Source: an uncultured archaeon
GTDB lineage: Archaea > Aenigmatarchaeota > Aenigmatarchaeia > CG10238-14 > SCSR01
Assembly: GCA_964512235.1 (NCBI GenBank)
Contig: CAZEGD010000001.1
Coordinates: forward strand, 42,874 to 106,873
Direction: 5' to 3'
Length of the DNA: 64,000 nt
Shown: one piece after another, positions 1 to 64,000 of the stretch
How positions within the stretch are numbered: position 1 is the stretch's first letter
How the letters are laid out: every line of letters starts with the position of its first letter
Translations under genes and position numbers: made by a program
The notes under the pieces: model-generated
Databases searched by the model: none
What the model saw: the letters and a program-made list of their open reading frames with translations, nothing else
Told to the model about the DNA's origin: nothing

Positions 1-259
1 TGAAAACGCGCAAATGCTGTATGATTTTCTCTAAGGCAGACAGGACATTCTTTCTCGTCGCTTTAGATTTTATATTGCTTGCAGTACCCTGTTCATCCTT
101 GAGCTGGCCGATTACGTCTGTTACGCTATAGCCCGATGGTATGTACACTGAAACGAGCTCAGTATGCCTACCGCGTATGGCATCAAGCTCTTTCACAATC
201 TTCTTCAGTTTCAATGCATTATCAATATTTACACTTTTCTTAGCCATAGGAGCACCCAT
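1..259 (-). CDS. prf1: Peptide chain release factor aRF1, N-terminal part (gene runs off the left edge)
   Basis: My reverse-strand translation from ATG 257-259 (alternative ATG 245-247) reads MGAPMAKKSVNIDNALKLKKIVKELDAIRGRHTELVSVYIPSGYSVTDVIGQLKDEQGTASNIKSKATRKNVLSALEKIIQHLRVF. It contains the eRF1/aRF1 NIKS motif. It is absent from the ORF track because it is truncated by the window edge. Confidence 0.85.
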   Translation of the reverse strand, partial: MGAPMAKKSVNIDNALKLKKIVKELDAIRGRHTELVSVYIPSGYSVTDVIGQLKDEQGTASNIKSKATRKNVLSALEKIIQHLRVF

Positions 260-2590
260 TCATTTCTTACCTTTAGCCTTTATATTGTGCATTTCCTTCA
301 GATCTTTTTCAAACGGTTTTAGCTCTTTAGGTATTTCAATTTCTATTGAATCTTTCAGAGACAGTCCTTGCTCTTTCTTCGTATTCCATACTTTTGAATT
401 AAATCCAGTGAGTGCTTGAGTAATCTCTGTCGCAGATTCATTCCATTCGGGCTTTGGAAAACTTAGCATATGTATGCTCTCTTCATCGCCCACGTAAATC
501 TCTTGCCACAAATACTCTGTTACGAATGGTACTATTGGAGCGAGCAAGAGCAGCAGAGTACGCATGCATTTGTGCAGAGCATACCACGCTGATTTAGAGC
601 CGGCATATGCACGAATCTTCACCATCTCCACATAATGGGATGCAAATAGGTTCCATGCAAACTCCCTTATAGCATTTGCTACAGCATTGAATTCATACGC
701 AAGGGATTTTTCCTCTACAAGTTTGACAAGCTTAGACAGCTCTGCAAGTATCCATTCGTCAGTCTTTTCTAGCTTGACCTTTTTTGGTTCCGGAAACATT
801 GAGATGAACCGGGCTATGTTCCACAGCTTAGTGATGAACTTGTTCGTGCCTTCAATGCGTTCAAAACTGCAGCGTATATCACCTCTTGCAATATCCCCTT
901 CCAGGCAAGTCCATATCCTCAGGGCTTCAGCCCCATATTTCTTTAGCACGTCTTGCGGGTCTATGACATTGCCCATACTCTTGCTCATCTTTATGCCCGA
1001 CTCGTCCATGATGTGATGATTTATCCATACTTCGTTGAAAGCCCGCTTCTTCTCCAGCAGCCATGCCTTCAATAGTGTGAAATAAAGCCAAGTGCGCACT
1101 ATCTCTTTGCCCTGCGGCCTGAGTGAGCATGGCAAGTTTGACTGGAAGAATTCCTTGTCCCATAAATAGCCAAGTATGTAAAACTCAGAAGTGCTAGAAT
1201 CGAACCATGTATCAAATACTCTCGTCTCCCCTGTGAATTCGCTACCTCCGCACTTGGGACATTTCTTGATTGGTGGTCGCTTGAGCCAAGGCTGGTAGTA
1301 CTTTCCAGGCTCAGGTACGTACACATATCCGCACTTGCAGTACCATAATGGTATTTCCGTCCCGTAGTATCGCCTGCGCGAGATGACCCAGTCAATGTTT
1401 ATCGCATTTATCCAGTCTATCAGTATCTGCTTGCTCTCTGGTGCAAAGACCTTGATCTGCCTAGCCATTTCCAGCATATCATCCTTTGAATCTATCTGCT
1501 TGAGATAGAGCTCTTTCATCGGTACAAATTCTATGGGGTTCTTGCTGCGCCAGCATATGGGTTGCCTGTTTGTTATCTGCTCCTGCTTTTCAACCAAGCT
1601 AGCAGCTTGCAAGTCTTTAATGATTGCTTGTCTAGCTTCTTTTACAGTCATACCCTTATACTTGCCAGCATTCTCAGTCATCCTCCCCTTTTCGTCAATC
1701 GCATAAGTCGGTTCTATGTCCAACTCCCTGAGCAATCGCACATCTCCATAATCGCCAAAGCTGCACACCATCATCATACCGCTGCCAAATTCCATCTTAG
1801 CATAAGGATGCTCTATTATGCTGACTTCCTGGCCAAAGATTGGAACTATTGCTGTCTTGCCCTTCAGCTTCCTGTATCTGTCATCGTCTGGGTGATAGAG
1901 GACGACTTTGCACGTAGATAGCAATTCTGGTCTGGTGGTTGCTATTATTGCATCCTCGCCAGTCTCCTTTATCTTGAACTTTATGTAGTTCAACGCAGCC
2001 TTCTCTTCTTTGTATTCCACTTCTGCATCGGATATTGTAGTGCGACACACGGGGCAATAATTGGTTGGCTTTAGGTCCTCATAGACAAGTCCCTTATGCC
2101 ATAACTCGATAAATGTCTGCTGTGTCAGCCTTCTGAATTCTGGATCATCCGTATCATACCTGCCACCTATTGCATACTCCAGCTCCCAGCCGCTGAAGCT
2201 TATGCCAAGCCTGCGGAAGCTATCTAGGCTTGCATCTCCGCTTTTTGCAATCAGTTCTTTGCACCTCTTTAAGAATTCCTCTCTTGGCGTGTCGTGTATG
2301 CTTATGCCAAATTCTTTCTCCACCTGCACTTCTATAGGCAATCCATTCTTGTCCAATCCTACAGGAAAAAGTACGTTCCATCCCATCATCCGCCTGAAGC
2401 GGGCTATGATGTCCATGATTGTGTATGTGAACGCATGTCCCATGTGTATTGGTGCATTCACATAGGGTGGTGGCGTGTCTATGCTGAATAGCGGCTTGCG
2501 GTTGCGTTTGTCAAATTTATACAGTCCAAGCTCCTGCCATCGCTTGAATATATCTGGCTCTAAGTCTTTGCTCCATCTCTTCTCCTTTAT
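260..2590 (-). CDS. valS: Valyl-tRNA synthetase (class Ia); start codon unresolved
   Basis: IDTPPPYVNAPIHMGHA (HIGH-type motif). IKMSKSMGNVIDP (KMSKS motif). Editing-domain strings TTRPELL and FGSGMMMVCSFGD. The track ORF starts at an internal GTG (2459-2461). The frame stays open upstream to a stop at 2660-2662 and encodes KIKEKRWSKDLEPDIFKRWQELGLYKFD, which looks like a normal ValRS N-terminus. The 2590 end is a guess (ATA codon). Confidence 0.8.
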   Translation of the reverse strand: MKEKRWSKDLEPDIFKRWQELGLYKFDKRNRKPLFSIDTPPPYVNAPIHMGHAFTYTIMDIIARFRRMMGWNVLFPVGLDKNGLPIEVQVEKEFGISIHDTPREEFLKRCKELIAKSGDASLDSFRRLGISFSGWELEYAIGGRYDTDDPEFRRLTQQTFIELWHKGLVYEDLKPTNYCPVCRTTISDAEVEYKEEKAALNYIKFKIKETGEDAIIATTRPELLSTCKVVLYHPDDDRYRKLKGKTAIVPIFGQEVSIIEHPYAKMEFGSGMMMVCSFGDYGDVRLLRELDIEPTYAIDEKGRMTENAGKYKGMTVKEARQAIIKDLQAASLVEKQEQITNRQPICWRSKNPIEFVPMKELYLKQIDSKDDMLEMARQIKVFAPESKQILIDWINAINIDWVISRRRYYGTEIPLWYCKCGYVYVPEPGKYYQPWLKRPPIKKCPKCGGSEFTGETRVFDTWFDSSTSEFYILGYLWDKEFFQSNLPCSLRPQGKEIVRTWLYFTLLKAWLLEKKRAFNEVWINHHIMDESGIKMSKSMGNVIDPQDVLKKYGAEALRIWTCLEGDIARGDIRCSFERIEGTNKFITKLWNIARFISMFPEPKKVKLEKTDEWILAELSKLVKLVEEKSLAYEFNAVANAIREFAWNLFASHYVEMVKIRAYAGSKSAWYALHKCMRTLLLLLAPIVPFVTEYLWQEIYVGDEESIHMLSFPKPEWNESATEITQALTGFNSKVWNTKKEQGLSLKDSIEIEIPKELKPFEKDLKEMHNIKAKGKK

Positions 2591-2773
2591 CTTCGGTTTA
2601 AACTCTTGAGCTATACCATCACCACTAAAACTAATTTTAGAATTAGCACTAAATAAAAGTCAGGAATCGTTTCTGCTTTGAGTTCCAGGCATCAGAATTT
2701 TACTATGCATACGAACACCTAGAGAATAATTAAAATCCAATCATATTTAAATTTTGATTTTCTTCTTAATCTT

Positions 2774-3091
2774 ATGAGAATATGGGATACAGTGAAAGAT
2801 ACATACACGCAAGATGACATAGATTTAGCAATAATACGCTCGATATTAGACTATAAGTCACAATTCAAGACAAGGAGCGTTAGGAGAGATTTGAATCGAA
2901 AACTTAGGGATAGGGAATTTGACTCTCGACGCGTTAGCAGCTATTTAAAGAATCTCGTAAATGGAGACTTAAAAGGTCTTATAGAAATTGATAGGAGTTC
3001 TGGAACAATGGTATATATAATAAAAGATAAAGTCGGTATAAAAAAGGTGTATGATAGACTCTATGAACGGAATGCTCAGGAAAAAAAGTAA
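2774..3091 (+). CDS. Hypothetical protein (105 aa, basic)
   Basis: Non-overlapped ORF in an intergenic gap with an AT-rich upstream region. No motif recognised. Confidence 0.35.
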   Translation: MRIWDTVKDTYTQDDIDLAIIRSILDYKSQFKTRSVRRDLNRKLRDREFDSRRVSSYLKNLVNGDLKGLIEIDRSSGTMVYIIKDKVGIKKVYDRLYERNAQEKK

Positions 3092-3176
3092 GTAGGAACA
3101 AATCACTTTCTCAACTTGGTTTCTTAACGAAATTAAAATAGAACAGCTTAAATCTTTAACTCTGTTTTTATTTCAT

Positions 3177-3428
3177 ATGAGTTATCGCAGATGGGAATGG
3201 GGTACCAATAAAAAGAAATATTTATTTTCAATCGAAGTACATCCATACAAACTAAGCAAGCAGTCTAACATCATTACCAGCCGCGGAGGGAGTATGATGG
3301 GACATTACTCCCGTGGCGATTCTAGAGGTGTGTTTATGGTTATGATCAGCCACACTGATATGAACGAGCTTGAGAAAGAATTCGATTGGATTGAAGAATC
3401 CTATGTAGGACTTCCAACTCATAGATGA
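3177..3428 (+). CDS. Hypothetical protein (83 aa)
   Basis: ORF only. No motif recognised. Confidence 0.2.
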   Translation: MSYRRWEWGTNKKKYLFSIEVHPYKLSKQSNIITSRGGSMMGHYSRGDSRGVFMVMISHTDMNELEKEFDWIEESYVGLPTHR

Positions 3429-3434
3429 AAGATA

Positions 3435-3827
3435 TCATGCCATAGCATCGTAGAATCTTTTTGTTTCTATTGCCGTTTCAACCACTATACCAAATGTCTT
3501 TTTTCCATGGTCTGTAATTTCGTAGCGAGTGTCTTCTTGGTAAGGACGAGTAGATACCACTAAACCATTTCCTGCCATTTTGCTCAAATAACCCCCGAGA
3601 TTTCCAATCGGTATCTTCGTACGCTTACTGATTGTTCCCCTTGTACATCCTTGAGAGCTACGAGCAAGCACCCCTAGGATTTTGGCTCTATTTAGACCAT
3701 GTTGAAATTCTGTAGGTTTCAAATCATCTGGACATCTGGTATATAGCCACTCAACTAAATTATTTTGGTCCATACTAGCACTAAGAAGAATGAAGACATC
3801 AAAAGATTTAAGTCTTACACTAATCAA
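3435..3827 (-). CDS. Winged-helix (MarR/ArsR-like) transcriptional regulator
   Basis: LGVLARSSQGCTRGTISKRTKIPIGNLGGYLSKMAGNGLVVST...RYEITDHGKK has a helix-turn-helix plus wing pattern. The start may be the internal MDQNN. Confidence 0.5.
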   Translation of the reverse strand: MISVRLKSFDVFILLSASMDQNNLVEWLYTRCPDDLKPTEFQHGLNRAKILGVLARSSQGCTRGTISKRTKIPIGNLGGYLSKMAGNGLVVSTRPYQEDTRYEITDHGKKTFGIVVETAIETKRFYDAMA

Positions 3828-4109
3828 TTCTAAATTACGCCTTGTCCCTTAAGCCTCTGTTGAATTGTGATCCCGAAGGTGAGTAATGACTATAGAAGCA
3901 CAGGACAAGGTTACATAATTATTAACTACTCTAAGGTGACAAAGAATAGAAACATTTATATACTAACTAAACATAACTAAGAAAAAGTAAAAAAACAAGA
4001 AGTATAGAGTTGTGACAAATAGCATTAGTTGATTTCGACATTAAAGATGATTGAACGTGCTAATTCTATTGCTTATGTGACTTCTTTGAAATAAAGTGAG
4101 GAATATAAA

Positions 4110-5447
4110 ATGAAATTTGAAGAACTAGGTATAGAAGAAAGAATACTGGGATCCATGGGTGAAATGGGATTCAAGACACCCACCAGGATACAGACAGAAG
4201 CGATCCCTGTGATAAAGAAGGGTAGAGACGTTATAGGACAGTCCGAGACTGGGTCTGGAAAGACTGCTGCCTTCGGAGTACCTATCATAGAGAATGTGGA
4301 GAGGGGAAGGGGGATACAGGCACTGGTGCTTGCGCCCACTAGGGAGCTTGCAAAGCAGATAGCAGGCGACTTTGAGAACCTTTCAAAGTACAAGAAACTC
4401 TTTATCGAGGCTGTTTATGGCGGAACTTCAATGAACCCGCAGATAAGGAATCTGAGGAATGCTGACATTGTAGTTGGCACTCCCGGAAGGATAATGGATC
4501 ATATGAGAAGGGGTACGTTGATTACCGACAGAGTCAAGATTTTCGTTCTGGACGAGGCTGACAAGATGATAAGCATGGGCTTCATAAACGACATAAAGAC
4601 CATAGAGAGGCACATTCCCAGACAGAGGCAGACTCTGCTCTTCAGCGCTACTATGCATGAGAGCTTGCTTGGGATAGCCAGGAGCTTCACAAATGACGCG
4701 AAGAGGATAAAGACTGCCAATAAGGTCAGTGATGACGTGCTGAAGCAGTTCTACTATGACATCCACAGGCAGGAGAAGTTCTCTCTGCTTGTCCATCTGA
4801 TAAAGAATGAGAATCCTGACCGTTTCATAGTGTTCTGCAACACTAGGAGAGATGTTGATGGTGTGATAAACAACCTGAAGATACAGGGTATCAGGGGGGA
4901 TTTCCTTCATGGAGGGCTCACTCAGAACAGGAGAGAGGATGCTATGGAGAGGTTCCACAAGGGAGAGACAAGGTGCCTTATAGCGACTGACGTTGCCGCG
5001 AGGGGACTTGACATCAAGGACATCAGCCATATCTTCAACTACAGCATACCAAAGACTATCGACGACTACGCGAACAGAATCGGAAGGACTGCCAGAGCAG
5101 GGAAGACAGGCAAAGCAATCACACTGCTAAGCAAGGACGACCACATGTCGTTCGGCAGGATACTGAGAAAGTTCTCGTATGAGATAGAGAAAGTACCTTT
5201 GCCGCAGTTCGAGAGCCTACCTTTCAGCAGGAACAGGCAGGACAGATATGGAAGAAGTGGCAGATTCTCGCGACCGAGTGGACGTTCCGGAGGCAGGCGA
5301 TACGGCAGCTCAAGCAGAGGCCGTTCAAACTATGGAAGTGGCCGTTCAGGGTATAGAAACTCAAGGAACAGCCGTTCCAGAGGACGCGGTTCTATGGGAG
5401 GCCGTTCAAGAAGCGGCAACTCCGGAAGTTTTAGAAGAAGGCGTTGA
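4110..5447 (+). CDS. DEAD-box ATP-dependent RNA helicase with an RG/RS-rich C-terminal tail
   Basis: Q-motif region FKTPTRIQ. Motif I SETGSGKTAAF. Motif II VLDEADKM. Motif III SAT. ATDVAARGLDI. NRIGRTARAG. The last ~70 aa are GRSGRFSRPSGRSGGRRYGSSSRGRSNYGSGRSGYRNSRNSRSRGRG... Confidence 0.92.
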   Translation: MKFEELGIEERILGSMGEMGFKTPTRIQTEAIPVIKKGRDVIGQSETGSGKTAAFGVPIIENVERGRGIQALVLAPTRELAKQIAGDFENLSKYKKLFIEAVYGGTSMNPQIRNLRNADIVVGTPGRIMDHMRRGTLITDRVKIFVLDEADKMISMGFINDIKTIERHIPRQRQTLLFSATMHESLLGIARSFTNDAKRIKTANKVSDDVLKQFYYDIHRQEKFSLLVHLIKNENPDRFIVFCNTRRDVDGVINNLKIQGIRGDFLHGGLTQNRREDAMERFHKGETRCLIATDVAARGLDIKDISHIFNYSIPKTIDDYANRIGRTARAGKTGKAITLLSKDDHMSFGRILRKFSYEIEKVPLPQFESLPFSRNRQDRYGRSGRFSRPSGRSGGRRYGSSSRGRSNYGSGRSGYRNSRNSRSRGRGSMGGRSRSGNSGSFRRRR

Positions 5448-6398
5448 ATGTTGCACGTAACAGTCGGGATATTTGGTATGCGTGAGGATGCGAACAAACT
5501 TGCATCAAGTCTGGCTAAGAAAGGAACAATTAGTGATATCGCACTCTACAGTCATACCAGTTCGGAAGGCGTAGTTACATACGTCTGCCCCAATTCTGAG
5601 AGCAATAAGATACAGCCACTGCTAGAATGTTTAAACATGATAGACTTTCCTGTAATCGTCGTTAACGAGTTGACAAAGGAGATAGGTGAGATAATAATAG
5701 CCGTAAGTGAAATGGCATTCGACAAAGGATTCTTCATTGCAGCATCTGGGATGGACGAGCCGATAAGGAGTCTGACAAAGGGCACGGTACTTGAGAATTT
5801 CACATTTGTAGATGAGAACGCTCTGAGGGTAGAAATAATGAAGATTGGAAATGATATACGAAGACCTGACAAAGCAGAAGACCCGCTGATTATGCCCATA
5901 GACAACTGCTTCAAGGTGAAGGGTGTGGGGACTATCGCACTTGGAATTGTGAGAAGCGGTGTGATAAAGAAGCATGATAAAGTAATGATAGAACCGTTTG
6001 GAAAAGAAGCCACTGTGAAGGGTATACAGTCACAGGACAACAGTCTGGAAGAGGCAGTTGCCGGAATGAGACTTGGAGTCAACCTGAGGGGAGTAGAGCC
6101 TGAAGGAATAGACAGAGGCTTCATAATATGTGGCAAAGAAAACAAAATCATCAAGTCTTCAGAGCTGAAGGTAAATCTGAAGCGCAACAAATTCTTCAAG
6201 CAGGAGCTGAAAGAGAACGTGTCAGTCATGATAAACGTGGGTCTGCAGACAGTCTCCTGTGACGTAAAATCGGTCAACGGCGAGAAAATCGCACTTTCAG
6301 CTTCACAACCCGTAGCATATACGGATGGTCAAAGGTTCATACTGGCATCCAGCAATGATATAATGCCCAAAATAATCGGAAGCGGTCAAATAGAATGA
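5448..6398 (+). CDS. EF-Tu/SelB-like translation-factor paralogue with degenerate G domain
   Basis: Domain-II-like beta-barrel string IDNCFKVKGVGTIALGIVRSGVIKKHDKVMIEPFGKEATVKGIQSQDNSLEEAVAGMRLGVNLRGV. The N-terminus VGIFGMREDANKLASSLAKKGT sits where GHVDHGKT/S is expected. No NKxD motif seen. The start codon directly abuts the helicase stop. Confidence 0.6.
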   Translation: MLHVTVGIFGMREDANKLASSLAKKGTISDIALYSHTSSEGVVTYVCPNSESNKIQPLLECLNMIDFPVIVVNELTKEIGEIIIAVSEMAFDKGFFIAASGMDEPIRSLTKGTVLENFTFVDENALRVEIMKIGNDIRRPDKAEDPLIMPIDNCFKVKGVGTIALGIVRSGVIKKHDKVMIEPFGKEATVKGIQSQDNSLEEAVAGMRLGVNLRGVEPEGIDRGFIICGKENKIIKSSELKVNLKRNKFFKQELKENVSVMINVGLQTVSCDVKSVNGEKIALSASQPVAYTDGQRFILASSNDIMPKIIGSGQIE

Positions 6399-6427
6399 AT
6401 ACAGTTCAGCACAAGGCTATACTACTT

Positions 6428-6787
6428 TTATTGAACATATACTTTAGTCCCTAATTTGATTTTGTGTTTTTCCACAAATCCTGAGTTTACTTCCAGGACG
6501 TACTTTGCACGCTTCTTTGGAACGTAAGTCTTGCAAAAGAGCAGACATGGTTTGGCATCTTCTACTATGTCAACTACGCATCTATCATTTATCCATATGA
6601 TGTCTATGGAAAACTGCATCCCAAACATCCATATCGAGTAGTACCCATCTCTTTCAAAGGTAAGAAGCATCCCTTTATTCCTTTCCAATCCTTGTCTAAG
6701 CATCAATCCCCTCATTCTACTTAAGAACGAATCAGCTGTCTCTACATAAACAACAGTCTTCCCTATTTTGACCCTTGAATAACCCAT
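6428..6787 (-). CDS. DUF192-family protein
   Basis: RMRGLMLRQGLERNKGMLLTFERDGYYSIWMFGMQFSIDIIWIND...VLEVNSGF resembles DUF192/COG1430. I trimmed the start to MGYSRVKIG (6787) to remove the overlap with the 6836 gene. Confidence 0.6.
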   Translation of the reverse strand: MGYSRVKIGKTVVYVETADSFLSRMRGLMLRQGLERNKGMLLTFERDGYYSIWMFGMQFSIDIIWINDRCVVDIVEDAKPCLLFCKTYVPKKRAKYVLEVNSGFVEKHKIKLGTKVYVQ

Positions 6788-6835
6788 AGAAGCATATTTA
6801 ACTTTTAAACCAAAATATATTTTAGGGCAGATTGA

Positions 6836-8125
6836 ATGGTAGGGTACCTTACAGTGTTGGCAATATTTGCGCTGATGTCCGCGATTGGAGTTATGGTAAA
6901 GTCGAAGCTGCAAAGGACTGAAATCTCAAAATATCTCTTTTCTGGCCTGTTTGTCATGGTCATCGCACTCATAATTGACTACTTTGGGACTGCTTCAGGA
7001 GCTTGGACATACAATAATTCACTATCCATCATTCCCTTGGCTTCCGCTTCTATCCCCATAGAATCATTCCTATTGTTTTTCTCAATAGGTGTCTTGGCCA
7101 GATTCTTCATTTTGAACATGAAAGGTTTCAACCTTCCCATCAGCCATAATGTCATACTCTACATTCTTCTCATGGTCGTTCTCGTCCCTGTCATCTTAGG
7201 GTTGTCAGAGGGCAAGTTTCCCGACATGCTTCCATTGGCTGCGATAATCGGATTGTGGGGGGTGCTGAATGCATCGGGTGAAAACAGGAAAAATATCATA
7301 CTTTTGGCTGCTATGTTCATAGCAGCAGACTGGATGATCGAGTCCGCTATAATTGGCAAAGGCGGCTACAGCTTCAGTTCAGGCTTTTCAATATCTACAG
7401 CTATTACACACGGGCTGTTTGCACTTGGTTTCCTTACGGCATTGGATAAGCTGAAAGACAACACTCTAAGTATGCCTTTTACCCTGCCAAAAATTGGAAG
7501 GGGTCAGTGGTCAAGGGAATGGAAAGGACCAATGGGAAGAAGAAGTCCACCTAGAGTTAAAGCACCTTCTCCGTCTAGAGTCAGAATGCCTTCTACATCT
7601 AGAATTTCTAGGGAAGTCTTAGTTATAGTCGGTATAATCGGTGCATCGTCTATTGTAATTCTCTATTTGCTAGGATTCATAAACCCGTCAGGATGGTTAT
7701 CTGCCATCATACCAACCACTACTACAACGATACCTAATGAAACGACTACTACAATCGTGCCAACTACAACAACAGTACCAACCACCACTACTACAACAAC
7801 TACTACCACTACAACTACGACAACATTGCCACCCTGCTCAGGCAACTATTGTGTGTATATGAACAGTCTAAAATGCAGCAACAAAATATTAGTCGCCAAT
7901 CTTACCAATTCTGGCCCTAAAACAATTACAGAGTATGAGTTGTCATACTTCAAATTCTTAGTCAATGGTAATGAGACCAGCATTTTCATATGCTCACCAT
8001 CGGCTATTTCGCCCGGAGAAACTATGAAGTGTTCTTATCCTGCACCAAGTACGGGAACGTATGAAGTTGAAATCCGGGGATTGAGCCTCGGCAATATAGA
8101 AACAGCAAGTGCGTTCTGCAGTTGA
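6836..8125 (+). CDS. Polytopic membrane protein fused to a Thr-rich stalk and a Cys-containing C-terminal domain
   Basis: About 6 hydrophobic segments. Then an R/S/P-rich linker and a TM segment. Then TTTTIPNETTTTIVPTTTTVPTTTTTTTTTTTTTTTLPP. Then a ~95-aa domain with 5 Cys. Confidence 0.6.
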   Translation: MVGYLTVLAIFALMSAIGVMVKSKLQRTEISKYLFSGLFVMVIALIIDYFGTASGAWTYNNSLSIIPLASASIPIESFLLFFSIGVLARFFILNMKGFNLPISHNVILYILLMVVLVPVILGLSEGKFPDMLPLAAIIGLWGVLNASGENRKNIILLAAMFIAADWMIESAIIGKGGYSFSSGFSISTAITHGLFALGFLTALDKLKDNTLSMPFTLPKIGRGQWSREWKGPMGRRSPPRVKAPSPSRVRMPSTSRISREVLVIVGIIGASSIVILYLLGFINPSGWLSAIIPTTTTTIPNETTTTIVPTTTTVPTTTTTTTTTTTTTTTLPPCSGNYCVYMNSLKCSNKILVANLTNSGPKTITEYELSYFKFLVNGNETSIFICSPSAISPGETMKCSYPAPSTGTYEVEIRGLSLGNIETASAFCS

Positions 8126-8129
8126 TCTG

Positions 8130-8903
8130 TCAAAACATCAGAACAACTAATGCAGAAAATATTAACAGGCTTCCTAGATCCGCTATTGCCGTAGTCAATG
8201 GAATCAAAAAGTTGTTTGGGTCCATCTTCTTCTTATACAAGTACATGCCTACAATGACGGAAACAGAGAATATTATGCCAAACAGAGAAACTGCAGTGAT
8301 GATTGTTATCATTAAGACTTTCACCATTATGCTGCTGCTTGCAGGAAATCCCATCCAGTATGCGAGAATATTTGACATAAAACCGATGAATAGTGATGCG
8401 GCTATTGCTGCGACAAAGAGTATGATAAAAAGCTTTTGTAACTCCCTAGATTTCCACCATCGCTTTGTGACCATGTGGAAGAATAGCATATTTGTGAATT
8501 TTGAAGACGTTATAGTGCCAAAGCTCCCCACCATATCCATGAGAGCAGGCATGACTATGAGCAAAGGCATTATTGTGACAATATTCTCCCTTATGTAAGT
8601 GAGCCTTAGGCCGCCCAACGAGCTAAGTACTGCTGTAAGCACAAGGACTTTCCAACTCTCTTTAATTATTTTCAATGGCACATTAGACTTTGCACTGTAC
8701 TCTTTCATGTAAAAGAGCGTACGGTGCGATATCTTATACTCCCTGTGTATGCGGTGAGCCGTCCGGCTATGCTTGCTGCGTTTGTGTTTTATGACTTTTT
8801 TCAGCTTTCTCTTCAGCCTCTTTCCCGCTCCATCTTTCACTCCATCTATTCTATATAATATGTCATCCATTACTGTCCTTTCAGCCTTTCTCTTCTTTTT
8901 CAT
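8130..8903 (-). CDS. MgtE-type divalent-cation transporter domain protein (with basic N-terminal extension)
   Basis: C-terminal DPNNFLIPLTTAIADLGSLLIFSALVVLMF matches the MgtE/SLC41 membrane-domain signature. Multiple TM segments. Confidence 0.65.
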   Translation of the reverse strand: MKKKRKAERTVMDDILYRIDGVKDGAGKRLKRKLKKVIKHKRSKHSRTAHRIHREYKISHRTLFYMKEYSAKSNVPLKIIKESWKVLVLTAVLSSLGGLRLTYIRENIVTIMPLLIVMPALMDMVGSFGTITSSKFTNMLFFHMVTKRWWKSRELQKLFIILFVAAIAASLFIGFMSNILAYWMGFPASSSIMVKVLMITIITAVSLFGIIFSVSVIVGMYLYKKKMDPNNFLIPLTTAIADLGSLLIFSALVVLMF

Positions 8904-8907
8904 ACAA

Positions 8908-9444
8908 TCACACCAACATTACTGCCGCAAGCAGGGAGAGTATGCTTATTATGTCTCCCGTGACCGTCACATAGGGCCCGATTATGTTGTTCGGGTCGTT
9001 GCCTCGCTTGAAAAAGTAAAATACTGCAAAAACAGTCAAAGGTATGCTTATAGTACTTGACACTACACCAGCTATTACAGCAACGAACACTATCCTTAGT
9101 GAAAATTCACCAAAGACTGCAAAGTTCGCCACAGATGCAATGATACCTAGGCAAGAGCTAACTAGGATTGCAAGGAGGATGGCAGCTATTATGTTACCGT
9201 ATAGGATCCTGCTTTTCTTTATTTCAGGCTTTATTGCACGGACGAACAGTCCAGAAGTCAGCCTTGCTGCCAACGACCCGCTAATGCCGCCACGCATCTC
9301 TAGGAAGCCGGGGAGGAAGATGAATATTGCAGGCAGCAGATAGAGTTTATCTATAGCAGCCGATAACAGCGTACCTGCTATAAGTCCGCCGCATACTGAC
9401 AAGAATTCAGCCGTCAATATTTCCTTCAAAGTCTTGCTTTCCAT
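8908..9444 (-). CDS. MgtE-type divalent-cation transporter domain protein
   Basis: GNDPNNIIGPYVTVTGDIISILSLLAAVMLV. Tandem with 8130-8903, which is the usual paired arrangement of archaeal MgtE-domain genes. Confidence 0.65.
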   Translation of the reverse strand: MESKTLKEILTAEFLSVCGGLIAGTLLSAAIDKLYLLPAIFIFLPGFLEMRGGISGSLAARLTSGLFVRAIKPEIKKSRILYGNIIAAILLAILVSSCLGIIASVANFAVFGEFSLRIVFVAVIAGVVSSTISIPLTVFAVFYFFKRGNDPNNIIGPYVTVTGDIISILSLLAAVMLV

Positions 9445-9483
9445 TAATTAGAATTGGGTTTTGGCACAAAAATGTTTGCAGAG

Positions 9484-10194
9484 CTACTCTACAAACTTTG
9501 TCAACCCAGGCTTCAACTTCTCCGTATCAATCAGTACTATCTCATGCCATATCGGCAATGAAACGTTGAATACGGGCACTGTATCTATCCATGCCTGCTT
9601 CTTGCCACGGTGTGAATGGCTGTGAAGCACGAGGTCGGGCTTCTGACGGACGAGGACATTCTCATATACGTTCCAACCCATACTGCTGTAGAATCTTGGG
9701 TTCTCTCCCTCTAGAGTCTTGTAAGTGGGAGCATAGTGCATAAGCAGTATACGGAAGCCTACGCGCAGGTTCTGCAAATGTCTCTCTACGAAATCCACAC
9801 GCTCCTTGTATATCCTTTCTATGTTGGGTATGTTGTTCCTTTGCCAGGGTGTAGGCGTTTCCAAGCTTCCTGTGGTGCCTACTATACCCACCCCCATTCC
9901 ACCGATTTTGATGACAATGCTCTGATCGTCCAAGAATCTTATGTTGAGATATTTGCGCTTGAGCTCGCCACGCAGTTCTGTAAACTCATTATTGCCAAAG
10001 CAAGCCACTATCGGGCACTTGATCTTGCCAAATAGAGTATTATATACCTTCTCATACTCGTCAATGTCACCTCTATACACCATATCCCCAGTAATCAAAA
10101 AGAGGTCTGGATTATCTATAAGATTGTCTACAGCACGCACATATTCGTCAAAGTATCTGGGGCTATGCACGTCACCTGTTACAGCTATTAGCAT
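9484..10194 (-). CDS. Calcineurin-like metallophosphoesterase
   Basis: MLIAVTGDVHSP, LITGDMVYRGD, CFGNNEF and LHSHSH follow the DxH / GD / GNHE / H..H pattern. Confidence 0.8.
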   Translation of the reverse strand: MLIAVTGDVHSPRYFDEYVRAVDNLIDNPDLFLITGDMVYRGDIDEYEKVYNTLFGKIKCPIVACFGNNEFTELRGELKRKYLNIRFLDDQSIVIKIGGMGVGIVGTTGSLETPTPWQRNNIPNIERIYKERVDFVERHLQNLRVGFRILLMHYAPTYKTLEGENPRFYSSMGWNVYENVLVRQKPDLVLHSHSHRGKKQAWIDTVPVFNVSLPIWHEIVLIDTEKLKPGLTKFVE

Positions 10195-10235
10195 ACTATA
10201 TATTTTGGGGAATTAACGTAAGAATTTTATTGAAA

Positions 10236-10307
10236 TGGACCGACCGGGACTCGAACCCGAAACCTCTGCCTTGCGGAGGCAGCGATCTACCATTGATCTA
10301 TCGGCCC
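10236..10307 (-). tRNA. tRNA-Ala (anticodon CGC)
   Basis: Cloverleaf drawn by hand. Acceptor GGGCCGA/TCGGTCC with G3:U70. Anticodon stem CTGCC/GGCAG, loop TCCGCAA. T arm TCGGG-TTCGAGT-CCCGG. No encoded CCA. Position 33 reads C, not U. Confidence 0.8.
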
Positions 10308-10378
10308 ATGTAAAAATCTTAGCAAACCATAATAAAAAGCTTAAGTAAGAACAATTTAATATAAGTTACTGTTGTAAA

Positions 10379-10466
10379 GGGCCGGTAGCTTAGTTTGGTT
10401 GGAGCACTCGGCTGATAATCAAAATCAGATACCGAGCGGTCGCCGGTTCAAATCCGGCTCGGCCCA
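10379..10466 (+). tRNA. tRNA-Ile (anticodon GAU) with a 13-nt intron at 37/38
   Basis: Acceptor GGGCCGG/TCGGCCC. Anticodon stem CTCGG/CCGAG. Loop CTGATA + intron ATCAAAATCAGAT (10418-10430) + A. Intron UCAG pairs with CUGA (32-35), followed by the bulge AU|A. Confidence 0.85.
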
Positions 10467-10512
10467 CTCCAACGAAAAGATTAAAAATAGAGAGACTAAT
10501 GAAATATATTGG

Positions 10513-10634
10513 GCTCCCTTCGTCTAGTCCGGTCAAGGATCTCAGGCTTTCGGGTTATACTTAGAAAGCATTGAGCTGAAAAGCTGTGATAACGAAGATA
10601 CCTGATGACGCGGGTTCAAATCCCGCAGGGAGCA
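10513..10634 (+). tRNA. tRNA-Glu (anticodon UUC) with a 47-nt intron at 37/38
   Basis: Acceptor GCTCCCT/AGGGAGC. Anticodon stem TCAGG/CCTGA. Loop CTTTCG + intron 10553-10599 + A. Central helix CUUU/GAAG. Flanking 3-nt bulges. Inner helix GUUAU/AUAAC. This is a canonical BHB. Confidence 0.85.
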
Positions 10635-10712
10635 TCTTAAGATAAAGCCCATTCAAAACCTGATATGAGCCTAAAGGATAACAGTTATCGTTGAGTAAAT
10701 CTTAACTTATTC

Positions 10713-11249
10713 ATGAAATTTACGGTTCACAACATGGTAATTACGGTTGAATTTTCTGGTAAAATAGATCTTAACAAGCTATTCAAAAAACTCGAAAATT
10801 CTGAGTACGAACCAAAGCAGTTCCCCGGTTTGGTGTATAGGATGAAAAAGCCGAGAGTGAGCTTTTTAATATTCTCTTCTGGAAAGATGAACTGTACAGG
10901 CGCTACAAGCTTGAAAGAGGCAAAAAACGCGATAGGTAAGATGCTGAAAATATTCAGACAAACTGGAATAAAAACACACAAGCCGAGGATAGAAATTCAA
11001 AATATCGTCGCATCCGCCGAACTATATGCAAGGTTAAAACTCGATACCATAGCATTTAATTTGGAAAATTCTGAGTACGAACCAGAGCAGTTCCCTGGAC
11101 TAGTTTACAGAATAGCCAAGCCGAAGGTTGCATTTTTGCTGTTTGGTTCTGGGAAGATAGTATGTACTGGTGCAAGAAATACAAAGCAAATAGGGGAAGC
11201 TATCAACTACCTCACTAGGAAGTTGAAGAAAGTTCATGCTTTCAAATAA
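10713..11249 (+). CDS. tbp: TATA-box binding protein
   Basis: Two internal repeats: NSEYEPKQFPGLVYRMKKPRVSFLIFSSGKMNCTGA and NSEYEPEQFPGLVYRIAKPKVAFLLFGSGKIVCTGA. Confidence 0.95.
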   Translation: MKFTVHNMVITVEFSGKIDLNKLFKKLENSEYEPKQFPGLVYRMKKPRVSFLIFSSGKMNCTGATSLKEAKNAIGKMLKIFRQTGIKTHKPRIEIQNIVASAELYARLKLDTIAFNLENSEYEPEQFPGLVYRIAKPKVAFLLFGSGKIVCTGARNTKQIGEAINYLTRKLKKVHAFK

Positions 11250-11380
11250 TATTGACTTTTCAAGTCCCTATACTCAATTATAACGTATTATATAGTCCAC
11301 AATACTGCAACTCTTTTAAATCTTCCCCATTTTACACATCAAACTTATATCTCTTAATTTTCCCTATACAATTGGTAAGA

Positions 11381-11494
11381 ATGAGCGAGACGACCATAGG
11401 CGTAAGCAAAAGGCTCAAGCGAGAACTGAACAAGAAAAAGAAGCACAAAAAGGAAAGCTACGAGGAAGTCATCTGGTGTCTCATAAGAAAATAG
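11381..11494 (+). CDS. Small ribbon-helix-helix / VapB-like protein (37 aa)
   Basis: MSETTIGVSKRLKRELNKKKKHKKESYEEVIWCLIRK follows the I-x-V-S...L...K...ESY..VI..L pattern of short archaeal antitoxin-like proteins. The track ORF (11252) has an implausible N-terminal extension. Confidence 0.4.
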   Translation: MSETTIGVSKRLKRELNKKKKHKKESYEEVIWCLIRK

Positions 11495-11558
11495 TTTAGA
11501 ACAACCAATAACGTAACATTTAAATCCTCTGCACAACCCAACTAATTTTTAGAGAGAT

Positions 11559-11894
11559 ATGTCAAAAAGCATGTCGCTGTCTAGATTGAACAGGACATTA
11601 TATGCCAGGGTTGGCGGCAGAATCCCGAAATCTTGCATTCCCAGTAATCTTTTCGACTCAATTGAAAAGGCATTACATTTCCTCAAAGAGAGACTATCTT
11701 CAATTGACTTTAAATACGGGCCGTTGAAAGGTGACTTAAAGAGATGGAAAGATGTCCTACCTGAAGCCGAGAAGTTGATAGAAGAGCATAATGGAGGTAG
11801 CCCGAATTATGAAAGAGAACATGTGCTTGCATCACTCCAGATTTTGAACATTTACAACGGATATAAAGACCTTCTAGAGGCATACGATTCATAA
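11559..11894 (+). CDS. Hypothetical protein (111 aa)
   Basis: ORF only. Confidence 0.35.
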   Translation: MSKSMSLSRLNRTLYARVGGRIPKSCIPSNLFDSIEKALHFLKERLSSIDFKYGPLKGDLKRWKDVLPEAEKLIEEHNGGSPNYEREHVLASLQILNIYNGYKDLLEAYDS

Positions 11895-11944
11895 AGGCAT
11901 GACAGGAACAGAACTAATATACATGTTCTATCTAAGATAATTTT

Positions 11945-12748
11945 ATGGTTGACTTGAAGTTTGTGACAGATGTCTTTTCTGAAGAGGAGGCAAACGTCAT
12001 TGCAGTTAGGGTCAACTGTCCACAGTCTCTGATAGAAGCCAGTCGGATGGTCGAACCTTTTGACATTGACAGACAAAAGAATCTCTTAGAAGATGTGAAG
12101 ATTTTCGATGCGGGAGAAGCAGACTTAGACGGTGTATATAATGAGATCAAAGAAGTCATTACTGGAAAAAAGATTCCATTGATTCTTGCTGAAAGGCATA
12201 TTGCAAGCTTGGAAGCCATTCGGGCTTTACCAGAGGGTACAAAGATAGTAGTTTTTGATGCACATGCTGATCTGAAGGATGAATATTCAGAAGGCAATTA
12301 CAAACCTGTAGATGAGAAGAGAAATTATGCAACATGGCTTCGCAGAGCTTGTGAGATAATTGACCCGAAGAATGTATGCTTGATTGGAGTTAGATCGTGT
12401 GATGAGGATGAGTTTGAATTTATGAAAGACAGCGGGTTACTTTATTTTACAATTAATGATATTAAGAGTGGTGTGGAAAGCGTTAAGCAACGCCTGCAAA
12501 AATTTATAGGTGATTCATCAGTTTATGTGAGCATAGATATGGATGTATTTGACCCGTCGATTGTACCTGCTGTAGAGAATCCAGAGCCAAACGGTATATT
12601 ATATAGTGACTTTTTGCAGCTGAGTGAAGTCTTGGAGAAGATAATAGGAATAGACTTGGTCGAGATTCGACCATTAGCTAAAAACAGAGTTACAGAGTTC
12701 CTTGCAGTAAAGGTTATATTTAAGCTGTTGTCATTAATTTTTAGTTGA
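11945..12748 (+). CDS. speB: Ureohydrolase family (agmatinase/arginase-like)
   Basis: VVFDAHADLKDEY and YVSIDMDVFDPSIVPAVENPEPNGI are the Mn-binding DAHxD and SxDxDxxDP motifs. Confidence 0.8.
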   Translation: MVDLKFVTDVFSEEEANVIAVRVNCPQSLIEASRMVEPFDIDRQKNLLEDVKIFDAGEADLDGVYNEIKEVITGKKIPLILAERHIASLEAIRALPEGTKIVVFDAHADLKDEYSEGNYKPVDEKRNYATWLRRACEIIDPKNVCLIGVRSCDEDEFEFMKDSGLLYFTINDIKSGVESVKQRLQKFIGDSSVYVSIDMDVFDPSIVPAVENPEPNGILYSDFLQLSEVLEKIIGIDLVEIRPLAKNRVTEFLAVKVIFKLLSLIFS

Positions 12749-12757
12749 TTGTTAAAA

Positions 12758-12843
12758 GCGGGGGTCCGATAGTCTGGTCAATTCGGCTAGCTTGAGGTGC
12801 TAGTGGGTTAGTCCCTACGTGGGTTCAAATCCCACCTCCCGCA
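12758..12843 (+). tRNA. tRNA-Leu (anticodon GAG), type II with long variable arm
   Basis: Acceptor GCGGGGG/CTCCCGC. Anticodon stem CTAGC/GCTAG, loop TTGAGGT. Variable arm TGGGTTAGTCCCTAC. T arm GTGGG-TTCAAAT-CCCAC. Confidence 0.9.
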
Positions 12844-12897
12844 TTTAAAAAATCCCTTTGGAAAAGCTATAAATCTCTTCCCTTTCTCTATTATCTT

Positions 12898-13428
12898 ATG
12901 GTCAAAAAGGTAGCTGTATTAGGTCCATCTGGCTCGTTCTCAGAAGAGGCGGCTGTTGAGAGGTATGGGAAGGATATTATACTGGTCTATGGGAAGAAAT
13001 TTGATGACGTGTTAGATCTCGTGGAGATGGGAGAAGCGGACATTGCATTCCTTCCGGAACGGACTTCAGTGGGGGGACCAGTGTACCCGGTTCTTGATGC
13101 AATGTTGAACCATTCGCTTTTCATTACAGAAAAGTATGATTTCGAGCCGACATATTGCCTTGTTGGGAAGGGAGAGGAAAGTGACATTAAAAAGGTAGGT
13201 TCGCACCCACATGCATTGATTGCCATGAAAAAATATCTGGACAAAAACTTTCCAAATGCTGAAAGAGTGGAGACTCCGAGCACGTCCTTTGCTGCCCAGC
13301 TGGCATCAGAGAACCCGACATTCGGGGCCATAGCAAGCCGGACCGCGGCCAAGATATACAATCTGAAAGTGTTTTACAGTGTACAGTTCCCCCGGCCAAG
13401 GAATGGAAACGCACGCCTGAAGAGATAG
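12898..13428 (+). CDS. Prephenate dehydratase (PDT) domain protein, lacks ACT domain
   Basis: VAVLGPSGSFSEEAA...FLPERTSVGGPV...VGSHPHALIAMKKYL...FGAIASRTAAKIYNLKV resembles the PDT catalytic domain. The ORF ends ~15 aa after the PDT-like part with unrelated residues. Confidence 0.6.
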   Translation: MVKKVAVLGPSGSFSEEAAVERYGKDIILVYGKKFDDVLDLVEMGEADIAFLPERTSVGGPVYPVLDAMLNHSLFITEKYDFEPTYCLVGKGEESDIKKVGSHPHALIAMKKYLDKNFPNAERVETPSTSFAAQLASENPTFGAIASRTAAKIYNLKVFYSVQFPRPRNGNARLKR

Positions 13429-13497
13429 AATTTGGCATAAAGGTCAGATGAGTCTCAAAACATTTTTATAACTAAGAATTCCACCTCCCACATCATG

Positions 13498-14763
13498 TTA
13501 ATTTGCTTTTAATAGAATTCTTTTACCAGTGACATCATTTAGCAAATTTTGCAATTCTTTCAATTTTTCTTCTTTATCTTTTTGTAACCTTTTTCTTCTC
13601 TCTCCAATCATTTCATTCTCAATCTTAGTTTCTTCCATTCTTCTCTTTAGCTCATTAATCTCATTTTCCAATTTATTCTTTCTCTTTGGAACTTCCTGCA
13701 ATTCTATCCTTTCTTCTTGTCTTTCCAATTCCTCTGAAAGCCCTGAATATTCCTCAAGGATTTTTCCCATGGTATTGTCCTCTATCATCCTTTCAATAAC
13801 AGCCAAGAATTTGCCGCTATCCTTCAAATTCATCTTCCCCTCAATTATATTTGTTTTCATACCTTTGATGGCAGACATGAAAACTTCTCCCTTAGGATCT
13901 TTAGATAAAATGGATTCAAAGGAATGTTGTGCATAATCATCCAAAATTCTATTTTTAACAGACCATTTGTATTTCCTCAGGGGCTTTTCCACTTTTGCGA
14001 GAGATTGTATAAAGTCAGACTTTTTATTCTGCAGATTCATTTTCATTTCTTCTTTAATCCTCCGCATCTCTAAGAATGCCTTCCATTCATTGCCATCGAG
14101 TAATTTTTTCAACTCATCTTCAATTTTCTTATTCCTATCCTCCATTTCTTTCATTGTCTTCTCCAATTCCTTTGTTTCATCCTTCTTCAGCTCTTCTGTT
14201 AATCTTAATACTTCATTAGCAACCTCTTGCGTCCTTAGCAATTGCACGTTGGACTCTGCAAATTCTTTTACTATATTCCCCAGTCTCTTGTCTATTTCGA
14301 CTATCTGGCGGAAGCTCTCTATTACTTTATCTGCTTCCTTTTCGAACAATTCCTTCAAAAATGCATACTCTCTCACTGTTTTTGCGTTTATGATATTGAG
14401 TAATTTGGCAGTTTCATTATGGAAATTTAGGATAGAAGTCATGTCTTCTCCCATCGGTTTTTGTATTTGCTTGACCAGACTTTTCATCTTATTCGCAAAA
14501 CTCTTTCTGCTTCCCACAGCTTTTCTTATAAGCATGCGATCGTTTATTGTGGAATATGGAGCTTGTCCAAGAATTTCCAGTTGGTCTTGCATAGTATTGG
14601 CAGCCATCTGTAAGTTTGCATATTCCCTTTCAGCTGACTCTTTTAGAGGCTTGAAATCCTTTTTCATCTTCTCTGCTAGGAACCCTTCTACTTCTTTCAG
14701 CTGCATCTTCTCTTCTTCAAACTTTTCTTCTCTTTTTCCAAAAATTCTGTCTAACCAACCCAA
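13498..14763 (-). CDS. Long K/E-rich coiled-coil protein (421 aa)
   Basis: Heptad-like charged sequence throughout (e.g. EELERQEERIELQEVPKRKNKLENEINELKRRMEETKIENE). No enzymatic motif seen. Confidence 0.55.
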   Translation of the reverse strand: MGWLDRIFGKREEKFEEEKMQLKEVEGFLAEKMKKDFKPLKESAEREYANLQMAANTMQDQLEILGQAPYSTINDRMLIRKAVGSRKSFANKMKSLVKQIQKPMGEDMTSILNFHNETAKLLNIINAKTVREYAFLKELFEKEADKVIESFRQIVEIDKRLGNIVKEFAESNVQLLRTQEVANEVLRLTEELKKDETKELEKTMKEMEDRNKKIEDELKKLLDGNEWKAFLEMRRIKEEMKMNLQNKKSDFIQSLAKVEKPLRKYKWSVKNRILDDYAQHSFESILSKDPKGEVFMSAIKGMKTNIIEGKMNLKDSGKFLAVIERMIEDNTMGKILEEYSGLSEELERQEERIELQEVPKRKNKLENEINELKRRMEETKIENEMIGERRKRLQKDKEEKLKELQNLLNDVTGKRILLKAN

Positions 14764-14828
14764 TCCAATCAGAATTATGTAAGGTTATATAAAATAAAAG
14801 TTTATGTGTTCTGGAATGCTGTGTTGCA

Positions 14829-14852
14829 GGTTCAAATCCCACCTCCCACATT
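14829..14852 (+). repeat. Partial copy of the tRNA-Leu 3' end (T loop to acceptor end)
   Basis: ggttcaaatcccacctccc is identical to 12822-12840. One mismatch follows (a for g), then catt. Confidence 0.85.
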
Positions 14853-14932
14853 GTTTACAGCTGTAAATAAGAGTCCAATATTGCGGAAGGTAAGTTTGCT
14901 TTAAGATTCAAATTCAACTAATTAATAAGAAA

Positions 14933-15529
14933 TTAATTTCTAAAATTATATTTTTTTAAAAGTTCAGTATTTATACCTTCAATTAATAACTTTTCTTCCT
15001 CTGAAATTTCTCCTAATCTACCGATTTCAAAACTTAAAACAACTTTATTACCAACATATCTTTTAGGATGGTCAACAAATAAACTATAATATGAGAAAGA
15101 CGATGGAGAAGGCCAACTTAGTTGTTCATTTCTCGTCCTACAACTCAAAGTTACAAAAACATTTCCTCTATGCATTATAGCTTTAGCAATTTCTTCTGGA
15201 TTTTCTGTTTTAGCAGCCACATTTTTTATTTCAAAATTTACTTTTTCAAGATACTCTACAATTTCAAATAATTCATCTCGAAAATCTTTTTCTAATTCTT
15301 TTTGAACAGTTAATGCTGGAGTTGGCATACCTCTTGGACCAGGTGCATAAAGAACTCCGTCTTCAAATTTTATTAATTTCTCTGGTTCACCTTTTCCTCT
15401 TACATTAAAGCGTCCATACTGGAGAATGTCTGCAGAAAAATACCCAGATTTTCTACCTTCATATAAGATTTTAGGATATTCAACATGGCTTTGACCAGTA
15501 GTTAGTAAAGTACTTGTTTCTGCACCCAT
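14933..15529 (-). CDS. Hypothetical protein (198 aa) in a very AT-rich cassette
   Basis: ORF only. My hand count for 14941-15000 is 10 G+C of 60. Confidence 0.45.
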   Translation of the reverse strand: MGAETSTLLTTGQSHVEYPKILYEGRKSGYFSADILQYGRFNVRGKGEPEKLIKFEDGVLYAPGPRGMPTPALTVQKELEKDFRDELFEIVEYLEKVNFEIKNVAAKTENPEEIAKAIMHRGNVFVTLSCRTRNEQLSWPSPSSFSYYSLFVDHPKRYVGNKVVLSFEIGRLGEISEEEKLLIEGINTELLKKYNFRN

Positions 15530-15652
15530 ATTATCAAATTAATAAAGAACAGTTAAAGATTTATATATTTCCTCTAAGACCCCTTAGAGAAATCTTAAAT
15601 CTTTTCAAAACAATATAACAAAAAAGACGCACCGTACTTTTTGTTCTGTGCT

Positions 15653-15665
15653 CACCTCCCGCATT
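15653..15665 (+). repeat. Second partial copy of the tRNA-Leu 3' end
   Basis: cacctcccgcatt is identical to 12833-12845. The following gttt is shared with the flank of the 14829 copy. Confidence 0.7.
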
Positions 15666-15718
15666 GTTTTTTAGTTCTACATCAAGTTCAAGGTGGGCAT
15701 CCTAAAGAAAGTATCCTA

Positions 15719-16120
15719 TTATCCTTTCAATAGTATTTCCAACTTCATCCTTCTAAGCATCCTAGACCTTTTACCGGAGAAGATGTACAGTTCCTTTCCA
15801 TCATCAATTTCATAGAATCTGGTATTAGAGTAGTTCCCTATCACATGGTTCTGAGGATTATACTGGTTAAGGACCCTTTTGATTTTTTTGACTTCCTCGG
15901 GATACCTTGTTTTTTCTGAACCGAATCTAGGAAATGATACCTGATTTGTAGTGACGAGCAACTGAAAAGTGTACAAAAAATCTTCATCTGTAAAAGCCTT
16001 AAAAACTGAACTATCCCTGAAATCGGAATAACTTACCTCTAGATAATGTTTGTCCAGCTCATAGATTATTAGCCCCTTCAGGTCGAATATTTTATCTCCC
16101 ATATACGAGAATTCTTTCAA
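15719..16120 (-). CDS. Hypothetical protein (133 aa)
   Basis: ORF only. Confidence 0.4.
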   Translation of the reverse strand: MKEFSYMGDKIFDLKGLIIYELDKHYLEVSYSDFRDSSVFKAFTDEDFLYTFQLLVTTNQVSFPRFGSEKTRYPEEVKKIKRVLNQYNPQNHVIGNYSNTRFYEIDDGKELYIFSGKRSRMLRRMKLEILLKG

Positions 16121-16156
16121 TTAAATCTTAAATATGTAACATCCCTCGTAATATCT

Positions 16157-16882
16157 ATGCTGACCCAAGAAGAGTTGAATAAATCCTATATGAGGAGCGG
16201 TATATCCTCTGCTAAGATTTATGCACATATATGGGAATCTTTCTCAAGAGATAATGGAAAGACAAAACCAAGAGGATATTTGAGCCTATCACCTTCGATA
16301 GAGAGTTACGTTTTAGCGCAAGTTGGACATCTGAATAAGAAATTAGAGTGGAGTTCTATTGGTAAGGAAATCATGTCATTCTTCAAATGTTATCCATATT
16401 CTCCAGAGAATGTTCTAAGTTTGGGCTGTGGTATTGGCAATGGTTTAAAGACTGTGAAAAAATATGGAAGTAAACTACTTGTGGGAATTGACGTGGGTCT
16501 TCCGGTATTAAAATTGGCCAAGTCAAACTTGCCAGACGGAGATTTTGTATGTGCATCCTCCACTCATTTACCTTTTAGAGATTCAGTTTTCGACACGTTT
16601 ATAACTGGACATTTTTTTGAACCTATGACCAATCGGGAATCCAGATTTACATTTGAGGAAATCAAAAGATGCTCCATAAAAAATTGTCTATGGTTTGTTT
16701 CAGTCGAAGGGGAAGAGATTTTTGAAAGTTATCATATACAAAAATTCGGTAAGGGTGGGTGGGGTGTTATTCACAAACATCCATATATAAGCAAAGTTTC
16801 CCCAGTACCGGGTTCGGATTATAGACTGTGTGGTGCCGAATTTTTAGTCTTAAAGTCATTATACAGTGGTAATGATGAATGA
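16157..16882 (+). CDS. Class I SAM-dependent methyltransferase
   Basis: Motif I-like LSLGCGIGNG. Then GIDVGLPVLKLAK, then LPFRDSVFDTF (Methyltransf_11-like layout). Confidence 0.6.
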   Translation: MLTQEELNKSYMRSGISSAKIYAHIWESFSRDNGKTKPRGYLSLSPSIESYVLAQVGHLNKKLEWSSIGKEIMSFFKCYPYSPENVLSLGCGIGNGLKTVKKYGSKLLVGIDVGLPVLKLAKSNLPDGDFVCASSTHLPFRDSVFDTFITGHFFEPMTNRESRFTFEEIKRCSIKNCLWFVSVEGEEIFESYHIQKFGKGGWGVIHKHPYISKVSPVPGSDYRLCGAEFLVLKSLYSGNDE

Positions 16883-17222
16883 AAAGAAACTCATTCCAAT
16901 AGAGGACGCTTGGGACACCCCGCTCATATTTTATATTTACTTTGAGGGTGGAGTTGAAGAATACTACAATATTCCAAGGGACAAGAGAAGGGAATTCAAT
17001 AAAAAGTTTAAAAAAGAATATACCCCAAATTCAACCAGTTCAACTGTTCCAGACATTTCAATTGTCCGAAAGTTGTGTAGAAAATACGGGTCCTTTATGT
17101 TAAAGTCGCAGTTTGAAAAGCTGTCTACACTACCTGTAGGAATTTCGACTACTGGTAGAGAAGGGTATAGAAAATACGTAGTAATGGGATATAAAGTACC
17201 CAAAGATGAAGAAAACATTTGA
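16866..17222 (+). CDS. Hypothetical protein (118 aa)
   Basis: ORF only. Overlaps the preceding gene by 17 nt on the same strand. Confidence 0.35.
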   Translation: MVMMNEKKLIPIEDAWDTPLIFYIYFEGGVEEYYNIPRDKRREFNKKFKKEYTPNSTSSTVPDISIVRKLCRKYGSFMLKSQFEKLSTLPVGISTTGREGYRKYVVMGYKVPKDEENI

Positions 17223-17287
17223 ACATTACGAATGCTATGCAATCCTCAAAGGAACATATTTAAATCCAATGACTACTAGTTGATTTT

Positions 17288-17530
17288 ATGAAAGACGAGG
17301 AAAAAGAGAAAGATGTAAAACTGGGAGAGTTTCAACTCAAGCAAGATTCCGTCCTTGTGATAAAGAAGACCACATACAAAGGCAATGAAAGGATAGACTT
17401 TCGCGTGTGGAAGAACTCACCAACATACAAAGGCCCAACTAAGCAGGGGTTTGTTCTGCAGATGGACCAAATAGACGATTTCATAGAGATGATAGAAGAG
17501 ATGAAGGGAAAGTTGAAAGAAGTGGAATAA
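17288..17530 (+). CDS. PC4/Sub1-like ssDNA-binding fold protein (80 aa)
   Basis: VLVIKKTTYKGNERIDFRVWKNSPTYKGPTKQGFVLQMDQIDDFIEMIEEM follows the PC4 C-terminal-domain pattern (KG..hDhR.W....+PTKKGhsL...Q...h). Recognised by eye only. Confidence 0.45.
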   Translation: MKDEEKEKDVKLGEFQLKQDSVLVIKKTTYKGNERIDFRVWKNSPTYKGPTKQGFVLQMDQIDDFIEMIEEMKGKLKEVE

Positions 17531-17536
17531 ATCTGT

Positions 17537-18772
17537 CTAACGTTTTTTCTTCTTTGAATTGTTTGCATTTCTGTGATCCAACACAGCCCTGTATAAGCCA
17601 CGTCTTAGAAAAGCCACACCTACAGTCGTAATGACTATGCTCGTTATTATGACTATTATTATCAAATCCGTATAGGTCTCCGCATTGGCTATGCCGTAAT
17701 TGAGAGGTATCTGCGTAAGGACAGCTGCTGCCAGACCTCTAGGTATCAAAGCACTCATCAGCTTCTTCTCGGCGGAGAATATACCTGCTTTTATTGTTGA
17801 TGCATAGACTGCTAGGAATCGCATAACCAGCAAAGCAACAGTGAGGATTATGCCGAAAATTATTATATTCAAGCTTCCAACTGTCAACAGTACTCCCAAA
17901 TAGACGAAGAAGAATGTCCTTATCAGAAATGCAACTTCCCTGTGGAACCTTTGCACATTTTTGTCGATTATTATCTTTCTCCTTATCTTGAGCATCTTAG
18001 ATATGTTCAAAGGATTTGCAATCACAACTCCGAATATAAGTGCCGCTATCGCTCCGCTACCGCCTACGCTTTCAGTGAAAGAGTACAATAAAAGCAATAG
18101 TGCAAGAGTAAGCATGTATTCGAAAGGCTTTCTTTTGAATGTAGTAAGGAGGAATATTGCTACTATACCGGTGGCAAATCCCAGTATGGCACCTATGGAG
18201 AAAGAGCCCAGTATCCTGTTTGCAATCTCAGTAGGTACGTATGTCCCATACACTATCAATTCTGCCACTACAATTGCCAATATTATACAGAGAGCATCTG
18301 TAAGGGTGGATTCGATATTGAGAAGCGTCTTTACTTTTTCATCAGCCTTTACTTTAGAAGTTATGGAGAATATTATCGGCGAGCTCGATCCTCCGAGTAT
18401 TGCTCCAAGGAGAACTCCATTGAGCAAAGGCCACTCGAATGCATACATCATGAAAAACCCAGCTGCTGCCATGGAGAGCAAGATAGTCATTGTTGCGAGA
18501 AGTATTGAACGTGGCGATTCCCTTATGAGCATGAATATATTTGTATTCAAGCCACCCTCAAAAAGAATAATCATTATGGCAAGTGATGTAAAGAATGGTA
18601 TGGCAGCTGCGAACATAGATGGATCTATTACATTAAATACTGGGCCTAAAAATATGCCAAGAAGTACGAGCCATATTATGTCTGGTATCATAGTTTTTTG
18701 GAAGAAAAAATTGCCTGCAAATCCTAGGAGTATCACCAAAGCGACTGCTGCAAATGCAATAAGCACTATCAT
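17537..18772 (-). CDS. Cation:proton antiporter (Na+/H+ exchanger family)
   Basis: About 11-12 TM segments. The strings FEGGLNT and PRGLAAAVL are typical of CPA1 exchangers. Confidence 0.75.
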   Translation of the reverse strand: MIVLIAFAAVALVILLGFAGNFFFQKTMIPDIIWLVLLGIFLGPVFNVIDPSMFAAAIPFFTSLAIMIILFEGGLNTNIFMLIRESPRSILLATMTILLSMAAAGFFMMYAFEWPLLNGVLLGAILGGSSSPIIFSITSKVKADEKVKTLLNIESTLTDALCIILAIVVAELIVYGTYVPTEIANRILGSFSIGAILGFATGIVAIFLLTTFKRKPFEYMLTLALLLLLYSFTESVGGSGAIAALIFGVVIANPLNISKMLKIRRKIIIDKNVQRFHREVAFLIRTFFFVYLGVLLTVGSLNIIIFGIILTVALLVMRFLAVYASTIKAGIFSAEKKLMSALIPRGLAAAVLTQIPLNYGIANAETYTDLIIIVIITSIVITTVGVAFLRRGLYRAVLDHRNANNSKKKKR

Positions 18773-18872
18773 TTTATCAGCACTTTATCTTCTTATTGAA
18801 AATTTGTGAACGTTGGAATAAAAGCATGCCGAAATGTATTAAAGTCTCATATCACTCTTAATTCTTGGTAAT

Positions 18873-19358
18873 ATGCCAATACGAGATTATTGGAGAGGAA
18901 GAAAATTCTCAAAGAAGCCGCTCTGGTGGAGAGAAGAATTTCCAGATAAGCGACTTGGTAGAAAGTCATATAATAAGACTAAGAAAGAACAGCGTGAACG
19001 GGAAGTGAAGTATGAAGCCAACCCATACCTTCTTAGGAAATTCGGCATATTGTTTGGGGACAACCACGTAAAGTTTGAATATCTTTATTATTCTAAGCAC
19101 AGCATAGTTTCCGACACTGCAATAAAGTTATACGAGAGTTTCGTAGAGATGTATAGGGGTTCATCGACTCTGTCTACCAAGGACGTCAAGGAAAGGGCGC
19201 GCGAAATAATTGAAGGCGTGTCTGAAAATTTGGAAAACTTCAGGCTATGGCATTCTGACAATTGTAATACCTGCCCTGAAAACGCGTACAACTGCGAGGG
19301 TTGGCAATTGCTGCACCTGGTTAGGCACATATTTGACCAAGAAGAAAGTGACATATAG
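18873..19358 (+). CDS. Hypothetical protein (161 aa)
   Basis: ORF only. C-terminal CNTCPENAYNCEGW cluster. Confidence 0.35.
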   Translation: MPIRDYWRGRKFSKKPLWWREEFPDKRLGRKSYNKTKKEQREREVKYEANPYLLRKFGILFGDNHVKFEYLYYSKHSIVSDTAIKLYESFVEMYRGSSTLSTKDVKERAREIIEGVSENLENFRLWHSDNCNTCPENAYNCEGWQLLHLVRHIFDQEESDI

Positions 19359-19422
19359 AAAATGAATCAATTTTAGCTTCGTACACATTAACTTTTTAAA
19401 CCTCGACAAGCAAAGGATAATT

Positions 19423-19689
19423 ATGGCAGAAGGATCTGGGAAAAAGAAGCTTGTAGGCAAGATTGATCATTACTATACAAAGATAGGTGTTGCCGTAATC
19501 GAACTCAGCGGTGCTTTGGCAGTAGGCGACAAAATAAGCATAGAGGGTGCTACTACTAATCTGCAACAGGACATAGACTCTATGCAGGTAGAACATAAAT
19601 CTGTAGATTCTGCAAAGAAAGGCGACAGCATAGGATTGAAAGTTACCGATAGAGTAAGACCAGGTGACAATGTCTACAAAGTTGCTTAA
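19423..19689 (+). CDS. Small EF-Tu domain-2-like beta-barrel protein
   Basis: VGKIDHYYTKIGVAVIELSGALAVGDKISIEG...VDSAKKGDSIGLKVTDRVRPGDNVY resembles the translation-factor domain II fold. Confidence 0.5.
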   Translation: MAEGSGKKKLVGKIDHYYTKIGVAVIELSGALAVGDKISIEGATTNLQQDIDSMQVEHKSVDSAKKGDSIGLKVTDRVRPGDNVYKVA

Positions 19690-19795
19690 ATTTGCTCTAA
19701 AATAAGACCGAATTTCTAACTTGCTGAGTAGGAGAAAGTTTATTTACATTGTCTTCTATATTTATTTAAAACAGGTTGGTTTAACGTTTGAATAA

Positions 19796-20488
19796 GTGGT
19801 TACAGTGAAGATTGTGATTTCAATAGGCGGGTCGCTTCTGACTAGGAAGCTGAACGCAAAAAACTATAAAAAATACGCCAATGTCCTGCTGAAACTGTGG
19901 AAAAAAGGGCATAAAATCATAGTTGTGTGCGGTGCTGGCAAGTTAAAGGAATACATAAAAATAGCTAGAAAAATAGGTGCTGAAAAGTCTTTGCAGGACC
20001 GCATAGGGATTGATGGGACGCACATAAACGCAAAGATGCTCTTGGCTGCACTTGGTAAAGAAGGCCAATTGATACCATTGCAAACAGAGAGAGATGCGAT
20101 TAGAGAAGTGAAGAAAAAATTTGGAAGGAAAATCCTTGTTTGCGGCGGCTATGAAGCTGGTCACTCTACAGACTACGATGCTGCCATATTTGCAAAGGTC
20201 GTGAAAGCGGATTTAGTAATCAACGCAAGCAATGTCAGTGGAGTGTATGCCAGAGATCCGAAGAAGAAAGTTTTTGTAAAGAGATATAAGAAGCTGAGTT
20301 ACAAAGACTTTTTGAAAATTATAAGAAAGAATCCCCAGATACCAGGCGAATATAAGCTCTTTGATCTGCCTGGGGCAAAAGTGCTTGCAAAGACAAAAAT
20401 TAAACTGGTAATGATAAGCGGAAAAGATCCTAAAGAGATACTGCGTGCTGTAAAAGGCAAACATAAGGGAACAGTCGTGGAAGGGTAA
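19796..20488 (+). CDS. pyrH: Uridylate kinase, archaeal type
   Basis: ISIGGSLL, VVCGAGK, GIDGTHINAKML, GGYEAGHSTDYDAAIFA and NVSGVYARDPKK. GTG start. Confidence 0.85.
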   Translation: MVTVKIVISIGGSLLTRKLNAKNYKKYANVLLKLWKKGHKIIVVCGAGKLKEYIKIARKIGAEKSLQDRIGIDGTHINAKMLLAALGKEGQLIPLQTERDAIREVKKKFGRKILVCGGYEAGHSTDYDAAIFAKVVKADLVINASNVSGVYARDPKKKVFVKRYKKLSYKDFLKIIRKNPQIPGEYKLFDLPGAKVLAKTKIKLVMISGKDPKEILRAVKGKHKGTVVEG

Positions 20489-20539
20489 ACAACTATATTC
20501 TTTAAGCAACTATTTTTAACATATAGAATAATTAATCGT

Positions 20540-20633
20540 GCCTCAGTAGCTCAGTTAGTGAGAGCACCACACTGGTAATGTGGAGGTCGCGGGTGCGATT
20601 CCCGCCTGAAAGTCTGAGACTTGGTGAAAGGCT
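20540..20633 (+). tRNA. tRNA-Thr (anticodon GGU) whose 3' acceptor strand is interrupted by 20 nt
   Basis: GCCTCAG-TA-GCTC...GAGC-A-CCACA-CTGGTAA-TGTGG-AGGTC-GCGGG-TGCGATT-CCCGC-CTGA[aagtctgagacttggtgaaa]GGC-T. Without removal of 20610-20629 the acceptor stem cannot form. Confidence 0.7.
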
Positions 20634-20715
20634 CTCTCCGCGACTTTATTTAGTGGTTCAAATATCAACCTCGACGTAAGGAGGATTTAAATCTTTTGTT
20701 CTATTTAGTTTCTAT

Positions 20716-21066
20716 ATGAAAATCAGATGTTTGTATGGTTTGGCACCATTAGTAAAATTCAAATCTTATGCAGTTGCTCACCCAGAAACCAATACTATTG
20801 TTTTGTATGAACATTTGAGAGGATTACCAAAACCAATTAAAAAAGTTATTGTTGCGCATGAAGAAATTCATATAAGATTTCCATGGATAAAACATGAAGA
20901 ATTTGGAGATTTAGATCATATGTTAATAGAAACTATTGCATCATTAGATTCAACTAACCCTATAGATTATGTACATATGTCAAAGGTACTTAATGAAGAA
21001 CTTTTAGAATGGTGTTATAAAAAATACCAGCAAGATTTTAAATTTAATAAAAGCCCTCAAAAATAG
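20716..21066 (+). CDS. Small HExxH protein (116 aa, putative minimal metallopeptidase)
   Basis: VIVAHEEIHIRF contains HEEIH. It is the only ORF between the tRNA-Thr gene and the downstream copy of its 3' end. Confidence 0.4.
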   Translation: MKIRCLYGLAPLVKFKSYAVAHPETNTIVLYEHLRGLPKPIKKVIVAHEEIHIRFPWIKHEEFGDLDHMLIETIASLDSTNPIDYVHMSKVLNEELLEWCYKKYQQDFKFNKSPQK

Positions 21067-21079
21067 AACCTTTGTACAC

Positions 21080-21097
21080 ATTCCCGCCTGAGGCTCT
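21080..21097 (+). repeat. Uninterrupted copy of the tRNA-Thr 3' end
   Basis: attcccgcctgaggctct equals 20598-20609 plus 20630-20635, that is, the tRNA 3' end without the 20-nt insertion. Confidence 0.85.
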
Positions 21098-21103
21098 GTA
21101 AAT

Positions 21104-22528
21104 CTAAAGAATTTCTCTGGGTTCGTATTCAGCCTCTTTTGAATATCTGCCAATCAACTCGTTTGCTTTTTCGACCACTTTGTAGATTTGTCGTGCTGCA
21201 TTCCCAGTAAGGCGCATTTTTTCTTCCAATATATTCTTTATTTCCTCTTTGTTCAAAGGAAAGTCTGAGTCGTTCCCAAGCAATTCTGCCAAATTGTTGT
21301 CATAACTACCTTCCTGTCTCATTCTTAGAGCTTCCCCGACCGCATATTTCTTGATTATATCATGCGCATCTTCCCTTCCCATGCCTCTTTTAGTGGCAGC
21401 GTTCAGAAGCTCTGTCGTAGCTAGGAATGGCATGTGTCTATCATTCTCTGCTTCAATCGTTTTATCATATGCGCCCATTTCATTCAAGACAGTCAACATA
21501 GTCTCAACAAGACCGTCAGAAGCATAGGACATACCAGGAATAATCACCCTTCTAACGACAGAACAAGACACGTCACCCTCTTCCCACTGGTCCCCTGAAA
21601 TTAATGAGACTCCCATCGCAAACATCTTTAATAATTTAGCAAAACCTGAAACTCTCTCAGAGCTGCGTGTATTCATTTTGTGCGGCATTGCGCTAGAGCC
21701 TACTTGACCTGGTTTAAACCCCTCCGTCACAAGTCCAAGCCCAGACATCAATCGCATTGTTTTACTAAGATTCTCACATGACGCGCTGAGACTAGAAAGA
21801 TTTGACGCTAGTTTATAATCCAAAGACCTTGGATACACTTGACCAGGTGAAATGAGTATGTTTTCAAATCCGAGATGCTTGGCAATCATCTCCTCCAATT
21901 TCTCCACTTTTTCCTCACTGCATAGAAGGCTTAGCAGGTCAGATTGAGTACCAATAGCTCCCTTTAATCCCCTTAGCGGGTATGTCTGTATGAAATTCTC
22001 GAAATCAACCAAATGTCCGTAGAGTTCTTCTGCCCACATCGAGAATCTTCTTCCAAGTGTCGTTAGTTGTGCTACCTGATGATGGGTCCTTCCAGACATT
22101 ACTAAATCTGCATAGTGTTCTGCTTTTTCAACAAGATGTCTAAGCACAGAGACATATTTTCCAAAGATTATTTCGGCTGTTCTTTTGATTTGCATTTGTT
22201 CTACATTGTCTGAAAGATCTCTAGAAGTCATTGGTCTATGGATTAGTTGGTATTTTCCACCGGCAGCTTCGTTAAAGGCCTGAATCTTTGCTTTTATGTC
22301 GTGCTTTGTAACTCTTTCAATCTCTTTTATTCTCTCCAAATCAATATTTTCCTTAGCGTTTTCATATGCAGCTATTGCATCGTCCGGAATATCCACCCCT
22401 AAGTCTTTTTCACCCTTCAGAACAGCAATCCACAATTCCCTTTCAAAGAGATTTTTACCATACTCTGAAAAGATATAATTAATTTCATCTGTGGCATATC
22501 TTAGAGATAAAATATCTGGGTTTACCAC
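21104..22528 (-). CDS. purB: Adenylosuccinate lyase
   Basis: Fumarate-lyase signature GSSAMPHKMNTRSSE. N-terminus LSLRYATDEINYIFSE is typical of PurB. Confidence 0.9.
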   Translation of the reverse strand: MVNPDILSLRYATDEINYIFSEYGKNLFERELWIAVLKGEKDLGVDIPDDAIAAYENAKENIDLERIKEIERVTKHDIKAKIQAFNEAAGGKYQLIHRPMTSRDLSDNVEQMQIKRTAEIIFGKYVSVLRHLVEKAEHYADLVMSGRTHHQVAQLTTLGRRFSMWAEELYGHLVDFENFIQTYPLRGLKGAIGTQSDLLSLLCSEEKVEKLEEMIAKHLGFENILISPGQVYPRSLDYKLASNLSSLSASCENLSKTMRLMSGLGLVTEGFKPGQVGSSAMPHKMNTRSSERVSGFAKLLKMFAMGVSLISGDQWEEGDVSCSVVRRVIIPGMSYASDGLVETMLTVLNEMGAYDKTIEAENDRHMPFLATTELLNAATKRGMGREDAHDIIKKYAVGEALRMRQEGSYDNNLAELLGNDSDFPLNKEEIKNILEEKMRLTGNAARQIYKVVEKANELIGRYSKEAEYEPREIL

Positions 22529-23027
22529 AAAATCACTAAGAATACATTATAAGGAAAAATATTTATCATGCATAGAAACATTTATATACCACTCTCGAGT
22601 AGTGATAATTGTGAGACCTAAAGAACCTTATGCTGCTTGGTTGGATAGAACGTTGGGTAGGGAAATTCTGTTCACTGAATTAAAAAGTAACGGGAGTATC
22701 TTATGTTATACAAAAGATGGTACAGAACTAGATACTTCGATGTTGCAGCTGATAGCAGTTGGTTCTAATCATGATGCTATTCTCGGATATCGTCCACAGT
22801 TGAAAACAAAACTATTAGCAGAAAATTATCAATTATTCTTAGGTTCATTCTTTAAAAGAATGAAAAGTCGGGAAAGGAAAGTGGATAGATTCGAAAAACG
22901 TAAATTGGTCTCAAGTGGAAATAATGGATTTCCTCCAACACCTCCATCCTCTATAGGAGAGATAGCAGCAAATGAAATTTTTTACACCTATAAAGTGAGG
23001 GTACAACCTAGTGAGAGAATTAAATAA
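22491..23027 (+). CDS. Hypothetical protein; true start probably downstream (GTG near 22600)
   Basis: ORF only. The 5' part overlaps the purB start. The TATA-like atttatata at ~22585 suggests a shorter product. Confidence 0.3.
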   Translation: MAYLRDKISGFTTKSLRIHYKEKYLSCIETFIYHSRVVIIVRPKEPYAAWLDRTLGREILFTELKSNGSILCYTKDGTELDTSMLQLIAVGSNHDAILGYRPQLKTKLLAENYQLFLGSFFKRMKSRERKVDRFEKRKLVSSGNNGFPPTPPSSIGEIAANEIFYTYKVRVQPSERIK

Positions 23028-23029
23028 TT

Positions 23030-23548
23030 TCATTCTTCAATTTCTATTTTCGTCTTTGGCGCTAGTTTAGAACTAGCACGCTTTAGTGCATCCTTTGCAA
23101 TTTTTATACCTGCCTTCTTCGTTCTTACTGTAATAAGTCTCTGACCGGCTTTTACACTTGCAGCTATTCCAGCAGGCTTGCCAAAGGCATGAGCCATTCC
23201 CTGACTGTACCTGTCAGCGCCAGCACCCATTGCAATTGAATGCTCACGGAGAACTTGATGCGGGTATACAAGGATTTTCATAAAATAACCGCCCTCCCCG
23301 AGCTTGTTTGCCAAGTACTTTGATGCGACTATCCTAGCAGACTCTAGCGCGTTGTCCCTTATCTGCACTCCCTCTTTTGTAATTAGATGCAATGCTACAT
23401 TAAACTTTCCGTTCTTCTTTCCCATTTCAAACACATGTATCCTCGGGAAAGGAACGCCCACAACATAGCTCTTTCTCGGCTTCTTCTTCGACACTCTAGT
23501 GTAAGGCCTTTTCCTCTTTCTTATAGTTCTTCCTGGTCTAAGTCCCAT
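23030..23548 (-). CDS. rpl10e: Ribosomal protein L10e (uL16)
   Basis: MGLRPGRTIRKRKRPYTRVSKKKPRKSYVVGVPFPRIHVFEMG... Confidence 0.92.
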   Translation of the reverse strand: MGLRPGRTIRKRKRPYTRVSKKKPRKSYVVGVPFPRIHVFEMGKKNGKFNVALHLITKEGVQIRDNALESARIVASKYLANKLGEGGYFMKILVYPHQVLREHSIAMGAGADRYSQGMAHAFGKPAGIAASVKAGQRLITVRTKKAGIKIAKDALKRASSKLAPKTKIEIEE

Positions 23549-23584
23549 ACAATCACTTATCTTTATCTATCTAGAATAAAACAT

Positions 23585-24160
23585 TTAACTCTTTATTTTT
23601 TTAGCTTTGAATTCTTCACTTATCTTCGATACACCTGGCTCAGTCGCACCGACATACTTTCCGACTTTCTTGTAGCTGTGTTCTACGGGCGTGCTTGTCT
23701 TCTCGAAAATCAGACTGCAGAATTTCATCCCAGGATATAGTGCTACAGGTAGCTTGCCGATGTTGCTTATTTCTAGGGTGAGCTTGCCTGCAAACCCCGG
23801 GTCAACATGACCAGCTGTGCTATGGACTATAATGCCCAATCTCCCTAAGCTAGATCGCCCATCTATCCTCCCTGCAATATCATCAGGCAGTTCCACAAAT
23901 TCACGAGTGACACCAAGTATAAAGTCACCTGGATGTACCATAAATGGCTTGCCATCTTCTGCTTTGACAAGATATGTTGTGTCACCGACCTGCGGATTGG
24001 ATGGGTCTATATGAGATTTATGGTCCATTTTAAAGATTCTAAATTCATTACCCAAACGTAAGTCAACGCCTATTGGCATTACGTTCTCTTCTTCAAATGG
24101 CTTGATTTTTATCTTACCTTCTTTCACTGCAGCCAATACGTCTTTGTCTGATAAAATCAT
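23585..24160 (-). CDS. dcd: dCTP deaminase (possibly bifunctional dCTP deaminase/dUTPase)
   Basis: MILSDKDV, GVDLRLGNEF, GRIDGRSSLGRLGI, VHSTAGHVDPGF and LEISN. Confidence 0.88.
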   Translation of the reverse strand: MILSDKDVLAAVKEGKIKIKPFEEENVMPIGVDLRLGNEFRIFKMDHKSHIDPSNPQVGDTTYLVKAEDGKPFMVHPGDFILGVTREFVELPDDIAGRIDGRSSLGRLGIIVHSTAGHVDPGFAGKLTLEISNIGKLPVALYPGMKFCSLIFEKTSTPVEHSYKKVGKYVGATEPGVSKISEEFKAKKIKS

Positions 24161-24250
24161 TAAACCACTGAGGATTATTTGTTTTTTGGTATTTAATATA
24201 ATTAGGTGTAGGAAGGTTCGGTGAGAAACGCCCGGAATTTTAGGACTTAA

Positions 24251-25366
24251 TCATTTCAGTCTTTCCATATAGAGACAAGTCTCACATATTGGGAGCAGGT
24301 TGTTACTTAGAAGCTTCTTCCTGAATTCCTTCATCTCCTCTGAGTTCCACACTTCTTCAAACGACTTTTCCAAGAGGTTGCCAAATGCTTTCCTTATGGC
24401 ATGACAATGTATGAGGTTGCCCTGCGGATCAATCCTACCAACGAAAAGGAATTTACATAGGTATTTTCCATTCTCCCGCAAAGTCTCATTGTAGCAATTG
24501 TCCAAGTCTTTAAGCAAAAAGGATGGAAAAAGACCGACATTGACACCAAGACTTTTCCCAAGTCTCAAAGACTCTTCCAGCTTCTCTCTCAGTAATTCGG
24601 CTTTATAGCGGCGGCTACTATTTTTGCTGATTGATAATGGGAACGCCTCTTTGGGAAACCCCATAAGTCTAGAGGCTTCTTCCAATTCATCTTCGGTATA
24701 CTTCCTCTCGTATTCAAATGTAAGATTCTTGATCCCTACTTCGCCCATCAGTTTTACTATATTCGGGAGTTGCTCGACGTTGTCATCCATCACCACAGAC
24801 ACGACATATGTAGGGATTTTATCCTTGACGAGTTTCATACCCTGTATTGTATTGTCAAAAGCGAAATCAGTCCGCCTGATTGAATTATGAAGCTCTCTAT
24901 CACCGTCTATGGATGTGGTTATAGCTGTGATGTTCGGGTTTGACCTAAGCCTTTCAGCATTACTTTCATTTATCATCGTGGCATTTGTCCCCAATTGAAT
25001 CTCCACTCCAATGGATTTTAGGTAATCCATTATGTCAAAAATGTCTTTGCGGAGCATGACTTCGCCGCCTATCAAGTTTACAAATTTTGCAAATTTGATA
25101 CGATCAAATATCTTCTTAATCTCGTCAAGAGTCATTTCATTCGGCTTGACTGTCATATCCCTGTTGAAAAAACACATTTTACATCTCAAATTGCAACGCT
25201 GTGTCGGCTCGAAGAGTATCCTCTTCGGTAGAGGTGCTTCACCGGTTTCTTTCATTTTTTTGTAAGCTCTCTTTCTCTTCATTGAATTGTATCTGTTATA
25301 GAGAGATGCCGCAGGGTAGTAGAGCTTGGACTTCTTCAATAATTTCTTAAAAAGTTTCTCCGCCAA
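24251..25366 (-). CDS. Radical SAM enzyme with C-terminal SPASM/twitch-like Cys cluster
   Basis: FEPTQRCNLRCKMCFF (CxxxCxxC). The C-terminus has CKF...CHAIRKAFGNL...PICETC. Confidence 0.8.
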   Translation of the reverse strand: MAEKLFKKLLKKSKLYYPAASLYNRYNSMKRKRAYKKMKETGEAPLPKRILFEPTQRCNLRCKMCFFNRDMTVKPNEMTLDEIKKIFDRIKFAKFVNLIGGEVMLRKDIFDIMDYLKSIGVEIQLGTNATMINESNAERLRSNPNITAITTSIDGDRELHNSIRRTDFAFDNTIQGMKLVKDKIPTYVVSVVMDDNVEQLPNIVKLMGEVGIKNLTFEYERKYTEDELEEASRLMGFPKEAFPLSISKNSSRRYKAELLREKLEESLRLGKSLGVNVGLFPSFLLKDLDNCYNETLRENGKYLCKFLFVGRIDPQGNLIHCHAIRKAFGNLLEKSFEEVWNSEEMKEFRKKLLSNNLLPICETCLYMERLK

Positions 25367-25374
25367 ATCATCAC

Positions 25375-26397
25375 CTAGACTTTTACTTCTTTCTTTAACC
25401 TGGTAGATTCGTATATTGCATTAACTATCTTCAATGTCTTCAATCCTTCTTCACCATTGACTTTTATCTCTCCACCCTTTCTTATGGAGTTTACTATGTC
25501 TTCTAACTGCGTACGTATGCTTGCCTTTCTCATGGGAATGGCAGACTTTACTTTTGCCGTCGTCATCGATTTTAGTATGTTCTTCTTTGAATACCCGCCT
25601 ACATTCCATTCGACTATCCTGTCACCTTCTAGGATAGCCATACCGTTCTCACCGAAAAACTCTATTCTGTCCTCCAATGTCTTATTTGAAAAAGTCAATC
25701 CCTCTATCACTCCAATGGCACCATTCTTAAATTTCAGGATTGCAACTCCAATATCTTCCACATCAATATTATGCTTTAGTGTGCCAGCTCTCGCCATCAC
25801 CGAATCCACAGGCCCCATTAGCCACTGTGCAATGTCTATGTAGTGGATTGCCTGGAGCATAAGCGCTCCACCACCGGAAGTGTAAGCACAGCCCCGCCAT
25901 TTCGATTCTTTATAGTATCCTTCTGGCCTATGCCACCTCACGAAAAAATTGACTGCCAAAGGCTTTCCAAATATCCTAGCATCAATTGTATGCTTCAGCT
26001 TTTCCACATTACCCTTGTAGCGGTGCTGGGATATAACAGCAAGCTTCACGTTCTTGCTCTTGCAAACTTCCACCAGTTTTTCTGCCTTTTCTACAGACAC
26101 GTCAATCGGCTTTTCAACAATCACATTCTTACCACTAATAGCAGCTTTAATTCCCAAGTCAGCATGCAGATGGTTCGGACAGACTATATCCACGACATCT
26201 ATTTCCGGATCTTTCAAAATATCCTCATAGCTAGCATATGCTTTAGTTCCATACTTACGAGCGAATGCTTCGGCCCGATCGATAGAAATATCTTCAACTG
26301 CATACAACCTAGCACCTTTTATGTCCTTTATTGCCTTCGCATGTACATTGGCAATGATACCAGTACCGATTAGAGCAAAGTTTAACACATCTTTCAT
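25375..26397 (-). CDS. Gfo/Idh/MocA-family NAD(P)-dependent oxidoreductase
   Basis: N-terminal Rossmann FALIGTGIIANVHAKA. EKPI motif (VIVEKPIDVS). 8-nt gap to the radical SAM gene. Confidence 0.8.
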   Translation of the reverse strand: MKDVLNFALIGTGIIANVHAKAIKDIKGARLYAVEDISIDRAEAFARKYGTKAYASYEDILKDPEIDVVDIVCPNHLHADLGIKAAISGKNVIVEKPIDVSVEKAEKLVEVCKSKNVKLAVISQHRYKGNVEKLKHTIDARIFGKPLAVNFFVRWHRPEGYYKESKWRGCAYTSGGGALMLQAIHYIDIAQWLMGPVDSVMARAGTLKHNIDVEDIGVAILKFKNGAIGVIEGLTFSNKTLEDRIEFFGENGMAILEGDRIVEWNVGGYSKKNILKSMTTAKVKSAIPMRKASIRTQLEDIVNSIRKGGEIKVNGEEGLKTLKIVNAIYESTRLKKEVKV

Positions 26398-26547
26398 TTA
26401 AATCAATAATTGTTTTGTGTTTTTATATCTTATTTATGTGATATCCAAAAGCGCCTTTTTCAGCAGTTCTGAGCTATTCTAGAGCGGTATTTATATATAG
26501 GAAAAAATATGTTTAATTAACAATTTGCACACATTGGAGGTGTATGA

Positions 26548-26727
26548 ATGGCAAAAAGAAGGAAATCATTGGCTGTTAAATCTGCCGTGCGAGGTGTAGC
26601 CGGTAAGATGAGAGTGAGCGGTGACTTCTGGGGTGCTCTTGACGATAGGATAGAGTGGAAGGTCAATAATGCTGCTCGCAGAGCCAAGTCAAACGGAAGA
26701 AAGACTATAAGAGGAAATGACCTTTAA
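26548..26727 (+). CDS. Small basic histone-fold-like protein (59 aa), below the ORF-track threshold
   Basis: My translation is MAKRRKSLAVKSAVRGVAGKMRVSGDFWGALDDRIEWKVNNAARRAKSNGRKTIRGNDL. The RVS.D....L and A...GRKTI...D spacing recalls archaeal histone / DUF1931-type folds. GGAGGTG lies 6 nt upstream. Confidence 0.4.
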   Translation: MAKRRKSLAVKSAVRGVAGKMRVSGDFWGALDDRIEWKVNNAARRAKSNGRKTIRGNDL

Positions 26728-26860
26728 AGATTAATATACTCTTGGAAACTATTTTTTCCCTTTTTGGGTTTTTAGGGAATCTACACATTTTTATATAAAA
26801 ATATTTAAAATAGAAATTCGAATATAGAAAGATAAGAATCATGGTGTTTGGTGAATTGTA

Positions 26861-27430
26861 ATGAAAGTCGTAGGGTTGACTGGAACTTTAGGTGCTGGAA
26901 AAAACATCGTAAAGCAATTCTTGATTAAGAGCTTCAACTGCTAACATGTCACTCTTTCCGGTGTCATCCGAGGGGAGATAGAGAAAAAACGTGGCAACTT
27001 CATCCGTAAGACTATGCAGGACATGGGCAACGAGCTTAGAGAGAAGTATGGTGGGCATATTCTAGCCAAGCTGGCGATTGAATATCTGCCCAGAGACAAA
27101 GAGATGATAGTTATAGATGGGATACGCAATCCAGGAGAGGTGGAGTGGCTGAAAAAGGAGTTTGGCAGTAATTTTGTTCTTATAGCTGTAGATGCCCCGG
27201 CTGAGAAACGACTTAAATTCCTTCTCGAGCGAGGAGAGGAAAGGGACCCGAAGAGTGAAGAGGAGTTCCAAGCAATGGACGCACGCGACCGAGGAGCGGA
27301 CGAGACTCAAACAGGCCAGCAAGTCGACAAATGCATGGCAATAGCAGACCACAAAGTTATCAATGACGGCACTGTAGAAGAGCTTGAGAATAAATTGAGA
27401 GAAATTATGCAAAGGGTAATGTCGTCATAA
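26861..27430 (+). pseudogene. P-loop nucleotide kinase (dephospho-CoA kinase-like family) interrupted by an in-frame TAA
   Basis: ATG 26861 gives MKVVGLTGTLGAGKNIVKQFLIKSFNC, then TAA (26942-26944), then HVTLSGVIRGEIEKKRGNFIRKTMQDMGNELREKYG... The frame continues into track ORF 27014-27430 (27014-26861=153). The Walker A motif lies upstream of the stop. Confidence 0.7.
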
Positions 27431-27437
27431 TTAGAAA

Positions 27438-28220
27438 TCATTTTTCATAAAGTTCCTTTGCTTGATTGTACATATCCTTGTAGATGTTCATAGAGACGGA
27501 AAAGTGATTGTACGTGCCGACATCCACGCCTATTTCATTGGCCATATGTTCTTGCAATTTTACCATCGCGTATGCATTCAATGGCCATGCATTGAATAGG
27601 TCATTGGTTTTCATCACCACAAAGAAATGTAGTTTGCCATCTATAATCTGCGGCTGTATGTAGACTACGCACGGTGACCCGCTCTTCTCTCTCTTTGGCC
27701 CGAACTTTATTGAATCGCGGGAAGGAATCCAGCTCATTAGTACAATGCTACGACGTGTAGGATCGCGCTTCAGTGTGTCAATGGCAATCTGGACTTGGTC
27801 CATGACTTTTACTATGCATTTGCCTTCGCACAGCTTTTGCTTAAGCCCTTCAATTTCATCTTCACTAGTGACATTCGGCCAGTCCGCGCGCACTTCGCAG
27901 TCTGGATAGCACCTGAATCTACCGTGATAAGTATAGTCAAACTTATTCTCCACGTCCTTGTCTGGCACGCCAAATATCACATCGCGCACATAGTCCTTCT
28001 CCTGCCCGGAAACAATGGGTGCTTTAGGATGTAGCATAGGTTCTTTCAAAGGATTGGTAATGATCATAAAGACTGGAGCATCCCTTTGATATGTCAAATA
28101 ATCGGGCGCCTCTATCTTCCTTTCATGCCCATTTTTCATAAGAGCCTCCACTGATTTCTCCCATGCTTCAGCAAGAGTTTCAGCGCGAATGATTATCGGT
28201 TCGTAAGGCACCAGTCTCAC
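27438..28220 (-). CDS. thyA: Thymidylate synthase-like protein (archaeal ThyA type)
   Basis: SGSPCVVYIQPQIIDGKLHFFVVMKTNDLFNAWPLNAYAMVKLQEHMANEIGVDVGTYNHFSVSMNIY aligns by eye with the ThyA core (PC..., RSND..G.P.N, H.Y). Confidence 0.7.
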   Translation of the reverse strand: MRLVPYEPIIIRAETLAEAWEKSVEALMKNGHERKIEAPDYLTYQRDAPVFMIITNPLKEPMLHPKAPIVSGQEKDYVRDVIFGVPDKDVENKFDYTYHGRFRCYPDCEVRADWPNVTSEDEIEGLKQKLCEGKCIVKVMDQVQIAIDTLKRDPTRRSIVLMSWIPSRDSIKFGPKREKSGSPCVVYIQPQIIDGKLHFFVVMKTNDLFNAWPLNAYAMVKLQEHMANEIGVDVGTYNHFSVSMNIYKDMYNQAKELYEK

Positions 28221-28222
28221 CT

Positions 28223-29095
28223 TTAATCTTTCTTCTCTTTTAATTTACTTAAGTCTAGGTTGTTTTCCTGTTCATAAGGCAGATCATACCTAAGGGCAAT
28301 CTCAGCTTTCGCCAATTCCTTCCCCAGATATGCACCATGATAAGGAACTGTGACTAGCTTTCGCCTGGCAGCAGTCCCAGCTATGCTTTCAGCAGTCGTG
28401 CCGACTATGCGGCATTGTAGCTTTGAGTCAGTACCATATCCTATATAATAGTCTGCAACTATCAACTTCTTCGGCCGGTTGATGCTTATGGCAAACCATC
28501 CCTTGTCTTTCCGCTCGTCTGCCGTAAAGCCCTTACTCGGATCGTAGTCTGCATCTATAGTCTCTACATGGCTAATCTCCACTTTTGAGCGAAAGGGCTT
28601 TGGTTTGTTTTTATTGCACTCGTCTATGAAGTGCAATATCTCATCTATATCTTCGCATTCTATCAAATCTATAATCTCAACCTGCCGCCTGAACGTATCT
28701 ATTTCATCTTTTGTCAAGTTCTTCACGAGTGGCATCGGTCCCTTAGCACCGACTATTCTGCCTTCGTGCACGCCATCGGATATTATGGCTTTCAATGACT
28801 GTCCTACGAAATGTCCCTGACTCTCCCTGCCACACAGCAGAAGATAGCGTATGTTTGGGTTGCTGATGACATTCTGCACAATCTTTTCTATGCCTACGTT
28901 CTCAGTCACGATCTTGCCAACGATGGCTACCTTCTCCAAGAACTGCGGGTCATTGAACTGCTCTAGAAGGTCTACACTAGCCAGAGTACATACTGCTACG
29001 GCAGAATTTTTATTGCCCAAGTAGTACCTGCCTGATACAGGCGGCCATTCTTTTAGATTGTTCGACGGCTCTTCATTCTCAGAATTCATTATCAT
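28223..29095 (-). CDS. MtrA-like corrinoid-binding domain fused to an uncharacterised C-terminal domain (no TM anchor)
   Basis: [39 protein letters not shown]...[21 protein letters not shown] closely parallels MtrA ([35 protein letters not shown]...DGRIVGATGAIPYVENL). The C-terminal ~120 aa are unrelated to the MtrA membrane anchor. Confidence 0.8.
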   Translation of the reverse strand: [290 protein letters not shown]

Positions 29096-29148
29096 TATAT
29101 TGGATTTTACTTTAAAATATCTTCAGAAATGAAACTTTTATAATTATT

Positions 29149-30369
29149 TCAGCCACCAATTAGCCACTTGAGCATGCTCTTCTTTTCCTTCTTCTTTCTC
29201 GCTTTCACTATGCGCTGGATTTCTTTCGCTGCTTTCTCTGCATCTTTCACATCAGCCGCGCTGTTACCTATGCCCGAGCAGTTGCCTACGCCCACTACGA
29301 GTATGCTTCCTTTTTCCTTCGTGCTTGCGATGTTATCCTCCACGCGTTGGACTACATTCTTTGTTGCTGTGATAATCGATTCTAGCATCGGCTGTATTGC
29401 CTCTTCTTGGCTCATCTTTATTGCATAAGCGTCCAGCGGTATCTTCTTCTTCACAGCTATGTTTTCTATGACAAAACTATCCACGCCTATGCCACCTATT
29501 GCCACGCCCACAGCATCTGCTATGCTCCCCGTCTTCTCGCCCTCGAGCTTGGCTGCAGCATCAACTGTTATTATCTTTGCTATCTTATTCTTTTTCACTA
29601 TATCCACGACTGTATTGCCTAGGTCGCCAATTCTGCCACCAGGTCCCTTTGCACGCATTATGATGGCATTCCTGCCGCGAATCTTCTTTTTCACAACAAT
29701 TATCTCCTCTTCCTTATAGCTCTTTGAAATCTTAGAACCCCCTATCATCAAGCTAGCCACCATCGGTCCTGCACCATCCCCTACAGACCATCCATTTGTG
29801 AGTGCTTCCGTCCCATCTACAACAGCTTTGGCAATCCTCTCAATCAAAGGCAGCTGCATTTGCAGAACCATAGCTAGCTGCAAGTTCTTTGTTTTTCTTA
29901 TGAGTTCTACCCAATGCCGCACAATCTTGGCAATCTGGTTCATTGTTATCGCCCCAGACAGGCCGCCGACTAAGTTTGCTTTCTCCTCCTCTCCCATCTT
30001 AGGTGCGACTCCATTCACAAAATACTTGAACCGATTTCTATAGAGCTTGATTATGTGATCTAGTTTAGGGACTACGCCGTAAGGGTCCAAGTTATTTGGC
30101 ATAATCGGGACTGTCTCTAAGAAGTTTGACACAGAAGTACGCAGCTTCAAATCAGGCCGCTTGGATATCTTCTTCATCACAGTACTCTTGGTCTTCTTGG
30201 ACATATTCTCCATTCTAACGGCACTCTGCTCCAGCTTCCAAAGCATCTGAGTAATCATCAGCTTAGGGTAGAAGAGCATGAATACCATAAAGATTACTAG
30301 CCAGATTATGTTGTCTAATATGCCGCCAGTCTGTGCAAGGCGTACGGGGGGTGATATCATATTGACCAT
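29149..30369 (-). CDS. Conserved archaeal membrane-anchored protein (DUF1512-like)
   Basis: N-terminal TM followed by KLEQSAVRMENMSKK and a long soluble domain. The family was assigned from memory only. Confidence 0.45.
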   Translation of the reverse strand: MVNMISPPVRLAQTGGILDNIIWLVIFMVFMLFYPKLMITQMLWKLEQSAVRMENMSKKTKSTVMKKISKRPDLKLRTSVSNFLETVPIMPNNLDPYGVVPKLDHIIKLYRNRFKYFVNGVAPKMGEEEKANLVGGLSGAITMNQIAKIVRHWVELIRKTKNLQLAMVLQMQLPLIERIAKAVVDGTEALTNGWSVGDGAGPMVASLMIGGSKISKSYKEEEIIVVKKKIRGRNAIIMRAKGPGGRIGDLGNTVVDIVKKNKIAKIITVDAAAKLEGEKTGSIADAVGVAIGGIGVDSFVIENIAVKKKIPLDAYAIKMSQEEAIQPMLESIITATKNVVQRVEDNIASTKEKGSILVVGVGNCSGIGNSAADVKDAEKAAKEIQRIVKARKKKEKKSMLKWLIGG

Positions 30370-30522
30370 CCGATTCTTCTATATCCTCTTGAACACTTAT
30401 TTTTAAAGCTTTATTCGATTAATATATCTTTAGAATCTAATAAGTGTTTAGCACGTAATAATATATATAATATACTTGCTAACCAAGATTTAGAGGTATT
30501 AACTGGAGTTAAAGACCTTGAA

Positions 30523-31212
30523 GTGATGCAAATGAATTGGAAACCTTTGCTGGCCGTTTTCATTATTGTAGGCATAATAGGAATTCTAATGCTTACTAAT
30601 GTTGGAAGGGAGTATACGCAATTCTTAGGTACGAAAGTCGGCAATTTCCTTGCAACGATGTTGAATATGGACTTCTTCCAAAGTGGGGACAGTTTCAGGA
30701 TTCTCCTTGAAACAGACAAAGTTGCCTTCTATGGCCAAAGATATACTTTATCCAATTCGAGCCTGCGTGTTTCCGGCATATGCCAGAGCTCAGTCACTGT
30801 GGGAAAGACAATAATGCAGATGGCTGGGAAAAGATGTAGCGTTCAAGTCTACAACACGCAAGGCAAATTCGACTACACTGTAGGTGGCAGTGTAAAACTT
30901 ACAGGTACGGCAGACATGTTGACAGTGAATGAATATCCATTCCTATCGACTGGTACGCCATTTGAAGTGGGCTTTGAAGTGATTCCTATGGAGGATTTCA
31001 ATCTTATGGGAATTTTACAAGGCAAGATAGAACTTACTTCAGTGAGCGGAAGCATAAAGGGTTGGAAAGGTGAAACCACTCTGAACATTGACAATCTAGC
31101 GAATGACGAACTCACAATATCCAACTTCAACGGCGATATAAAGATGGATGGGAACTTTATTCTACTTGTAGGTCTGGCTACTTCTGTGAAAGGTGAAGAC
31201 TTCAGTTGGTAA
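30523..31212 (+). CDS. Membrane-anchored hypothetical protein (229 aa)
   Basis: N-terminal TM (LLAVFIIVGIIGILML) followed by a beta-rich sequence. Confidence 0.45.
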   Translation: MMQMNWKPLLAVFIIVGIIGILMLTNVGREYTQFLGTKVGNFLATMLNMDFFQSGDSFRILLETDKVAFYGQRYTLSNSSLRVSGICQSSVTVGKTIMQMAGKRCSVQVYNTQGKFDYTVGGSVKLTGTADMLTVNEYPFLSTGTPFEVGFEVIPMEDFNLMGILQGKIELTSVSGSIKGWKGETTLNIDNLANDELTISNFNGDIKMDGNFILLVGLATSVKGEDFSW

Positions 31213-31253
31213 CTCGATTTGGAAATTTAAAGTAGACTGAAGGAGTTGATACC

Positions 31254-31730
31254 ATGAATATGTATAGGCAGAGAAAGGATACTGCTAGAAGGCTCAGACC
31301 TAATAAAAGGATAGCCCTTTTTGTTGACGGGCCGAATATGCTCAGAAAGGAATTTATGATTGATCTGAGAGATTTGAAGAAGAGGGTGAAACGGCATGGC
31401 CGCGTAGTCATATCACGCGTTTACCTAAACCAATTCGCACCCGAAAAGCTGATAGAGGCTATAATCAACGAAGGCTTTGAAACTATAATAGTGCTTGCCG
31501 AACAGGAAGCTGAAAAGAATGATGTGGATGTGGCGATGGCTGTGGCTGCGGTAGAGGCAGCGATGGCAAAACCCGACATAGACATAGTCGCCATAGCGAC
31601 TAGGGATGCAGATTACCTGCCAGTGGTGCAGAAGATCAAGGAATACGGAAAGGAAGCAATAGTCGTTGGTGCGGAGCCAGGTTTCAGCAGTAGTTTGCAG
31701 AATGCAGCAGATTATGTGGAATGTTTGTAA
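31254..31730 (+). CDS. NYN/LabA-like (DUF88) domain protein
   Basis: IALFVDGPNMLRKEF, DVDVAMAVAAVE and IATRDADYLPVV. Confidence 0.7.
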   Translation: MNMYRQRKDTARRLRPNKRIALFVDGPNMLRKEFMIDLRDLKKRVKRHGRVVISRVYLNQFAPEKLIEAIINEGFETIIVLAEQEAEKNDVDVAMAVAAVEAAMAKPDIDIVAIATRDADYLPVVQKIKEYGKEAIVVGAEPGFSSSLQNAADYVECL

Positions 31731-31818
31731 GAACCCAGGCAGTTGCAGAACTCGTAGATTTATTTAAATCTATGAATTACCAAATTAATTACAAGTCCAA
31801 TTAATACAAAGTGGTTGA

Positions 31819-32145
31819 ATGGGTATAGGGGATATTTTCAAAAGAGTTGTACCAGAGGACGAATCTATAGAGTTGCCTATAGAGCAAGAAGAACCAACGG
31901 AAAAGATAATGGTAAGAGTAGAAAATCTGACTGGAATGATAGATGTAGAGCACATTGAGCGGCTGCTAAGGGAAGGCAACATACTATTGCTTAAAGTGAA
32001 AGAGTTGCAGACAAAGGACCTTGGTGAATTCAAGAATGCAGTGAGCAAACTCAAGCGACGCTGCATGCAGTATGGGTGGGACTTAGTTGCAATTTCAGAC
32101 GGTTATATCCTGATGGCTCCGAAATTTGCGAAGATTGTGAGATAG
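31819..32145 (+). CDS. sepF: SepF-like cell-division protein
   Basis: Short acidic N-terminus. Core IMVRVENLTGMIDVEHIERLLREGNILLLKVKEL...ISDGYILMAP follows the DUF552/SepF pattern. Confidence 0.55.
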   Translation: MGIGDIFKRVVPEDESIELPIEQEEPTEKIMVRVENLTGMIDVEHIERLLREGNILLLKVKELQTKDLGEFKNAVSKLKRRCMQYGWDLVAISDGYILMAPKFAKIVR

Positions 32146-32231
32146 CGATTTCTAAAAAGTTAGATTCAACTCAGCTACTATTTCCATAGGTTAAAATTTT
32201 AACTACGGTAAATACAATTTAATTAGATTGG

Positions 32232-34523
32232 ATGCCTTACAAATTTATAAAATGGTTCGACGAGCTGACAAAGAATGACGTACCTATAGTCGGTGGCAAG
32301 ACTGCGAACCTTGGAGAGATGATAAACAAGACTAAAGTGCCAGTACCGGCAGGGTTTGCAATCACTGCTAAAGCTTACCGCTTCCATATTCTATGCAACA
32401 ACCTTCAGACAAAGATGGAGAAAGCCCTCGAAGGATTGGATACGCATGACGTAAAAAATCTGGCTGAACGCGGACAGAAAATACGTAGACTCATAAGTGA
32501 TGCAGAATTGCCATTGCAATTGAAGAAAGAGATTATCAAAGCGTATGAAGAATTGGCGGAAAAACTGAAGGCCAAGAAACTCTATGTTGCAGTGCGTAGC
32601 TCGGCTACGGCAGAAGACCTGCCGGGTGCGAGCTTTGCTGGACAGCAGGAGACCTATCTGAATGTCACAGGCAAGGAATTGTTGCTTAAGCGCGTGAAGG
32701 ACTGCTTTGCCTCGCTATTTACAAATCGGGCAATAAGCTACCGTGAAGACAAAAGTTTTGACCATTTCAAAGTCGCTCTCAGCGTGGCTGTGCAGAAGAT
32801 GGTGAACAGCAAGTGCGCGGGCGTTGCATTCACAATCGACCCTGATAGCGGACATGAAAATTTTATCATGCTCAATGGCAGTTGGGGACTGGGTGAATAT
32901 ACAGTTCAAGGAAAGGTCAACCCGGACACATTTCTCGTTTTCAAACCGACTCTTGCAGTGATTGAGAAGAACCTGGGAGATAAAAAGCTGAAACTTGTGA
33001 GGGGAGACAAGGAGAATAAAGAAGAAAAAGTACCGGACTCAGATAGGAAAAGATTCGTGCTGAGCGATTATGAGATAAAAGGATTGGCAGAATACTGCAT
33101 GGCTATTGAAGACCACTATAAAATGCCCATGGACATAGAATGGGGCAAGGATGATGATGGCAAGATGTACATACTGCAGGCGAGGCCGGAGACTGTGCAT
33201 GCGATAAAGAAGAATATAATCGAAGTCTATGAACTGACAAGCCGTGGTAGTGTCTTGGTAAGGGGAGGAGCTGTCGGCCGCAAGATTGGTCAAGGTGTTG
33301 TAAACGTCATAGAGGATGCAGGCGATATTAGCAAATTCAAACCGAAACAAGTACTTGTGACTGACATGACCGATCCCGACTGGGAACCGATAATGAAGGT
33401 TGCTTCGGCAATTGTCACCAACCGCGGCGGTCGCACCTGCCATGCGGCAATCGTCTCACGGGAGCTTGGTATACCTTGCATAATCGGCACGCAGAATGCC
33501 ACTAAAGTCTTGAAAAACGGCCAAGAGGTAACAGTCGTATGCGCAGAAGGCGAAGGCAAGGTCTATGAAGGCTTGCTAAAATTCAAGAGAAGGGAGGTAG
33601 ACATAAAAGAGGTGCCAAAGACTAAGACTAAGATTTATGTAAACCTAGGCATACCCGACCAGGCTCTGAGTGTGGGGAGACTGCCCGTGGACGGTGTTGG
33701 TCTGGCCCGGCTGGAGTTCATAATCAATTCCTACATCGGCGTCCATCCGCTCCACATGATAAAAAACCGCAAGTCTCAGTTGTTCATAGACAAACTTGCT
33801 ACAGGTATAGCAAAGATCGCTGCCTCTTTCTATCCGCGGCCGGTGATTGTGAGGCTGAGCGATTTCAAGAGCAACGAATATGCCAATCTGGAAGGCGGTG
33901 AGAAGTACGAACCTCAAGAGAGCAATCCAATGCTTGGATGGAGGGGTGCGAGCCGCTACTACGATCCTAAATTTCTGCCCGCATTCAAACTAGAGTGCAA
34001 GGCATTAAAGAAAGTGAGGGATGAATACGGGTTGACAAACGTGAAAGCAATGGTGCCTTTTTGCAGGACACCTGAAGAAGGCAGGCGAGTGATTTCAATA
34101 ATGGAAGATGAGGGATTGAAGCGAGGCAAGAATGGCTTTGAAGTTTGGTGCATGGCCGAGATACCGAGCAATGTCATACTTGCGGACGAGTTCAGTAGAG
34201 TCTTTGACGGCTTCAGCATAGGCAGCAACGACCTTACACAGCTTACGCTTGGCTTAGACCGCGACAGTGAACAAGTTGCACACTTGTTTGACGAGCGTGA
34301 TGAAGCTGTAAAACAGATGGTGAGTCAGCTCATAAAGACTGCGCACAAGCATGGCAAACCTGTGAGCATTTGCGGGCAAGGCCCTAGCGATTTCCCAGAA
34401 TTTGCAGAATTTCTGGTGCAAGAAGGTATAGACAGCATTAGCCTGAATCCGGATGTTGCATTGCGGACTAAAATAGATGTAATTGCACCTGCTGAGAAAA
34501 AATTGGAAAAACGACCAATATAA
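32232..34523 (+). CDS. ppsA: Phosphoenolpyruvate synthase (pyruvate, water dikinase)
   Basis: GGKTANLGEM. Phosphohistidine segment TNRGGRTCHAAIVSRELGIPCIIG. C-terminal PEP-utilising domain GFSIGSNDLTQL. Confidence 0.93.
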   Translation: MPYKFIKWFDELTKNDVPIVGGKTANLGEMINKTKVPVPAGFAITAKAYRFHILCNNLQTKMEKALEGLDTHDVKNLAERGQKIRRLISDAELPLQLKKEIIKAYEELAEKLKAKKLYVAVRSSATAEDLPGASFAGQQETYLNVTGKELLLKRVKDCFASLFTNRAISYREDKSFDHFKVALSVAVQKMVNSKCAGVAFTIDPDSGHENFIMLNGSWGLGEYTVQGKVNPDTFLVFKPTLAVIEKNLGDKKLKLVRGDKENKEEKVPDSDRKRFVLSDYEIKGLAEYCMAIEDHYKMPMDIEWGKDDDGKMYILQARPETVHAIKKNIIEVYELTSRGSVLVRGGAVGRKIGQGVVNVIEDAGDISKFKPKQVLVTDMTDPDWEPIMKVASAIVTNRGGRTCHAAIVSRELGIPCIIGTQNATKVLKNGQEVTVVCAEGEGKVYEGLLKFKRREVDIKEVPKTKTKIYVNLGIPDQALSVGRLPVDGVGLARLEFIINSYIGVHPLHMIKNRKSQLFIDKLATGIAKIAASFYPRPVIVRLSDFKSNEYANLEGGEKYEPQESNPMLGWRGASRYYDPKFLPAFKLECKALKKVRDEYGLTNVKAMVPFCRTPEEGRRVISIMEDEGLKRGKNGFEVWCMAEIPSNVILADEFSRVFDGFSIGSNDLTQLTLGLDRDSEQVAHLFDERDEAVKQMVSQLIKTAHKHGKPVSICGQGPSDFPEFAEFLVQEGIDSISLNPDVALRTKIDVIAPAEKKLEKRPI

Positions 34524-34576
34524 AAATGTTAATTGCTATTCCTTTCATATGAGAAGAATCCTATCTCGATGGTGTA

Positions 34577-35008
34577 GTGATTCAATTGCCTGAAAGACGA
34601 GAAGTCCTTTGTAAGAAATTAGAATTAATTAAAGGTATTGTTGGAGAAGTCAATGGAACCCCTAGTCTAGAGTTAGGATTAGCAGACGGTGCACTTTCCA
34701 TAACCGAATACGTTGATGGGAGGAGACCTCTAAAGAGGAGATATGAAGTCAATGCGAGAGGGGATTATAAGATTGCGTACATACTCTTATCGATGCTCTA
34801 TGAGGTACTGAAAAATAAAGAATTTGATAGATGGGATATTAAAGATTCGATAGAAATTGGGCTTTTAAGAGAGTCTAATATCTATACAGATGGCGGTCAT
34901 ATAAATCAAGTTATTAGATCTTCTATTGAACAGTTTAAGATTTTTGAAGAGGATACAAAAATCAGAGCAACTTATGACCTCATGAATAAAGTATTGGTTA
35001 AATTTTAA
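34577..35008 (+). CDS. Hypothetical protein (143 aa)
   Basis: ORF only. Confidence 0.35.
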   Translation: MIQLPERREVLCKKLELIKGIVGEVNGTPSLELGLADGALSITEYVDGRRPLKRRYEVNARGDYKIAYILLSMLYEVLKNKEFDRWDIKDSIEIGLLRESNIYTDGGHINQVIRSSIEQFKIFEEDTKIRATYDLMNKVLVKF

Positions 35009-35056
35009 CCGTATTCCTGGAATCTAAAACTTATTTTCTAAAACCAAGTTATATTT

Positions 35057-35827
35057 ATGAAATTCAATAAGTTTTCCACTTTCATCTTTGACTTGGACGG
35101 TACAATGTGGAGATGGAATAAGCTAATACCAGGCGCTAAAGAGACTATTGAACAACTGCAGAAGCAAAAGAAGCAAGTCCTATTCATAACAAACAGTACT
35201 ATAGTCTCCCGGTACAAACTCGTAAAGAAGCTTTGGAAATTTGGCATTGACATAAGACATAATCAGCTTCTGAACTCGGGGCTTGTCGCTGCAAAATATT
35301 TTAAAAAGAGGGTGAAGAGAGGAGAGTGTGTCTTTGCAGTTGGTAAAGGATTGAGGGATGACTTAAAGGCTGGAAAAGTGAGGACTACAAGCAGAGTAAC
35401 GGCCGATTATGTAGTCGTTGGGCATGATTTGAAGTTTGATTTTATGAAACTTTTTACGGCAATAGAAGCCCTGCGCCGTGGTGCTAAGCTCTATACGACT
35501 GCGCGAGGCAGATATTTTGTCGCAGGCAATGACTTGTGGCCCGGTACTGGAGTGATGACAAAGGCTATAGAATACGGGAGTGGTAAAGAGGCAAAGCTTT
35601 TGGGCAAACCATCGATTTTTATGACTAGAGCTATTAAGTCCATGAATAAATCCAGACCAAGTAGGACTGTGCTCATCGGCGATAGTATTGGGACGGATAT
35701 AGCAGTCGGTAAAGAGTTGGGCTATTACACCGTCCTCGTGAAGACGGGTGTGAACAGGAGTACAAAAGTAAAGAGAAGGATGAGGCCGGATTTGGTGTTG
35801 AAGTCTGTTGCGGATATAAAAACGTAA
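35057..35827 (+). CDS. HAD-superfamily hydrolase, subfamily IIA (NagD-like)
   Basis: FIFDLDGTMW, FITNST and LIGDSIGTDI. Confidence 0.8.
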   Translation: MKFNKFSTFIFDLDGTMWRWNKLIPGAKETIEQLQKQKKQVLFITNSTIVSRYKLVKKLWKFGIDIRHNQLLNSGLVAAKYFKKRVKRGECVFAVGKGLRDDLKAGKVRTTSRVTADYVVVGHDLKFDFMKLFTAIEALRRGAKLYTTARGRYFVAGNDLWPGTGVMTKAIEYGSGKEAKLLGKPSIFMTRAIKSMNKSRPSRTVLIGDSIGTDIAVGKELGYYTVLVKTGVNRSTKVKRRMRPDLVLKSVADIKT

Positions 35828-35836
35828 ACTCGGTTT

Positions 35837-36511
35837 TTACAATTTAAGACTATCCATGATCATGCACAAAGAATCTGGGTCATGTTTTCTGAATGGTCTT
35901 TTCATTCCCCACCTTTCAGAGTATATTTTCCTAAAACTTCTGATATTATTTGGATTAAAATCTCTATAGTCCCTAGTTGCGAGGTTGAGACCAAGCACGT
36001 AAGCCGCTACTGCAACCGAGAAGTCACCATTGGAATTGAAAAGTCTGGAAATATTATCGTATTTTTTGCGAAAACTGTTGGCATCAAAGTCTATGTAGTA
36101 TAAATATTCCATTATATCGCCCATCCAATTTTTAGGGATATCGTACGTTGACCTAAAATTCCTCAAATCCCAAAGTTCAAGTTCAACTTGTCTAGTCATG
36201 GCCATATATAGCCCCCGCTTGGATAGACTGCCATCTTCAATTGCGTTAACTACGCGTATGCATTTTCTAAGTTCTCGCTCGCTCAACTTTCTTAGTATAT
36301 GTTTATCATCGCTTTCTCTCAACGGATTCAGTTTTTCCGAATATTTCCTTAAGGAATTTACATTCCTTTTATTTCTGGACAGTATCTCTGGAAAAAGCAC
36401 GCATGCATCGACAACTGTAATTTCTCTCGAGAATATCGGCCTAATGTCCCCTGTAGTAAAAATCTGGAGCCCGTGAAGATCATTGTACAGCTCAATTGAG
36501 TTCATTATCAC
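35837..36511 (-). CDS. Hypothetical protein (224 aa)
   Basis: ORF only. Confidence 0.4.
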   Translation of the reverse strand: MIMNSIELYNDLHGLQIFTTGDIRPIFSREITVVDACVLFPEILSRNKRNVNSLRKYSEKLNPLRESDDKHILRKLSERELRKCIRVVNAIEDGSLSKRGLYMAMTRQVELELWDLRNFRSTYDIPKNWMGDIMEYLYYIDFDANSFRKKYDNISRLFNSNGDFSVAVAAYVLGLNLATRDYRDFNPNNIRSFRKIYSERWGMKRPFRKHDPDSLCMIMDSLKL

Positions 36512-36598
36512 ACAACCCGAATAGATAGACTATCAATAAACAAAAAGGACTGTTAGATTTAAATACACTTATTCCAAACTTCTAAATTATCTATTAGG

Positions 36599-38254
36599 GT
36601 GATTGATTTCAAGGACGAAAAGGTAATTATCACATCTGGGTTGCCGTATGCAAACGGTGAGCTGCATCTAGGACATGTAACGTCTACATATTTACCGGCA
36701 GACATATTTGCACGCTACTGCAGGCTGAAAGGTAGAAGAGTAGTCTTTGTATGTGCGACCGACGATTTTGGAACACCGATTCTTATAAAAGCCGAGCAGG
36801 AAAAGAAGGAATTGAAGGACTTTGTTGCATATTGGAATAGGCATGATAGGGAAGATTTTGAAGCTCTGGGCATATCCTTTGATATTTTCGACAAGACTAG
36901 CTCGAAGGAGAATATAGAATTCGTACAGAGTTTTTTCCTTACGCTGAAAAAGAAAGGTTTCATATTCAAGCAGACAGTGCAACTACCTTACTGTGAAAAA
37001 TGCGGCAAATTCCTGCCTGATAGATATGTAAAAGGTACTTGCCCGTTCTGTGGGGCAGAAGAGCAGTACAGTGACTGGTGCGAGAAGTGTGGGAGAGTGT
37101 TCCAATCGGGGCAAATCAAAGACCCGCACTGTGCAATCTGCGGAACTACACCAGTGACAAAGATCAGCGATCATTACTTCTTTAAACTGTCTGCCTTTGC
37201 TAAGCAGCTTAATGAATGGTTCAACAAAAACAGCGATTTGCAGAGTGAAGTGAAAAATTATGTGCTTAGATGGATAGAGGATGGGTTGCTTGACTGGGAT
37301 ATTACACGGGATATGCATTGGGGTGTGCCGATTCCCTTGGAAGATGCGAAAGGCAAAGTGTTCTATGGCTGGTTTGACAACCAGTTGTGCTACATATCCA
37401 CAGCACTCAAGCATCTGGCAAGCAAGAAGATTGATGGTGAGAATTTCTGGAATTCCGCTCGCATCTACCACTTCATAGGCAAGGACATAGTATACCACCA
37501 CTATTTATTTTTGCCGGCTATGAGGATTGGTGAAGGCAGGTTCAAGCTGCCTGAATTCATACCCGTACGCGGTCATTTGTTGCTGCAGGGTAAGAAGTTT
37601 TCAAAGAGTAGGAACTGGTATGTAGGGTTGCATGACTTCTTGGATAGCTTTCCGGCAGATTATTTACGATATTATCTCTCAACCATTACAACTTACAGCC
37701 AGGCAGACATCAACTTCGATTGGAAAGATCTCCAAGCGAGGATAAACAACGAGCTAGTTGCGACTATAGGCAACTTTATTCATAGAGCCCTGACATTCAT
37801 TGACTCGAAATTCGACGGCAAAGTACCTGAGCCGGATGGATTTGATGATGTGGATAAGGAGTTTGAAGAAAGGATTAAGACTATTGCTACGGAAGTAAGT
37901 GAATTTATAGAAAATAATGAACTACATAGAGCATTGAAGAAGATAATAGAGTTTGCAGGCGCCTGCAACCAGTACTTCCAGAAAAAGGAGCCCTGGAAGG
38001 GCAATGCAAACAATTGTCTCTATCTCAGTATAAACGCAGTCCGTACTCTTGCCATCATACTAGAGCCGTACTTGCCTTTTGCAGCAGAAGATTTGTGGAA
38101 TCAGTTGAATCTCAAGGGATCTGTACACAAGCAAAAATGGGAATCTGCGAAAGAATTAAAGATTAAAACCGGTCACAAAATCAATAAGCCAAAAGTTCTT
38201 TTCAAGAAGATTGAAAACGAGGAGATAGAAAGAGAGATTAAGAAACTAAGGTAA
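36599..38254 (+). CDS. metG: Methionyl-tRNA synthetase
   Basis: LPYANGELHLGH. Zn knuckles CEKCGKF...CPFCG...CEKCG...CAICG. KFSKSRNW (KMSKS-type). GTG start. Confidence 0.92.
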   Translation: MIDFKDEKVIITSGLPYANGELHLGHVTSTYLPADIFARYCRLKGRRVVFVCATDDFGTPILIKAEQEKKELKDFVAYWNRHDREDFEALGISFDIFDKTSSKENIEFVQSFFLTLKKKGFIFKQTVQLPYCEKCGKFLPDRYVKGTCPFCGAEEQYSDWCEKCGRVFQSGQIKDPHCAICGTTPVTKISDHYFFKLSAFAKQLNEWFNKNSDLQSEVKNYVLRWIEDGLLDWDITRDMHWGVPIPLEDAKGKVFYGWFDNQLCYISTALKHLASKKIDGENFWNSARIYHFIGKDIVYHHYLFLPAMRIGEGRFKLPEFIPVRGHLLLQGKKFSKSRNWYVGLHDFLDSFPADYLRYYLSTITTYSQADINFDWKDLQARINNELVATIGNFIHRALTFIDSKFDGKVPEPDGFDDVDKEFEERIKTIATEVSEFIENNELHRALKKIIEFAGACNQYFQKKEPWKGNANNCLYLSINAVRTLAIILEPYLPFAAEDLWNQLNLKGSVHKQKWESAKELKIKTGHKINKPKVLFKKIENEEIEREIKKLR

Positions 38255-38293
38255 ATTAGATAAGTCCAGATTTGCAATTAATTATTGAGAAGT

Positions 38294-38773
38294 ATGAAAA
38301 AAGTAAAGGACTTTATGAACAAGAAAGTCGTTTCCTTCAAGCCTGAGGATTCTATATTCGATGTTGCCCAACTATTTTCAAGACTTAACATCTCCGGCGC
38401 GCCCGTGGTAAGCAGGGGTAAAGTGCTTGGTGTCGTAAGCGAAACAGACATTGTCAAATTTATGAGTATGAAATTGTCACAATCGCTCAATTCAAAGTCT
38501 CTGCCTCTACAGTCCCTAAGCATGATTTGTCTAAACTTAATCAAGACAGGGAAGAGTCATTTAGCCATAAAGGAAGATTTGGAGAGAATATCTAGGATAA
38601 AAGTCAAAAACGTTATGACAAAGGAGGCTGTGAGTGTGGGCCCGGATACGAACATATTCGATGCTGCTGCTATGATGGAAAGGCATGACATCAATAGGTT
38701 GCCTGTCGTGAGCAGGGGTAAACTCGTGGGTATAATCGCACGTGCGGATTTGATAAAGGCGCTTGTAGATTAG
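38294..38773 (+). CDS. CBS-domain pair protein
   Basis: Two CBS-like units: VKDFMNKKVVSFKPEDSIFDVAQLFSRLNISGAPVV and VKNVMTKEAVSVGPDTNIFDAAAMMERHDINRLPVV. Confidence 0.85.
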   Translation: MKKVKDFMNKKVVSFKPEDSIFDVAQLFSRLNISGAPVVSRGKVLGVVSETDIVKFMSMKLSQSLNSKSLPLQSLSMICLNLIKTGKSHLAIKEDLERISRIKVKNVMTKEAVSVGPDTNIFDAAAMMERHDINRLPVVSRGKLVGIIARADLIKALVD

Positions 38774-38821
38774 GACCTATGCAACTCAACGAACTTCTCT
38801 ATCGATCTATCGTATGTACGC

Positions 38822-39316
38822 TCATCTTTTCAAGACTTTCATAAATCTTTCAGGATGCGATGGCGTTATCAAATAATGCCTGCCGCCTTTTGCAGTTATT
38901 ATCAATCCGTCCCTTAAGTTTGTTATTATTGTCCTTGTCCATCCTAGACTTGGAATGTAAAATCTGCCAGAATAGAAGCTCGCACCGACTCTGAAATAGA
39001 ATGGGGTTAGAGTTCTTTCAACTTTTTTAATGTCTTTCAGCTTGAGTCTTATGATTGCAAATGGCGACCAGGACGTCAATATCCCGTCTTTCACGACATA
39101 CTTTGTTCTATAAAGACTTAGAGTCGTGGCGATTAGCAGTATTGTAGTGAAAGACATGACAGCTATGGTTATAACTTGTGATGGCATTGAGGAAGAATAA
39201 ATAAGAGTAAAGAGAGAAATCCCAAGAAATACGGAGATGACAAGAATTGATAATGTTATATACATGCCACCTATCCATTTACTGATGTATGGTTTGTTGA
39301 CAATTTTCTTTGGCAT
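38822..39316 (-). CDS. Membrane protein with bacterial-PH (DUF304-like) domain
   Basis: Two N-terminal TM segments, then YRTKYVVKDGILTSWSPFAIIRLKLKDIKKVE. Confidence 0.45.
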   Translation of the reverse strand: MPKKIVNKPYISKWIGGMYITLSILVISVFLGISLFTLIYSSSMPSQVITIAVMSFTTILLIATTLSLYRTKYVVKDGILTSWSPFAIIRLKLKDIKKVERTLTPFYFRVGASFYSGRFYIPSLGWTRTIITNLRDGLIITAKGGRHYLITPSHPERFMKVLKR

Positions 39317-39464
39317 AATTACTATATTCTAATAGGATTTTAAAAACGCCGAGGGTGGACGCTGTACAACTTGTACAGAGCCTAAAGTTCGGTGTAAAAT
39401 CAAAAAGAATATTAAATACAGAAAGATAATAAACTTTTTAAATTCAAAATCCACCTTCTTAAAT

Positions 39465-40589
39465 ATGGTGTTCACAACATTAGAAGATGGGAGGATAAAA
39501 TACCAAGGGAATAAGTTATTTCCACCTATCGATGATATAAAAAGTAGAAATTTAGCCGTAGAACATATAGAAAATAGAATACATAGTATAAAAACCAATC
39601 AAATGTGGGAAAAAATAACTCTTATAAATGACATTATCTTCAAATCTACAGTTGACTTTTTCTCTTCTATAGGAGCAAAATTCATTCCTTTACCACTTAC
39701 AACAAAAATGATATCTTCTCCGGGAGCTGTTTATGGAAAGAAAAAAATCAATTATACAACTGATACAAAACCAATAAAGTTAAAATGGTTCAATTTATCT
39801 GAACCTGTCTTTCTGTCAGAATCTTCACAAATATACCTAGAACTTGTTCTTCTACAAAATAATATCGACCATGTTTTTTCTATTTATAACTCTTTTAGGA
39901 AAGAAGAAGCAGATACTACTCACCTATCGGAGTTTCATCATATAGAATACGAAGGACACGTCACACAGGAAAAAAACTTGGAAACGATAGAAAGTCTTGT
40001 GAAAACTATTTTAAAAAATATTCTAAAGAAAAAATATCTTTTAGAGTTTTTCCTAGAAGAAGGGGATATAAGAAATTTGGAAATCCTTGCAAAGGATCAC
40101 TTTATCCAAATAAAATTTAAAGACGTTCTAAGAATGTTATACGAGGAGACAAAAGATGAAAAATACAAGAAATTTACAACTAAGTATTTTGGATTTTGGG
40201 AAGAAGTTAAGATCACAGAAATATTGGGTAATAAAATAGTAGTTATCAAAGAGTTTCCATTATTAGAAACGGCGTTCTACCATGCACCAAAAGTTGTTGA
40301 TGGAGTACAAGTTGCAAACAATGCTGATATAATATGGCCTAGTTATAAGGAATTTGTAGGAAGTGGACAACGTGTAGGAACACTAAAAGAACTGATGAAA
40401 AAAGCAAAATTTTTCACTCTACCAAAAAAAGATTATGAACCATATTTACAATCCAGAAGATACGATGACTATAAAATAAGTTCTGGATTTGGAATGGGCT
40501 GGGAAAGATTATTACAAGGTTTACTTAAAATGCCTACCATAATATCAGTTTGTCACTTTCCAAGAATCCACGATAAAATGATACCCTAA
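39465..40589 (+). CDS. AsnRS/AspRS-like class IIb catalytic core without anticodon-binding domain (AsnA-like)
   Basis: Motif 1 region GAKFIPLPLTT. LSESSQIYLEL. Motif 2 VFSIYNSFRKEEADTTHLSEFHHIEYE. EFVGSGQRVGTLKEL...YEPYLQSRRYDDYKISSGFGMGWERLL parallels the AsnRS pattern GEIIGGSQRE...YWWYLDLRRYG..PHSGFGLGFERL. No OB-fold N-domain. Confidence 0.7.
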   Translation: MVFTTLEDGRIKYQGNKLFPPIDDIKSRNLAVEHIENRIHSIKTNQMWEKITLINDIIFKSTVDFFSSIGAKFIPLPLTTKMISSPGAVYGKKKINYTTDTKPIKLKWFNLSEPVFLSESSQIYLELVLLQNNIDHVFSIYNSFRKEEADTTHLSEFHHIEYEGHVTQEKNLETIESLVKTILKNILKKKYLLEFFLEEGDIRNLEILAKDHFIQIKFKDVLRMLYEETKDEKYKKFTTKYFGFWEEVKITEILGNKIVVIKEFPLLETAFYHAPKVVDGVQVANNADIIWPSYKEFVGSGQRVGTLKELMKKAKFFTLPKKDYEPYLQSRRYDDYKISSGFGMGWERLLQGLLKMPTIISVCHFPRIHDKMIP

Positions 40590-40643
40590 TTAAGTTATTA
40601 TTTTTAACTATCAATTAATTATAATTCAGAGGATGATTATACT

Positions 40644-41684
40644 ATGAAATTGATTAAACCACCTTCATTGCAAAAAGGGGATAGTATAGCTATAGTAGCT
40701 CCCTCTTCTGGTTTAGCTGCTTTATTTCCTCATCGTTTGGAAAGAGCTGTAAAGTTTTTGGAAAAAATTGGTTATAAAATAAAGGTTTTTCCGACAGCTC
40801 GCTCTATAAAGAAATGGAGTTCGGGGAGTCCTAAGGAAAGGGCATGCGATATAAACAATGCATTTGAAGACAATGAGGTTAAAGCTATAATATGTTCCAT
40901 AGGAGGTATAGTCGCGAATCAGACACTCAAATACATTAATTTTGATATTATAAGGAAGAAGCCAAAAATATTTTGCGGGTACTCGGATATCTCAGTTCTA
41001 CATTATGCGTTTCATACAGTCGCCGGTTTAGTCACGTTCTACGGTCCTTGTGCAATGACCCAATTTGGTGAATATCCTGAACCATTAAAATATACAGTAA
41101 ACCACTTTGAAATGGCTGTAGGGAATAACAAACCTATCGGTAGAATAAACCCCTCTGAAAAATGGACAGATGAAGTGTTGGATTGGGCTAACAAGTTAGA
41201 TATTGAAAGACCAAGAGGGCTAAAGACTAACTCAGGATTTCAATGGTTACGTGAGGGTAAGGTTTCTGGCCGTGTAATGGGGGGGTGTATATCTTCTATT
41301 GTACATCTCCGTGGAACCAAATTCTGGCCGAATCAAAAAGACCGAATATTTTTTATAGAAATTTCAGAGGGTCAAGAGTCTTCTAGTGGTGAACCACTCT
41401 CATACGTGGATTCATATCTGACAAATCTTGAAATTTCAGGTGTCTTTCAAGATATAAATGGTCTTATAGTAGGTAGACCCTTCAGGTACACCAATGAAGA
41501 TACAGAGGAATTAAAAAGGATAATTTTAGAACAAACAAAAGAGTACGATTTCCCAATTTTATTTGGTGCGGACATTGGTCATACGGATCCAATGATAACA
41601 ATACCACTAGGAACTAAAGTAGAGTTAGATTCGAACTCTAATAGCTTTGTTTTTCTAGAATCTGGAACATCAAACAACCTTTGA
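40644..41684 (+). CDS. S66-family LD-carboxypeptidase / MccF-like serine peptidase
   Basis: GDSIAIVAPSS. Nucleophile elbow FCGYSDISVLH. C-terminal FGADIGHTDPMITIPLG (Ser-His-Glu family layout). Confidence 0.8.
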   Translation: MKLIKPPSLQKGDSIAIVAPSSGLAALFPHRLERAVKFLEKIGYKIKVFPTARSIKKWSSGSPKERACDINNAFEDNEVKAIICSIGGIVANQTLKYINFDIIRKKPKIFCGYSDISVLHYAFHTVAGLVTFYGPCAMTQFGEYPEPLKYTVNHFEMAVGNNKPIGRINPSEKWTDEVLDWANKLDIERPRGLKTNSGFQWLREGKVSGRVMGGCISSIVHLRGTKFWPNQKDRIFFIEISEGQESSSGEPLSYVDSYLTNLEISGVFQDINGLIVGRPFRYTNEDTEELKRIILEQTKEYDFPILFGADIGHTDPMITIPLGTKVELDSNSNSFVFLESGTSNNL

Positions 41685-41733
41685 CTCATGGGAATAGAAA
41701 GACATTAATCCTTTTGGGTATATGACTTAACTT

Positions 41734-42864
41734 ATGAGAGTTTCGAGTCTAATTGGACACAAAATAAAAACGAGGAAGAAGTTTGATGATCTTGCAGAGC
41801 TTTTGACCAGCAGTTTTTTAGTAGAAACCTCTTTTTTCGACAACGATGGCTACAAAGGCCTTATAAAATTATCCATTGAAAAGTCTGTAGAGAATAATCT
41901 AGAAGCGTTGTTGAAAGAGCTAATGCAGAGAAGTGGAATACAACCAATTGAGTTGCCTACACTTCAACCTTATAATATTTTTGAGACTACTGATAGGATA
42001 GAAAAGTTTGGTAGAGAATTTGTGTCCACTACAGACGATAGGGTAGTTTTTCCCACATCAGAAGAACCCATAATCAACTATCTGGGCCGATTTGCAAACT
42101 TGTCATACAGAGAATTACCGATGTTAGTTTACCAATTTAAAAACTTCTTCAGGGCAACAACTCCGAAAGCCCTTATACGTCTACAAGAGTTTAAAGTACT
42201 TGATATATACAGCTTGAATGAAACTGAGGACTCCCTGAGAGAAACAATAAAAACAATAATAGAACCGATGTTTTTCCAACTGTGGGAAAGGCTAAACCTC
42301 AAAACAATACAACTGAAGAAAGATGAAAACTACATAGACATAAAAGTAAAGACAGCAGAAGGAAATGATACGATACCTAAAACTGGCGAAAGATGTCTAG
42401 GAATTGGCGTAATAATGAACCTTGGCAACAACTATTCAAAAAAATTTGGATTGGGGGTTGCCGATTCTTCTAATAACCTAGTGTATCCGTATCTTGGATC
42501 CTACGCTATAGGGATAGAACGGTTGATTTATGCTATGGTAGACCAAGGAAGAACAAAATCAAAAGGGGTCAACACTATTAAATGGCCTGAAGGAATCGAA
42601 CCTGTAACTTATTATGTTATAAAAATAGGAGAAAGCAATTATGGTGAAAAAATATATAAAGAACTTATTTCTAGAAATAAAAGAGTTCTATTGGATGATA
42701 GTAAAGACACTTTAGGAACAAAATTCGCACGGGCCTATGCCATAGGAGCACCATACATCATTAGTGCTGGCCCAAAAGAAGAGTCTAGAAAGATTGTAGG
42801 TATTGAAGAAAGTTACACAGGTGAGAGATGGGAAATAGAGTTTGATAAACTATTGTGCATGTGA
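41734..42864 (+). CDS. Divergent ProRS-like class IIa paralogue (motif 2 degenerate)
   Basis: LPTLQP, FPTSEEPI, SYRELPMLVYQFKNFFRATTPKALIRLQEFKVLDIYSL (compare YQF..KYRDE..R.GLFRTKEFLMKDAYSF in the next gene), GSYAIGIERL, and a HGTP-type anticodon-binding domain YYVIKIGES...LLDDSKDTLGTKFARAYAIGAPYIISAGPKE. Confidence 0.6.
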   Translation: MRVSSLIGHKIKTRKKFDDLAELLTSSFLVETSFFDNDGYKGLIKLSIEKSVENNLEALLKELMQRSGIQPIELPTLQPYNIFETTDRIEKFGREFVSTTDDRVVFPTSEEPIINYLGRFANLSYRELPMLVYQFKNFFRATTPKALIRLQEFKVLDIYSLNETEDSLRETIKTIIEPMFFQLWERLNLKTIQLKKDENYIDIKVKTAEGNDTIPKTGERCLGIGVIMNLGNNYSKKFGLGVADSSNNLVYPYLGSYAIGIERLIYAMVDQGRTKSKGVNTIKWPEGIEPVTYYVIKIGESNYGEKIYKELISRNKRVLLDDSKDTLGTKFARAYAIGAPYIISAGPKEESRKIVGIEESYTGERWEIEFDKLLCM

Positions 42865-42869
42865 ATACT

Positions 42870-44132
42870 ATGAGAAGGTCACAACTTTTTACACCAACAG
42901 GCAAAGCCGATGAGAGAGAAATGCTTAGTCGAAGTCTGGAATTAAGTTTGAGGGGTGGCTTTGTTCGCCAGACAGGTTCTGGCCTTTATAGTTATACACC
43001 CACAGGTGTCAGGGTTCTTTATAATATATCATCTCTTGTCAGAAAGGAAATGAATAATATTAATGCACAGGAAGTACTTCTTCCATCCTTACAGCCAGCA
43101 GAGTTGTGGAAGGAGAGCGGTAGATGGGAAGTATACAAAGGTAGTATATTTACTATCCAAGATAGCCAAAACAAGAAGTATTGTCTAGCCCCAACATGCG
43201 AAGAAGCCATGGTAGATCTTGTGAGGGGTAATGTCAGATCATATAAGAACTTGCCACTAACCTTATATCAGTTCAGCCAGAAGTATAGGGATGAAAAGGT
43301 AAGACAGGGTCTCTTCAGAACAAAAGAATTCTTAATGAAAGATGCTTATAGCTTCCATTTTAGTGAGGATGACCTCGATAAGACGTATCAGAAGATGAGG
43401 CAGGCATATACTAACATCTTTGAAGAACTAGAACTGGATTTCTTCTTATCTTCAGCCGAGACTGGTGAGATGGGAGGGAAAAGGTCTGAAGAACTTATTG
43501 CCTTGACGGATGTTGGAACAGACAAGTTCGTTGTTTGTTCACAGAAGGAATGTCATTTTGGAAGCCCCATAGATAGTGGTATAAAAGAGTGTTCTATCTG
43601 TGGTAGAGACTTGCAACTGAAAACAGGTATTGAATTAGCTCACTTGTTCAAGTTGGGAGACCGATACAGTAAACAAATGGATCTAACCTTCGCTGACAGA
43701 GATGGTTCGATAAGATATATGGAAATGGGTTGTTATGGGATAGGGATTAGCAGACTAATCCCAACAATAATAGAACAGAACAATGACGAAAAAGGTATAA
43801 TATGGCCAGAAAATGTGGCTCCATTTAAAGAAGTTATTATTCCTACAAGCCAAAAGAAGTCAAATCTCGCTAGACTCTCTAATCAGTTATACTATGAGCT
43901 GAACGAAAAAAGATTAGATCCGTTGTTGGACGATAGAGATGTTTCAGCTGGCACAAAATTTGCTGAATCTGATTTGATGGGGATTCCAAGAAAAATAATT
44001 ATAGGTCCTAAATCCTTGGCCAAAGGTAAGATAGAGGTGGAGCATCGTAGAGGCGGTAAAGATTTTTTAGAAATTGAAAATTTCGTTGCAGAATATATAA
44101 AAAAGTATTATTTAGGACATACAACTGCCTAA
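42870..44132 (+). CDS. proS: Prolyl-tRNA synthetase, bacterial-type architecture without INS editing domain
   Basis: MRRSQLFTPTGK...GSGLYSYTPTGVRVL...LLPSLQPAELWKESGRWEVY...LAPTCEEAM...SYKNLPLTLYQFSQKYRDEKVRQGLFRTKEFLMKDAYSF...MGCYGIGISRL...DDRDVSAGTKFAESDLMGIPRKIIIGPK. The track start 42855 is a GTG 5 codons upstream. Confidence 0.75.
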   Translation: MRRSQLFTPTGKADEREMLSRSLELSLRGGFVRQTGSGLYSYTPTGVRVLYNISSLVRKEMNNINAQEVLLPSLQPAELWKESGRWEVYKGSIFTIQDSQNKKYCLAPTCEEAMVDLVRGNVRSYKNLPLTLYQFSQKYRDEKVRQGLFRTKEFLMKDAYSFHFSEDDLDKTYQKMRQAYTNIFEELELDFFLSSAETGEMGGKRSEELIALTDVGTDKFVVCSQKECHFGSPIDSGIKECSICGRDLQLKTGIELAHLFKLGDRYSKQMDLTFADRDGSIRYMEMGCYGIGISRLIPTIIEQNNDEKGIIWPENVAPFKEVIIPTSQKKSNLARLSNQLYYELNEKRLDPLLDDRDVSAGTKFAESDLMGIPRKIIIGPKSLAKGKIEVEHRRGGKDFLEIENFVAEYIKKYYLGHTTA

Positions 44133-44188
44133 GATGTTGATAAAGTAATAATAAATTTATTGTAAACTTACAAACTCATATTATAGAA

Positions 44189-45013
44189 ATGATAAATATG
44201 TCAAGAGAAATCACACCAGCTAGTATAAAGGACATGTCCTATATAGATTTTATGGCTTTTCTCAATGAGACCAACAAACCGCCAGGAGGAAAGAAATCAC
44301 TAATAGATGTAGCTCAACTATGCTTCTTGAATAAGGACAAGAAAGTTCTTCATGTAGGTTGTAGTACTGGATATTCGACCTTTGAACTTAACCGATTAAC
44401 AGGTTGTAAAATAGTAGGGATAGACATCAGTTCCAACATGATTAAAAGAGCCAATGAGAAAAGAGAGAAAGATATGAATAGAACCAATGTAACATTTCGA
44501 GTTGCCGATGCCACAAAATTTCCTTTCGAGGACAATACATTCGATGTTGTGTTTTCGGCGGGTGCTACAGCTTTCTTTGAGGACATACAAAAAGGAGTAG
44601 CTGAATGCAAACGTGTTGTTAAACCATGGGGCTTCATGGTCGATGTAAACTTCTATTATAAGAAAGACCCACCGCAGAGTTTGATAGATGAATTGAATAA
44701 GACTATGGATATCCACATAAAAAAACGGAGTAAGGAAGATTGGATAAGAATATACGAAGATGCCGACCTGGATGTTTATTATATTAAAGATGGAAAAACA
44801 AAAACTGTTACGAAAGAGCAAATAGAAGAATACGCAGAAAAAACCGCTAGGAGAGTGACCTCTGGTTCAGAAATCATAAAAACGATAAAGGAAAAACTGA
44901 TACCCATAATGGAGCTTTTCAATAGAAACAATGAGTACTTAGCATACTCGATATTCATCTTTCGCAAGCACCCTGACGAAGAGCCTAAAGATATCTACTT
45001 GTTTGAACCTTAA
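44189..45013 (+). CDS. Class I SAM-dependent methyltransferase
   Basis: Motif I VLHVGCSTGYST. GIDISSNMIKRANEK. FDVVFSAGA. Confidence 0.7.
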   Translation: MINMSREITPASIKDMSYIDFMAFLNETNKPPGGKKSLIDVAQLCFLNKDKKVLHVGCSTGYSTFELNRLTGCKIVGIDISSNMIKRANEKREKDMNRTNVTFRVADATKFPFEDNTFDVVFSAGATAFFEDIQKGVAECKRVVKPWGFMVDVNFYYKKDPPQSLIDELNKTMDIHIKKRSKEDWIRIYEDADLDVYYIKDGKTKTVTKEQIEEYAEKTARRVTSGSEIIKTIKEKLIPIMELFNRNNEYLAYSIFIFRKHPDEEPKDIYLFEP

Positions 45014-45132
45014 CCAAATATTTTTCAAGAATACAATTAGTTCAACGCCTACTCAACATTCTATTTCCAATTTTCAAAAAATTGAGCTAGATGCTGATTT
45101 GACAGCAAAAACTAAAGAATTGAAAAATTCTA

Positions 45133-45215
45133 CGCCGAGGGTGGGATTTGAACCCACATGGGCAAAGCCCGCTGGTTTTCAAGACCAGTGCACCACCTGG
45201 TTATGCGACCTCGGC
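45133..45215 (-). tRNA. tRNA-Ser (anticodon UGA), type II
   Basis: Acceptor GCCGAGG/CCTCGGC, discriminator G. Anticodon stem CTGGT/ACCAG, loop CTTGAAA. Long variable arm CGGGCTTTGCCCAT. T arm GTGGG-TTCAAAT-CCCAC. Confidence 0.9.
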
Positions 45216-45274
45216 ATACCTAAAGAATAATTCATAGAAATAAGATATAAAAGTACTCTCCCAATCCAATGAGC

Positions 45275-45577
45275 TTAGACATCTTTCACTGAGTTTACGA
45301 CTTCCAGCTTGCCTGACCTGGGTATGTTAAGCTGAATCTGGTCCCTGAACACAGTAATGTATGCCCCGGAGACTGTAACCATATCCCCTATCGCTATGGA
45401 CTTTATTTGATCTTCCCACAACGATAGCTTGATTTGGCCACTATCATCTTCTATTTCCGCATCAGCTACTTGCTTAGGGCCATATCGAGTGTTCACCTGT
45501 CTAGGCTCTGATATGTCTATCACTTTGCCTTCTACAGTTACGTTACTCATGCCCTGTTTAACTTCATTTATCTTCAT
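45275..45577 (-). CDS. Single OB-fold nucleic-acid-binding protein (SSB/RPA-like)
   Basis: VTVEGKVIDISEPRQVNTRYGPKQVADAEIEDDSGQIKLSLWEDQ...GDMVTVSGAYITVFRDQIQLNI has an OB-fold pattern. Confidence 0.6.
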   Translation of the reverse strand: MKINEVKQGMSNVTVEGKVIDISEPRQVNTRYGPKQVADAEIEDDSGQIKLSLWEDQIKSIAIGDMVTVSGAYITVFRDQIQLNIPRSGKLEVVNSVKDV

Positions 45578-45709
45578 GACTACAACCTAATAACACTTTT
45601 TTAACACACCAGTTTAAATATTTAACTTCTGTGTTGAAATGATTATGAGCAACTCCAATTTAACGGACTTAGACCCGCATACCTCTGAGTAGATATTATA
45701 GATGCATAT

Positions 45710-46690
45710 CTATCTAGACTTGACTTTCCATTTTGGATAAGTTTCTCTTTTCATAAAGACTCTGTCCGTTCTCACTGCTATGCCGCGTTTTGATTTAAAC
45801 ATCTCTTTGCTAGTCATTCTTGCTATGCCAATTGCGACAAGCTCGCCCTTCAGAGTATACACAGCTACAAGCTCGCCCTTTACTATGCCATCTTGGATTC
45901 TCGTGAGACCGGAAGCATAGACTGGCGAACCGTTGCATATGGCACCGACAGCTGAATCCTTCACGAGCACGCGCTTCACATGTAAAATAGCGTGATCTGT
46001 GGGGATTAGAATCTTTTTCAGTTTCTTCTCTTTGCCTTCTTGCCAGAATTCGTATGCATCCTTCACTTCCAGCAAACTATGGCTCTCCTCTTCCGTGAAT
46101 GGTCCCACTCTTGTCCTTCTGAGCTCAGCCATGTGCGCACCTATGCCCAAGCTCTGGCCGATGTCATGGCATAGCTTGCGTATGTACGTGCCTGCCTGGC
46201 ATCCTACTTTGAAGAGTACGTCTTTGCCATCTATTTCAAGAATATCGAAAAAGTAGATTTCGCGCACCCTGAGCCTCCTTGCAACGGCAGACTTCACAGG
46301 AGGCATCTGCTTAATCTTGCCTATGAATCTTTTCACTGCATCTTCTATGGCTTTCTTGGGCAGCTCCTTGTGCAAGTGCATTATGCCTACATATTCTTTA
46401 TCCAAGTTGGAGAGTGCAGGCATAGCCTTCGTAGCATTGTCCATAGCAATGGGTAGTACGCCTGTCACTGCAGGGTCGAGAGTGCCTGCATGCCCGCAAT
46501 TCTTCAGGGCAAAAATATCACACACCCATCTAGTCACTTGATGGCTAGTCGGTCCACTCTGCTTGTCTAGGATGATGACAGAATTGCTTATGTGTTCTTC
46601 AATAGTCCGCTGCTCCAACGGTTTGCCATAAGCCTCGTCAGTCTCTTCCTCAGATTTAATCAGCCATTTCGCTTTCTTTAAATTTGGCAT
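45710..46690 (-). CDS. cbf5: H/ACA RNP pseudouridine synthase Cbf5
   Basis: GPTSHQV, GHAGTLDPAVTGVLPI (TruB catalytic Asp motif), and a C-terminal PUA-like segment. Confidence 0.9.
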   Translation of the reverse strand: MPNLKKAKWLIKSEEETDEAYGKPLEQRTIEEHISNSVIILDKQSGPTSHQVTRWVCDIFALKNCGHAGTLDPAVTGVLPIAMDNATKAMPALSNLDKEYVGIMHLHKELPKKAIEDAVKRFIGKIKQMPPVKSAVARRLRVREIYFFDILEIDGKDVLFKVGCQAGTYIRKLCHDIGQSLGIGAHMAELRRTRVGPFTEEESHSLLEVKDAYEFWQEGKEKKLKKILIPTDHAILHVKRVLVKDSAVGAICNGSPVYASGLTRIQDGIVKGELVAVYTLKGELVAIGIARMTSKEMFKSKRGIAVRTDRVFMKRETYPKWKVKSR

Positions 46691-46729
46691 AAATAATGGT
46701 TGGTGTTGAGAATTAAATTAATTTGAGGT

Positions 46730-47482
46730 CTAATGCCTGCGAACCAGCCAGAATTTTACAATTGCTAGAATTGTTATGAGCGCGCATAGACCGATTATAA
46801 TCATCTCTAGCGGAGTGCACTCACATATACGCGTCAGTTTCTCAATCATCGCATTTACATAGGCGCTCAGTTGTGCCTCCGGGGAAGTCACATTGGTTAT
46901 CGGTATTTGGGTTGTAGTTGTTATAGGTATGACCGTGGTAGTTGTAGGTACAGTCGTGGTAGTCGTTCCAATCGTCGTAGATGTCAGACCCGCCCCAACC
47001 GATATGTCTTCTGATATAACTACATCGGTTTCTGGTGCATCTGCTTCGGATGTTATGTTTATCATTATGGGCTTGCTTGCGGAAGCTCTCAATTGGCCAT
47101 ACTCTCCATAGACATTAAGCGAATAGATAGCATATCCTGCCTGGGCCTCTGGGATTGTTATGTCGTAGTAGAGCTTACCGCTCTCCCCAAACTCCAGGGA
47201 TATGCTTTCATGCTGCCTGAGCCAATCTTCAGGGATTTTTGAAACGCCTACATATATTGGATCAAGCTCAAGCACACCTGTGTTTTTCACTTCCACCCAG
47301 TACGTTGCTGTAGTGCCGGGTGGCTGAAGTACGTAGGAGTCATAGTCAACAATCTCTACGTCAACTATAAAGGGGATGGACTGCGCAAGCGCTGTAGCTG
47401 CAAAGATTGAAAACATAGTTAGAAACGTAATTGTGACTGCATAAACTCTTAAAGCCGTTGCAACTTTCGTCGAATCTTCCAT
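46730..47482 (-). CDS. Secreted/surface protein with Thr-rich stalk and C-terminal TM anchor
   Basis: N-terminal hydrophobic signal. Ig/CARDB-like core (VEVKNTGVLELDPIYVGVSKIPEDW). TSTTIGTTTTTVPTTTTVIPITTTTQIPIT. C-terminal TM IIIGLCALITILAIVKFWLV. Confidence 0.6.
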   Translation of the reverse strand: MEDSTKVATALRVYAVTITFLTMFSIFAATALAQSIPFIVDVEIVDYDSYVLQPPGTTATYWVEVKNTGVLELDPIYVGVSKIPEDWLRQHESISLEFGESGKLYYDITIPEAQAGYAIYSLNVYGEYGQLRASASKPIMINITSEADAPETDVVISEDISVGAGLTSTTIGTTTTTVPTTTTVIPITTTTQIPITNVTSPEAQLSAYVNAMIEKLTRICECTPLEMIIIGLCALITILAIVKFWLVRRH

Positions 47483-47630
47483 TAAAACAACCTAATACTA
47501 GTTTGTTTTGAAAACTTTAATTTCTGAGACGGAAAATGATAATCTTAAATCCTTTTGCATAAAAAATGCAAAAAGTTTAAAAACCTTTTCGGCGAATAGC
47601 ATAAAAGCTTACACGGACTTGTATAGATAA

Positions 47631-48761
47631 GTGAACATGAAAATGAAACTGCTTTTTCAGGAGAAATTGTTTTTAGTATCCGTATTTGCTTTAGCTATCT
47701 CAGTTATCGTACTCAGCTCTATTGCCGTATCGAGGATGACATTCTACAGCTTCTCGATTAGCTTGCCAGATGAAGTGATAGCCAAGCCAGGGGAGGCTGT
47801 GACTATAGACGGTGACATCCAAGTGACTGGATTTTATTGGCTGCATCGGTTTGAGCTGGTAATGGATGGGATAGATTACGATTATGAGATTGATCCAGAA
47901 TATTGGCAGGACATACGCATAATCCGGGAATGGAACCCCCGAGATGGCGTCTATCGTATACCAGAGACTTTTTCAATAACTATCAATGTACCGGAAGATG
48001 CAAGCGGGTTGTATATAGCCACAGTCACCGGCCAAGAGCATCACTCTTGGAGAGAAGTTTCGAACTCGACTTTCTTCGTTCTAAAGATAGAAGGTGTGCC
48101 TCCTGTGGAAGAGCCTGAAAAGGTCATTAACGTCACGGACATACTCGTTCCTGAAGAGATAGAATCGGGTGAGCAATTCAGCATAACATTCCGCGTAGAT
48201 AATTATGGGGAAGAAAAGACTGCTGTTGAGGTATCTATTCTCGCTCCAGAAGACTGGGATATTGAACAGGAGTCACAGTATTTGGATGTAGCTGCCGGAG
48301 AGTCGGCAGCAGGAATGTTCAAACTGACACCGACAGAATCTGCAGGAACAATTTCGCTCTATCTTGAATATCCATACAGAGAAGAAATCATAAACTTCAC
48401 GCGGGTAGGGCCATACTTGCAACCTGTCACTACGACTACAACAACCACTACAACTGTTGTTGAGAAGCCGTTTATAGTCGAGATTTATGATAGCATTGTG
48501 AATACCATCGGCAATGTTTGGAACAGTATTAAAGTGGTTGTTGGTGGAGATGGGGATGCAGTCGATACATTCACGCCACTGACTTTAGGCATAATCGGAG
48601 TCCTGATTGTCGTAATCATTTGGCTTGTATGGGGCATAGTAAAAGACATCGGTAAGGGTGGCAGTAAGAAACCGGAGACCATGAAAAAGGAAATGCCAGC
48701 TACTGCAGAAGTAGGCGTCGTTAGCGAATCAGGTACCTTCGATGGAGTAGATAAATTATAA
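47631..48761 (+). CDS. Secreted/surface protein with Thr-rich stalk and C-terminal TM anchor
   Basis: Signal-like LFLVSVFALAISVIVL. CARDB/NEW3-like FSITFRVDNYGEEKTAVEVSILAPEDW. VTTTTTTTTTVV. TM LTLGIIGVLIVVIIWLVWGIV. The start may be ATG 47637. Confidence 0.6.
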   Translation: MNMKMKLLFQEKLFLVSVFALAISVIVLSSIAVSRMTFYSFSISLPDEVIAKPGEAVTIDGDIQVTGFYWLHRFELVMDGIDYDYEIDPEYWQDIRIIREWNPRDGVYRIPETFSITINVPEDASGLYIATVTGQEHHSWREVSNSTFFVLKIEGVPPVEEPEKVINVTDILVPEEIESGEQFSITFRVDNYGEEKTAVEVSILAPEDWDIEQESQYLDVAAGESAAGMFKLTPTESAGTISLYLEYPYREEIINFTRVGPYLQPVTTTTTTTTTVVEKPFIVEIYDSIVNTIGNVWNSIKVVVGGDGDAVDTFTPLTLGIIGVLIVVIIWLVWGIVKDIGKGGSKKPETMKKEMPATAEVGVVSESGTFDGVDKL

Positions 48762-48778
48762 TCTTGTTCTATGCAACT

Positions 48779-49162
48779 TTACTTCTTTTTCTTAGAAACC
48801 TTCTTTGATTCCTTCTTTTTTGGTTTCTTCTCGACTTTCTTCTCTTCTTTCTTTACTTCCTTCTGTTTCTCTGATTTTATCTGAGCTATAGATGGTTTCT
48901 TCAAATTGAGCTTATTTGTAAGTCCTGCCACGTCGAATGCTGTAATTACATCCTCGTCGCTAGTATTTTCTTTTACGTCAAGCATATGCTCAGTAGGATT
49001 CAGATGATTGACATTACACCTTCGTCTCTTAATCCCAGTGAGCAACTTCGGACCTGTGACTAGGACGAAGCTTTGTTTTTCTTTATTCAGGATCACACAA
49101 TATTTTCCCGCTTCACGCCCAACATTCTTTATACACACGCGCCCTATTTCAAATACTACCAT
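48779..49162 (-). CDS. rpl14e: Ribosomal protein L14e (eL14) with Lys-rich tail
   Basis: MVVFEIGRVCIKNVGREAGKYCVILNKEKQSFVLVTGPKLLTGIKRRRCNVNHLNPT. Confidence 0.88.
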   Translation of the reverse strand: MVVFEIGRVCIKNVGREAGKYCVILNKEKQSFVLVTGPKLLTGIKRRRCNVNHLNPTEHMLDVKENTSDEDVITAFDVAGLTNKLNLKKPSIAQIKSEKQKEVKKEEKKVEKKPKKKESKKVSKKKK

Positions 49163-49178
49163 TTAATTACCTCCGTGA

Positions 49179-49700
49179 CTAATCAAAGCCTAACAACTTT
49201 CTCAAGACCCAGCCGATTGTAAATGATACAAGTATATACCACATTATCCAAGCACTTATCTCCGACCCTAGGATGGGTATTGTGATGCTTTTGATTGCAT
49301 TTCCTACAAAAGGTATGTTTAGCTCCATATTTCCATATCTAAAGCCCACCCAAGGCAAAAACAGCATGACTACGACCATAGAGACGATGAGGGATTTGTA
49401 AGTCTGCCTGAAGTATTTGCTGTTCAACTTCATGATTTCACTCATCATCTTTGTCACCTGCTCTGTATCTCCCAATTTCTGTGCTTTAGTCATGGCTTCG
49501 CGCAGTTCTTCCATTCCATCCTTTATCCCTCTCACCATCTTCTTGTTAATCAGCAATATATTGAAAAAGATTATTATCAGTGATATTATCAGCGATACTG
49601 TAAATAGAGAAAGGACTGGACTAAGCATAATCAGGGGTGCAAATACAACATCAAACCCACTAACTAATGCCCCTGTTATTTGTTCTAACATCTTTCGCAC
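49179..49700 (-). CDS. DUF106 / Oxa1-superfamily (YidC-like) membrane protein
   Basis: TM, then a coiled basic segment (KKMVRGIKDGMEELREAMTKAQKLGD), then TM-TM. Located directly downstream of secY, as in many archaea. Confidence 0.65.
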   Translation of the reverse strand: MRKMLEQITGALVSGFDVVFAPLIMLSPVLSLFTVSLIISLIIIFFNILLINKKMVRGIKDGMEELREAMTKAQKLGDTEQVTKMMSEIMKLNSKYFRQTYKSLIVSMVVVMLFLPWVGFRYGNMELNIPFVGNAIKSITIPILGSEISAWIMWYILVSFTIGWVLRKLLGFD

Positions 49701-51119
49701 CTATTCTCCGAATACGCCACGTATCAATGGATGAGCCTCTTCAAGCCTCTGACCCCGTAGCTCTTCGTAATAATTATACACAATCATAACAGTTAAAAGC
49801 ATACCGGTTCCAGTGCCTATAGCGCCCGTGAAGTCGGCAAACGCTGCAAGTATACCTATGCACAATCCGCCTACAACGGCAAGCGCAGGTATATAACGGT
49901 TAAGCACGCTTTCCATTATCCTCTTGTCTTTTCTATAGCCAGGTATCTGCATGCCTATGCTGTCTATCTGGTCAGCTACAGAGCCAGCATCCATGCCAGA
50001 CGTACTGACCCAAAAAATAGAGAATATCATTGCTAGTATTGCCATGAATAACGTGTATGTCACAGCACGTACTATCTCTAATGCTGACACAGTGGAGGAT
50101 ATGATATTTATAATTAGATTCCTCGGTGCAGTGAGGTAGTAGATTATACCACTGATGGGATTGCCTTGCCCGTCAAAACAACCAAGTAAGCCGCAAACAC
50201 CGTCGCCTACAGGTGTAGCCCCGATTCTACCAAAAAGCTGAAGATTTGCTATTAATGCTGCTGTCAGTATTACGGGTATGTTGCTCGTGTAGAAGAGCTT
50301 GAGAGACCATGACCGGCCAAAGCCACGCAAGGCTGCAAAGCTGAGCGGTATGTCGATACTTATGTCTTGTGCATACACGACTAGGCAGAATACTGCAGCC
50401 GTGGCAATTATCGGTGTGATAAATACGATTGCCTGAAAGTTGTTAGCGGCGAAGATGCTGATTATGAAATTCCAGAAGAGGCCGGTTGGTGGACTGCCAA
50501 CAGTTGGCAGGCAGCTGCCTATGTTTCCTGGTATGCATGCCGTGGTGAATGGGGAGAACATGCGCACTAGTATTTGACTGGTAACGCCTGCAGCTATGAA
50601 TAGGCTTATACCAGAACCGAATCCCCACTTGCTGACTAAATCATCTAGCATTATTGTAATGATTCCGCCTGCTGCAAGCTGCAGGATTACAACCGTTAAA
50701 ATGAATGCACCGCCCGCTACAGGCACAGCCCCTGTAAAAACGAATATGAATGCCTCTGCAAAGCAGAGGATGACAGCGAGGAGTTTGTTCCAGCTCTGGA
50801 ATTTCTTACGACCTTCTTCTTGAGTGGTATCCCAGTTTATTATCTTCGACCCCACAAGCAGCTGCAGCAATATACCTGCTGTAACTATTGGTCCTATACC
50901 TAGCGTCATCAAACTGCCAAACTTTGAGCCGAGAACGATTTCAAAGAAGCGAAACTGCTCAAAGCCTCCAGTTTCTATTCCGTATACCGTTACAGAGGAT
51001 AGAATGAAATAGAGCAGTAGTGCAATACCAGTCCATTTTATGCGCGTATTGAATGGCTGTTTGTAAGTTGGCTTTTCTACTGCAGGTACATAATTTGCAA
51101 TCTTTGATACGTCTACCAT
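49701..51119 (-). CDS. secY: Preprotein translocase subunit SecY
   Basis: 10-TM protein. KWTGIALLLYFILS...GIGPIVTAGILLQLL...GSGISLFI. Confidence 0.93.
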   Translation of the reverse strand: MVDVSKIANYVPAVEKPTYKQPFNTRIKWTGIALLLYFILSSVTVYGIETGGFEQFRFFEIVLGSKFGSLMTLGIGPIVTAGILLQLLVGSKIINWDTTQEEGRKKFQSWNKLLAVILCFAEAFIFVFTGAVPVAGGAFILTVVILQLAAGGIITIMLDDLVSKWGFGSGISLFIAAGVTSQILVRMFSPFTTACIPGNIGSCLPTVGSPPTGLFWNFIISIFAANNFQAIVFITPIIATAAVFCLVVYAQDISIDIPLSFAALRGFGRSWSLKLFYTSNIPVILTAALIANLQLFGRIGATPVGDGVCGLLGCFDGQGNPISGIIYYLTAPRNLIINIISSTVSALEIVRAVTYTLFMAILAMIFSIFWVSTSGMDAGSVADQIDSIGMQIPGYRKDKRIMESVLNRYIPALAVVGGLCIGILAAFADFTGAIGTGTGMLLTVMIVYNYYEELRGQRLEEAHPLIRGVFGE

Positions 51120-51139
51120 TCACTCCCCTTAAACTCTAA

Positions 51140-51571
51140 TTATTCTTTCTCTTTTTTAATTTCAGGTTTGACTATCTTGCCGCCTGCGGCTTCAATCTTT
51201 TCTATCGATTTCTTTGAAAATAATTTAGCTTTGACTGTTAGAGCTGCAGTCAGCTTGCCTGTACCAAGCACTTTTTCATACCCGAGTTCGGCCAAATCAA
51301 TATTTTTTTTACCCAACTCTTTCGCTAGCATGTCCAATTCTTTCAAGTTTATAGCTTTCGGTCTTCTACCCTTTGCAAAAGCTCTCTTAAATCCTCTCTT
51401 CCCAAAATGATCAGGCTCGTACTTCACAGTATAGCTCCATTTGTGCTTGTGCATGCCAGCATTGCCCCTACCGCCTCGGCTACCTCCGCCTCTATGTTTT
51501 TTATGGCTGCCATACCCGTAGCTGCGGTGCCCTCGGAACTTTCGAACTTTTTTCTTCTTTCTGACAACCAT
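51140..51571 (-). CDS. rpl15: Ribosomal protein L15 (uL15)
   Basis: KKVRKFRGHRSYGYGSHKKHRGGGSRGGRGNAGMHKHKW. Confidence 0.92.
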   Translation of the reverse strand: MVVRKKKKVRKFRGHRSYGYGSHKKHRGGGSRGGRGNAGMHKHKWSYTVKYEPDHFGKRGFKRAFAKGRRPKAINLKELDMLAKELGKKNIDLAELGYEKVLGTGKLTAALTVKAKLFSKKSIEKIEAAGGKIVKPEIKKEKE

Positions 51572-51581
51572 TTATTTCACC

Positions 51582-52037
51582 TTAAACCATCTTCTCTATA
51601 AGTTCGCTGATTGCTTCCTTGCGATTGCCCAAATCACCCTTTGGATATTGCTTGCGTGTGGATTTGAAGCCGTGTTTTGGCGGTCTGAGTCTGAACGTCC
51701 GCTTCAATTTCGTATCATTCATCTTTAGTTTGCCTTCAAAGATTGCATTAGCAAGCTCCTTCACATCTTTATAGCCCCCCATAGATTTCAGCACTTCCCC
51801 AGTCAGCTTTTTATCACCTTCTATTCTACCGCGCTTCTCAAGCATCGCTGTAAGGGCTTCTAAGCTTATGGTGCCGTATGTCACATAATCCTTTACTTTA
51901 TCTATCATACCCTTGTAACTGGGTGTCTCTGGAAGGACTGTACAATTGTTCGCAGCCTTCAGTCCGAGCATCTTCAACGTATCCTTTATCTTCTTGTTTA
52001 CTCCAACATTACCTGTCAGTCTGATTACAGCAAACAT
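51582..52037 (-). CDS. rpl30: Ribosomal protein L30 (uL30)
   Basis: MFAVIRLTGNVGVNKKIKDTLKMLGL. Confidence 0.9.
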   Translation of the reverse strand: MFAVIRLTGNVGVNKKIKDTLKMLGLKAANNCTVLPETPSYKGMIDKVKDYVTYGTISLEALTAMLEKRGRIEGDKKLTGEVLKSMGGYKDVKELANAIFEGKLKMNDTKLKRTFRLRPPKHGFKSTRKQYPKGDLGNRKEAISELIEKMV

Positions 52038-52049
52038 TTTTTTTTCACC

Positions 52050-52844
52050 TTAGCGCTCATAAATGTAAAGATTCTTTAAAGCATTGAAACCAGCCTGTAT
52101 CAAATTCAGACGCATGCCCGTATTGCCGTAAGTATTTACCCACGCGTCCTTTATCCCAGCCAGTCTTAATATCTTCTTCGTTTCATCGTCTGCAGCCAAG
52201 CCCAGGCCTTTTGGTGCAGGCATTATCACCACACGGACTGAGCCAGACTTTCCTTCCGTCTTGTAGGGTATGCTATGGTCGCCATCGCAACCACACTCCC
52301 AGCTACCGCATCCGCGCTTTATTCTTATCACATTCATCTTTGCCTTTCCTATAGCTTTTTCTATAGCGCCACGGCTCTCTAGGCTAGAAGCTTTGCTTAT
52401 TCCTATCAAGCCATTTCCATCTCCTACTGCAACAAAAGCATTCATCTTAAATCTTCTCCCAGATCTATGCATAGTCGCAGTAATCTTCACTGGTATCCTT
52501 TTGATACCTCCGCCTTTGCCAGACCTTCCACCTATAAGTATCAATTCACTCTTCAAATCTGGAACAAGCATATCGACTATTTCCGATTCCATTATTCTTT
52601 TGCCAGAATTCAGAATTTCATCTATACTTTTTATTTTGCCTTCAAGCACATCCCTACCCATTTTTGTCTTTGGCTTCCACCCCATAAACTCTCTGCGCTC
52701 TTCAGCCTTGCCTACAACTGTTGGCGTCTCGCCAGGCTTTATAACTTTTCCCGTTTCTTCTGCCCTTTTCTCTGTCTTTACATCTTCTTCCACTTTCTTT
52801 ACATTTACCTCTTCAACATTTTTTTCACTCTTCTCTTCTACCAT
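52050..52844 (-). CDS. rps5: Ribosomal protein S5 (uS5) with K/E-rich N-terminal extension
   Basis: GRSGRRFKMNAFVAVGDGNGLIGISKASSLESRGAIEKA. Confidence 0.92.
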   Translation of the reverse strand: MVEEKSEKNVEEVNVKKVEEDVKTEKRAEETGKVIKPGETPTVVGKAEERREFMGWKPKTKMGRDVLEGKIKSIDEILNSGKRIMESEIVDMLVPDLKSELILIGGRSGKGGGIKRIPVKITATMHRSGRRFKMNAFVAVGDGNGLIGISKASSLESRGAIEKAIGKAKMNVIRIKRGCGSWECGCDGDHSIPYKTEGKSGSVRVVIMPAPKGLGLAADDETKKILRLAGIKDAWVNTYGNTGMRLNLIQAGFNALKNLYIYER

Positions 52845-52853
52845 ATTCTCACC

Positions 52854-53402
52854 CTATTTCTCCTTCTTTGCCTTTAAGACTTGTCTGCCTACAATTGTTC
52901 CCCTTGTTTTTTCAAATTGAGTAAGTATATCTTTAAACTTTTCCTGAGTTGCTATATGTTTGCCCGCTATTCTATCTTCACTTGGAAACATTTTTTCGTC
53001 CACATTAATCTGAAGCCCACCATCTCTTACACCCTTCACCACTGCATAAATGCGTGAGCCTTTTGTAGATGTGTACAATCCTGTGTCGAGCACGACTTCT
53101 TTAATCTTCTTTTCACCTGCTTTTTTTGCAATCAACATCCCTGTCAAATATGCTGCAGGTATATTATCGCATGAAAACTGCCATCCAAAAGACCTGAGTT
53201 GCTTGGAGCTTACACTTACCACAGTTCTATCTCCGACTTCATCGTATCCGATTATCTGTACGGTTATGTACTTCAGACTCTTGCGTACTACAAGTCTGTG
53301 CTTGCCCGATTTCAATAGGGCCAGCCTTTTTCTATAGTTTGTCTTTCCTTCTCTACGCCTGCGGAAAGGCATCTTGTATGTCGGCTTTAGTCTTTTTGAC
53401 AT
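52854..53402 (-). CDS. rpl18: Ribosomal protein L18 (uL18)
   Basis: FRRRREGKTNYRKRLALLKSGKHRLVVRKSLKYITVQII. Confidence 0.92.
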   Translation of the reverse strand: MSKRLKPTYKMPFRRRREGKTNYRKRLALLKSGKHRLVVRKSLKYITVQIIGYDEVGDRTVVSVSSKQLRSFGWQFSCDNIPAAYLTGMLIAKKAGEKKIKEVVLDTGLYTSTKGSRIYAVVKGVRDGGLQINVDEKMFPSEDRIAGKHIATQEKFKDILTQFEKTRGTIVGRQVLKAKKEK

Positions 53403-53406
53403 TCAA

Positions 53407-53844
53407 TCACTTCTTCTCCTTCAATATCCCACGCTGCTTCAGGTATATGCGCAAGTGCGAGCGATTACGGAACTGTCCGCCCTTCACGAGCATGTACAGC
53501 TTGCGATATGTGCGATTGTCTATCTGACCACTCTCTTTCAATTCTTTAAGCATCCTCCTCAACGGACGCACTGTGTTTATCCACCTTCTCTTCTTCGGAA
53601 GCCTTGCGTGCTTAGACCCTTTTCTGCTCCCAGGTCCACGCTTTCTTTTCTTCTTCTCTTTTGGCATCTTCACCTTTCCCGGTATCTTTTTGATTACGCC
53701 TTGATTTATCAGCTTTTTCACGTCTATCCTTGTGATTGCAGTTTGCGCATCTTTAATCCTAGCTGAATCTATCCATATCTTGCTCTTGCCTACTTTCAGT
53801 ATCTTTGCTGCCAATCGTCTTTGCAATGTAAGTCTTGATGCCAT
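53407..53844 (-). CDS. rpl19e: Ribosomal protein L19e (eL19)
   Basis: LTLQRRLAAKILKVGKSKIWID. Confidence 0.92.
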   Translation of the reverse strand: MASRLTLQRRLAAKILKVGKSKIWIDSARIKDAQTAITRIDVKKLINQGVIKKIPGKVKMPKEKKKRKRGPGSRKGSKHARLPKKRRWINTVRPLRRMLKELKESGQIDNRTYRKLYMLVKGGQFRNRSHLRIYLKQRGILKEKK

Positions 53845-53849
53845 AACTA

Positions 53850-54197
53850 TTACCTCGGATTCAAAATTTTGACCTTCAGCTCCTTCGCCTTTTCAATTAT
53901 TTCTGCACGCTTTTTCTTTCCAATTTTTGCTGCTATTCTTGCAGCTTCCTTTTTTACATCGATTTTTTGCAATTCAACTGCATTGTGTATGATTACTTCC
54001 CTCAATCCAGACGGATGCAGACCGCGTATGCGTCTAGCTGCACTGTAGCCTATGTGTGGCATTTTTGCCTTTCCCTTCTCGCCTCTGCGCATCTTGCTTT
54101 GACTGCCTTTAGTCTTGCGCCACTTGACTCTCTTCAGCCTCTTTAGCGAGCGCCAGTCCTGACGTTTGAATTTTGGCTTCTTTTTCCTCTTTGCCAT
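53850..54197 (-). CDS. rpl32e: Ribosomal protein L32e (eL32)
   Basis: KFKRQDWRSLKRLKRVKWRKTKGSQSKMR...GYSAARRIRGLHPSG. Confidence 0.9.
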   Translation of the reverse strand: MAKRKKKPKFKRQDWRSLKRLKRVKWRKTKGSQSKMRRGEKGKAKMPHIGYSAARRIRGLHPSGLREVIIHNAVELQKIDVKKEAARIAAKIGKKKRAEIIEKAKELKVKILNPR

Positions 54198-54210
54198 AAA
54201 GCTTCACCCT

Positions 54211-54759
54211 TCAATCCTTTCCTCTTTCCCTTGTCACACGATAGATGCCATCTTGAAAGACTTTTCTGTCATGCTTCTTTATCTTCGTGGCCTGCTCGAG
54301 GTTTGCAGATGTCTGTGCGACATCTTCCACGTCTATTCCCGTCACAGTTATGTCCGCGCCCTTTACTTCCACTTTTGTGTCACCGACTATCTTTCCTACA
54401 CGTGGTATCTTTTCGCCAAGGAAATTTTGCACGAACACTTGTTTGTTCGCATCATCGACTTTTATAGTCACTGGAAAATGAGAGTAGACTACTTTCAGCG
54501 TATATGTATACCCTTTAGTTACGCCATGTATCATATTCCTCACATGCGCAATTATCGTACCCACTAGAGCTTTGACTTTTCTGCGCTCCGATTCTGAAGA
54601 TACTTTCAATTTGTTGCCCGCAATTTCAATCTTCACACTACCATTTCCGAATTCCCTCTCCAAGCTGCCCTTCTCTCCAGATATCTTTATTTTTCTCCCT
54701 TGCAGCTCAGCCGTAACGCCTTCTGGAATCTTAATCTCTTTCGAATACATAGCCATCAC
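54211..54759 (-). CDS. rpl6: Ribosomal protein L6 (uL6)
   Basis: IKIPEGVTAELQGRKIKISGEKGSLEREF...GYTYTLKVVYSHFP. Confidence 0.92.
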   Translation of the reverse strand: MMAMYSKEIKIPEGVTAELQGRKIKISGEKGSLEREFGNGSVKIEIAGNKLKVSSESERRKVKALVGTIIAHVRNMIHGVTKGYTYTLKVVYSHFPVTIKVDDANKQVFVQNFLGEKIPRVGKIVGDTKVEVKGADITVTGIDVEDVAQTSANLEQATKIKKHDRKVFQDGIYRVTRERGKD

Positions 54760-55146
54760 TCAATACACAAACGCCAATATCTTCCCACCTATCTGCAACT
54801 GCTTAGCTTTTTTATGTTCCATTATGCCTTTAGGCGTGCTCAGAATCAGCAGCCCAAACTCCCTCGCAGGCAGAAAACGCTTCTCCCATTTTTCAAATTC
54901 CGCAGCCTTCACAGAGAATCTCGGCTTGACGACGTTGCAATCTATTATTTTTCCTTTGAGCTCTATTTTGTACTTACCGCCCCTACCATCTTCCACATAT
55001 TCATAAGTCCCTATGTAGCCCGATTCTTGCAGAATCTTAAGCACTTCACCAATAACTTTAGAAGCAGTAGTGATACAGCTAACTTTCCCTGTATGTTCAG
55101 CATTTTTTATTGTACTCAATACATCAGCCAACGGGTCATGGAGCAT
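54760..55146 (-). CDS. rps8: Ribosomal protein S8 (uS8)
   Basis: DPLADVLSTIKNAEHTGK...ILKILQESGYIG. Confidence 0.92.
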   Translation of the reverse strand: MLHDPLADVLSTIKNAEHTGKVSCITTASKVIGEVLKILQESGYIGTYEYVEDGRGGKYKIELKGKIIDCNVVKPRFSVKAAEFEKWEKRFLPAREFGLLILSTPKGIMEHKKAKQLQIGGKILAFVY

Positions 55147-55293
55147 TTGTATTCACCTTCCTTTCTATTGTTTTTATTCTTAAATAGTTGCGGCCAAAGC
55201 CGCTCCCATTCCAAATACGACTCTAACTACCCATTCCACATTATAATGTAAAGGATATTATAATTTAAAAGGTTTAAATGTTTTTTGAGAAAA

Positions 55294-55367
55294 TGCGTCG
55301 AGCGGGATTTGAACCCGCGTTGCGAGCTTGGAAGGCTCGAGTCTTAGCCAGGCTGGACCATCGACGC
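55294..55367 (-). tRNA. tRNA-Trp (anticodon CCA), intronless
   Basis: Acceptor GCGTCGA/TCGACGC. Anticodon stem GAGCC/GCTCG, loop TTCCAAG. T arm GCGGG-TTCAAAT-CCCGC. Confidence 0.9.
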
Positions 55368-55410
55368 ATGTCAAGTCTCTAAATAGACTTTATGATTAAT
55401 AAATCTTAAG

Positions 55411-55935
55411 CTATTGGCTATACAACTCTTTGATTCTTTTAACGCCGTTGAACTCTAAGATTTTTTCACGCACTTGATCGGGGACCATCTTCTTCCAGTC
55501 TTCATCCCCGACTGCAATCATATCCCTTACTTTTCCGCCCGAAATTCTTGCTTCGTCTCTTTCCATCAGAGTTTTTATGACTCTGTACCCTTCATTTTCG
55601 AATAGTTTTTTGATTGAGCCGTTAGCATAGATTATATCGAACTTTGGTGTAAGTCTCTTTACATTAGACATCCATATCGAATCAGAATTCACATCGTTGA
55701 TGGCTACAATGCTGTATTTCACTCCAATATCTTTCAGGACAGATTCAACTATTTCTTTCCTTTCATTTATGGTAAATGGATCTCCTTTTGTATGCGAATA
55801 CTGCGCACTTCCAATAACAATGACGATTTCTTCAATCCCATCTCTTCTCATTCTCTCTAAAACTGTAAGATGCCCGGAATGAAAGGGTTGGAACCTACCT
55901 ACAAACAAAGCTCTCCTCATAACTCCTATCACCAA
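55411..55935 (-). CDS. nadM: Nicotinamide-nucleotide adenylyltransferase (archaeal NadM type)
   Basis: RALFVGRFQPFHSGHL (the H/TxGH cytidylyltransferase motif). Confidence 0.85.
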   Translation of the reverse strand: MVIGVMRRALFVGRFQPFHSGHLTVLERMRRDGIEEIVIVIGSAQYSHTKGDPFTINERKEIVESVLKDIGVKYSIVAINDVNSDSIWMSNVKRLTPKFDIIYANGSIKKLFENEGYRVIKTLMERDEARISGGKVRDMIAVGDEDWKKMVPDQVREKILEFNGVKRIKELYSQ

Positions 55936-56004
55936 AGTCTATACATTCTACTATATCTCTAAAAAGCATTTTTAAAAGTTTAATCGTCCAAGGCTTGGAA
56001 GTGC

Positions 56005-57333
56005 CTATTTAGATTTCTTCTTTTTCCATTTCTTAATTACATCATTTAGCTTCAGCCTGCTCACTTCATTCAGTGTATATTGCACACGAACAGTAGGTTT
56101 GTTGAGTTTCATAAACCTGCACAGATCGATTGGTGTCCCCATTAGCACAAAGTCGCACTTCACAGCATTTATAGTCTTTTCAAGCTCGCGTATCTGTTTT
56201 TTGCTATATCCCATTGCCGGGAGCACCGGACCCAGATGCTTGAATTCTTCATAGACCTTTTCTATAGACCCTACGTCGTATTTTCTTGGATTGACTATTT
56301 TGCAGCGATTTTCTTTTGCTATTATATAGGCCGCACCCGTAGGTAGTCCTCCATGTGTAAGCGTCGGTCCATCTTCCACACAGAGCACGCGCTTTCCCCT
56401 AATCAGCTTAAGGACTTCAGGTTTCTTTACGCCAACTTTCATATCAGCGTATATTATCTTTGCCTTTGGGTTCGATGCACGCACATTCTTCCTCACAATT
56501 TCCACATCTTTCACTTTGGCTGAATAGATTTTGTTTATTATCACAACATCAGCCATTCTCAAATTTGTTTCACCTGGATGGTATGTGAGCTCGTGCCCGG
56601 GCCTTCTTGCATCTGCAACTACTATTAAGAGGTCTGGTTTGTAAAAGGAGAAATCGTTATTGCCACCATCCCATACGATGATGTCTGCTTCACGCTCGGC
56701 AGCACGCAGAATCTTTTCATAATCCACACCGGAATAGATGACTATGCCAATATCTATAAACGGTTCATACTCCTCCCGTTCTTCTATAGTACATTTGTAT
56801 CTGTCCAGACCATCGTAGCTGTCATATTTCTCCACAGTCTTCTTAGCTAGCATGCCATATGCCATAGGATGGCGGATGGCAACGACTCTGTAGCCACGGT
56901 CTTTCAGTAGTTTGCATATCTTTCTAGAAGTCGGGCTCTTGCCCGCGCCCGTGCGCACTGAACATACTGCAATCAATGGCTTCTTTGACTTTATCATCGT
57001 CTCCTTTGGCCCGAGGAGTCTAAAGCTAGCGCCTGTTGCTAGAACGATGGATGCTTTGTGCATTACATACTCATGCGATACATCGCTATACGAGAAAACT
57101 ACTTCGTCCACATCAAATTTTTTAATCAACTCTTGTAGCTTTGATTCAGGATATATTGGAATGCCATGAGGGTACAGCTTGCCAGCGAGCTTCTTCGGAT
57201 ATTTGCGTCTTGCTATGCCAGGAATTTGTGTCGCAGTAAAAGCTACGACTCTGTATTTTTTGTTATTGCGAAAATATACATTGAAGTTATGGAAGTCCCT
57301 GCCAGCGGCGCCCATTATGATGACTCTTTTCAT
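56005..57333 (-). CDS. COG2403-type P-loop protein (predicted GTPase / cyclic 2,3-diphosphoglycerate synthetase-like)
   Basis: RVIIMGAAGRDFHNFN and AVCSVRTGAGKSPTSR (P-loop). The family was assigned from memory. Confidence 0.5.
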   Translation of the reverse strand: MKRVIIMGAAGRDFHNFNVYFRNNKKYRVVAFTATQIPGIARRKYPKKLAGKLYPHGIPIYPESKLQELIKKFDVDEVVFSYSDVSHEYVMHKASIVLATGASFRLLGPKETMIKSKKPLIAVCSVRTGAGKSPTSRKICKLLKDRGYRVVAIRHPMAYGMLAKKTVEKYDSYDGLDRYKCTIEEREEYEPFIDIGIVIYSGVDYEKILRAAEREADIIVWDGGNNDFSFYKPDLLIVVADARRPGHELTYHPGETNLRMADVVIINKIYSAKVKDVEIVRKNVRASNPKAKIIYADMKVGVKKPEVLKLIRGKRVLCVEDGPTLTHGGLPTGAAYIIAKENRCKIVNPRKYDVGSIEKVYEEFKHLGPVLPAMGYSKKQIRELEKTINAVKCDFVLMGTPIDLCRFMKLNKPTVRVQYTLNEVSRLKLNDVIKKWKKKKSK

Positions 57334-57336
57334 ATG

Positions 57337-57900
57337 TTATAGTTTGTTTCTGTGCAATAAATTTTTCAATTTTTTGAAATCCTGCTGTAGCTTCACTTTG
57401 TTCCTTGTAGCTCGTATGCCAGCGGCCGGGTGGAATGTGAGAAAATATAGACTGCCATCTCTACGGACAGTCTTGCCATGGATTTTGTTTATGCCATCCA
57501 TCTTGCCGAGGATTGTCTTTATCGCAGTGTTGCCAAGGAGGACAATGACTTTCGGTTTGATAATTTTAATCTGTTTTTCAAGATAAGGCATGCATGTGTC
57601 GATCTCTTTTTGCTTAGGCTTCCTGTTTTTAGGCGGCCTGCATTTTACTGGGCTTGTGATGAATGTACTTTTTCGCTTCAATCCCATGGATTCTATCAAT
57701 TCAGTCAGAAGCTTTCCACAACGGCCAATAAACGGCCTACCTGTTTCATCTTCTGTGCGTCCGGGAGCTTCGCCTATAAACATTATTTTAGCTCTACTCA
57801 ATCCTTCGCCTGGTACTGCATGCGTACGCGTCTTATACAAACCGCATTTTTTACAAACTCTAGTTTTCCTATGTAATTGATTCAATCTTTTATTGTCCAA
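57337..57900 (-). CDS. udg: Uracil-DNA glycosylase, family 4
   Basis: CKKCGLYKTRTHAVPGEG...IMFIGEAPGRTEDETGRPFIGRCGKLL. Confidence 0.88.
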   Translation of the reverse strand: MDNKRLNQLHRKTRVCKKCGLYKTRTHAVPGEGLSRAKIMFIGEAPGRTEDETGRPFIGRCGKLLTELIESMGLKRKSTFITSPVKCRPPKNRKPKQKEIDTCMPYLEKQIKIIKPKVIVLLGNTAIKTILGKMDGINKIHGKTVRRDGSLYFLTFHPAAGIRATRNKVKLQQDFKKLKNLLHRNKL

Positions 57901-57973
57901 AAATTACAACCCCAAATATTTACTTATATTTTGCAACGCCTCTAAATCACTTAAAATTAACTATAAAACAAAA

Positions 57974-58501
57974 TCAGCCTAATTCCATTTCTCTCTTCAT
58001 CCAATAAACATCTTCTTTGCTGCGCTTTGTTTCTTTAACTTCTTCCTTGGGTTCTTCGATCTTTGGTTCTTCCTTGGGTTGCGTCTGTATTTCTCCTATT
58101 GCCGACTTAATTCTATTCATTATCTCAGTCAACTGCTCTTTTGTCATCTTCTTGATTTTAGTTCTGTCCGGAAGGGACGGGTGTCCGTCATTCTCAAACC
58201 TCGGCAGCACGTGTATATGCGCGTGCTCCACCGCCATTTCTCCAAAGCCCATTGTAAAGAAGTTTACTGTGGATGCGTCAAGAACTTTAATTGCAGCAAG
58301 CGCAACCCCTTTTGCAACTTCCCAGTATTCGCCGAATTCTTCCACTTCAAAAGTCCATCTTTTGTGCTGTTTGGGTATAACTAACATATGGCCGGGATTA
58401 AGCGGGTTTATGTCTAGAAAAGCGAGAAATTTGTCATCTTCATACACAGTAAAAGTTGGCATCTGCTTTGCTGCAATCTTGCAGAATATGCACTCTCCCA
58501 T
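57974..58501 (-). CDS. HIT-family nucleotide hydrolase/transferase with K/E-rich tail
   Basis: CIFCKI, NPGHMLVIPKQH and HAHIHVLPR (histidine triad). Confidence 0.88.
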   Translation of the reverse strand: MGECIFCKIAAKQMPTFTVYEDDKFLAFLDINPLNPGHMLVIPKQHKRWTFEVEEFGEYWEVAKGVALAAIKVLDASTVNFFTMGFGEMAVEHAHIHVLPRFENDGHPSLPDRTKIKKMTKEQLTEIMNRIKSAIGEIQTQPKEEPKIEEPKEEVKETKRSKEDVYWMKREMELG

Positions 58502-58535
58502 ACTCTATTTTTCTATGGGAGGAATTTAAGTTTGT

Positions 58536-59519
58536 TTATTTACTCAGCTGTTCGTAAACCAGAATGGCCGTAATAAGATCTTCGTGTGCGACTCCTGTCG
58601 ATTTGAAGAATGTTATTTCTTTGTCATTGGTCCTGCCCTTTGCTTTTCCTATTAGTACGTTGCCTATGGGTGTAAGATTGGACTTTTTTATAATCTTCTT
58701 TGTCAGCCCTTGGCAGACTTCACCAGAGTTTATGCACTGCTCCATATCATCTACGAAAATTTTTGATTTCTTAAGCACTTCTGGTTCAAACTCGATTTTG
58801 TGTTTGGAGTCTGCGCCTACGCCGTTGACATGCATGCCATTAGTGATGAGTTTGGATGATATGAATGGTTCTGTGGTTGGAGTCAGAGTCGTCACTATAT
58901 CCGAGTCATTTATCGCTTCTTCCACAGAGTTCGATATAACTATCTCAACGCCAAATTCTTTCTCATAACTCTTGAAATTCTCCATAGCGTCTTTCGAAGT
59001 GTCAAATATTTTTATCTTATCTATCGACGGTCTGACTGTGAGAATGCCTTTAACTTGGTAGAATGCCTGCTTGCCAATGCCAATTATGCACATCGTCTTG
59101 ACGTCTTTTCTTGCCAAAGCGTCTGTTGCGACCGCTGTTGCCGCTCCAGTTCGGTAAGCAGTAAGCTCTTCTGCCTGCATGATTGCAAGGAGCTTTTGCG
59201 TTTCTGCATCCCTCAGGATGTATTCACCAATCACCGTAGGTATACCCTTGCCAATGTTCTTTGGCGCGACACAGACTACTTTCACACCGCAGTATTTTCC
59301 GCCTTTGTATTCTGTAAGATATGCCGGCATGCACCGCATATCAGACTCAAAAGGAGTATTCACATATATTTTGTGCGGTATGTCTGCTTTGCCTGCTGCA
59401 CTCTGTTCAAACCCCTTTCTTATCTCTTCTATGTACTTTTTCCAGCCAATCTTTTCTATGAGTGTACGCACGTCATCATTAGTAAAAATGGGTATACCAA
59501 GCTCTCCTGAGACTTTCAT
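58536..59519 (-). CDS. Ornithine cyclodeaminase / mu-crystallin family (archaeal alanine dehydrogenase-like)
   Basis: TAYRTGAATAVATDALARKD and IIGIGKQAF (Rossmann). Confidence 0.75.
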   Translation of the reverse strand: MKVSGELGIPIFTNDDVRTLIEKIGWKKYIEEIRKGFEQSAAGKADIPHKIYVNTPFESDMRCMPAYLTEYKGGKYCGVKVVCVAPKNIGKGIPTVIGEYILRDAETQKLLAIMQAEELTAYRTGAATAVATDALARKDVKTMCIIGIGKQAFYQVKGILTVRPSIDKIKIFDTSKDAMENFKSYEKEFGVEIVISNSVEEAINDSDIVTTLTPTTEPFISSKLITNGMHVNGVGADSKHKIEFEPEVLKKSKIFVDDMEQCINSGEVCQGLTKKIIKKSNLTPIGNVLIGKAKGRTNDKEITFFKSTGVAHEDLITAILVYEQLSK

Positions 59520-59571
59520 AATGTTAATTAGAGAGCGCGAAATTTAAACTTTCAGTAGTTATTTAAAGATT

Positions 59572-59579
59572 TTTATATA
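59572..59579 (+). promoter_or_regulatory. Candidate TATA box for the L3 operon
   Basis: tttatata preceded by aaag (BRE-like), ~92 nt upstream of the L3 ATG. This implies a ~65-nt leader. Confidence 0.3.
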
Positions 59580-59670
59580 ATGTTATTAAATTGAATATAG
59601 TCGATAACCGGCGGTCGACGGGCAGGAATGGGTTAAAACAGATATTTGACCCGTTTAGAAGGTGTAGTAG

Positions 59671-60654
59671 ATGGTAAGGCATTCGAAGCCTAGAGAAGGC
59701 AGTAAAGCATATTGGCCAAGGAAGCGAGTTAGACGTATTTATCCACGGATGAAAAGGTATCCAAAGTCAGACGAAGCTAAGCCCCTTACGTTTGCCGGAT
59801 ACAAGGCTGGAATGCTGCATGCGATCGTGGTAGACAACAAAAAAGGCTCACCGAGCTTTGGACAGGAAATCAGCATACCTATAACCGTTCTCGATTGCCC
59901 GCCATTGTTCGCTGTTGGTATGCGTGCCTATAAAATGACTCCTAAGGGTTTGGTAGTTTTGAATGAAACTTGGGCGAGCAAGATCCCGAAAGACGTTGCA
60001 AGTTCTCTAGAGAGGAAAGTGAAGACGAAGGGTGTGAAAACTGATGAAAAATTGGCTGAGATTGAAAAGGTAATTGATTCTGCGCATACGATAAGGATGA
60101 TTGTTGCGACTCAACCGAAGCTTGCTGCCGTGGGAAAGAAAAGGCCGGAATTGTTTGAGATTGAAGTTGCCGGCAAGGCTGCAAAAGAAAAGTTTGAATT
60201 TGCAAAATCCATTCTAGGCAAGGAAATCAAAGCGAATGAGGTTGTAAAAGAAGGCGAACTTGTGGATGCCATAGCCATAACCACGGGCAAAGGTACAGTC
60301 GGACCAGTGAAGAGATTCGGAATCAAAATCCAGAATAGACATGCTAAAGGAAAAAGAAGGCACACAGGAACACTGGGACAGGAAAGACCGGGAAAGGTCA
60401 GGACTACTGTTCCCATGGCAGGTCAGATGGGAATGTTTAGACGTACGGAGATAAACAAGCGCGTATTGAAAATCGGTTCTGCTGATATCACGCCAGTATC
60501 TGGTTTCAATAGATATGGCATTGTAAAGGGAGATTATGTAATTATTGAAGGTTCGGTACCTGGACCGAAGAAGAGATTGGTGTTTATGCGGTCTGCTATA
60601 AGACCTAGAGGGGTAAAAATTGCTGTAAAAGAAGTGAAGAAGATTGTGAAGTGA
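59671..60654 (+). CDS. rpl3: Ribosomal protein L3 (uL3)
   Basis: SKPREGSKAYWPRKR...FAGYKAGMLH...GKGTVGPVKRFG. Confidence 0.93.
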   Translation: MVRHSKPREGSKAYWPRKRVRRIYPRMKRYPKSDEAKPLTFAGYKAGMLHAIVVDNKKGSPSFGQEISIPITVLDCPPLFAVGMRAYKMTPKGLVVLNETWASKIPKDVASSLERKVKTKGVKTDEKLAEIEKVIDSAHTIRMIVATQPKLAAVGKKRPELFEIEVAGKAAKEKFEFAKSILGKEIKANEVVKEGELVDAIAITTGKGTVGPVKRFGIKIQNRHAKGKRRHTGTLGQERPGKVRTTVPMAGQMGMFRRTEINKRVLKIGSADITPVSGFNRYGIVKGDYVIIEGSVPGPKKRLVFMRSAIRPRGVKIAVKEVKKIVK

Positions 60655-61457
60655 TGTGTATGGCAAAAGTGAACGTGTATAATATAGATGGAAAAGCTGT
60701 GGGAACGGTAGACTTGCCTAAAGTTTTCAATACTGATTTGAGAGAGGACTTGATTCTACGCGCGGTACTCACTTCACAGAGCAATCGCAGGCAACCGTAT
60801 GGAACGGATGTGACAGCTGGCATGAAGACATCTGCACACTATCATGGCCGTCGTAGACGTGTTAGATGGAGTATGATGGGCAAGGAAATGGCGAGGATGA
60901 GCAGGTTGCATGGTAAAATACCTGGTTATCTGATGTACCGTGCAAGGAGAGTCCCGCAGTCAGTAAAGGGGAGGAGCGCACATCCTCCATTGGTTGAAAA
61001 GATATGGAAGCAGGGTATAAACAAAAAAGAGCGCAAGCTCGCAATAAAATCTGCTATTGCAGCTACAGCTGACAAAGATTTAGTAGCGCAACGTGGCCAT
61101 AAAATCAAAAATGTGAAAGAACTCCCAATAATTGTAAGTGATGCCATAGAAGAAATCAAAAAGACCGCTGACGTGAAGAAAGCTTTGGAGGCTTTAGGAC
61201 TTAATGATGAGTTGAAGAGAATCGGAAAGAGAAAAATCCGTGCAGGTAAGGGTAAAGCACGCGGTAGGAAGTATAGAAAGAAAGTGGGACCGTTGATTGT
61301 TGTCGTGAATGACAAGGGAATAAGCAAAGCTGTGAAGAGTATGAGTGGTGTGGATGCCGTAAGAATTGGAGAGCTCTCAGCAGAGGCATTGGCACCTGGA
61401 ACGATGCCTGGCAGAGTGACGATATGGAGTAAGGGAGCTGTTGAAAAATTGAAATAA
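60654..61457 (+). CDS. rpl4: Ribosomal protein L4 (uL4)
   Basis: AKVNVYNIDGKAVGTVDLPKVF...RRQPYG. ATG 60654 overlaps the L3 stop (TGATG). An alternative ATG lies at 60660. Confidence 0.9.
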   Translation: MCMAKVNVYNIDGKAVGTVDLPKVFNTDLREDLILRAVLTSQSNRRQPYGTDVTAGMKTSAHYHGRRRRVRWSMMGKEMARMSRLHGKIPGYLMYRARRVPQSVKGRSAHPPLVEKIWKQGINKKERKLAIKSAIAATADKDLVAQRGHKIKNVKELPIIVSDAIEEIKKTADVKKALEALGLNDELKRIGKRKIRAGKGKARGRKYRKKVGPLIVVVNDKGISKAVKSMSGVDAVRIGELSAEALAPGTMPGRVTIWSKGAVEKLK

Positions 61458-61470
61458 TTGTGTGGTATGT

Positions 61471-61794
61471 ATGGCTGCAAAAATAAAAAAAGCTGCAAGG
61501 AAGAAGCTGGTTAAAGCTGTAAAAGTCAAAGTCAAGGACCCGTGGAAGGTATTGAAGTATTCATACCTGACGGAAAAATCGATGAGTCTGGTGGAACGTG
61601 CCAATACCATAGTCTTTATCGTCGACCAGAAAGCGACTAAGCACCAAATCAAGCAGGCATTCGAGCAGGTATTCGAGGTGAAGGTGGACAGGGTGAATAC
61701 GATGATAACATCAGATGCGGAGAAGAAAGCATTTATAAAATTGAAGAAGGGGTACAAAGCTGCAGATGTTGCAGTAAAGCTTGGAGCAATATGA
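61471..61794 (+). CDS. rpl23: Ribosomal protein L23 (uL23)
   Basis: DPWKVLKYSYLTEKSMSLVERANTIVFIVDQKATKHQIKQAFEQVFEVKVDRVNT. Confidence 0.9.
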   Translation: MAAKIKKAARKKLVKAVKVKVKDPWKVLKYSYLTEKSMSLVERANTIVFIVDQKATKHQIKQAFEQVFEVKVDRVNTMITSDAEKKAFIKLKKGYKAADVAVKLGAI

Positions 61795-61808
61795 TTGGGT
61801 GATATGAT

Positions 61809-62057
61809 ATGTATTCAAGTTGTAGCATGAATATTCCAAGAATGCATGTTGGACATCTTATATTAGATGAACTAAAAAAAGATGGTATTGAAGAGTCGGA
61901 GTATGTGATAGACATAATTAACAATGTGTTAGATAAGTACAATTTAAATGCTGTTATTAGAGGTCTTAAATTAGTTGCAAATGTACCGGACCTTCCAGAA
62001 ATGTGTACAATTTATAGAGAAGTCAAATCAAAAATAGATTCGAAACAGGTGTCTTAA
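61809..62057 (+). CDS. ORFan (82 aa or shorter) inserted between L23 and L2
   Basis: ORF only. Its TAA overlaps the L2 ATG (TAATG at 62055-62059). It is AT-rich compared with its neighbours. Confidence 0.35.
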   Translation: MYSSCSMNIPRMHVGHLILDELKKDGIEESEYVIDIINNVLDKYNLNAVIRGLKLVANVPDLPEMCTIYREVKSKIDSKQVS

Positions 62058-62761
62058 TGGGAAAAAGAATAATTGCACGTGCGAGGGGAAAGGGTGGTCC
62101 GCGCTACCGCGCACCTAGCCATCGGTATCGTGGAAAAGTAGAGTATGCCAAAGCCAAAAAGGCAAAAGGCGTAGTGGTAGATATAGTACACGATCCTGGT
62201 CGCAGTGCACCCGTTGCAATCATAAAATTCGAAAGCGGTGAGAAACTTTTGCATGTGGCTCCAGAAGGCATGTATGTGGGTGATATTGTGGAATATAGGG
62301 GAAAGGTAAAAGTTGGGAATGTATTAAATTTGTCTGACCTACCAGTTGGCACGCGCGTGTCTGGGGTAGAGAGCTATTATGGATCTGGGCCTAAGTTCTG
62401 CCGCAGCTCAGGTTCGTTCGCAACAGTTGCAAACGTCGCTGCGGACACAGTCACTTTGAAATTTTCATCTGGTAAGCTCAAAAGTTTTAAGGGCACTTGT
62501 AGAGCTACAATAGGTGTACCTGCAGGTGGTGGTAGACTCGAGAAGCCATGGGCCAAGGCAGGCAAGCGCTCGCATGCAATGCTGGCACGCGGCAAGCTCT
62601 ATCCGCGCACAGTTGGTGTGGCTATGACAGCGACAGACCATCCATTTGGTGGAAGCAGGAAAGCGCCAAGGCCATCTGGGAATGTGAGTAGGCATGCGCC
62701 ACCGGGAGCCAAAGTCGGTAGCATATCACCTAGACGTACAGGTAGGAGAAAGAGGAAGTGA
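62057..62761 (+). CDS. rpl2: Ribosomal protein L2 (uL2)
   Basis: GKRIIARARGKGGPRYRAPSHRY...MTATDHPFGGS. Confidence 0.93.
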   Translation: MGKRIIARARGKGGPRYRAPSHRYRGKVEYAKAKKAKGVVVDIVHDPGRSAPVAIIKFESGEKLLHVAPEGMYVGDIVEYRGKVKVGNVLNLSDLPVGTRVSGVESYYGSGPKFCRSSGSFATVANVAADTVTLKFSSGKLKSFKGTCRATIGVPAGGGRLEKPWAKAGKRSHAMLARGKLYPRTVGVAMTATDHPFGGSRKAPRPSGNVSRHAPPGAKVGSISPRRTGRRKRK

Positions 62762-62765
62762 TTAG

Positions 62766-63149
62766 ATGCCAAAAAAATTCAGTTACAGAGGTTATAGCTT
62801 AGAAGAATTGAGAAAGCTCAGTATAGATGAATTTACAAAACTTGTGAAGAGCAGGGAAAGACGTGCACTCAAACGGGGCCTGACTGATGCGCAGAAGAAG
62901 TTGCTAGAGAATGTACGTAAGAATCCGAAAGGATTTCACAAGACGCACGAGCGTGATATGATAATTTTACCGGAGATGGTTGATGTAAAGTTCGGTGTGT
63001 ACAACGGCAAAGAATGGATTACTGTAGAAGTGAAACCAGAAATGATCGGTCATCGACTGGGTGAATTTTCACTCACTAGACAGCGCATAAAGCACAGCGC
63101 TCCGGGTGTAGGCGCTTCCAGAAGCAGTAAGCACGTATCAATCAAATAA
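62766..63149 (+). CDS. rps19: Ribosomal protein S19 (uS19)
   Basis: FSYRGYSLEEL...VYNGKEWITVEVKPEMIGHRLGEFSLTR. Confidence 0.92.
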   Translation: MPKKFSYRGYSLEELRKLSIDEFTKLVKSRERRALKRGLTDAQKKLLENVRKNPKGFHKTHERDMIILPEMVDVKFGVYNGKEWITVEVKPEMIGHRLGEFSLTRQRIKHSAPGVGASRSSKHVSIK

Positions 63150-63158
63150 AGTGGTTAG

Positions 63159-63527
63159 ATGAAAAAACGAAAGACGGCAACGGCAAGAGCGACAGAAGCT
63201 AGGATTTCGCTAAAGCACAGTGTAATAATATGCAAAGCACTCAAAGGAAAACGATTGGAGAAAGCAATAGACTTGCTTGAAGGCATGTCCATGGGCAAGC
63301 TCGACTTGGATGGTAAGTACTATACGAGTGCATCAAAGAAGTTGCTTGAGATGCTTAATGCTGCAGGAGCAAATGCTGCGCAGAAAGGCATGGACTCTAC
63401 TAAGCTCTTTGTAGCAGCGGCAAAGCCGAATAAAGGTAGGGGTTTTATGAGACCAAGAAGCCGTGCAAAGCTACGAGGAAGATATGCAAAATCCACAAAC
63501 ATTGAAATAATTTTGGAGGAACGATAA
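63159..63527 (+). CDS. rpl22: Ribosomal protein L22 (uL22)
   Basis: ARISLKHSVIICKALKGKRLEKAIDLLE...RGRYAKSTNIEIIL. Confidence 0.85.
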   Translation: MKKRKTATARATEARISLKHSVIICKALKGKRLEKAIDLLEGMSMGKLDLDGKYYTSASKKLLEMLNAAGANAAQKGMDSTKLFVAAAKPNKGRGFMRPRSRAKLRGRYAKSTNIEIILEER

Positions 63528-64000
63528 TGGCGATAGAAAAGACATTTGTCAAAGAGGGGATAAAAGAATCGCAAGTTGAAAACTTCCTTCGAAAAGAGTT
63601 CGACCGCGCAGGATATAGCCGTACTGAGATACAGCGCACACCTGTAGGCACGAGGATAGTAGTGCATGTGCATAAGCCAGGCTTAGTCATTGGACGCAGT
63701 GGCAGGAGGGTGAATGAAATCACTAAAAAACTAAAGGAAAATTTTGGTTTTGAAAATCCTCTGATAGATGTGCGAGAAGTACGAGAGCCGATGCTAGATG
63801 CGAATATAGTTGCATCCAGAGTGGCATCTTCCCTAGAACGCGGCATACACTACAAGAGAGTGTGTAATTTCTATCTGAGTAAAGTGATGCAAGCGGGTGC
63901 GGTGGGCATACAGATAAACGTCTCAGGTAAGCTTGTTGGCGTACAGCGCTCACGCTTTCAAAAATTCCGTGAGGGCTTTGTAGCTCATAGTGGTGACTAT
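63527..64000 (+). CDS. rps3: Ribosomal protein S3 (uS3), N-terminal part (runs off the right edge)
   Basis: ATG overlaps the L22 stop (TAATG). My translation is MAIEKTFVKEGIKESQVENFLRKEFDRAGYSRTEIQRTPVGTRIVVHVHKPGLVIGRSGRRVNEI (KH domain). Confidence 0.9.
   Translation, partial: MAIEKTFVKEGIKESQVENFLRKEFDRAGYSRTEIQRTPVGTRIVVHVHKPGLVIGRSGRRVNEITKKLKENFGFENPLIDVREVREPMLDANIVASRVASSLERGIHYKRVCNFYLSKVMQAGAVGIQINVSGKLVGVQRSRFQKFREGFVAHSGDY

Follow-up and report, generated by a model that had tools for sequence, protein, structure and literature searches.

A gene at positions 39465–40589 on the forward strand of the window, the 64,000-nucleotide stretch of DPANN archaeal DNA analyzed here, encodes a 374-aa protein (P0001; ATG start) that is an AgnA-like class IIb catalytic core of the AsnRS type without an OB fold. 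The gene is the first of a five-gene operon (39465–45013). P0001 is probably an adenylating enzyme of the AgnA type that acts without tRNA in a pathway resembling that of agrocin 84 and leading to an aminoacyl-nucleotide, and the product here is probably a prolyl-adenylate mimic. We favor aminoacyl-nucleotide synthesis over the synthesis of asparagine because the operon and the agrocin 84 cluster core are homologous.

A Catalytic Core without an Anticodon-Binding Domain

All of the class IIb motifs that an earlier note had quoted for this 374-aa protein, from its letters alone, are present. Motif 2 with its loop (VFSIYNSFRKEEADTTHLSEFHHIEYE) spans residues 137–163 (window 39873–39953, forward strand) and includes R145, E147, H153, F157, E161, and E163, which are invariant in the family and common to AsnRS. 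Motif 3 (SSGFGMGWERLL), assigned from the sequence and a column comparison, spans residues 339–350 (window 40479–40514, forward strand) and contains the stretch GFGMGWER with R348, while the pattern GSGQR...Y..YL..RRY is formed by GSGQR at residues 299–303 and YEPYLQSRRY at residues 324–333. The Pfam family tRNA-synt_2 matches residues 35–367 with 98 bits. The best NCBIfam model, asnS (NF003037), scores 147.5 bits, far below its cut-off of 414, and TIGR00457 likewise falls below its cut-off (132.5 versus 342.6 bits); the asnS alignment pairs residues 25–372 with model positions 106–449, which is only the part of the model that follows the OB fold.

The AlphaFold2 model of P0001 (pLDDT 92.1, pTM 0.92) has as its top Foldseek matches the AsnRS-adenylate complexes 9sh8 and 1x54 (TM 0.79). 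In a profile-profile comparison with canonical AsnRS (hhalign; probability 100%, E 3.9e-42), residues 9–374 pair with AsnRS 87–430, leaving AsnRS 1–86 unpaired, and a Pfam search of the ORF returned no match to PF01336 (OB). These last two results bear out the earlier proposal that the protein has no N-terminal OB fold. P0001 derives from AsnRS as a catalytic core that lacks the anticodon-binding domain, and it is very unlikely to charge tRNA.

A miscalled start and a cryptic OB fold were both looked for, and both are ruled out. Upstream of the ATG, the frame is open for just 43 more codons and holds no in-frame ATG, GTG, or TTG. Homologues among the 120 matches listed are 374–401 aa long, with 115 of them at 375–381 aa, and the start is sound because more than 100 homologues of 375–381 aa have the same N-terminus. 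As for a cryptic OB fold, hhalign confidence is zero over the first ~44 residues and 86 AsnRS residues are left without a partner. MAFFT aligned G15, F19, and D24 of P0001 with G-x3-F-x4-D, a pattern in the OB region of AsnRS; this match is at most a vestige.

Residues 1–44 (39465–39596, forward strand) constitute a family-specific N-terminal segment, recognized from the AlphaFold2 model and the homologue alignment, which occupies the place of the OB-fold end and hinge in AsnRS and is far too short for an OB fold. It is modeled as a beta-hairpin (strands 3–5 and 11–13) and two short helices. Among 59 aligned homologues, G15 and N16 are invariant, and Y13, F19, and R38 are conserved in at least 90%. 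The earlier note had recognized no counterpart for an N-terminal segment of ~60 aa; this description fits residues 1 to ~44, but residues ~45–68 are an ordinary motif-1 helix.

Active-Site Residues and Relationship to AgnA

R145, E147, H153, F157, E161, E163, D288, E296, R303, and R348 are conserved in the P0001 family, the AgnA clade, and AsnRS. These include the ATP/Mg-binding residues (R145, E147, H153, F157, D288, E296, and R348), which are invariant in the P0001 family, and the Asn-contacting positions E161 and R303, which P0001 retains. In the column comparison, the Lys that serves the beta-carboxylate in AspRS is absent from P0001, with L125 in its place. Canonical AsnRS provides the best structural and sequence matches of P0001, and all of the adenylate-forming residues are kept; however, P0001 differs from it in lacking the OB fold, in its sub-cut-off score, in its accessory distribution, and in replaced loop residues, as both the motif-2-loop residues and the His of the GxPH loop that are conserved in AsnRS are altered.

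A conserved segment, LPLTT(K/R)MISSPGAVYGK (39690–39740, forward strand), maps to the class IIb "flipping loop" in the column comparison. Here the Glu-Gly of nearly all compared AsnRS and AspRS is replaced by Ser-Pro in the P0001 family and in the AgnA clade: position 85 is Ser in 100% of the P0001 family and 91% of the AgnA clade, whereas it is Glu in 100% of AsnRS/AspRS. Residues 86–94 are the sole part of the P0001 model with a pLDDT below 50. We take the flipping-loop Glu at position 85 to be the binder of the substrate alpha-amino group and, because it is replaced, the substrate of P0001 may not be plain asparagine. The P0001 family and the AgnA clade also have in common the change of K269 to Val (in about two thirds of each) and the loss of D241; together with the change of E85 to Ser, these are shared derived changes of the two groups. 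The change of H339 to Thr is found in both as well, and Thr occupies this position in AS-AR too.

P0001 is 25% identical to AgnA of pAgK84 over 344 aa (BLASTP, E 8e-26). In a maximum-likelihood tree, the P0001 family (support 100/98) and the AgnA clade (100/99) form a single clade (100/99), and AS-AR from related DPANN genomes fall into a clade of their own (100/99) near AspRS. On this sequence-based tree, the P0001 family is sister to the AgnA clade and is not placed inside it. A tblastn search of 72,556 plasmids with P0001 matched eight records, six of which are AgnA-bearing Agrobacterium/Rhizobium plasmids including pAgK84; the other two are a Xenorhabdus gene and a Streptomyces gene.

The Five-Gene Operon

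The genomic context, which was absent from the earlier note, is an operon resembling the core of the agrocin 84 cluster, with the P0001 gene at its head. The GC content of this island is 32–39% versus 40–48% in the flanks, and the five-gene operon is horizontally acquired. The gene upstream of P0001 is on the opposite strand, and the intergenic region 5′ of the operon (39317–39464, forward strand) contains an A/T-rich TATA-like box, TTTTTAAATT, ~30–40 bp before the ATG, which is likely an archaeal promoter.

Following the P0001 gene, the operon encodes a 346-aa MccF-type S66 serine peptidase (40644–41684, forward strand) that contains both Pfam Peptidase_S66 domains and is homologous to AgnC5 (38% identity, E 9e-78). 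Its PDB matches include B. anthracis MccF-like proteins (222 bits) and E. coli MccF (153 bits), versus 39–67 bits for LdcA carboxypeptidases; judged by these matches, it is of the MccF type and not of the LdcA type. Residues G112, S114, D115, and H313 are conserved in 42 homologues.

The next two genes are both related to ProRS. One encodes a divergent bacterial-type ProRS paralogue of 376 aa (41734–42864, forward strand) in which Pfam and NCBIfam recognize a class IIa core (tRNA-synt_2b, 59.6 bits) and an anticodon-binding domain (HGTP_anticodon, 45.7 bits), and which scores 151.6 bits with the NCBIfam ProRS model, far below the cut-off of 558. Its homologues are long-branched and varied. This paralogue is a candidate for the amino-acid-activating ligase of the pathway. 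AgnC1 of the agrocin 84 cluster has been reported to be remotely ProRS-like (PMC8323819); compared with the paralogue encoded here, it gave no BLASTP match and an hhalign probability of 0.3%. The other gene (42855–44132, forward strand), the start of which overlaps the preceding gene by 10 bp, encodes a spare, near-canonical bacterial-type ProRS of 425 aa without the editing insertion. It exceeds the cut-off of TIGR00409 (proS_fam_II; 473 versus 306.7 bits) and is a candidate self-resistance enzyme. The housekeeping archaeal-type ProRS is found on contig C4 (TIGR00408, 517 versus 437 bits), and ProRS genes are therefore redundant in this genome, with a bacterial-type copy in the operon and an archaeal-type copy on that contig. 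The operon ends with a gene for an AgnB1-like SAM-dependent methyltransferase of 274 aa (44189–45013, forward strand; Pfam Methyltransf_11) that shares 30% identity with AgnB1 across 256 aa (E 7e-49).

Among the ORFs of 34000–46000, no genes for an exporter, for nucleoside tailoring, or for an uptake ("Trojan horse") moiety were found, and none of the five operon proteins belongs to a ThiF/MccB-type Pfam family. An MccA-like precursor peptide was sought upstream and rejected, as there was no enrichment, with a terminal Asn in just 6 of 160 short ORFs upstream. The neighboring MetRS gene (36599–38254) was ruled out as a second spare aaRS, being the only MetRS gene of the genome. At other loci, MetRS sits within the cassette.

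Conservation of the Neighborhood and Distribution

We examined the neighborhoods of 43 homologous loci with full flanks. A methyltransferase homologue is present within 6 kb in 35 of them, mostly directly 3′ of the AgnA-like gene; S66 is encoded in 32 loci, and S66, HIT, or S51 in 38, while a ProRS-like paralogue occurs in 19. Partners at other loci include full-length AsnRS, AspRS, or LysRS-like genes as well as MetRS and LeuRS, and further partners are a PLP decarboxylase, a radical SAM enzyme, a kinase, and an ABC exporter, which adjoins the copies in the haloarchaeon Natrinema. No conserved candidate acceptor protein was seen in the neighborhoods of P0001 homologues. In this horizontally mobile cassette, the AgnA-like enzyme is the invariable core.

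The cassette is hosted by DPANN archaea, haloarchaea, and a few bacteria. Most homologues, from DPANN to haloarchaea, Firmicutes, and Actinobacteria, share 47–60% identity, and those of Natrinema, Haloarcula, Paenibacillus, Actinomadura, and Microcoleus are 47–53% identical. The P0001 family is found in 2 of 61 related genomes, and the sole other copy among the 60 relatives contains two in-frame stops.

Comparison with Agrocin 84, Microcin C, and Phosmidosine

The closest known system is the agrocin 84 cluster of pAgK84 from Rhizobium rhizogenes K84. It encodes a truncated AsnRS without an anticodon-binding domain, AgnA (PMC4392301), with which P0001 aligns over 344 residues, next to the methyltransferase AgnB1, and it also includes the MccF-like peptidase AgnC5 and a spare, resistant LeuRS, AgnB2; extra MetRS genes occur in actinobacterial agn-like clusters (PMC8323819). 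The agn genes are ordered agnA, methyltransferase, resistant aaRS, agnC1 ... agnC5. P0001 corresponds to AgnA, the methyltransferase to AgnB1, and the MccF-like peptidase to AgnC5, with the spare ProRS as the candidate for the role of AgnB2. There are also differences. At 25% identity to AgnA, P0001 falls in a family of its own, marked by a distinctive N-terminal segment of 44 residues. The agn cluster comprises 17 genes, whereas the operon has five and lacks exporter, nucleoside/pentanamide tailoring, and uptake-moiety genes; the spare aaRS is a LeuRS in agn but a ProRS here; and the agn cluster resides on a rhizobial plasmid, the operon in a DPANN archaeon.

The P0001 family is also surrounded by the three immunity hydrolase families of microcin C, S66 (MccF), HIT (MccH), and S51, which confer immunity against microcin-C-type nucleotides (PMC8323819; in part PMC9239234). 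MccD and the N-terminal domain of MccE are brought to mind by the SAM-dependent enzyme, joined at some loci by a PLP Orn/Arg-type decarboxylase. By analogy with microcin C, the expected product here would be a non-hydrolysable aminoacyl-adenylate with an N–P bond derived from the Asn amide. Unlike the microcin C system, the operon has no ThiF/MccB-type match and no MccA-like precursor, and its adenylating enzyme has a class II aaRS fold.

Phosmidosine, an N-prolyl phosphoramidate of 8-oxoadenosine from Streptomyces with an O-methyl group on phosphorus (PMC6429109, PMC11229370), is a natural prolyl-adenylate mimic that combines an N–P bond with a methyl group. The resemblance is to the predicted product only; by analogy, phosmidosine is the kind of molecule that might be expected from an AgnA-like enzyme, a ProRS-like ligase, a methyltransferase, and a spare ProRS. 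In the literature searched, we found no published phosmidosine gene cluster and no prior description of an OB-less archaeal AsnRS or of agrocin in DPANN.

Proposed Pathway

From these comparisons, we infer the chemical steps, the substrate, the target, and the biological use of the pathway. Independently of tRNA, P0001 would bind ATP together with asparagine or a closely related compound and via an adenylate route would form the phosphoramidate (N–P) link of an N-acyl-phosphoramidate nucleotide, the same role that has been proposed for AgnA. A precedent is MccB, which spends two ATP to convert a C-terminal Asn to Asp-NH-P-adenosine. The divergent ProRS paralogue would provide the amino-acid part, here proline, and the methyltransferase would decorate the product. 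The MccF-like peptidase and the spare ProRS would shield the producer, and the peptidase may trim an intermediate as well. We predict a non-hydrolysable mimic of prolyl-adenylate as the product, which would inhibit ProRS. As the agrocin 84 pathway is unknown and AgnA was never assayed, according to a review (PMC8323819), the analogy with AgnA transfers a hypothesis rather than a fact. The literature searched contained no experimental precedent for toxin production by a 0.68-Mb DPANN genome.

A broader scheme is possible, although we put it forward tentatively and consider it doubtful. The trio of AgnA-like enzyme, MccF-type peptidase, and AgnB1-type methyltransferase could represent a general, ribosome-independent route to the adenosine 5′-phosphoramidate scaffold, with free asparagine as the sacrificial nitrogen donor, and thereby a modular system of aaRS inhibitors. 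The AgnA-like enzyme would use MccB-like two-ATP chemistry to convert free Asn to Asp-NH-P-adenosine, from which the peptidase would free AMP-NH2; an exchangeable aaRS paralogue, ProRS-like here, would acylate the nitrogen with its own amino acid, and the matching spare aaRS would provide immunity. Such a system would be "programmable," and its version here might yield a phosmidosine-like compound that poisons ProRS and that ultra-small episymbiotic archaea direct at hosts or competitors.

The making of the N–P bond of agrocin 84 has been an open question since the cluster was sequenced in 2006. Conservation is much stronger in the P0001 family than in the AgnA clade, and the cassettes of the P0001 family contain only four or five genes, so this family would offer a far simpler system for in vitro reconstitution. 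If the proposed AgnA-type function is correct, aminoacyl-adenylate-mimic antibiotics would extend beyond one Agrobacterium plasmid and the enterobacterial microcins and be widespread in ultra-small archaea, the neighboring spare aaRS (ProRS, MetRS, LeuRS, AsnRS, or others) would predict the target, and a symbiont-type genome of 0.68 Mb would be investing in chemical warfare or host manipulation.

Alternative Interpretations

It is unlikely that the operon is instead an island for immunity only, which makes no toxin and allows survival of the aminoacyl-adenylate mimics of others, with the MccF-like peptidase destroying the mimics, the spare ProRS bypassing them, the methyltransferase inactivating them, and P0001 acting as a decoy or detoxifier. 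MccF, HIT, and S51 are documented resistance enzymes, stand-alone MccF genes are common, and carrying a spare aaRS is a classic means of resistance (PMC8323819), all of which would suit such an island, as would the lack of an exporter gene among the ORFs of 34000–46000. However, a passive decoy would be unexpected because the adenylate-forming catalytic residues of the P0001 family are invariant across hundreds of homologues; moreover, an ABC exporter adjoins the haloarchaeal copies, and the tailoring genes (PLP decarboxylase, radical SAM, and kinase) lie alongside at other loci. No likelier is a ligase that works without tRNA toward a product other than a toxin, joining an amino acid to a metabolite, cofactor, or protein, with the peptidase and the methyltransferase acting on the same product. 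Truncated class IIb paralogues with non-tRNA acceptors do exist, such as EpmA, a truncated LysRS whose acceptor is EF-P, and P0001 has an altered amino-acid pocket and matches the EpmA/GenX models, albeit weakly (30 bits). A patchy, horizontal spread is, however, ill-suited to the modification of a translation factor, and a conserved acceptor candidate is missing from the neighborhoods. The recurrence of a spare aaRS together with three classes of immunity hydrolase is, by comparison, specifically explained by a nucleotide that inhibits an aaRS, as in the pathway proposed above.

By analogy with AsnA and the archaeal AsnRS-related asparagine synthetases (AS-AR), the earlier note had expected P0001 to activate Asp or Asn as an adenylate without charging tRNA; an enzyme of that type would form free asparagine by amidating a beta-aspartyl-adenylate. 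The note's description of an AsnRS-derived core with intact adenylate residues and no anticodon-binding domain stands, but the analogy fails and we consider asparagine synthesis highly improbable. Pyrococcus AS-AR (P. abyssi, PDB 1NNH and 3P8T; NF005052 and NF005054) does have a similar OB-less, AsnRS-like class IIb core that works independently of tRNA, and P0001 gives partial matches to NCBIfam models named "asparagine synthetase A," the best being NF005055 with 103 bits. NF005055 and NF005053 are, however, the best models of AgnA itself (199 and 191 bits, respectively), and no Pfam AsnA match to P0001 was found. The true AS-AR models score 34.9 bits versus a cut-off of 368 (NF005052) and 43.6 versus 309 (NF005054) on P0001, whereas control AS-AR proteins from DPANN relatives pass them with 438 and 369 bits, and solved AS-AR structures match P0001 at 27 bits, compared with 81 for AsnRS. 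Rather than clustering tightly with AsnA, the P0001 family groups with AgnA, apart from the AS-AR clade, and P0001 has no Lys for an Asp side chain. AS-AR of DPANN relatives usually adjoin another full-length class IIb aaRS gene, without a cassette of MccF and methyltransferase, and an asparagine synthetase would leave the linkage of P0001 to MccF, methyltransferase, and spare aaRS unexplained. In the 0.68-Mb host genome, which is 89% complete, an AspRS of the non-discriminating type (507 bits, above the cut-off) and GatB are present and a canonical AsnRS was not detected, and therefore free Asn would have no route into protein. The missing AsnRS might also suggest that P0001 is the real AsnRS of the organism, lacking the anticodon-binding domain and perhaps served by an OB protein in trans, an idea that is barely credible even though the Asn-recognizing E161 and R303 are kept. 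A 100-aa OB protein is indeed encoded 4.7 kb downstream (45275–45577), but it is SSB/RPA-like and not conserved next to P0001 homologues, and it was ruled out as a source of the OB domain. Further arguments against a role in tRNA charging are the presence of the non-discriminating-type AspRS with GatB, the changed residues of the motif-2 and histidine loops, and the occurrence of the gene in just 2 of 61 relatives, most of which have two canonical class IIb matches of ~430–450 aa that we take as AspRS and AsnRS. A tRNA-Asn gene was not found by ARAGORN either with or without introns, a result that is uninformative in an 89%-complete genome.

Public records name the P0001 homologues "asparagine--tRNA ligase," and RefSeq names AgnA "asparagine synthetase A"; both names are probably wrong.

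An AsnRS-type catalytic core without the OB fold

P0001 (39465–40589, + strand; 374 aa) carries all of the motifs quoted for it in the earlier note, with motif 2 at residues 137–163, GSGQR at 299–303, YEPYLQSRRY at 324–333 and motif 3 at 339–350 of the translated ORF. The Pfam domain tRNA-synt_2 covers residues 35–367 (98 bits), and the top NCBIfam model is AsnRS (147.5 bits versus a cut-off of 414), which aligns residues 25–372 with model positions 106–449, the portion after the OB fold. A profile-profile alignment with canonical AsnRS (probability 100%, E 3.9e-42) pairs residues 9–374 with AsnRS 87–430; AsnRS residues 1–86 have no partner and the first ~44 residues of P0001 are aligned at zero confidence, and P0001 therefore lacks the OB fold, as previously claimed. 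The AlphaFold2 model, for which 59 homologues served as input, is confident (pLDDT 92.1, pTM 0.92) except in its sole weak stretch, loop 86–94, and its top Foldseek matches are AsnRS structures with asparaginyl-adenylate analogues (9sh8 and 1x54, TM 0.79).

Judged from sequence features, the start codon of P0001 is sound. We rejected a mis-called start because there is no ATG, GTG or TTG in the 43 open codons upstream, because homologue lengths are uniform (374–401 aa in all 120 matches listed, 375–381 aa in 115 of them), and because the N-terminus is conserved across 59 aligned homologues (Gly15 and Asn16 invariant; Tyr13, Phe19 and Arg38 at least 90%). A 100-aa OB-fold protein is encoded at 45275–45577 (− strand; Pfam tRNA_anti-codon, 30.7 bits). 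It was rejected as a detached anticodon-binding domain, being SSB/RPA-like (NCBIfam, 93 bits) and not conserved beside P0001 homologues.

Relationship to AsnRS, AS-AR and AgnA

The earlier note had likened P0001 to AsnA and the archaeal AsnRS-related asparagine synthetases (AS-AR), an analogy that does not survive comparison. Several DPANN relatives encode OB-less proteins of 302–331 aa, and those scored exceed the NCBIfam AS-AR cut-offs (438 and 369 bits); on the same models P0001 reaches only 35–44 bits. Against the solved Pyrococcus AS-AR it scores 27 bits, versus 81 bits against AsnRS. In a maximum-likelihood tree of 58 sequences, the P0001 family (100/98) and the clade of AgnA, the truncated AsnRS of the agrocin 84 (agn) cluster, (100/99) are each monophyletic and together form one clade (100/99) nested among AsnRS. 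AS-AR forms a separate clade (100/99) near AspRS, and the tight clustering with AsnA-type proteins that the note had allowed for is not seen. The P0001 family thus placed is a distinct sister family of the AgnA clade with its own N-terminal segment. A third OB-less AsnRS-like lineage of 330–361 aa (loci L106–L110, from related genomes G021, G007, G006, G058 and G008) forms its own clade (100/100); two members score 214–239 bits on AsnRS models and 141–152 bits on AS-AR models, all below cut-offs.

Of 61 genomes from the taxonomic family or order of this archaeon, two have a member of the P0001 family; this patchy, island-like distribution is accessory rather than housekeeping. Most relatives have two canonical class IIb matches of ~430–450 aa, taken to be AspRS and AsnRS. 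The only other family member among the 60 related genomes searched (genome G034, contig C18, 6983–8077, locus L105) is 60% identical to P0001 but is interrupted by in-frame TAG and TAA codons, one of each, so that it is either a pseudogene or an assembly error.

Active site and substrate

The active site was compared column by column among the P0001 family, the AgnA clade, AsnRS, AspRS and AS-AR. The first three have in common Arg145, Glu147, His153, Phe157, Glu161, Glu163, Asp288, Glu296, Arg303 and Arg348, the adenylate-forming residues. Leu125 of P0001, also Leu in AsnRS, occupies the column of the Asp-binding Lys of AspRS and AS-AR. Several derived changes are common to the P0001 family and the AgnA clade: residues 85–86 are Ser-Pro instead of the flipping-loop Glu-Gly of nearly all AsnRS and AspRS compared, the GxPH-loop His is Thr (as also in AS-AR), roughly two thirds of the members of either group have Val in place of Lys269, and Asp241 is lost in both. 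The flipping-loop Glu presumably contacts the alpha-amino group of the substrate in class IIb structures, so its replacement suggests that substrate binding may differ from that of plain AsnRS. Among short upstream ORFs we found no MccA-like peptide gene ahead of the AgnA-like gene, which makes a free amino acid the more likely substrate.

The operon and the agrocin 84 cluster

P0001 heads five same-strand genes (39465–45013) separated by gaps of 49–56 bp, with one overlapping pair. Their GC content is 32–39%, versus 40–48% in the flanks, and a TATA-like A/T-rich box lies upstream. P0001 is followed by an MccF-like S66 peptidase (40644–41684), a divergent 376-aa ProRS paralogue far below the bacterial ProRS cut-off (41734–42864), a spare 425-aa bacterial-type ProRS (42855–44132, + strand; TIGR00409, 473 bits versus 306.7) that lacks the editing insertion and overlaps the preceding paralogue by 10 bp, and an AgnB1-like methyltransferase (44189–45013). 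The housekeeping archaeal-type ProRS is encoded on contig C4 of the same genome (locus L094, 1183–2652; TIGR00408, 517 bits versus 437), and both operon ProRS-like genes are extra to it. A MetRS gene 1.2 kb upstream of the operon was ruled out as a spare synthetase; the genome has no other MetRS, which makes this one housekeeping. Directly upstream of the operon, a divergently transcribed gene (38822–39316, − strand) encodes a membrane protein of 164 aa that carries a bacterial PH domain (bPH_5) and is not conserved at other P0001-family loci.

A tblastn search of 72,556 plasmids with P0001 returned eight records, six of them AgnA-bearing Agrobacterium/Rhizobium plasmids, including pAgK84, and the other two a Xenorhabdus gene and a Streptomyces gene. 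AgnA, described as a truncated AsnRS without the anticodon-binding domain (PMC4392301), is an OB-less AsnRS core like P0001; their BLASTP alignment spans 344 residues at 25% identity (E 8e-26). The annotated order of agn is agnA, the SAM methyltransferase agnB1, agnB2 (an agrocin-resistant LeuRS), and agnC1 through the MccF-like agnC5. AgnB1 is 30% identical to the window methyltransferase (E 7e-49) and AgnC5 38% identical to the S66 peptidase (E 9e-78), which scores 153–222 bits against solved MccF proteins versus 39–67 bits against LdcA carboxypeptidases. AgnC1 is reported to be remotely ProRS-like (PMC8323819); no likeness between it and the divergent ProRS paralogue was detectable by BLASTP or hhalign. 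The P0001 cassette is minimal and includes a spare ProRS, whereas the spare synthetase of agn is LeuRS. Proteins of the AgnA kind, the agn cluster and actinobacterial agn-like clusters that contain a spare MetRS have all been published; our literature search found no paper linking AgnA-type proteins or agn-like clusters with archaea or DPANN.

AgnA of pAgK84 is named 'asparagine synthetase A' in RefSeq, and two of the four NCBIfam models of that name (NF005053 and NF005055) are the models that AgnA and AgnA-clade proteins match best; P0001-family members appear in public records as 'asparagine--tRNA ligase'. Neither name is likely to be right.

Neighborhoods of homologues

Close homologues of P0001 occur in Woesearchaeota, Pacearchaeota and Nanoarchaeota (DPANN), which places the host of P0001 among the DPANN archaea too. 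The AgnA-like protein is highly conserved: identity to P0001 is 47–60% in most homologues, including those of Natrinema, Paenibacillus, Actinomadura and Microcoleus, and 37–44% in the most distant loci. ORFs were called and clustered in 75 loci from species-representative genomes, and neighbors within 6 kb were counted in the 43 loci whose flanks reached 3 kb or more on the upstream side and 5 kb or more on the downstream side. An AgnB1-like methyltransferase is present in 35 of the 43, an MccF-like S66 peptidase in 32, an S66, HIT or S51 hydrolase in 38, and a ProRS-like paralogue in 19. HIT (MccH) and S51 proteins, like MccF, have been described as immunity enzymes against microcin-C-type peptidyl-nucleotides (PMC8323819; PMC9239234).

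Other recurrent partners include full-length class IIb synthetases (one locus has two AsnRS in tandem), MetRS, a HisRS-like protein, a PLP-dependent Orn/Arg-type decarboxylase, a radical SAM enzyme, an APH-type kinase, an Amidohydro_2 enzyme and an AsnC-type regulator, as well as LeuRS in Natrinema and, among haloarchaea, an ABC exporter. The tree of the ProRS-like partner has long branches and much diversity; in a small sample, copies beside genuine ProRS are placed apart from those with a neighboring MetRS, which fits a constant AgnA-like core with an exchangeable specificity module.

In locus L031 (Woesearchaeota, 1–7831) and in L019, three full-length class IIb synthetase genes (one AspRS-like, 369 aa; two AsnRS, 430 and 424 aa) precede the AgnA-like gene, and a methyltransferase and an Amidohydro_2 enzyme follow it; the predicted target of this variant would be AsnRS or AspRS. 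A second cassette type (L023, L036, L050, L054, L056 and L019) lacks S66 and has instead an Amidohydro_2 protein of ~328 aa and a ~150-aa HIT-family protein, the latter encoded on the opposite strand except in L036. Haloarchaeal copies (Natrinema L014, L015, L018 and L022; Haloarcula L068) are 50–53% identical to P0001 and occur with an ABC exporter pair and a methyltransferase; the Natrinema cassette also contains an S66 peptidase and a 659-aa protein without a Pfam match, and adjoins a 948-aa LeuRS.

Proposed pathway and alternatives

We consider it reasonably probable that P0001 is an AgnA-type enzyme in a cassette making an aminoacyl-nucleotide; for each specific chemical step that we infer, our confidence is much lower. 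In a tRNA-independent reaction, P0001 would bind ATP together with Asn or an Asn analogue, and adenylate chemistry would create an N–P bond. Making the phosphoramidate bond is the role proposed for AgnA in the agrocin pathway (PMC8323819); MccB forms an N–P bond on a C-terminal Asn at the expense of two ATP (PMC6385645). The ProRS-like paralogue would supply proline, the methyltransferase would modify the product, and the MccF-like peptidase and spare ProRS would protect the cell; a further role of the peptidase might be the release of an AMP-amide intermediate. A prolyl-adenylate mimic would be the expected product, and phosmidosine is a natural example of such a compound (PMC6429109; PMC11229370); a literature search found no phosmidosine gene cluster.

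A purely defensive island would explain the hydrolases and the spare ProRS, yet it fits neither the invariant catalytic site nor the agn precedent, and we regard it as unlikely. Marginally less likely is a ligase that acts on a non-toxin acceptor. The tree, family scores, distribution and gene context all contradict both an AsnA-type synthetase, which is thereby very improbable, and a real AsnRS, the least credible reading.

Asparagine route of the host genome

The genome (677 kb, 41% GC, 89% complete) encodes one canonical class IIb synthetase, a non-discriminating (ND)-type aspartate--tRNA(Asn) ligase (507 bits versus a cut-off of 353), and GatB, with two GatB_N-domain genes (synthetase and GatB_N genes at C6 8250–9569, C5 4693–5526 and C3 98898–99788). 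Neither an AsnRS nor, by ARAGORN, a tRNA-Asn gene was found in this 89%-complete assembly, and thus Asn-tRNA is probably made by the indirect route in this archaeon.

What the first reader, a model, noticed from the sequence alone, without database searches (positions are those of the whole stretch)
40644..41684. An MccF/LdcA-family serine peptidase sits between synthetase paralogues
The 346-aa protein has the S66 layout: an N-terminal GDSIAIVAPSS strand, the nucleophile elbow CGYSDISVLH, and the C-terminal GADIGHTDP histidine region.

Archaea lack murein, so the canonical LdcA substrate (murein tetrapeptide) is not obviously available. The known alternative substrate class for this family is the aminoacyl-nucleotide antibiotics (MccF). 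Its position between an AsnRS-like core and ProRS-like genes makes that alternative attractive.
Basis: partly seen in the sequence, partly recalled or inferred. Interest (0 to 1): 0.6.

Follow-up and report, generated by a model that had tools for sequence, protein, structure and literature searches.

The report
MccF-type hydrolase in agrocin-like cassette
The gene encodes a microcin-C-immunity-type (MccF-like) serine hydrolase inside a mobile five-gene cassette of a tiny DPANN archaeon, and the cassette's closest known relatives are the gene clusters for agrocin 84 and microcin C, two antibiotics that poison tRNA synthetases, so it most likely destroys a similar home-made aminoacyl-nucleotide toxin.

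Summary
ORF 40644-41684(+) is a 346-aa S66 peptidase with a Ser114/Glu239/His313 triad.

It belongs to the MccF branch, not the LdcA branch:
- It keeps the MccF insertion loop with the adenine-stacking Trp (W181 = E. coli MccF W186). E. coli LdcA lacks this loop.
- The AlphaFold model (pLDDT 96.7) matches B. anthracis BA3275 and the MccF structures at TM 0.91, against 0.69-0.75 for LdcA.
- The Asp-binding residues of MccF (N220, R246, K247) are not kept.

The neighbours are not chance:
- The AsnRS-like core is homologous to AgnA.
- The methyltransferase is homologous to AgnB1 and MccD.
- The S66 is homologous to AgnC5.
- The bacterial-type ProRS is supernumerary, as LeuRS AgnB2 is in the agrocin 84 cluster.

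The 5.8-kb cassette has low GC and is bracketed by a 13-nt repeat of a tRNA-Ser 3' end. The same core trio recurs in DPANN archaea, Patescibacteria, proteobacterial MAGs and cultured Natrinema, with different synthetase partners. In related cassettes an S51 peptidase is added, or a HIT hydrolase replaces the S66. These are the two other known microcin-C immunity families.

Most likely role: self-immunity hydrolysis of an aminoacyl-phosphoramidate nucleotide (0.55). Main rival: a biosynthetic amidase step (0.2). No biochemistry has been done.

The parts
39346..39358 (+). Left copy of the 13-nt direct repeat ACGCCGAGGGTGG (att-like border of the cassette)
   Evidence: Exact repeat with 2 matches in the window; 0 expected in 100 shuffles. 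Sequence read.
39465..40589 (+). AgnA-like class IIb aaRS catalytic core (374 aa) with no anticodon-binding domain
   Evidence: Pfam tRNA-synt_2 only. Below the cut-offs of the AsnRS and AsnA equivalogs. 26% identity, E 2e-23 to AgnA of the pAgK84-type plasmid. Nearest solved structures are AsnRS cores. At least 590 homologue clusters of about 376-378 aa.
40644..41684 (+). S66 serine hydrolase of the MccF/AgnC5 branch (346 aa), the finding itself
   Evidence: Pfam S66 N and C domains. PDB sequence hits: BA3275 1e-64, MccF 1e-43 to 4e-46, LdcA 1e-9 to 1e-17. 38% identity, E 9e-78 to AgnC5. Model pLDDT 96.7. Foldseek result.
40983..40985 (+). Codon of Ser114, the predicted nucleophile (GYS114D)
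   Evidence: Aligns with E. coli MccF S118 and with BA3275 S116, both mutated in crystallised inactive forms.
41151..41216 (+). Insertion loop (residues 170-191) with W174 and W181. W181 is equivalent to the adenine-stacking W186 of E. coli MccF.
   Evidence: Alignments A1 and A4: W181 is invariant in all MccF-branch sequences, and the loop is absent from E. coli LdcA. The role of W186 is taken from PMC8323819 and from PDB titles 3TLZ and 3SR3.
41358..41360 (+). Codon of Glu239, the triad acid (FIE239)
   Evidence: Aligns with E. coli MccF E243 and BA3275 E243.
41580..41582 (+). Codon of His313, the triad base (GH313TD)
   Evidence: Invariant in all alignments. Aligns with E. coli MccF H311 and BA3275 H313.
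41734..42864 (+). Divergent ProRS-like class IIa paralogue (376 aa). It keeps the motif 2 and motif 3 arginines.
   Evidence: Pfam tRNA-synt_2b plus HGTP_anticodon; far below all ProRS cut-offs. Homologous to the ProRS-like genes of other cassettes. Only one close homologue in 5.8 billion proteins.
42855..44132 (+). Supernumerary bacterial-type ProRS without the INS editing domain (425 aa); candidate resistant target copy
   Evidence: TIGR00409 proS_fam_II 473 bits against a cut-off of 306.7. The genome also has a canonical archaeal ProRS on contig C4: TIGR00408 517 bits against a cut-off of 437.
44189..45013 (+). AgnB1/MccD-family class I SAM-dependent transferase (274 aa)
   Evidence: 30% identity, E 7e-49, full length to AgnB1. 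34% identity, E 4e-30 to E. coli MccD. AgnB1 against MccD gives E 5e-29.
45132..45216 (-). tRNA-Ser(UGA). Its 3' end (45132-45144) is the right copy of the 13-nt direct repeat.
   Evidence: ARAGORN, repeat search, sequence.

Best explanation
The S66 protein is a cytoplasmic MccF-type serine hydrolase. It is the self-immunity (detoxifying) component of a mobile five-gene cassette (39359-45131).

Proposed working of the cassette:
1. The AgnA-like synthetase core uses ATP and an amino-acid-like substrate to build a non-hydrolysable aminoacyl-adenylate mimic, an N-acyl phosphoramidate of adenosine. This is the kind of warhead found in agrocin 84 and in processed microcin C.
2. The AgnB1/MccD-like SAM enzyme decorates it.
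3. The divergent ProRS-like paralogue helps to set or attach the acyl group.
4. The extra bacterial-type ProRS keeps tRNA-Pro charged if the compound inhibits the housekeeping ProRS.
5. The S66 enzyme stacks the adenine on W181. With Ser114/His313/Glu239 it cuts the carboxamide bond between the acyl group and the phosphoramidate nitrogen, releasing a harmless amino acid and adenosine phosphoramidate.

Shown here: the fold, the triad, the MccF loop, the homologies to agn and mcc genes, the supernumerary ProRS, the mobility signature and the recurrent synteny.

Inferred: every chemical step, the identity of the product, and the immunity role.
For: Placement in the MccF branch:
- PDB sequence hits are BA3275 1e-64, B. 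anthracis MccF 4e-46 and E. coli MccF 1e-43, against LdcA 1e-9 to 1e-17.
- The NCBIfam LdcA equivalog scores only 92 bits against a cut-off of 378.
- The triad and the Trp loop are conserved, and the loop is deleted in LdcA.
- The model has pLDDT 96.7. Foldseek gives TM 0.91 to BA3275 (one entry is S116A with AMP bound) and to MccF complexes, and 0.69-0.75 to LdcA.

Cassette homology to two aaRS-inhibitor clusters:
- AgnA, E 2e-23.
- AgnB1, E 7e-49, and MccD, E 4e-30.
- AgnC5, E 9e-78.
- Published roles of AgnA, AgnB2, MccD and MccF come from PMC8323819 and PMC4392301.

ProRS425 is an extra copy beside a canonical archaeal ProRS.

Recurrent synteny of S66 with the AgnA-like gene and the methyltransferase:
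- DPANN, Patescibacteria, Gamma- and Deltaproteobacteria MAGs.
- Cultured Natrinema, where a full LeuRS and an ABC exporter sit in the same cluster.

Arguments for immunity specifically:
- In L050 a HIT hydrolase abuts the AgnA-like gene and no S66 lies within 9 kb.
- In L051 an S51 peptidase sits next to the S66.
- HIT (MccH), S51 (MccG) and S66 (MccF) are the three known hydrolase families that give microcin C immunity.
- Close S66 homologues also occur as orphans without an AgnA-like gene, as stand-alone MccF does.
- In several cassettes the S66 is convergent to the other genes, as mccF is in E. coli.
Against: - No enzyme of this cassette family, AgnA and AgnC5 included, has been characterised biochemically in any paper I could reach, and no product is known.
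- E. coli MccF N220, R246 and K247 are replaced by S217, E242 and G243, so the acyl specificity is unknown.
- The S66 pocket positions do not co-vary with the type of partner synthetase (Pro-, Asp/Asn-, Lys-, Ala-like). An immunity enzyme matched to a variable acyl group might be expected to co-vary.
- The published immunity genes of the agn cluster are only agnB2 and agnG, and agnC5 lies in the biosynthetic agnC operon.
- The window cassette has no exporter.
- No homology between the ProRS-like gene and AgnC1 could be shown.
Confidence: 0.55

Rival explanations
1. Biosynthetic amidase. The AgnA-like core converts Asn plus ATP into an (iso)asparaginyl-phosphoramidate of adenosine, as MccB does on a peptide. 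The S66 then removes the aspartyl part to leave adenosine 5'-phosphoramidate. A second synthetase paralogue (here ProRS-like376) re-acylates this with its own amino acid. On this reading the S66 is needed to make the compound, not to destroy it.
For: - The S66, the AgnA-like core and the MccD-like enzyme are the constant trio, while the second synthetase-like gene varies: ProRS-like, Asp/AsnRS-like, LysRS-like, AlaRS-like.
- The S66 pocket does not co-vary with that partner.
- The AgnA-like core keeps the AsnRS-type GSGQR segment and is closest to AsnRS.
- MccF's known reaction yields adenosine phosphoramidate.
- AgnC5 lies in the agnC biosynthetic operon.
Against: - A HIT hydrolase replaces the S66 in L050. 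HIT enzymes cut the N-P bond, so they would destroy the proposed intermediate rather than produce it.
- Orphan close homologues exist without an AgnA-like gene.
- The Natrinema cluster has no second truncated synthetase paralogue.
- The Asp-binding residues of MccF are not kept.
Confidence: 0.2
2. Resistance-only island. The cassette makes nothing toxic. It is a mobile set of defences against aminoacyl-nucleotide antibiotics made by neighbours or by the host: a hydrolase (S66), a bypass ProRS and a modifying methyltransferase.
For: - No exporter and no precursor-peptide ORF in the cassette.
- The cassette is a low-GC island at a tRNA gene.
- Stand-alone MccF homologues confer resistance in bacteria.
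Against: - AgnA and MccD homologues are biosynthetic in the two known systems, and they are the genes most tightly linked to the S66.
- An adenylate-forming synthetase core has no obvious role in resistance.
Confidence: 0.1
3. Ordinary peptidase. The S66 is a housekeeping carboxypeptidase for some peptide substrate (LdcA-like), and its position among synthetase genes has no functional meaning.
For: - S66 genes occur in other archaea, for example Haloferax in the control set.
- More distant DPANN S66 genes sit among housekeeping genes.
- The native substrates of most MccF-clade proteins are unknown.
Against: - The LdcA equivalog scores far below its cut-off.
- The MccF loop, absent from LdcA, is present.
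- The linkage to the AgnA-like gene and the methyltransferase is conserved across two domains.
- Archaea lack murein (established knowledge).
Confidence: 0.07

Closest known systems
AgnC5, the S66 peptidase of the agrocin 84 (agn) cluster on pAgK84-type plasmids (here NZ_CP048501.1, 22150-23208)
   Same: - 38% identity over 330 residues, E 9e-78.
- Same triad, same Trp loop, same Glu at the position of MccF R246.
- It sits in a cluster with an anticodon-domain-less AsnRS-like core (AgnA), an AgnB1 methyltransferase and an extra synthetase.
   Different: - The function of AgnC5 is itself untested.
- The agn cluster has 17 genes with an exporter, a LeuRS and tailoring enzymes. The window has five genes, ProRS-type synthetases and no exporter.
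- In the tree AgnC5 branches outside the clade that holds the window protein.
- The mapping of gene names to the plasmid annotation is my inference from gene order and from the review's description.
MccF of E. coli (microcin C7 self-immunity serine peptidase; PDB 3TLA-3TLZ) and MccF of B. anthracis (3GJZ)
   Same: - S66 fold, TM 0.90-0.91.
- Triad S118/E243/H311 corresponds to S114/E239/H313.
- The loop with adenine-stacking W186 corresponds to W181.
- Encoded beside a MccD-family gene.
   Different: - Only 28-30% identity.
- The Asp/Glu-recognising N220, R246 and K247 are S217, E242 and G243.
- A 7-residue insertion follows the triad Glu.
- No MccA peptide and no MccB (ThiF-like) gene nearby.
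BA3275 of B. anthracis (PDB 5F9M, 5F5X, 5F1Y, 5JYB; 'member of MccF family')
   Same: Best sequence hit (E 1e-64, 37-38% identity) and best structural hit (TM 0.91, rmsd 1.9 A). One entry is the S116A form with AMP bound.
   Different: I found no published function or substrate. Its genomic context was not examined here.
LdcA, muramoyltetrapeptide LD-carboxypeptidase (E. coli 5Z01, P. aeruginosa 1ZRS)
   Same: Same S66 family and the same Ser-His-Glu triad.
   Different: - 19-25% identity and TM 0.69-0.75.
- It lacks the loop of about 25 residues with the two Trp.
- Its equivalog model scores 92 bits against a cut-off of 378.
- Its substrate, murein tetrapeptide, is not made by archaea (established knowledge).

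Membership tests
Peptidase family S66 (Pfam PF02016 + PF17676) | Both the N-terminal and the C-terminal S66 domains match above the curated cut-offs | tested here: met
   127.6 bits against a cut-off of 25, and 100.1 bits against 23.7
Peptidase family S66 (Pfam PF02016 + PF17676) | Ser-His-Glu catalytic triad at the family's positions | tested here: met
   S114, H313 and E239 align with E. coli MccF S118/H311/E243 and BA3275 S116/H313/E243
MccF clade (aminoacyl-nucleotide hydrolases) | Insertion loop between the two domains carrying the Trp that stacks on the adenine (E. coli W186, B. anthracis W180) | tested here: met
   W181 is invariant in alignment A4, and the loop is absent from LdcA. The fold matches at TM 0.91.
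MccF clade (aminoacyl-nucleotide hydrolases) | Acidic-side-chain pocket (E. coli MccF N220, R246, K247) that selects Asp/Glu-nucleotides | tested here: not met
   The aligned residues are S217, E242 and G243, and a 7-residue insertion follows. Which residues form this pocket I recalled from the MccF literature; the only check here was PDB title 3TLY.
MccF clade (aminoacyl-nucleotide hydrolases) | Hydrolysis of the carboxamide bond of aminoacyl-phosphoramidate or aminoacyl-sulfamoyl nucleotides | not testable with these tools
   Needs an enzyme assay
LdcA (muramoyltetrapeptide carboxypeptidase) | Match to the LdcA equivalog model above its cut-off, with the compact LdcA architecture that lacks the MccF loop | tested here: not met
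   NF008424 scores 92.4 bits against a cut-off of 378. The loop is present. TM 0.69-0.75.
Agrocin 84-type (agn) cluster | AgnA: an AsnRS-like catalytic core without an anticodon-binding domain | tested here: met
   Window 39465-40589 against AgnA: E 2e-23. Domain content. Description of AgnA in PMC4392301.
Agrocin 84-type (agn) cluster | AgnB1-type SAM-dependent enzyme next to the AgnA-type gene | tested here: met
   30% identity, E 7e-49, full length
Agrocin 84-type (agn) cluster | Extra, cluster-borne aminoacyl-tRNA synthetase beside the housekeeping one (AgnB2 LeuRS) | tested here: met
   ProRS425 in the cassette plus a canonical ProRS on contig C4. The specificity differs (Pro, not Leu), and resistance was not tested.
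Agrocin 84-type (agn) cluster | AgnC1 homologue | tested here: inconclusive
   BLASTP found nothing. hhalign probability is 2.5% with a 4-sequence profile.
Agrocin 84-type (agn) cluster | Exporter (AgnG) and genes for the uptake moiety | tested here: not met
   None among the five cassette genes. An ABC exporter is present in the Natrinema version.
Microcin C (mcc) cluster | MccA precursor peptide and MccB ThiF-like adenylyltransferase | tested here: not met
   No ThiF-like gene in the cassette. No small ORF ending in Asn in the intergenic gaps.
Microcin C (mcc) cluster | MccD-family transferase and MccF-family hydrolase | tested here: met
   Methyltransferase against MccD: E 4e-30. S66 against MccF: E 1e-43 and TM 0.91.

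The most novel reading that the evidence does not exclude
The constant trio (AgnA-like AsnRS core, MccF-type S66, MccD/AgnB1-type SAM enzyme) is a general, peptide-free route to adenosine 5'-phosphoramidate. In this route the S66 acts as a biosynthetic amidase. A swappable, degenerate synthetase paralogue then re-acylates the product. Here that paralogue is ProRS-like; elsewhere it is Asp/Asn-, Lys- or Ala-like. The result would be a re-targetable platform that can make a non-hydrolysable adenylate mimic against any tRNA synthetase, carried on small mobile islands by ultra-small archaea and bacteria and possibly used against their hosts.
Probability: 0.17. Interest if true: 0.9.

Novelty: new variant of a known kind. 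Interest (0 to 1): 0.7.

Why it matters
- Natural aminoacyl-adenylate mimics (microcin C, agrocin 84, albomycin) are few, all come from bacteria, and all are prized as leads against tRNA synthetases. How the agrocin 84 phosphoramidate is made is still unknown.
- A compact archaeal cassette that shares AgnA, AgnB1/MccD and AgnC5/MccF homologues would give a minimal system for solving that chemistry.
- To my knowledge it would be the first candidate aaRS-inhibitor pathway in Archaea.
- It would explain why genome-reduced DPANN and CPR organisms keep 'spare' synthetase genes.
- For the S66 itself, it predicts a hydrolase for aminoacyl-nucleotides other than Asp/Glu, and so a new resistance determinant.
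- The Natrinema sp. J7-2 version sits in a cultured organism, which makes the questions testable.

Tried and rejected
- The primary MccF structure papers (PMC3311384, PMC3690760) and Kim et al. 2006 on pAgK84 are not held. Residue roles other than W186 therefore rest on PDB entry titles and on my memory.
- ProRS-like376 against AgnC1: no BLAST similarity, and hhalign probability 2.5%. Homology was neither shown nor excluded.
- Tailoring enzymes of related cassettes against agn genes: PhyH of L035 against AgnC6 gave only E 2e-4 over 72 residues. Radical SAM of L038 against AgnC7 gave nothing. The 405-aa gene of L019 and the 659-aa gene of Natrinema against AgnC1 gave nothing.
- I looked for co-variation between S66 pocket positions and the partner synthetase type and saw none.
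- I tried to count LeuRS copies in Natrinema sp. J7-2, but the genome is not held. Whether that LeuRS is supernumerary is untested.
- A search of the order for the AgnA-like gene showed that the S66 genes there (46% identity or less) are not linked to it. The linkage therefore holds for the close sub-clade only.
- A literature search for MccF together with archaea, DPANN or Patescibacteria found no paper that mentions both.
Full report
**1. The observation**

- ORF 40644-41684 (+) encodes 346 aa.
- It matches both Pfam S66 domains far above cut-off.
- It is the only S66 gene in the genome. The assembly is 677 kb in 16 contigs and 89% complete. Homologues from public records are named Pacearchaeota, Woesearchaeota or Nanoarchaeota, so this is a DPANN archaeon.
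- Five genes lie on one strand with gaps of 54, 49, -10 and 56 bp:
  - an AsnRS-like core without an anticodon domain (39465-40589);
  - the S66;
  - a divergent ProRS-like gene (41734-42864);
  - a bacterial-type ProRS without the INS domain (42855-44132);
  - a class I SAM methyltransferase (44189-45013).

**2. MccF branch or LdcA branch**

By sequence:
- The best solved relatives are B. anthracis BA3275 (E 1e-64), BA_5613 (7e-59), B. anthracis MccF (4e-46) and E. coli MccF (1e-43).
- LdcA proteins reach only 1e-17 to 1e-9.
- The NCBIfam LdcA equivalog scores 92 bits against a cut-off of 378.

By alignment to E. coli MccF:
- I took E. coli MccF from plasmid MccC7-H22. Its numbering fits S118, W186, E243 and H311.
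- The window protein has S114, E239 and H313 at the triad positions.
- It keeps the inter-domain loop: 'PSEKW174TDEVLDW181' against 'PEKW179SDESINW186'. E. coli LdcA has a deletion of about 25-30 residues there.
- W186 stacks on the adenine of processed microcin C (PMC8323819).
- PDB titles confirm that W186F, W180A and S118A/N220A/K247A were the informative mutants.

By structure:
- The model, built on 55 homologues, has pLDDT 96.7 and pTM 0.94.
- Foldseek ranks BA3275 first (TM 0.91, rmsd 1.9 A; one entry is S116A with AMP bound).
- The MccF complexes follow at TM 0.90-0.91.
- All LdcA structures score TM 0.69-0.75 with rmsd 3-5 A.

What differs from MccF:
- N220, R246 and K247 align with S217, E242 and G243.
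- E242 is nearly invariant in this sub-clade and in AgnC5.
- Seven extra residues follow the triad Glu.
- The enzyme is therefore unlikely to be specific for Asp/Glu-nucleotides.

**3. The neighbours have known relatives**

A tblastn of the S66 against plasmids hit a 44,420-bp Agrobacterium plasmid at 38% identity. Its annotation reads as the agrocin 84 (agn) cluster, in this order:
- 'asparagine synthetase A'
- methyltransferase
- leuS
- a 420-bp ORF
- a 411-aa hypothetical protein
- SDR
- methyltransferase
- amidohydrolase
- S66
- PhyH dioxygenase
- radical SAM

This order fits the published description of agnA, agnB1, agnB2 and agnC0-C7 (PMC8323819; PMC4392301). The name AgnC5 for the S66 is my inference from that order.

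Pairwise comparisons:
- Window AsnRS-like core against AgnA: 26% identity, E 2e-23.
- Window methyltransferase against AgnB1: 30% identity over the full length, E 7e-49.
- Window S66 against AgnC5: 38% identity, E 9e-78.
- Window methyltransferase against E. coli MccD: 34% identity, E 4e-30.
- AgnB1 against MccD: E 5e-29.

Published roles:
- AgnA is described as a truncated AsnRS that lacks the anticodon domain and is proposed to form the phosphoramidate bond.
- MccD transfers 3-amino-3-carboxypropyl from SAM to the phosphate of the peptidyl-nucleotide.

Three of the five window genes thus have homologues in clusters that make non-hydrolysable aminoacyl-adenylate mimics. A fourth gene, the ProRS, plays the structural part of AgnB2. 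It is supernumerary, because contig C4 carries a canonical archaeal ProRS (TIGR00408, 517 bits against a cut-off of 437).

**4. Mobility**

- The cassette has 35.2% GC against 41.0% for the genome.
- It is bracketed by an exact 13-nt direct repeat at 39346 and 45132. None is expected by chance.
- The right copy is the 3' end of tRNA-Ser(UGA).
- No integrase lies inside the cassette.

**5. Is the linkage conserved?**

Contexts of the best metagenomic S66 homologues (61-63% identity):
- L018: AgnA-like, then a LysRS-like gene, then a methyltransferase, then a radical SAM gene, with the S66 convergent.
- L019: AgnA-like, methyltransferase, ProRS-like, a PNP-like gene, with the S66 convergent.
- L016 has radical-SAM/SPASM genes and methyltransferases but no synthetase.

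In the 18 species genomes (one representative per GTDB species) that hold a close S66 (38-63% identity):
- An AgnA-like gene lies within 6 kb in 9.
- It lies on another short contig of the same genome in 2.
- It is absent from the assembly in 7.
- The hosts are Woesearchaeota and Nanoarchaeia, Saccharibacteria, other Patescibacteria, and MAGs labelled Gamma- and Deltaproteobacteria.

In a sample of 371 genomes of the window's phylum:
- 23 have an S66.
- An AgnA-like core is adjacent in G270, G194 and G387.

The S66 genes of the window's own order are at most 46% identical, apart from two cut or partial copies (G115, G042) at about 50%. No AgnA-like gene was found beside any of them. The two whose neighbourhoods I examined (G033, G001) stand among housekeeping genes.

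Starting instead from the AgnA-like gene:
- The family has at least 590 protein clusters (90% identity) at E 1e-40 or better.
- Four long contigs chosen without regard to S66 all had the methyltransferase next to it.
- Three of the four also had the S66.

A maximum-likelihood tree places LdcA, then E. coli MccF, then AgnC5 outside a clade (support 93/92). That clade holds the archaeal and bacterial cassette S66s, BA3275 and the orphans. The long branches make the deep order uncertain.

**6. What varies**

The partner genes differ from cassette to cassette:

| Locus | Partner genes |
|---|---|
| Window, L019, L038, L045, L048, L051 | ProRS-like paralogues |
| L031 | A full archaeal-type non-discriminating AspRS (498 bits against a cut-off of 353), a divergent Asp/AsnRS-like gene, and a SAM decarboxylase next to the MccD-like gene |
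| L018 | A LysRS-like gene |
| L030 | An AlaRS catalytic fragment |
| L035 | PhyH, a kinase-like gene, a glycosyltransferase and an integrase |

In cultured Natrinema (CP003412.1, and a second assembly) the cluster contains:
- a methyltransferase;
- a full LeuRS with its editing domain;
- the AgnA-like gene;
- a two-gene ABC exporter;
- an S66, 42% identical to the window's, E 1e-103.

This layout resembles agnA/agnB1/agnB2/agnG/agnC5 closely.

A constant core with variable tailoring genes and variable extra synthetases is the usual pattern of a biosynthetic gene-cluster family with self-resistance genes.

**7. Immunity or biosynthesis**

For immunity:
- MccF and stand-alone B. anthracis MccF are resistance enzymes.
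- Close S66 homologues occur as orphans.
- The S66 is often convergent to the rest of the cassette, as mccF is.
- In L050 a HIT-family gene overlaps the start of the AgnA-like gene, and there is no S66 within 9 kb.
- In L051 an S51 peptidase lies between the methyltransferase and the S66.
- HIT (MccH) and S51 (MccG) are the two other hydrolase families shown to protect against microcin C: one cuts the N-P bond, the other the carboxamide bond.
- That all three families turn up in these cassettes, one of them in place of the S66, is hard to explain unless the product is a phosphoramidate-linked aminoacyl-nucleotide and these enzymes detoxify it.

For biosynthesis:
- The S66 is almost always present.
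- Its pocket does not follow the partner synthetase type.
- The published immunity genes of the agn cluster do not include agnC5.

I put immunity at 0.55, a biosynthetic amidase step at 0.2, a resistance-only island at 0.1 and an unrelated peptidase at 0.07.

**8. What is known and what is new**

- S66, MccF, MccD, AgnA and AgnB2 are all known.
- The review of Trojan-horse aaRS inhibitors lists agn-like clusters only in one Ensifer strain and in some Actinobacteria. The word archaea does not occur in its text, and where it discusses AgnB1 it does not link it to MccD.
- A full-text search found no paper that mentions MccF together with DPANN, archaea or Patescibacteria.
- Other agents of this scan reached the agrocin-84-like reading for similar cassettes in other genomes. 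For the ProRS pair of this same cassette an earlier agent reached a microcin-C-like reading. Those notes are not independent evidence. I reached the agn link, before reading the notes that name agrocin.
- Relative to the literature, this is a new variant of a known kind: a peptide-free, synthetase-built relative of the agn and mcc systems, in an archaeon, with ProRS as the probable target.

**9. Limits**

- Everything about chemistry is inference.
- Several MAG labels may be wrong, for example the 'Gammaproteobacteria' genomes of about 1 Mb.
- Absence of a gene from an incomplete MAG is weak evidence.
- The roles I assign to MccF residues other than W186 rest on PDB titles and on memory, because the primary papers were not available.

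Noticed in passing
L047 (Natrinema sp. J7-2 chromosome CP003412.1, 594763-615890); also L046: A cultured haloarchaeon carries the same core (AgnA-like gene, AgnB1/MccD-like methyltransferase, S66) together with a full-length LeuRS and a two-gene ABC exporter. This is the most agrocin-84-like layout seen here and a tractable model. Divergent duplicate LeuRS genes in Halobacteriales have been discussed as possible antibiotic-resistance copies (PMC3436685).
   Followed up: partly
L050:8495-9004 and L051:12148-12834: A HIT-family hydrolase overlaps the start of an AgnA-like gene in a cassette that has no S66. In another cassette an S51 peptidase sits beside the S66. These families correspond to MccH and MccG, the other two microcin C immunity hydrolases. 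L050 also has three TyrRS/TrpRS-like (tRNA-synt_1b) genes 3-7 kb away.
   Followed up: partly
L021:29676-30497 against L022:9810-10613: AgnB1 of the agrocin 84 cluster and MccD of the microcin C cluster are full-length homologues (28% identity, E 5e-29). The review I read treats AgnB1 only as a SAM enzyme for pentanamide synthesis, so AgnB1 may instead act on the phosphoramidate phosphate as MccD does.
   Followed up: partly
L031:11029-11397: In a proteobacterial-labelled MAG, a small S-adenosylmethionine decarboxylase gene lies between the S66 and the MccD-like gene. This suggests aminopropyl (decarboxylated-SAM) chemistry like the MccD/MccE1 pair. The cassette there is flanked by an archaeal-type non-discriminating AspRS and a second divergent Asp/AsnRS-like gene.
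   Followed up: no
window 39346-39358 and 45132-45144: A 13-nt exact direct repeat of the tRNA-Ser(UGA) 3' end brackets the low-GC cassette, although no integrase gene lies inside it. Related cassettes in L035 and L051 do have integrase genes beside them.
   Followed up: yes
L042, L043, L016, L019 (loci of S66 homologues): Stand-alone or differently placed DPANN S66 genes are repeatedly next to a small class I methyltransferase (147-214 aa) that is not of the AgnB1/MccD type. L016 and L019 also have radical-SAM/SPASM genes nearby. This may be a second, unrelated S66-containing module.
   Followed up: no
G095:C18:6983-8077 (same family as the window's genome): The closest AgnA-like gene within the order (60% identity) is interrupted by two stop codons (TAG and TAA), which suggests a decaying copy of the cassette.
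   Followed up: no
L044:4893-5474 (G198): An orphan S66 (55% identity to the window's) lies in a row AspRS, HAD, GNAT acetyltransferase, GatB, S66. GNAT acetylation (MccE2) is another known microcin C immunity mechanism, so this may be a resistance-only locus.
   Followed up: no
L051:13984-15182 and L021:36587-37528: Two adjacent NUDIX genes follow the S66 in one archaeal cassette, and two NUDIX genes also lie beside the ABC transporter on the pAgK84-type plasmid.
   Followed up: no

What the first reader, a model, noticed from the sequence alone, without database searches (positions are those of the whole stretch)
41734..44132. Tandem ProRS-like genes: a motif-2-degenerate copy directly upstream of a bacterial-type, INS-less ProRS in an archaeon
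The downstream gene (most likely ATG 42870) matches bacterial-type ProRS from its first residues (MRRSQLF..., LQPAELWKESGRW, YRDE...R.KEFLMKDAYSF, GCYGIGISRL). However, it has only a short Cys-containing segment (CSQKECHFGSPIDSGIKECSICG) where the ~180-aa INS editing domain normally sits. Archaea normally use the archaeal/eukaryote-type ProRS.

The upstream gene is clearly related (LPTLQP, PTSEEP, SYRELP..YQF, GSYAIGIERL, HGTP anticodon-binding domain). Its motif 2 reads FRATTPKALIRLQEFKVLDIYSL, which has lost the RDE acidic residue. The spacer between the genes is 5 nt, or a 10-nt overlap if GTG 42855 is used.

Class II synthetases are obligate dimers. A dead-plus-live paralogue pair therefore suggests a heterodimer or a regulatory/decoy subunit.
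Basis: partly seen in the sequence, partly recalled or inferred. Interest (0 to 1): 0.65.

Follow-up and report, generated by a model that had tools for sequence, protein, structure and literature searches.

The report
Synthetase pair in microcin-C-like cassette
Two adjacent proline-tRNA-synthetase genes in a tiny symbiotic archaeon, one working copy without its proofreading domain and one remodelled copy, sit in a five-gene cassette found in at least 90 species that resembles the machinery for the "Trojan-horse" antibiotic microcin C, but appears to be built from tRNA-synthetase relatives instead of the usual enzymes.

Summary
Gene 42870-44132 is an intact bacterial-type ProRS in which a 23-residue four-Cys knuckle replaces the INS editing domain. 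Gene 41734-42864 is a ProRS-fold paralogue that has lost the motif-2 Glu. The host is a DPANN archaeon (Aenigmatarchaeota).

The paralogue is not decaying. Its changes recur across a conserved family. It keeps motif 1, the T..E of the proline pocket, the motif-2 and motif-3 Arg, the stacking Phe and the anticodon-binding domain. It consistently replaces two ProRS-invariant Glu and one His.

The pair is one module of an operon: AsnRS-like ligase, MccF-like S66 peptidase, paralogue, ProRS, MccD-like transferase. The AsnRS-like gene marks at least 90 species, mostly DPANN and CPR. Of 39 well-flanked loci, 37 carry an S66, HIT or S51 hydrolase, the three known microcin-C immunity families. No MccB and no precursor peptide was found.

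In other variants the paralogue is translationally coupled to an editing-less LeuRS, or has no partner synthetase.

Best reading: a ribosome-independent, microcin-C-like aminoacyl-nucleotide pathway. The paralogue probably transfers the amino acid charged by its partner synthetase; this step is inferred, not shown. A heterodimer is not excluded, but it does not explain the wider pattern.

The parts
39465..40589 (+). AsnRS-like class IIb catalytic core (374 aa) with no anticodon-binding domain. It is the most conserved gene of the cassette and the candidate nucleotide-coupling enzyme.
   Evidence: Pfam tRNA-synt_2, E 7e-28. The best NCBIfam and PDB matches are AsnRS, but far below the cut-offs (147 vs 414 bits). 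Motif 2 (SFRKEEAD..HLSEFHHIEYE), motif 3 (GFGMGWER), the AsnRS-type Q.Y.E determinant and GSGQR are invariant in 6 orthologues. The EGGAE region is replaced by SSPGAVYG. The gene is 50-60% identical across 80 loci.
40644..41684 (+). S66 serine peptidase of the MccF (microcin C immunity) clade (346 aa).
   Evidence: Pfam Peptidase_S66 and S66C. PDB matches: B. anthracis MccF-like proteins at 1e-64 to 1e-59 and MccF at 1e-43 to 4e-46, against LdcA at only 1e-9 to 1e-17. The triad motifs GYSD, EISEG and GHTD are present.
41734..42864 (+). ProRS-like paralogue (376 aa): a class IIa core plus anticodon-binding domain with a remodelled ATP/Mg2+ site.
   Evidence: It keeps the motif-1 Pro (aa 75), T108/E110, R140, R149, F153 and R263. 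It loses the motif-2 Glu and the E and H of the ProRS motif E.GH.FKLG (here S.GV.MNLG, aa 223-231). Below every ProRS cut-off (151.6 vs 558 bits; 119.4 vs 306.7).
42148..42216 (+). Remodelled motif 2 of the paralogue (FRATTPKALIRLQEFKVLDIYSL).
42870..44132 (+). Bacterial-type ProRS without the INS editing domain (420 aa). All catalytic motifs are intact. The motif-2 loop is one residue shorter than usual (YRDE-KVRQG).
43536..43604 (+). Four-Cys insert (C-x4-C-x12-C-x2-C) in place of INS; probably a zinc knuckle.
   Evidence: The Cys are conserved in 7 of 7 clade members. AF2 folds the segment as short hairpins with pLDDT about 85. Zinc binding is an inference.
44189..45013 (+). MccD-like class I SAM-dependent transferase (274 aa).
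   Evidence: The best PDB match is MccD (5fcd), E 4e-24, collinear from residues 4-175 to 5-176 and including the pre-Rossmann N-terminus. The next best match is 1.6e-14.
45132..45216 (-). tRNA-Ser(UGA) at the downstream edge of the low-GC five-gene block; a boundary marker only.
   Evidence: GC3 of the five genes is 0.24-0.37 against a window mean of 0.44 (sd 0.07). No att-like repeat was found.

Best explanation
The tandem pair is an accessory module of a horizontally spread five-gene cassette. The cassette most likely makes and detoxifies a microcin-C-like aminoacyl- or peptidyl-nucleotide without a ribosomal precursor peptide and without MccB.

Proposed steps; all the chemistry is inferred:
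1. The AsnRS-like ligase activates asparagine and couples it to a nucleotide, taking the role MccB has in bacteria.
2. The MccD-like enzyme decorates the product using SAM.
3. The MccF-like peptidase protects the producer.
4. The INS-less ProRS is a dedicated, editing-free synthetase that charges tRNA(Pro).
5. The paralogue keeps the proline pocket, the phosphate/adenine-contacting Arg and Phe and the anticodon-binding domain, but has lost the acidic residues needed for Mg2+/ATP activation. It takes the prolyl group from that Pro-tRNA (or from Pro-AMP) and puts it on the amino group of the Asn-derived nucleotide. The result would be a masked pro-toxin.

Shown here: gene content, conservation, co-inheritance, residue patterns and homology to MccD and MccF.
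Inferred: the chemistry of the AsnRS-like enzyme, the acceptor and donor of the paralogue, and the biological role of the product.
For: Operon. Five co-directional genes have spacers of 5-56 nt and low GC3.

Homology to the microcin C system. The methyltransferase's best PDB hit is MccD. The S66 protein belongs to the MccF clade, not the LdcA clade.

Distribution. The AsnRS-like gene alone retrieves 90 GTDB species; the 80 loci kept are listed. Of 39 loci with at least 5 kb on both sides, 33 have the MTase, 31 have S66, and 37 have at least one of S66, HIT or S51. These are the three enzyme families shown experimentally to inactivate processed microcin C (PMC8323819; PMC9239234). Some variants add a PLP decarboxylase (like MccE1) or an Mtn-family nucleosidase.

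Missing canonical parts. No ThiF/MccB-like family recurs among the neighbours. No conserved short ORF ends in Asn.

AsnRS-like enzyme. Motifs 2 and 3 and the Asn-type determinants are intact.

Paralogue. It is a conserved family, not a decaying copy. Residues are retained and lost selectively. The fold is ProRS. It is present in 15 of the 39 well-flanked loci.

Coupling to a synthetase. It pairs with an INS-less ProRS in the window, L003, L008, L014, L015, L016, L018, L032, L038, L067, L068, L088 and L091, and with a CP1-less LeuRS-like enzyme (HIGH and KMSKS intact) in L042, L083 and L094. Overlaps are 4 nt or spacers are short. The paralogue's amino-acid motif changes with the partner: PT[SN]EE with ProRS, TTPEP with LeuRS.

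Co-inheritance. Mantel r 0.62, p 0.0006.

Precedents, from my own knowledge. Cyclodipeptide synthases are aaRS-derived enzymes that lost ATP binding and use aa-tRNA. VlmL and AbmK are dedicated aaRS in gene clusters. MccE2 detoxifies processed McC by acylating its alpha-amino group.
Against: No product is known and nothing here is biochemical.

P-N bond formation by a class II aaRS-like enzyme has no precedent.

No exporter (MccC-like) is conserved in the cassette, and the window copy has none.

The paralogue still has the motif-2 and motif-3 Arg, the loop Arg and the Phe. It has also gained an invariant Glu/Gln next to the motif-3 Arg (GIERL / GIQRC). It may therefore still adenylate on its own, which would make a tRNA hand-off unnecessary.

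No tRNA gene travels with the clusters.

A microcin-C-type warhead targets AspRS, so a ProRS copy is not explained as a resistance gene. Only the 'supply' argument remains, and that argument is weak where a housekeeping ProRS exists.

It is unknown whether the window's genome has a second ProRS. If it has none, the ProRS is simply the housekeeping enzyme.

DPANN and CPR organisms have small genomes, so an antibiotic pathway in them is unexpected.
Confidence: 0.45

Rival explanations
1. Heterodimer or regulatory subunit. The remodelled paralogue pairs through the class II motif-1 interface with the INS-less ProRS and modulates or redirects its activity.
For: Motif 1 is kept in the paralogue. 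The two genes are tightly translationally coupled in 12 of 13 same-strand pairs. All 7 close family members lie beside an INS-less ProRS. Divergence of paralogue and partner is correlated.
Against: About 17 loci carry the paralogue with no cluster ProRS. The same 4-nt coupling is seen with a class I LeuRS-like enzyme, which cannot use a class II interface. The L015 and L018 paralogues are of the window type but their ProRS belongs to the other clade, so partners were swapped. One pair is convergent (L016). The idea does not explain the constant link to the AsnRS-like, MccD-like and MccF-like genes.
Confidence: 0.2
2. Resistance or replacement synthetase plus sponge. The cassette product, or an environmental prolyl-adenylate mimic such as a phosmidosine-like compound, inhibits ProRS. 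The INS-less ProRS would be an insensitive copy and the paralogue a non-catalytic binder that sequesters the inhibitor.
For: Extra aaRS copies in gene clusters are a known self-resistance device (AgnB2, AbmK, and asnS/aspS in actinobacterial mcc clusters). The paralogue keeps adenylate-contacting residues while losing catalytic acids. In L004 the archaeal-type ProRS next to the INS-less ProRS is itself degenerate, as expected after displacement.
Against: The conserved ligase is AsnRS-like, and the MccD/F/H/G analogies point to an Asp/Asn warhead, not a Pro warhead. Retention of the anticodon-binding domain is unexplained for a small-molecule sponge. Most paralogue-bearing clusters lack the extra ProRS.
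Confidence: 0.12
3. Trans-editing partner. The paralogue binds mischarged tRNA and hydrolyses it, compensating for the editing domain missing from the adjacent ProRS (INS) or LeuRS-like enzyme (CP1).
For: Both coupled synthetases lack their editing domains. The paralogue keeps the tRNA-binding domain and the amino-acid pocket but not the activation residues. No YbaK/INS-like domain is found in the window.
Against: The paralogue is more often found without any adjacent synthetase. A ProRS-derived anticodon domain would also have to read tRNA(Leu). The link to the AsnRS-like, MccD-like and MccF-like genes is unexplained.
Confidence: 0.08
4. Ordinary housekeeping ProRS acquired from bacteria, with a decaying tandem duplicate beside it and chance neighbours.
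For: The ProRS is fully intact, and its clade-specific motif-2 loop suggests long adaptation to archaeal tRNA(Pro). One locus has only the C-terminal half of the paralogue (L007). L011 has the ProRS alone.
Against: The paralogue is full length with the same selective substitutions across lineages whose loci span 27-55% GC and only 33-50% mutual identity. The neighbourhood recurs in dozens of species. The nearest ProRS homologue is 59% identical against 88% for SecY, so close relatives do not share it.
Confidence: 0.05

Closest known systems
Microcin C (mccABCDEF) and McC-like peptidyl-nucleotide gene clusters of bacteria
   Same: The cassette has an MccD homologue (best PDB hit) and an MccF-clade S66 peptidase. 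Related loci add HIT (MccH-like), S51 (MccG-like), a PLP decarboxylase (MccE1-like) and an Mtn-family nucleosidase. As in McC, the chemistry appears centred on asparagine.
   Different: There is no MccA precursor peptide, no ThiF-like MccB and no MccC exporter. An AsnRS-like class II enzyme sits where the nucleotide-coupling enzyme should be. The extra modules are aaRS and aaRS-like proteins. The hosts are DPANN archaea, CPR bacteria and some haloarchaea rather than typical bacteria.
Bacterial-type (P-type) ProRS with reduced INS, e.g. Rhodopseudomonas palustris ProRS (PDB 2i4l)
   Same: The downstream gene has the same catalytic core and anticodon-binding domain and no C-terminal zinc domain. 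This is also the best structural match for the paralogue (TM 0.85).
   Different: INS is replaced by a 23-residue four-Cys knuckle. The motif-2 loop is one residue shorter (E-[KST]-[VI]-R-Q-G). The enzyme is encoded in an archaeon inside an accessory cassette.
Cyclodipeptide synthases (class I aaRS-derived enzymes that use aminoacyl-tRNA)
   Same: The logic proposed for the paralogue is the same: a synthetase catalytic fold that has lost ATP-activation residues but keeps the amino-acid pocket and tRNA binding.
   Different: Cyclodipeptide synthases derive from class Ic TyrRS/TrpRS, have no anticodon-binding domain and make diketopiperazines. No class II example is known (my knowledge). The activity of the paralogue has not been tested.
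HisZ (HisRS-like regulatory subunit of ATP phosphoribosyltransferase)
   Same: It is a class IIa synthetase paralogue without aminoacylation activity that works as a partner subunit.
   Different: HisZ lacks the anticodon-binding domain and partners a non-synthetase (HisG). Here the paralogue keeps that domain, and its constant partners are the AsnRS-like, MccD-like and MccF-like genes.
Cluster-encoded extra synthetases (AgnB2 LeuRS, AbmK SerRS, VlmL SerRS)
   Same: A second synthetase is encoded inside a small-molecule gene cluster, either for self-resistance or to supply aa-tRNA.
   Different: Here the extra synthetases lack their editing domains and are translationally coupled to a pseudo-synthetase.
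Archaeal asparagine synthetase A (AsnRS paralogue, PDB 3p8t) and EpmA/PoxA (LysRS paralogue)
   Same: These are class IIb cores without an anticodon-binding domain that send the activated amino acid to a non-tRNA acceptor.
   Different: The window protein scores far below the AsnA models (103 vs 389 bits), matches PDB AsnA only at 3e-5, and has a distinct 100-aa N-terminus and an SSPGAVYG segment.

Membership tests
Bacterial-type ProRS (downstream gene) | Class II motifs 1, 2 and 3 and the T.E proline pocket are intact | tested here: met
   LLPSLQP, PTCEE, YRDE..GLFRTKEF and GCYGIGISRL are present.
Bacterial-type ProRS (downstream gene) | Curated model score | tested here: met
   TIGR00409 scores 473 bits against a cut-off of 306.7. 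NF006625 scores 495 against 558, which is below the cut-off because INS is missing.
Bacterial-type ProRS (downstream gene) | INS editing domain between motifs 2 and 3 | tested here: not met
   The alignment to 5znj skips residues 228-401 of the solved enzyme. A 23-aa Cys4 segment takes their place.
Bacterial-type ProRS (downstream gene) | Aminoacylates tRNA(Pro) in its host | not testable with these tools
   Needs an enzyme assay. No tRNA(Pro) gene is present in the window.
ProRS (upstream paralogue) | ProRS fold with an HGTP anticodon-binding domain | tested here: met
   The AF2 model has pLDDT 93. The top 50 PDB matches are all ProRS. Pfam finds both domains.
ProRS (upstream paralogue) | Curated model score | tested here: not met
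   151.6 bits against 558, 119.4 against 306.7 and 79.7 against 437.
ProRS (upstream paralogue) | Motif-2 R-x-E and the invariant E and H of E.GH.FKLG | tested here: not met
   The Arg is kept but the Glu is lost. E becomes S and H becomes V or M in 24 of 26 family members.
Microcin C-like biosynthetic cluster | MccB (ThiF-like nucleotidyltransferase) | tested here: not met
   No such gene is in the window cassette. No such family recurs in the 92 loci.
Microcin C-like biosynthetic cluster | MccA precursor peptide ending in Asn | tested here: not met
   36 of 711 short intergenic ORFs end in Asn, and none is conserved. Very short or unusual ORFs could have been missed.
Microcin C-like biosynthetic cluster | MccD-type SAM-dependent transferase | tested here: met
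   The best PDB hit is MccD, E 4e-24, collinear from the N-terminus. Whether it transfers a carboxy-aminopropyl group or a methyl group was not tested.
Microcin C-like biosynthetic cluster | MccF-type S66 immunity peptidase | tested here: met
   MccF and MccF-like proteins match at 1e-43 to 1e-64, LdcA at 1e-9 to 1e-17. The triad motifs are present. Substrate was not tested.
Microcin C-like biosynthetic cluster | MccC-type exporter | tested here: not met
   None is among the five genes. Only sporadic ABC or SSF transporters appear in related loci.
Archaeal asparagine synthetase A (AsnRS-like gene) | Curated model score / orthology | tested here: not met
   The best AsnA model gives 103 bits against a cut-off of 389. 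PDB 3p8t matches only at 3e-5.
Self-resistance synthetase | A second, housekeeping synthetase of the same specificity in the genome | not testable with these tools
   Only 64 kb of the genome is available. No archaeal-type ProRS is in the window. The genome is not in the searchable collection.

The most novel reading that the evidence does not exclude
A previously undescribed way of making peptide-nucleotide 'Trojan-horse' toxins entirely from tRNA-synthetase-derived parts. A class IIb AsnRS-like enzyme forms the amino-acid-nucleotide warhead, the job done by MccB in bacteria. A class IIa pseudo-synthetase then uses aminoacyl-tRNA supplied by a dedicated, editing-free synthetase (ProRS or LeuRS) to add the masking amino acid. 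That would make it the first class II counterpart of the cyclodipeptide-synthase principle. The system would be widespread in the episymbiotic DPANN archaea and CPR bacteria, where it could act on hosts or competitors.
Probability: 0.3. Interest if true: 0.92.

Novelty: new variant of a known kind. Interest (0 to 1): 0.8.

Why it matters
If the reading is right, three things follow.

1. Microcin-C-type chemistry is not confined to bacteria or to ribosomal precursor peptides. It would have been re-invented from tRNA-synthetase scaffolds.

2. The ProRS-like protein would be a new functional class of class II synthetase paralogue. Its consistent loss of the activation acids, with the amino-acid and tRNA-binding parts kept, offers a direct handle on how synthetases are recruited to secondary metabolism.

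3. DPANN archaea and CPR bacteria are organisms with minimal genomes that live attached to other cells. They would carry a compact translation-targeting weapon with matching immunity genes, which bears on how they interact with hosts.

Even if the mechanism proposed here is wrong, the cassette is a well-defined, widespread gene set that I did not find described in the searchable literature. It contains four synthetase-related or McC-related enzymes, all of which can be expressed and assayed.

Tried and rejected
- Different class IIa synthetase (GlyRS, HisRS, ThrRS) for the upstream gene: rejected, because sequence and fold matches are all ProRS.
- Decaying pseudogene: rejected on the conservation pattern.
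- Canonical archaeal ProRS in the window: none found.
- Free-standing YbaK/INS domain in the window: none found.
- Finding the window's genome or the paralogue in GTDB species representatives: nothing found. The metagenome scan returned only the window copy and L008.
- MccA-like short ORFs ending in Asn: no enrichment and no conservation.
- Dedicated tRNA genes in 37 paralogue- or ProRS-bearing loci: none associated.
- Known anti-phage defence families (PADLOC): no relevant hit.
- Integration scars around tRNA-Ser: no att-like repeat.
- Viral carriage: only giant-virus AsnRS-like genes at 27-29% identity, and no paralogue.
- Sigma-70 promoter and terminator scan: uninformative for an archaeon.
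- Literature searches for this gene combination: no description found. This does not prove that none exists.
- Phosmidosine (a prolyl-AMP mimic carrying an O-methyl group) was an early lead. I set it aside because the conserved ligase is Asn-type and the transferase is MccD-like.


Full report
**1. The observation**

The downstream protein aligns with bacterial ProRS from its first residue (PDB 5znj, E 1e-99). The alignment comes in two blocks, 1-228 to 1-227 and 251-412 to 402-562, so the roughly 175-residue INS editing domain is absent. It passes the curated bacterial ProRS model TIGR00409 (473 bits against a cut-off of 306.7). In place of INS it has CSQKECHFGSPIDSGIKECSICG. The four Cys of this segment are conserved in all seven members of its clade. 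An AF2 model (pLDDT 88) folds the segment as short hairpins.

The upstream protein has the class IIa core and the HGTP anticodon-binding domain. Its best matches are ProRS by sequence. They are also ProRS by fold: the AF2 model has pLDDT 93, the 50 best PDB matches are all ProRS, and the top one is the INS-reduced R. palustris enzyme at TM 0.85. It is 27% identical to its neighbour. Motif 2 reads FRATTPKALIRLQEFKVLDIYSL.

**2. The host**

The window carries the SecY/S5 ribosomal-protein gene block, MetRS, PEP synthase and Cbf5. All named relatives of its SecY, at 61-64% identity, are Candidatus Aenigmatarchaeota. The host is a DPANN archaeon.

The nearest homologue of the INS-less ProRS in 5.8 billion proteins is only 59% identical. 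SecY has relatives at 88%, 87% and 81%. This ProRS is therefore not shared by the organism's close relatives. A Woesearchaeota locus (L049) carries a normal 485-aa archaeal-type ProRS. Bacterial-type ProRS is thus not the norm of the lineage.

Whether this particular genome has a second ProRS cannot be decided from 64 kb. None is in the window.

**3. The paralogue is remodelled, not decaying**

A full HMMER scan of 1.84 billion cluster representatives found a tight family of only seven clusters. Six full-length members score above 270 bits and one truncated remnant scores 215. The next hit scores 175 bits. Members are 33-50% identical to each other.

I compared 7 close and 19 more distant cluster-borne paralogues with 28 true ProRS.
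- Kept: the motif-1 Pro; the Thr and first Glu of PT.EE (26 of 26); the motif-2 Arg (22 of 26); the loop Arg or Lys; the adenine-stacking Phe (26 of 26); the motif-3 Arg (24 of 26, Lys in the other two).
- Lost in every member: the motif-2 Glu.
- Replaced: the ProRS-invariant Glu and His of E.GH.FKLG. The Glu becomes Ser (23 of 26). The His becomes Val or Met (24 of 26).
- Gained: a Glu or Gln just before the motif-3 Arg (GIERL / GIQRC).

From general class II knowledge, which I recall rather than tested, the motif-2 Glu binds adenine N6 and the strand Glu holds the catalytic Mg2+. The pattern is consistent neofunctionalisation of the ATP/Mg2+ site with the amino-acid pocket and tRNA-binding domain retained. 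'Dead' is too strong, and residual adenylation cannot be excluded.

**4. The pair is a conserved partnership**

Every close family member with readable context lies next to an INS-less ProRS of 405-421 aa:
- paralogue then ProRS: window, L003, L008, L014, and the L007 remnant;
- ProRS then paralogue: L015, L018;
- convergent: L016.

More distant pairs occur in L032, L038, L067 and L068, where the genes overlap by 4 nt. They also occur in the bacterial loci L088 (Saccharibacteria) and L091 (a MAG labelled only 'bacterium').

Paralogue-paralogue distances correlate with ProRS-ProRS distances (Mantel r 0.62, p 0.0006). However, L015 and L018 combine a window-type paralogue with a ProRS of the other INS-less clade, so partners have been exchanged.

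**5.

The pair sits in a co-directional five-gene block of low GC3 (0.24-0.37 against a window mean of 0.44):
- an AsnRS-like catalytic core without an anticodon-binding domain (39465-40589);
- an S66 peptidase (40644-41684);
- the paralogue;
- the ProRS;
- a class I SAM-dependent transferase (44189-45013).

The S66 protein belongs to the MccF clade. MccF and MccF-like structures match at 1e-43 to 1e-64, and murein LD-carboxypeptidases only at 1e-9 to 1e-17. The transferase's best solved relative is MccD (E 4e-24, collinear from the N-terminus; the next hit is 1.6e-14).

The AsnRS-like protein has intact motifs 2 and 3 and the AsnRS-type Q.Y.E and GSGQR determinants. It replaces the EGGAE segment and has a new 100-residue N-terminus. 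It is not an orthologue of archaeal AsnA.

**6. The cassette is widespread**

More distant paralogues (P0135, P0132) lie in clusters with no ProRS but with the same three partners.

A scan of one genome per GTDB species with the AsnRS-like alignment found 90 species, of which 80 loci were kept. They are mostly DPANN archaea (Woese-, Pace-, Nano-, Micr-, Parv- and Aenigmatarchaeota) and CPR bacteria. Haloarchaea (Natrinema, Haloarcula), Methanosarcinales and a few other bacteria also appear.

Among the 39 loci with at least 5 kb on both sides:

| Neighbour of the AsnRS-like gene | Loci (of 39) |
|---|---|
| MTase | 33 |
| S66 | 31 |
| At least one of S66, HIT or S51 | 37 |
| ProRS-like paralogue | 15 |
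| True ProRS | 3 |
| LeuRS-like gene | 4 |

S66 (MccF), HIT (MccH) and S51 (MccG) are the three hydrolase families shown experimentally to inactivate processed microcin C (PMC8323819; PMC9239234).

Other recurrent neighbours are a PLP Orn/DAP-type decarboxylase (like MccE1), an APH-type kinase, radical SAM proteins, an AsnC-type regulator and extra AsnRS-like copies. One locus has an Mtn-family nucleosidase.

No ThiF/MccB-like family recurs. No conserved short ORF ending in Asn exists.

**7. What this says about the pair**

In L042, L083 and L094 the gene just upstream of the paralogue is a 668-670-aa archaeal-type LeuRS-like enzyme. It overlaps the paralogue by 4 nt in L042 and L083 and lies 1 nt upstream in L094. 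It has HIGH and KMSKS but no CP1 editing domain. In those loci the paralogue's amino-acid motif is TTPEP instead of PT[SN]EE.

The general rule is therefore an editing-less synthetase immediately followed by a pseudo-synthetase, with the synthetase being class II or class I. A class I enzyme cannot use a class II dimer interface. About 17 loci have the paralogue with no adjacent synthetase at all.

These facts fit a functional hand-off better than an obligate heterodimer. In a hand-off, the aminoacyl-tRNA made by the partner, or by the housekeeping enzyme, would be used by the paralogue.

**8. Proposed mechanism (inferred)**

1. The AsnRS-like enzyme activates Asn and, like MccB, converts it to a nucleotide-linked isoasparaginyl/aspartamidyl species.
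2. The MccD-like enzyme decorates it.
3. The S66 enzyme, or HIT or S51 in other variants, protects the producer.
4. The paralogue acylates the free alpha-amino group with the amino acid delivered by its partner synthetase.

Acetylation of that same amino group by MccE2 is known to abolish toxicity. Prolylation would therefore both mask the toxin and give a dipeptidyl 'Trojan horse'.

My confidence by level:
- The pair is a selected, functional partnership: about 0.9.
- It is a module of a McC-like aminoacyl-nucleotide cassette: about 0.65-0.7.
- The specific tRNA-dependent prolyl-transfer role: about 0.3.

**9. Weak points**

- There is no chemistry, no exporter and no cluster tRNA.
- The key step has no precedent for a class II enzyme.
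- A McC-type warhead targets AspRS, so the extra ProRS is explained only as a supplier.
- The paralogue may still adenylate.
- In L004 the INS-less ProRS and an S66 gene lie beside a degenerate archaeal-type ProRS (214 bits against a cut-off of 437; motif-2 Glu and loop Arg lost). That could mean the bacterial-type enzyme has become the housekeeping ProRS in that organism.

**10. Novelty**

Each protein family is known, and the cassette borrows MccD and MccF. The combination appears to be new: an AsnRS-like enzyme in place of MccB/MccA, a conserved class IIa pseudo-synthetase, a coupled editing-less synthetase, and a distribution centred on DPANN and CPR. Five literature searches found no description of it. 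I class it as a new variant of a known kind. It would be close to categorically new if the aaRS-based chemistry is confirmed.

Noticed in passing
L004:13812-15059 (-): A degenerate archaeal-type ProRS-like gene. It scores 214 bits against a cut-off of 437, lacks the first ~57 model positions, and has lost the motif-2 Glu and loop Arg. It lies next to an INS-less ProRS, an S66 peptidase and a sodium:solute symporter. It may be a displaced housekeeping enzyme or an independent second kind of ProRS pseudo-enzyme.
   Followed up: partly
L042:3625-5637, L083:9285-11297, L094:9383-11389: A 668-670-aa archaeal-type LeuRS-like enzyme without the CP1 editing domain; HIGH and KMSKS are present. It lies immediately upstream of a ProRS-like paralogue whose amino-acid motif is TTPEP, overlapping it by 4 nt in L042 and L083 and 1 nt apart in L094. 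This parallels the ProRS-paralogue pair.
   Followed up: partly
L028, L055, L061, L059, L041, L024, L036, L054: A second cassette type in which the AsnRS-like gene is followed by a ~327-aa protein with no Pfam or NCBIfam match, usually with a HIT protein as well (six of the eight loci; none seen in L036 or L054) and usually without S66.
   Followed up: no
L036:378-4927: Four AsnRS-like genes in tandem. Two copies are common in other loci. The extra copies are only 24-32% identical to the main one.
   Followed up: no
L007:282-1647: Here the paralogue is only its C-terminal half, from about residue 165. A methyltransferase gene occupies the place of the N-terminal half.
   Followed up: partly
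L023 and L027 (Natrinema altunense AJ2, N. gari JCM 14663): Cultured haloarchaea carry the core (MTase, AsnRS-like, S66), with a full-length 948-aa LeuRS and an ABC transporter in between. They could serve as experimental hosts.
   Followed up: no
L008:838-10954: A high-GC (55%) variant of the cassette. It has a CmoM-like rather than MccD-like methyltransferase, two radical SAM/SPASM proteins, a HIT protein and an AsnC-type regulator.
   Followed up: partly
window:14933-15529 (-): An ORF with GC3 of 0.12, far below the window mean of 0.44. Its neighbours at 13498-16882 are also low. This may be another foreign segment.
   Followed up: no
window:10379-10467 (+): tRNA-Ile(GAU) is called at 89 nt, longer than a standard tRNA, which suggests an intron.
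   Followed up: no
L066, L078, L080, L087: A ~385-aa protein with a faint HisRS-like match (Pfam tRNA-synt_His, E 6e-4) recurs next to S66 in four cassettes. It may be yet another synthetase-derived component.
   Followed up: no
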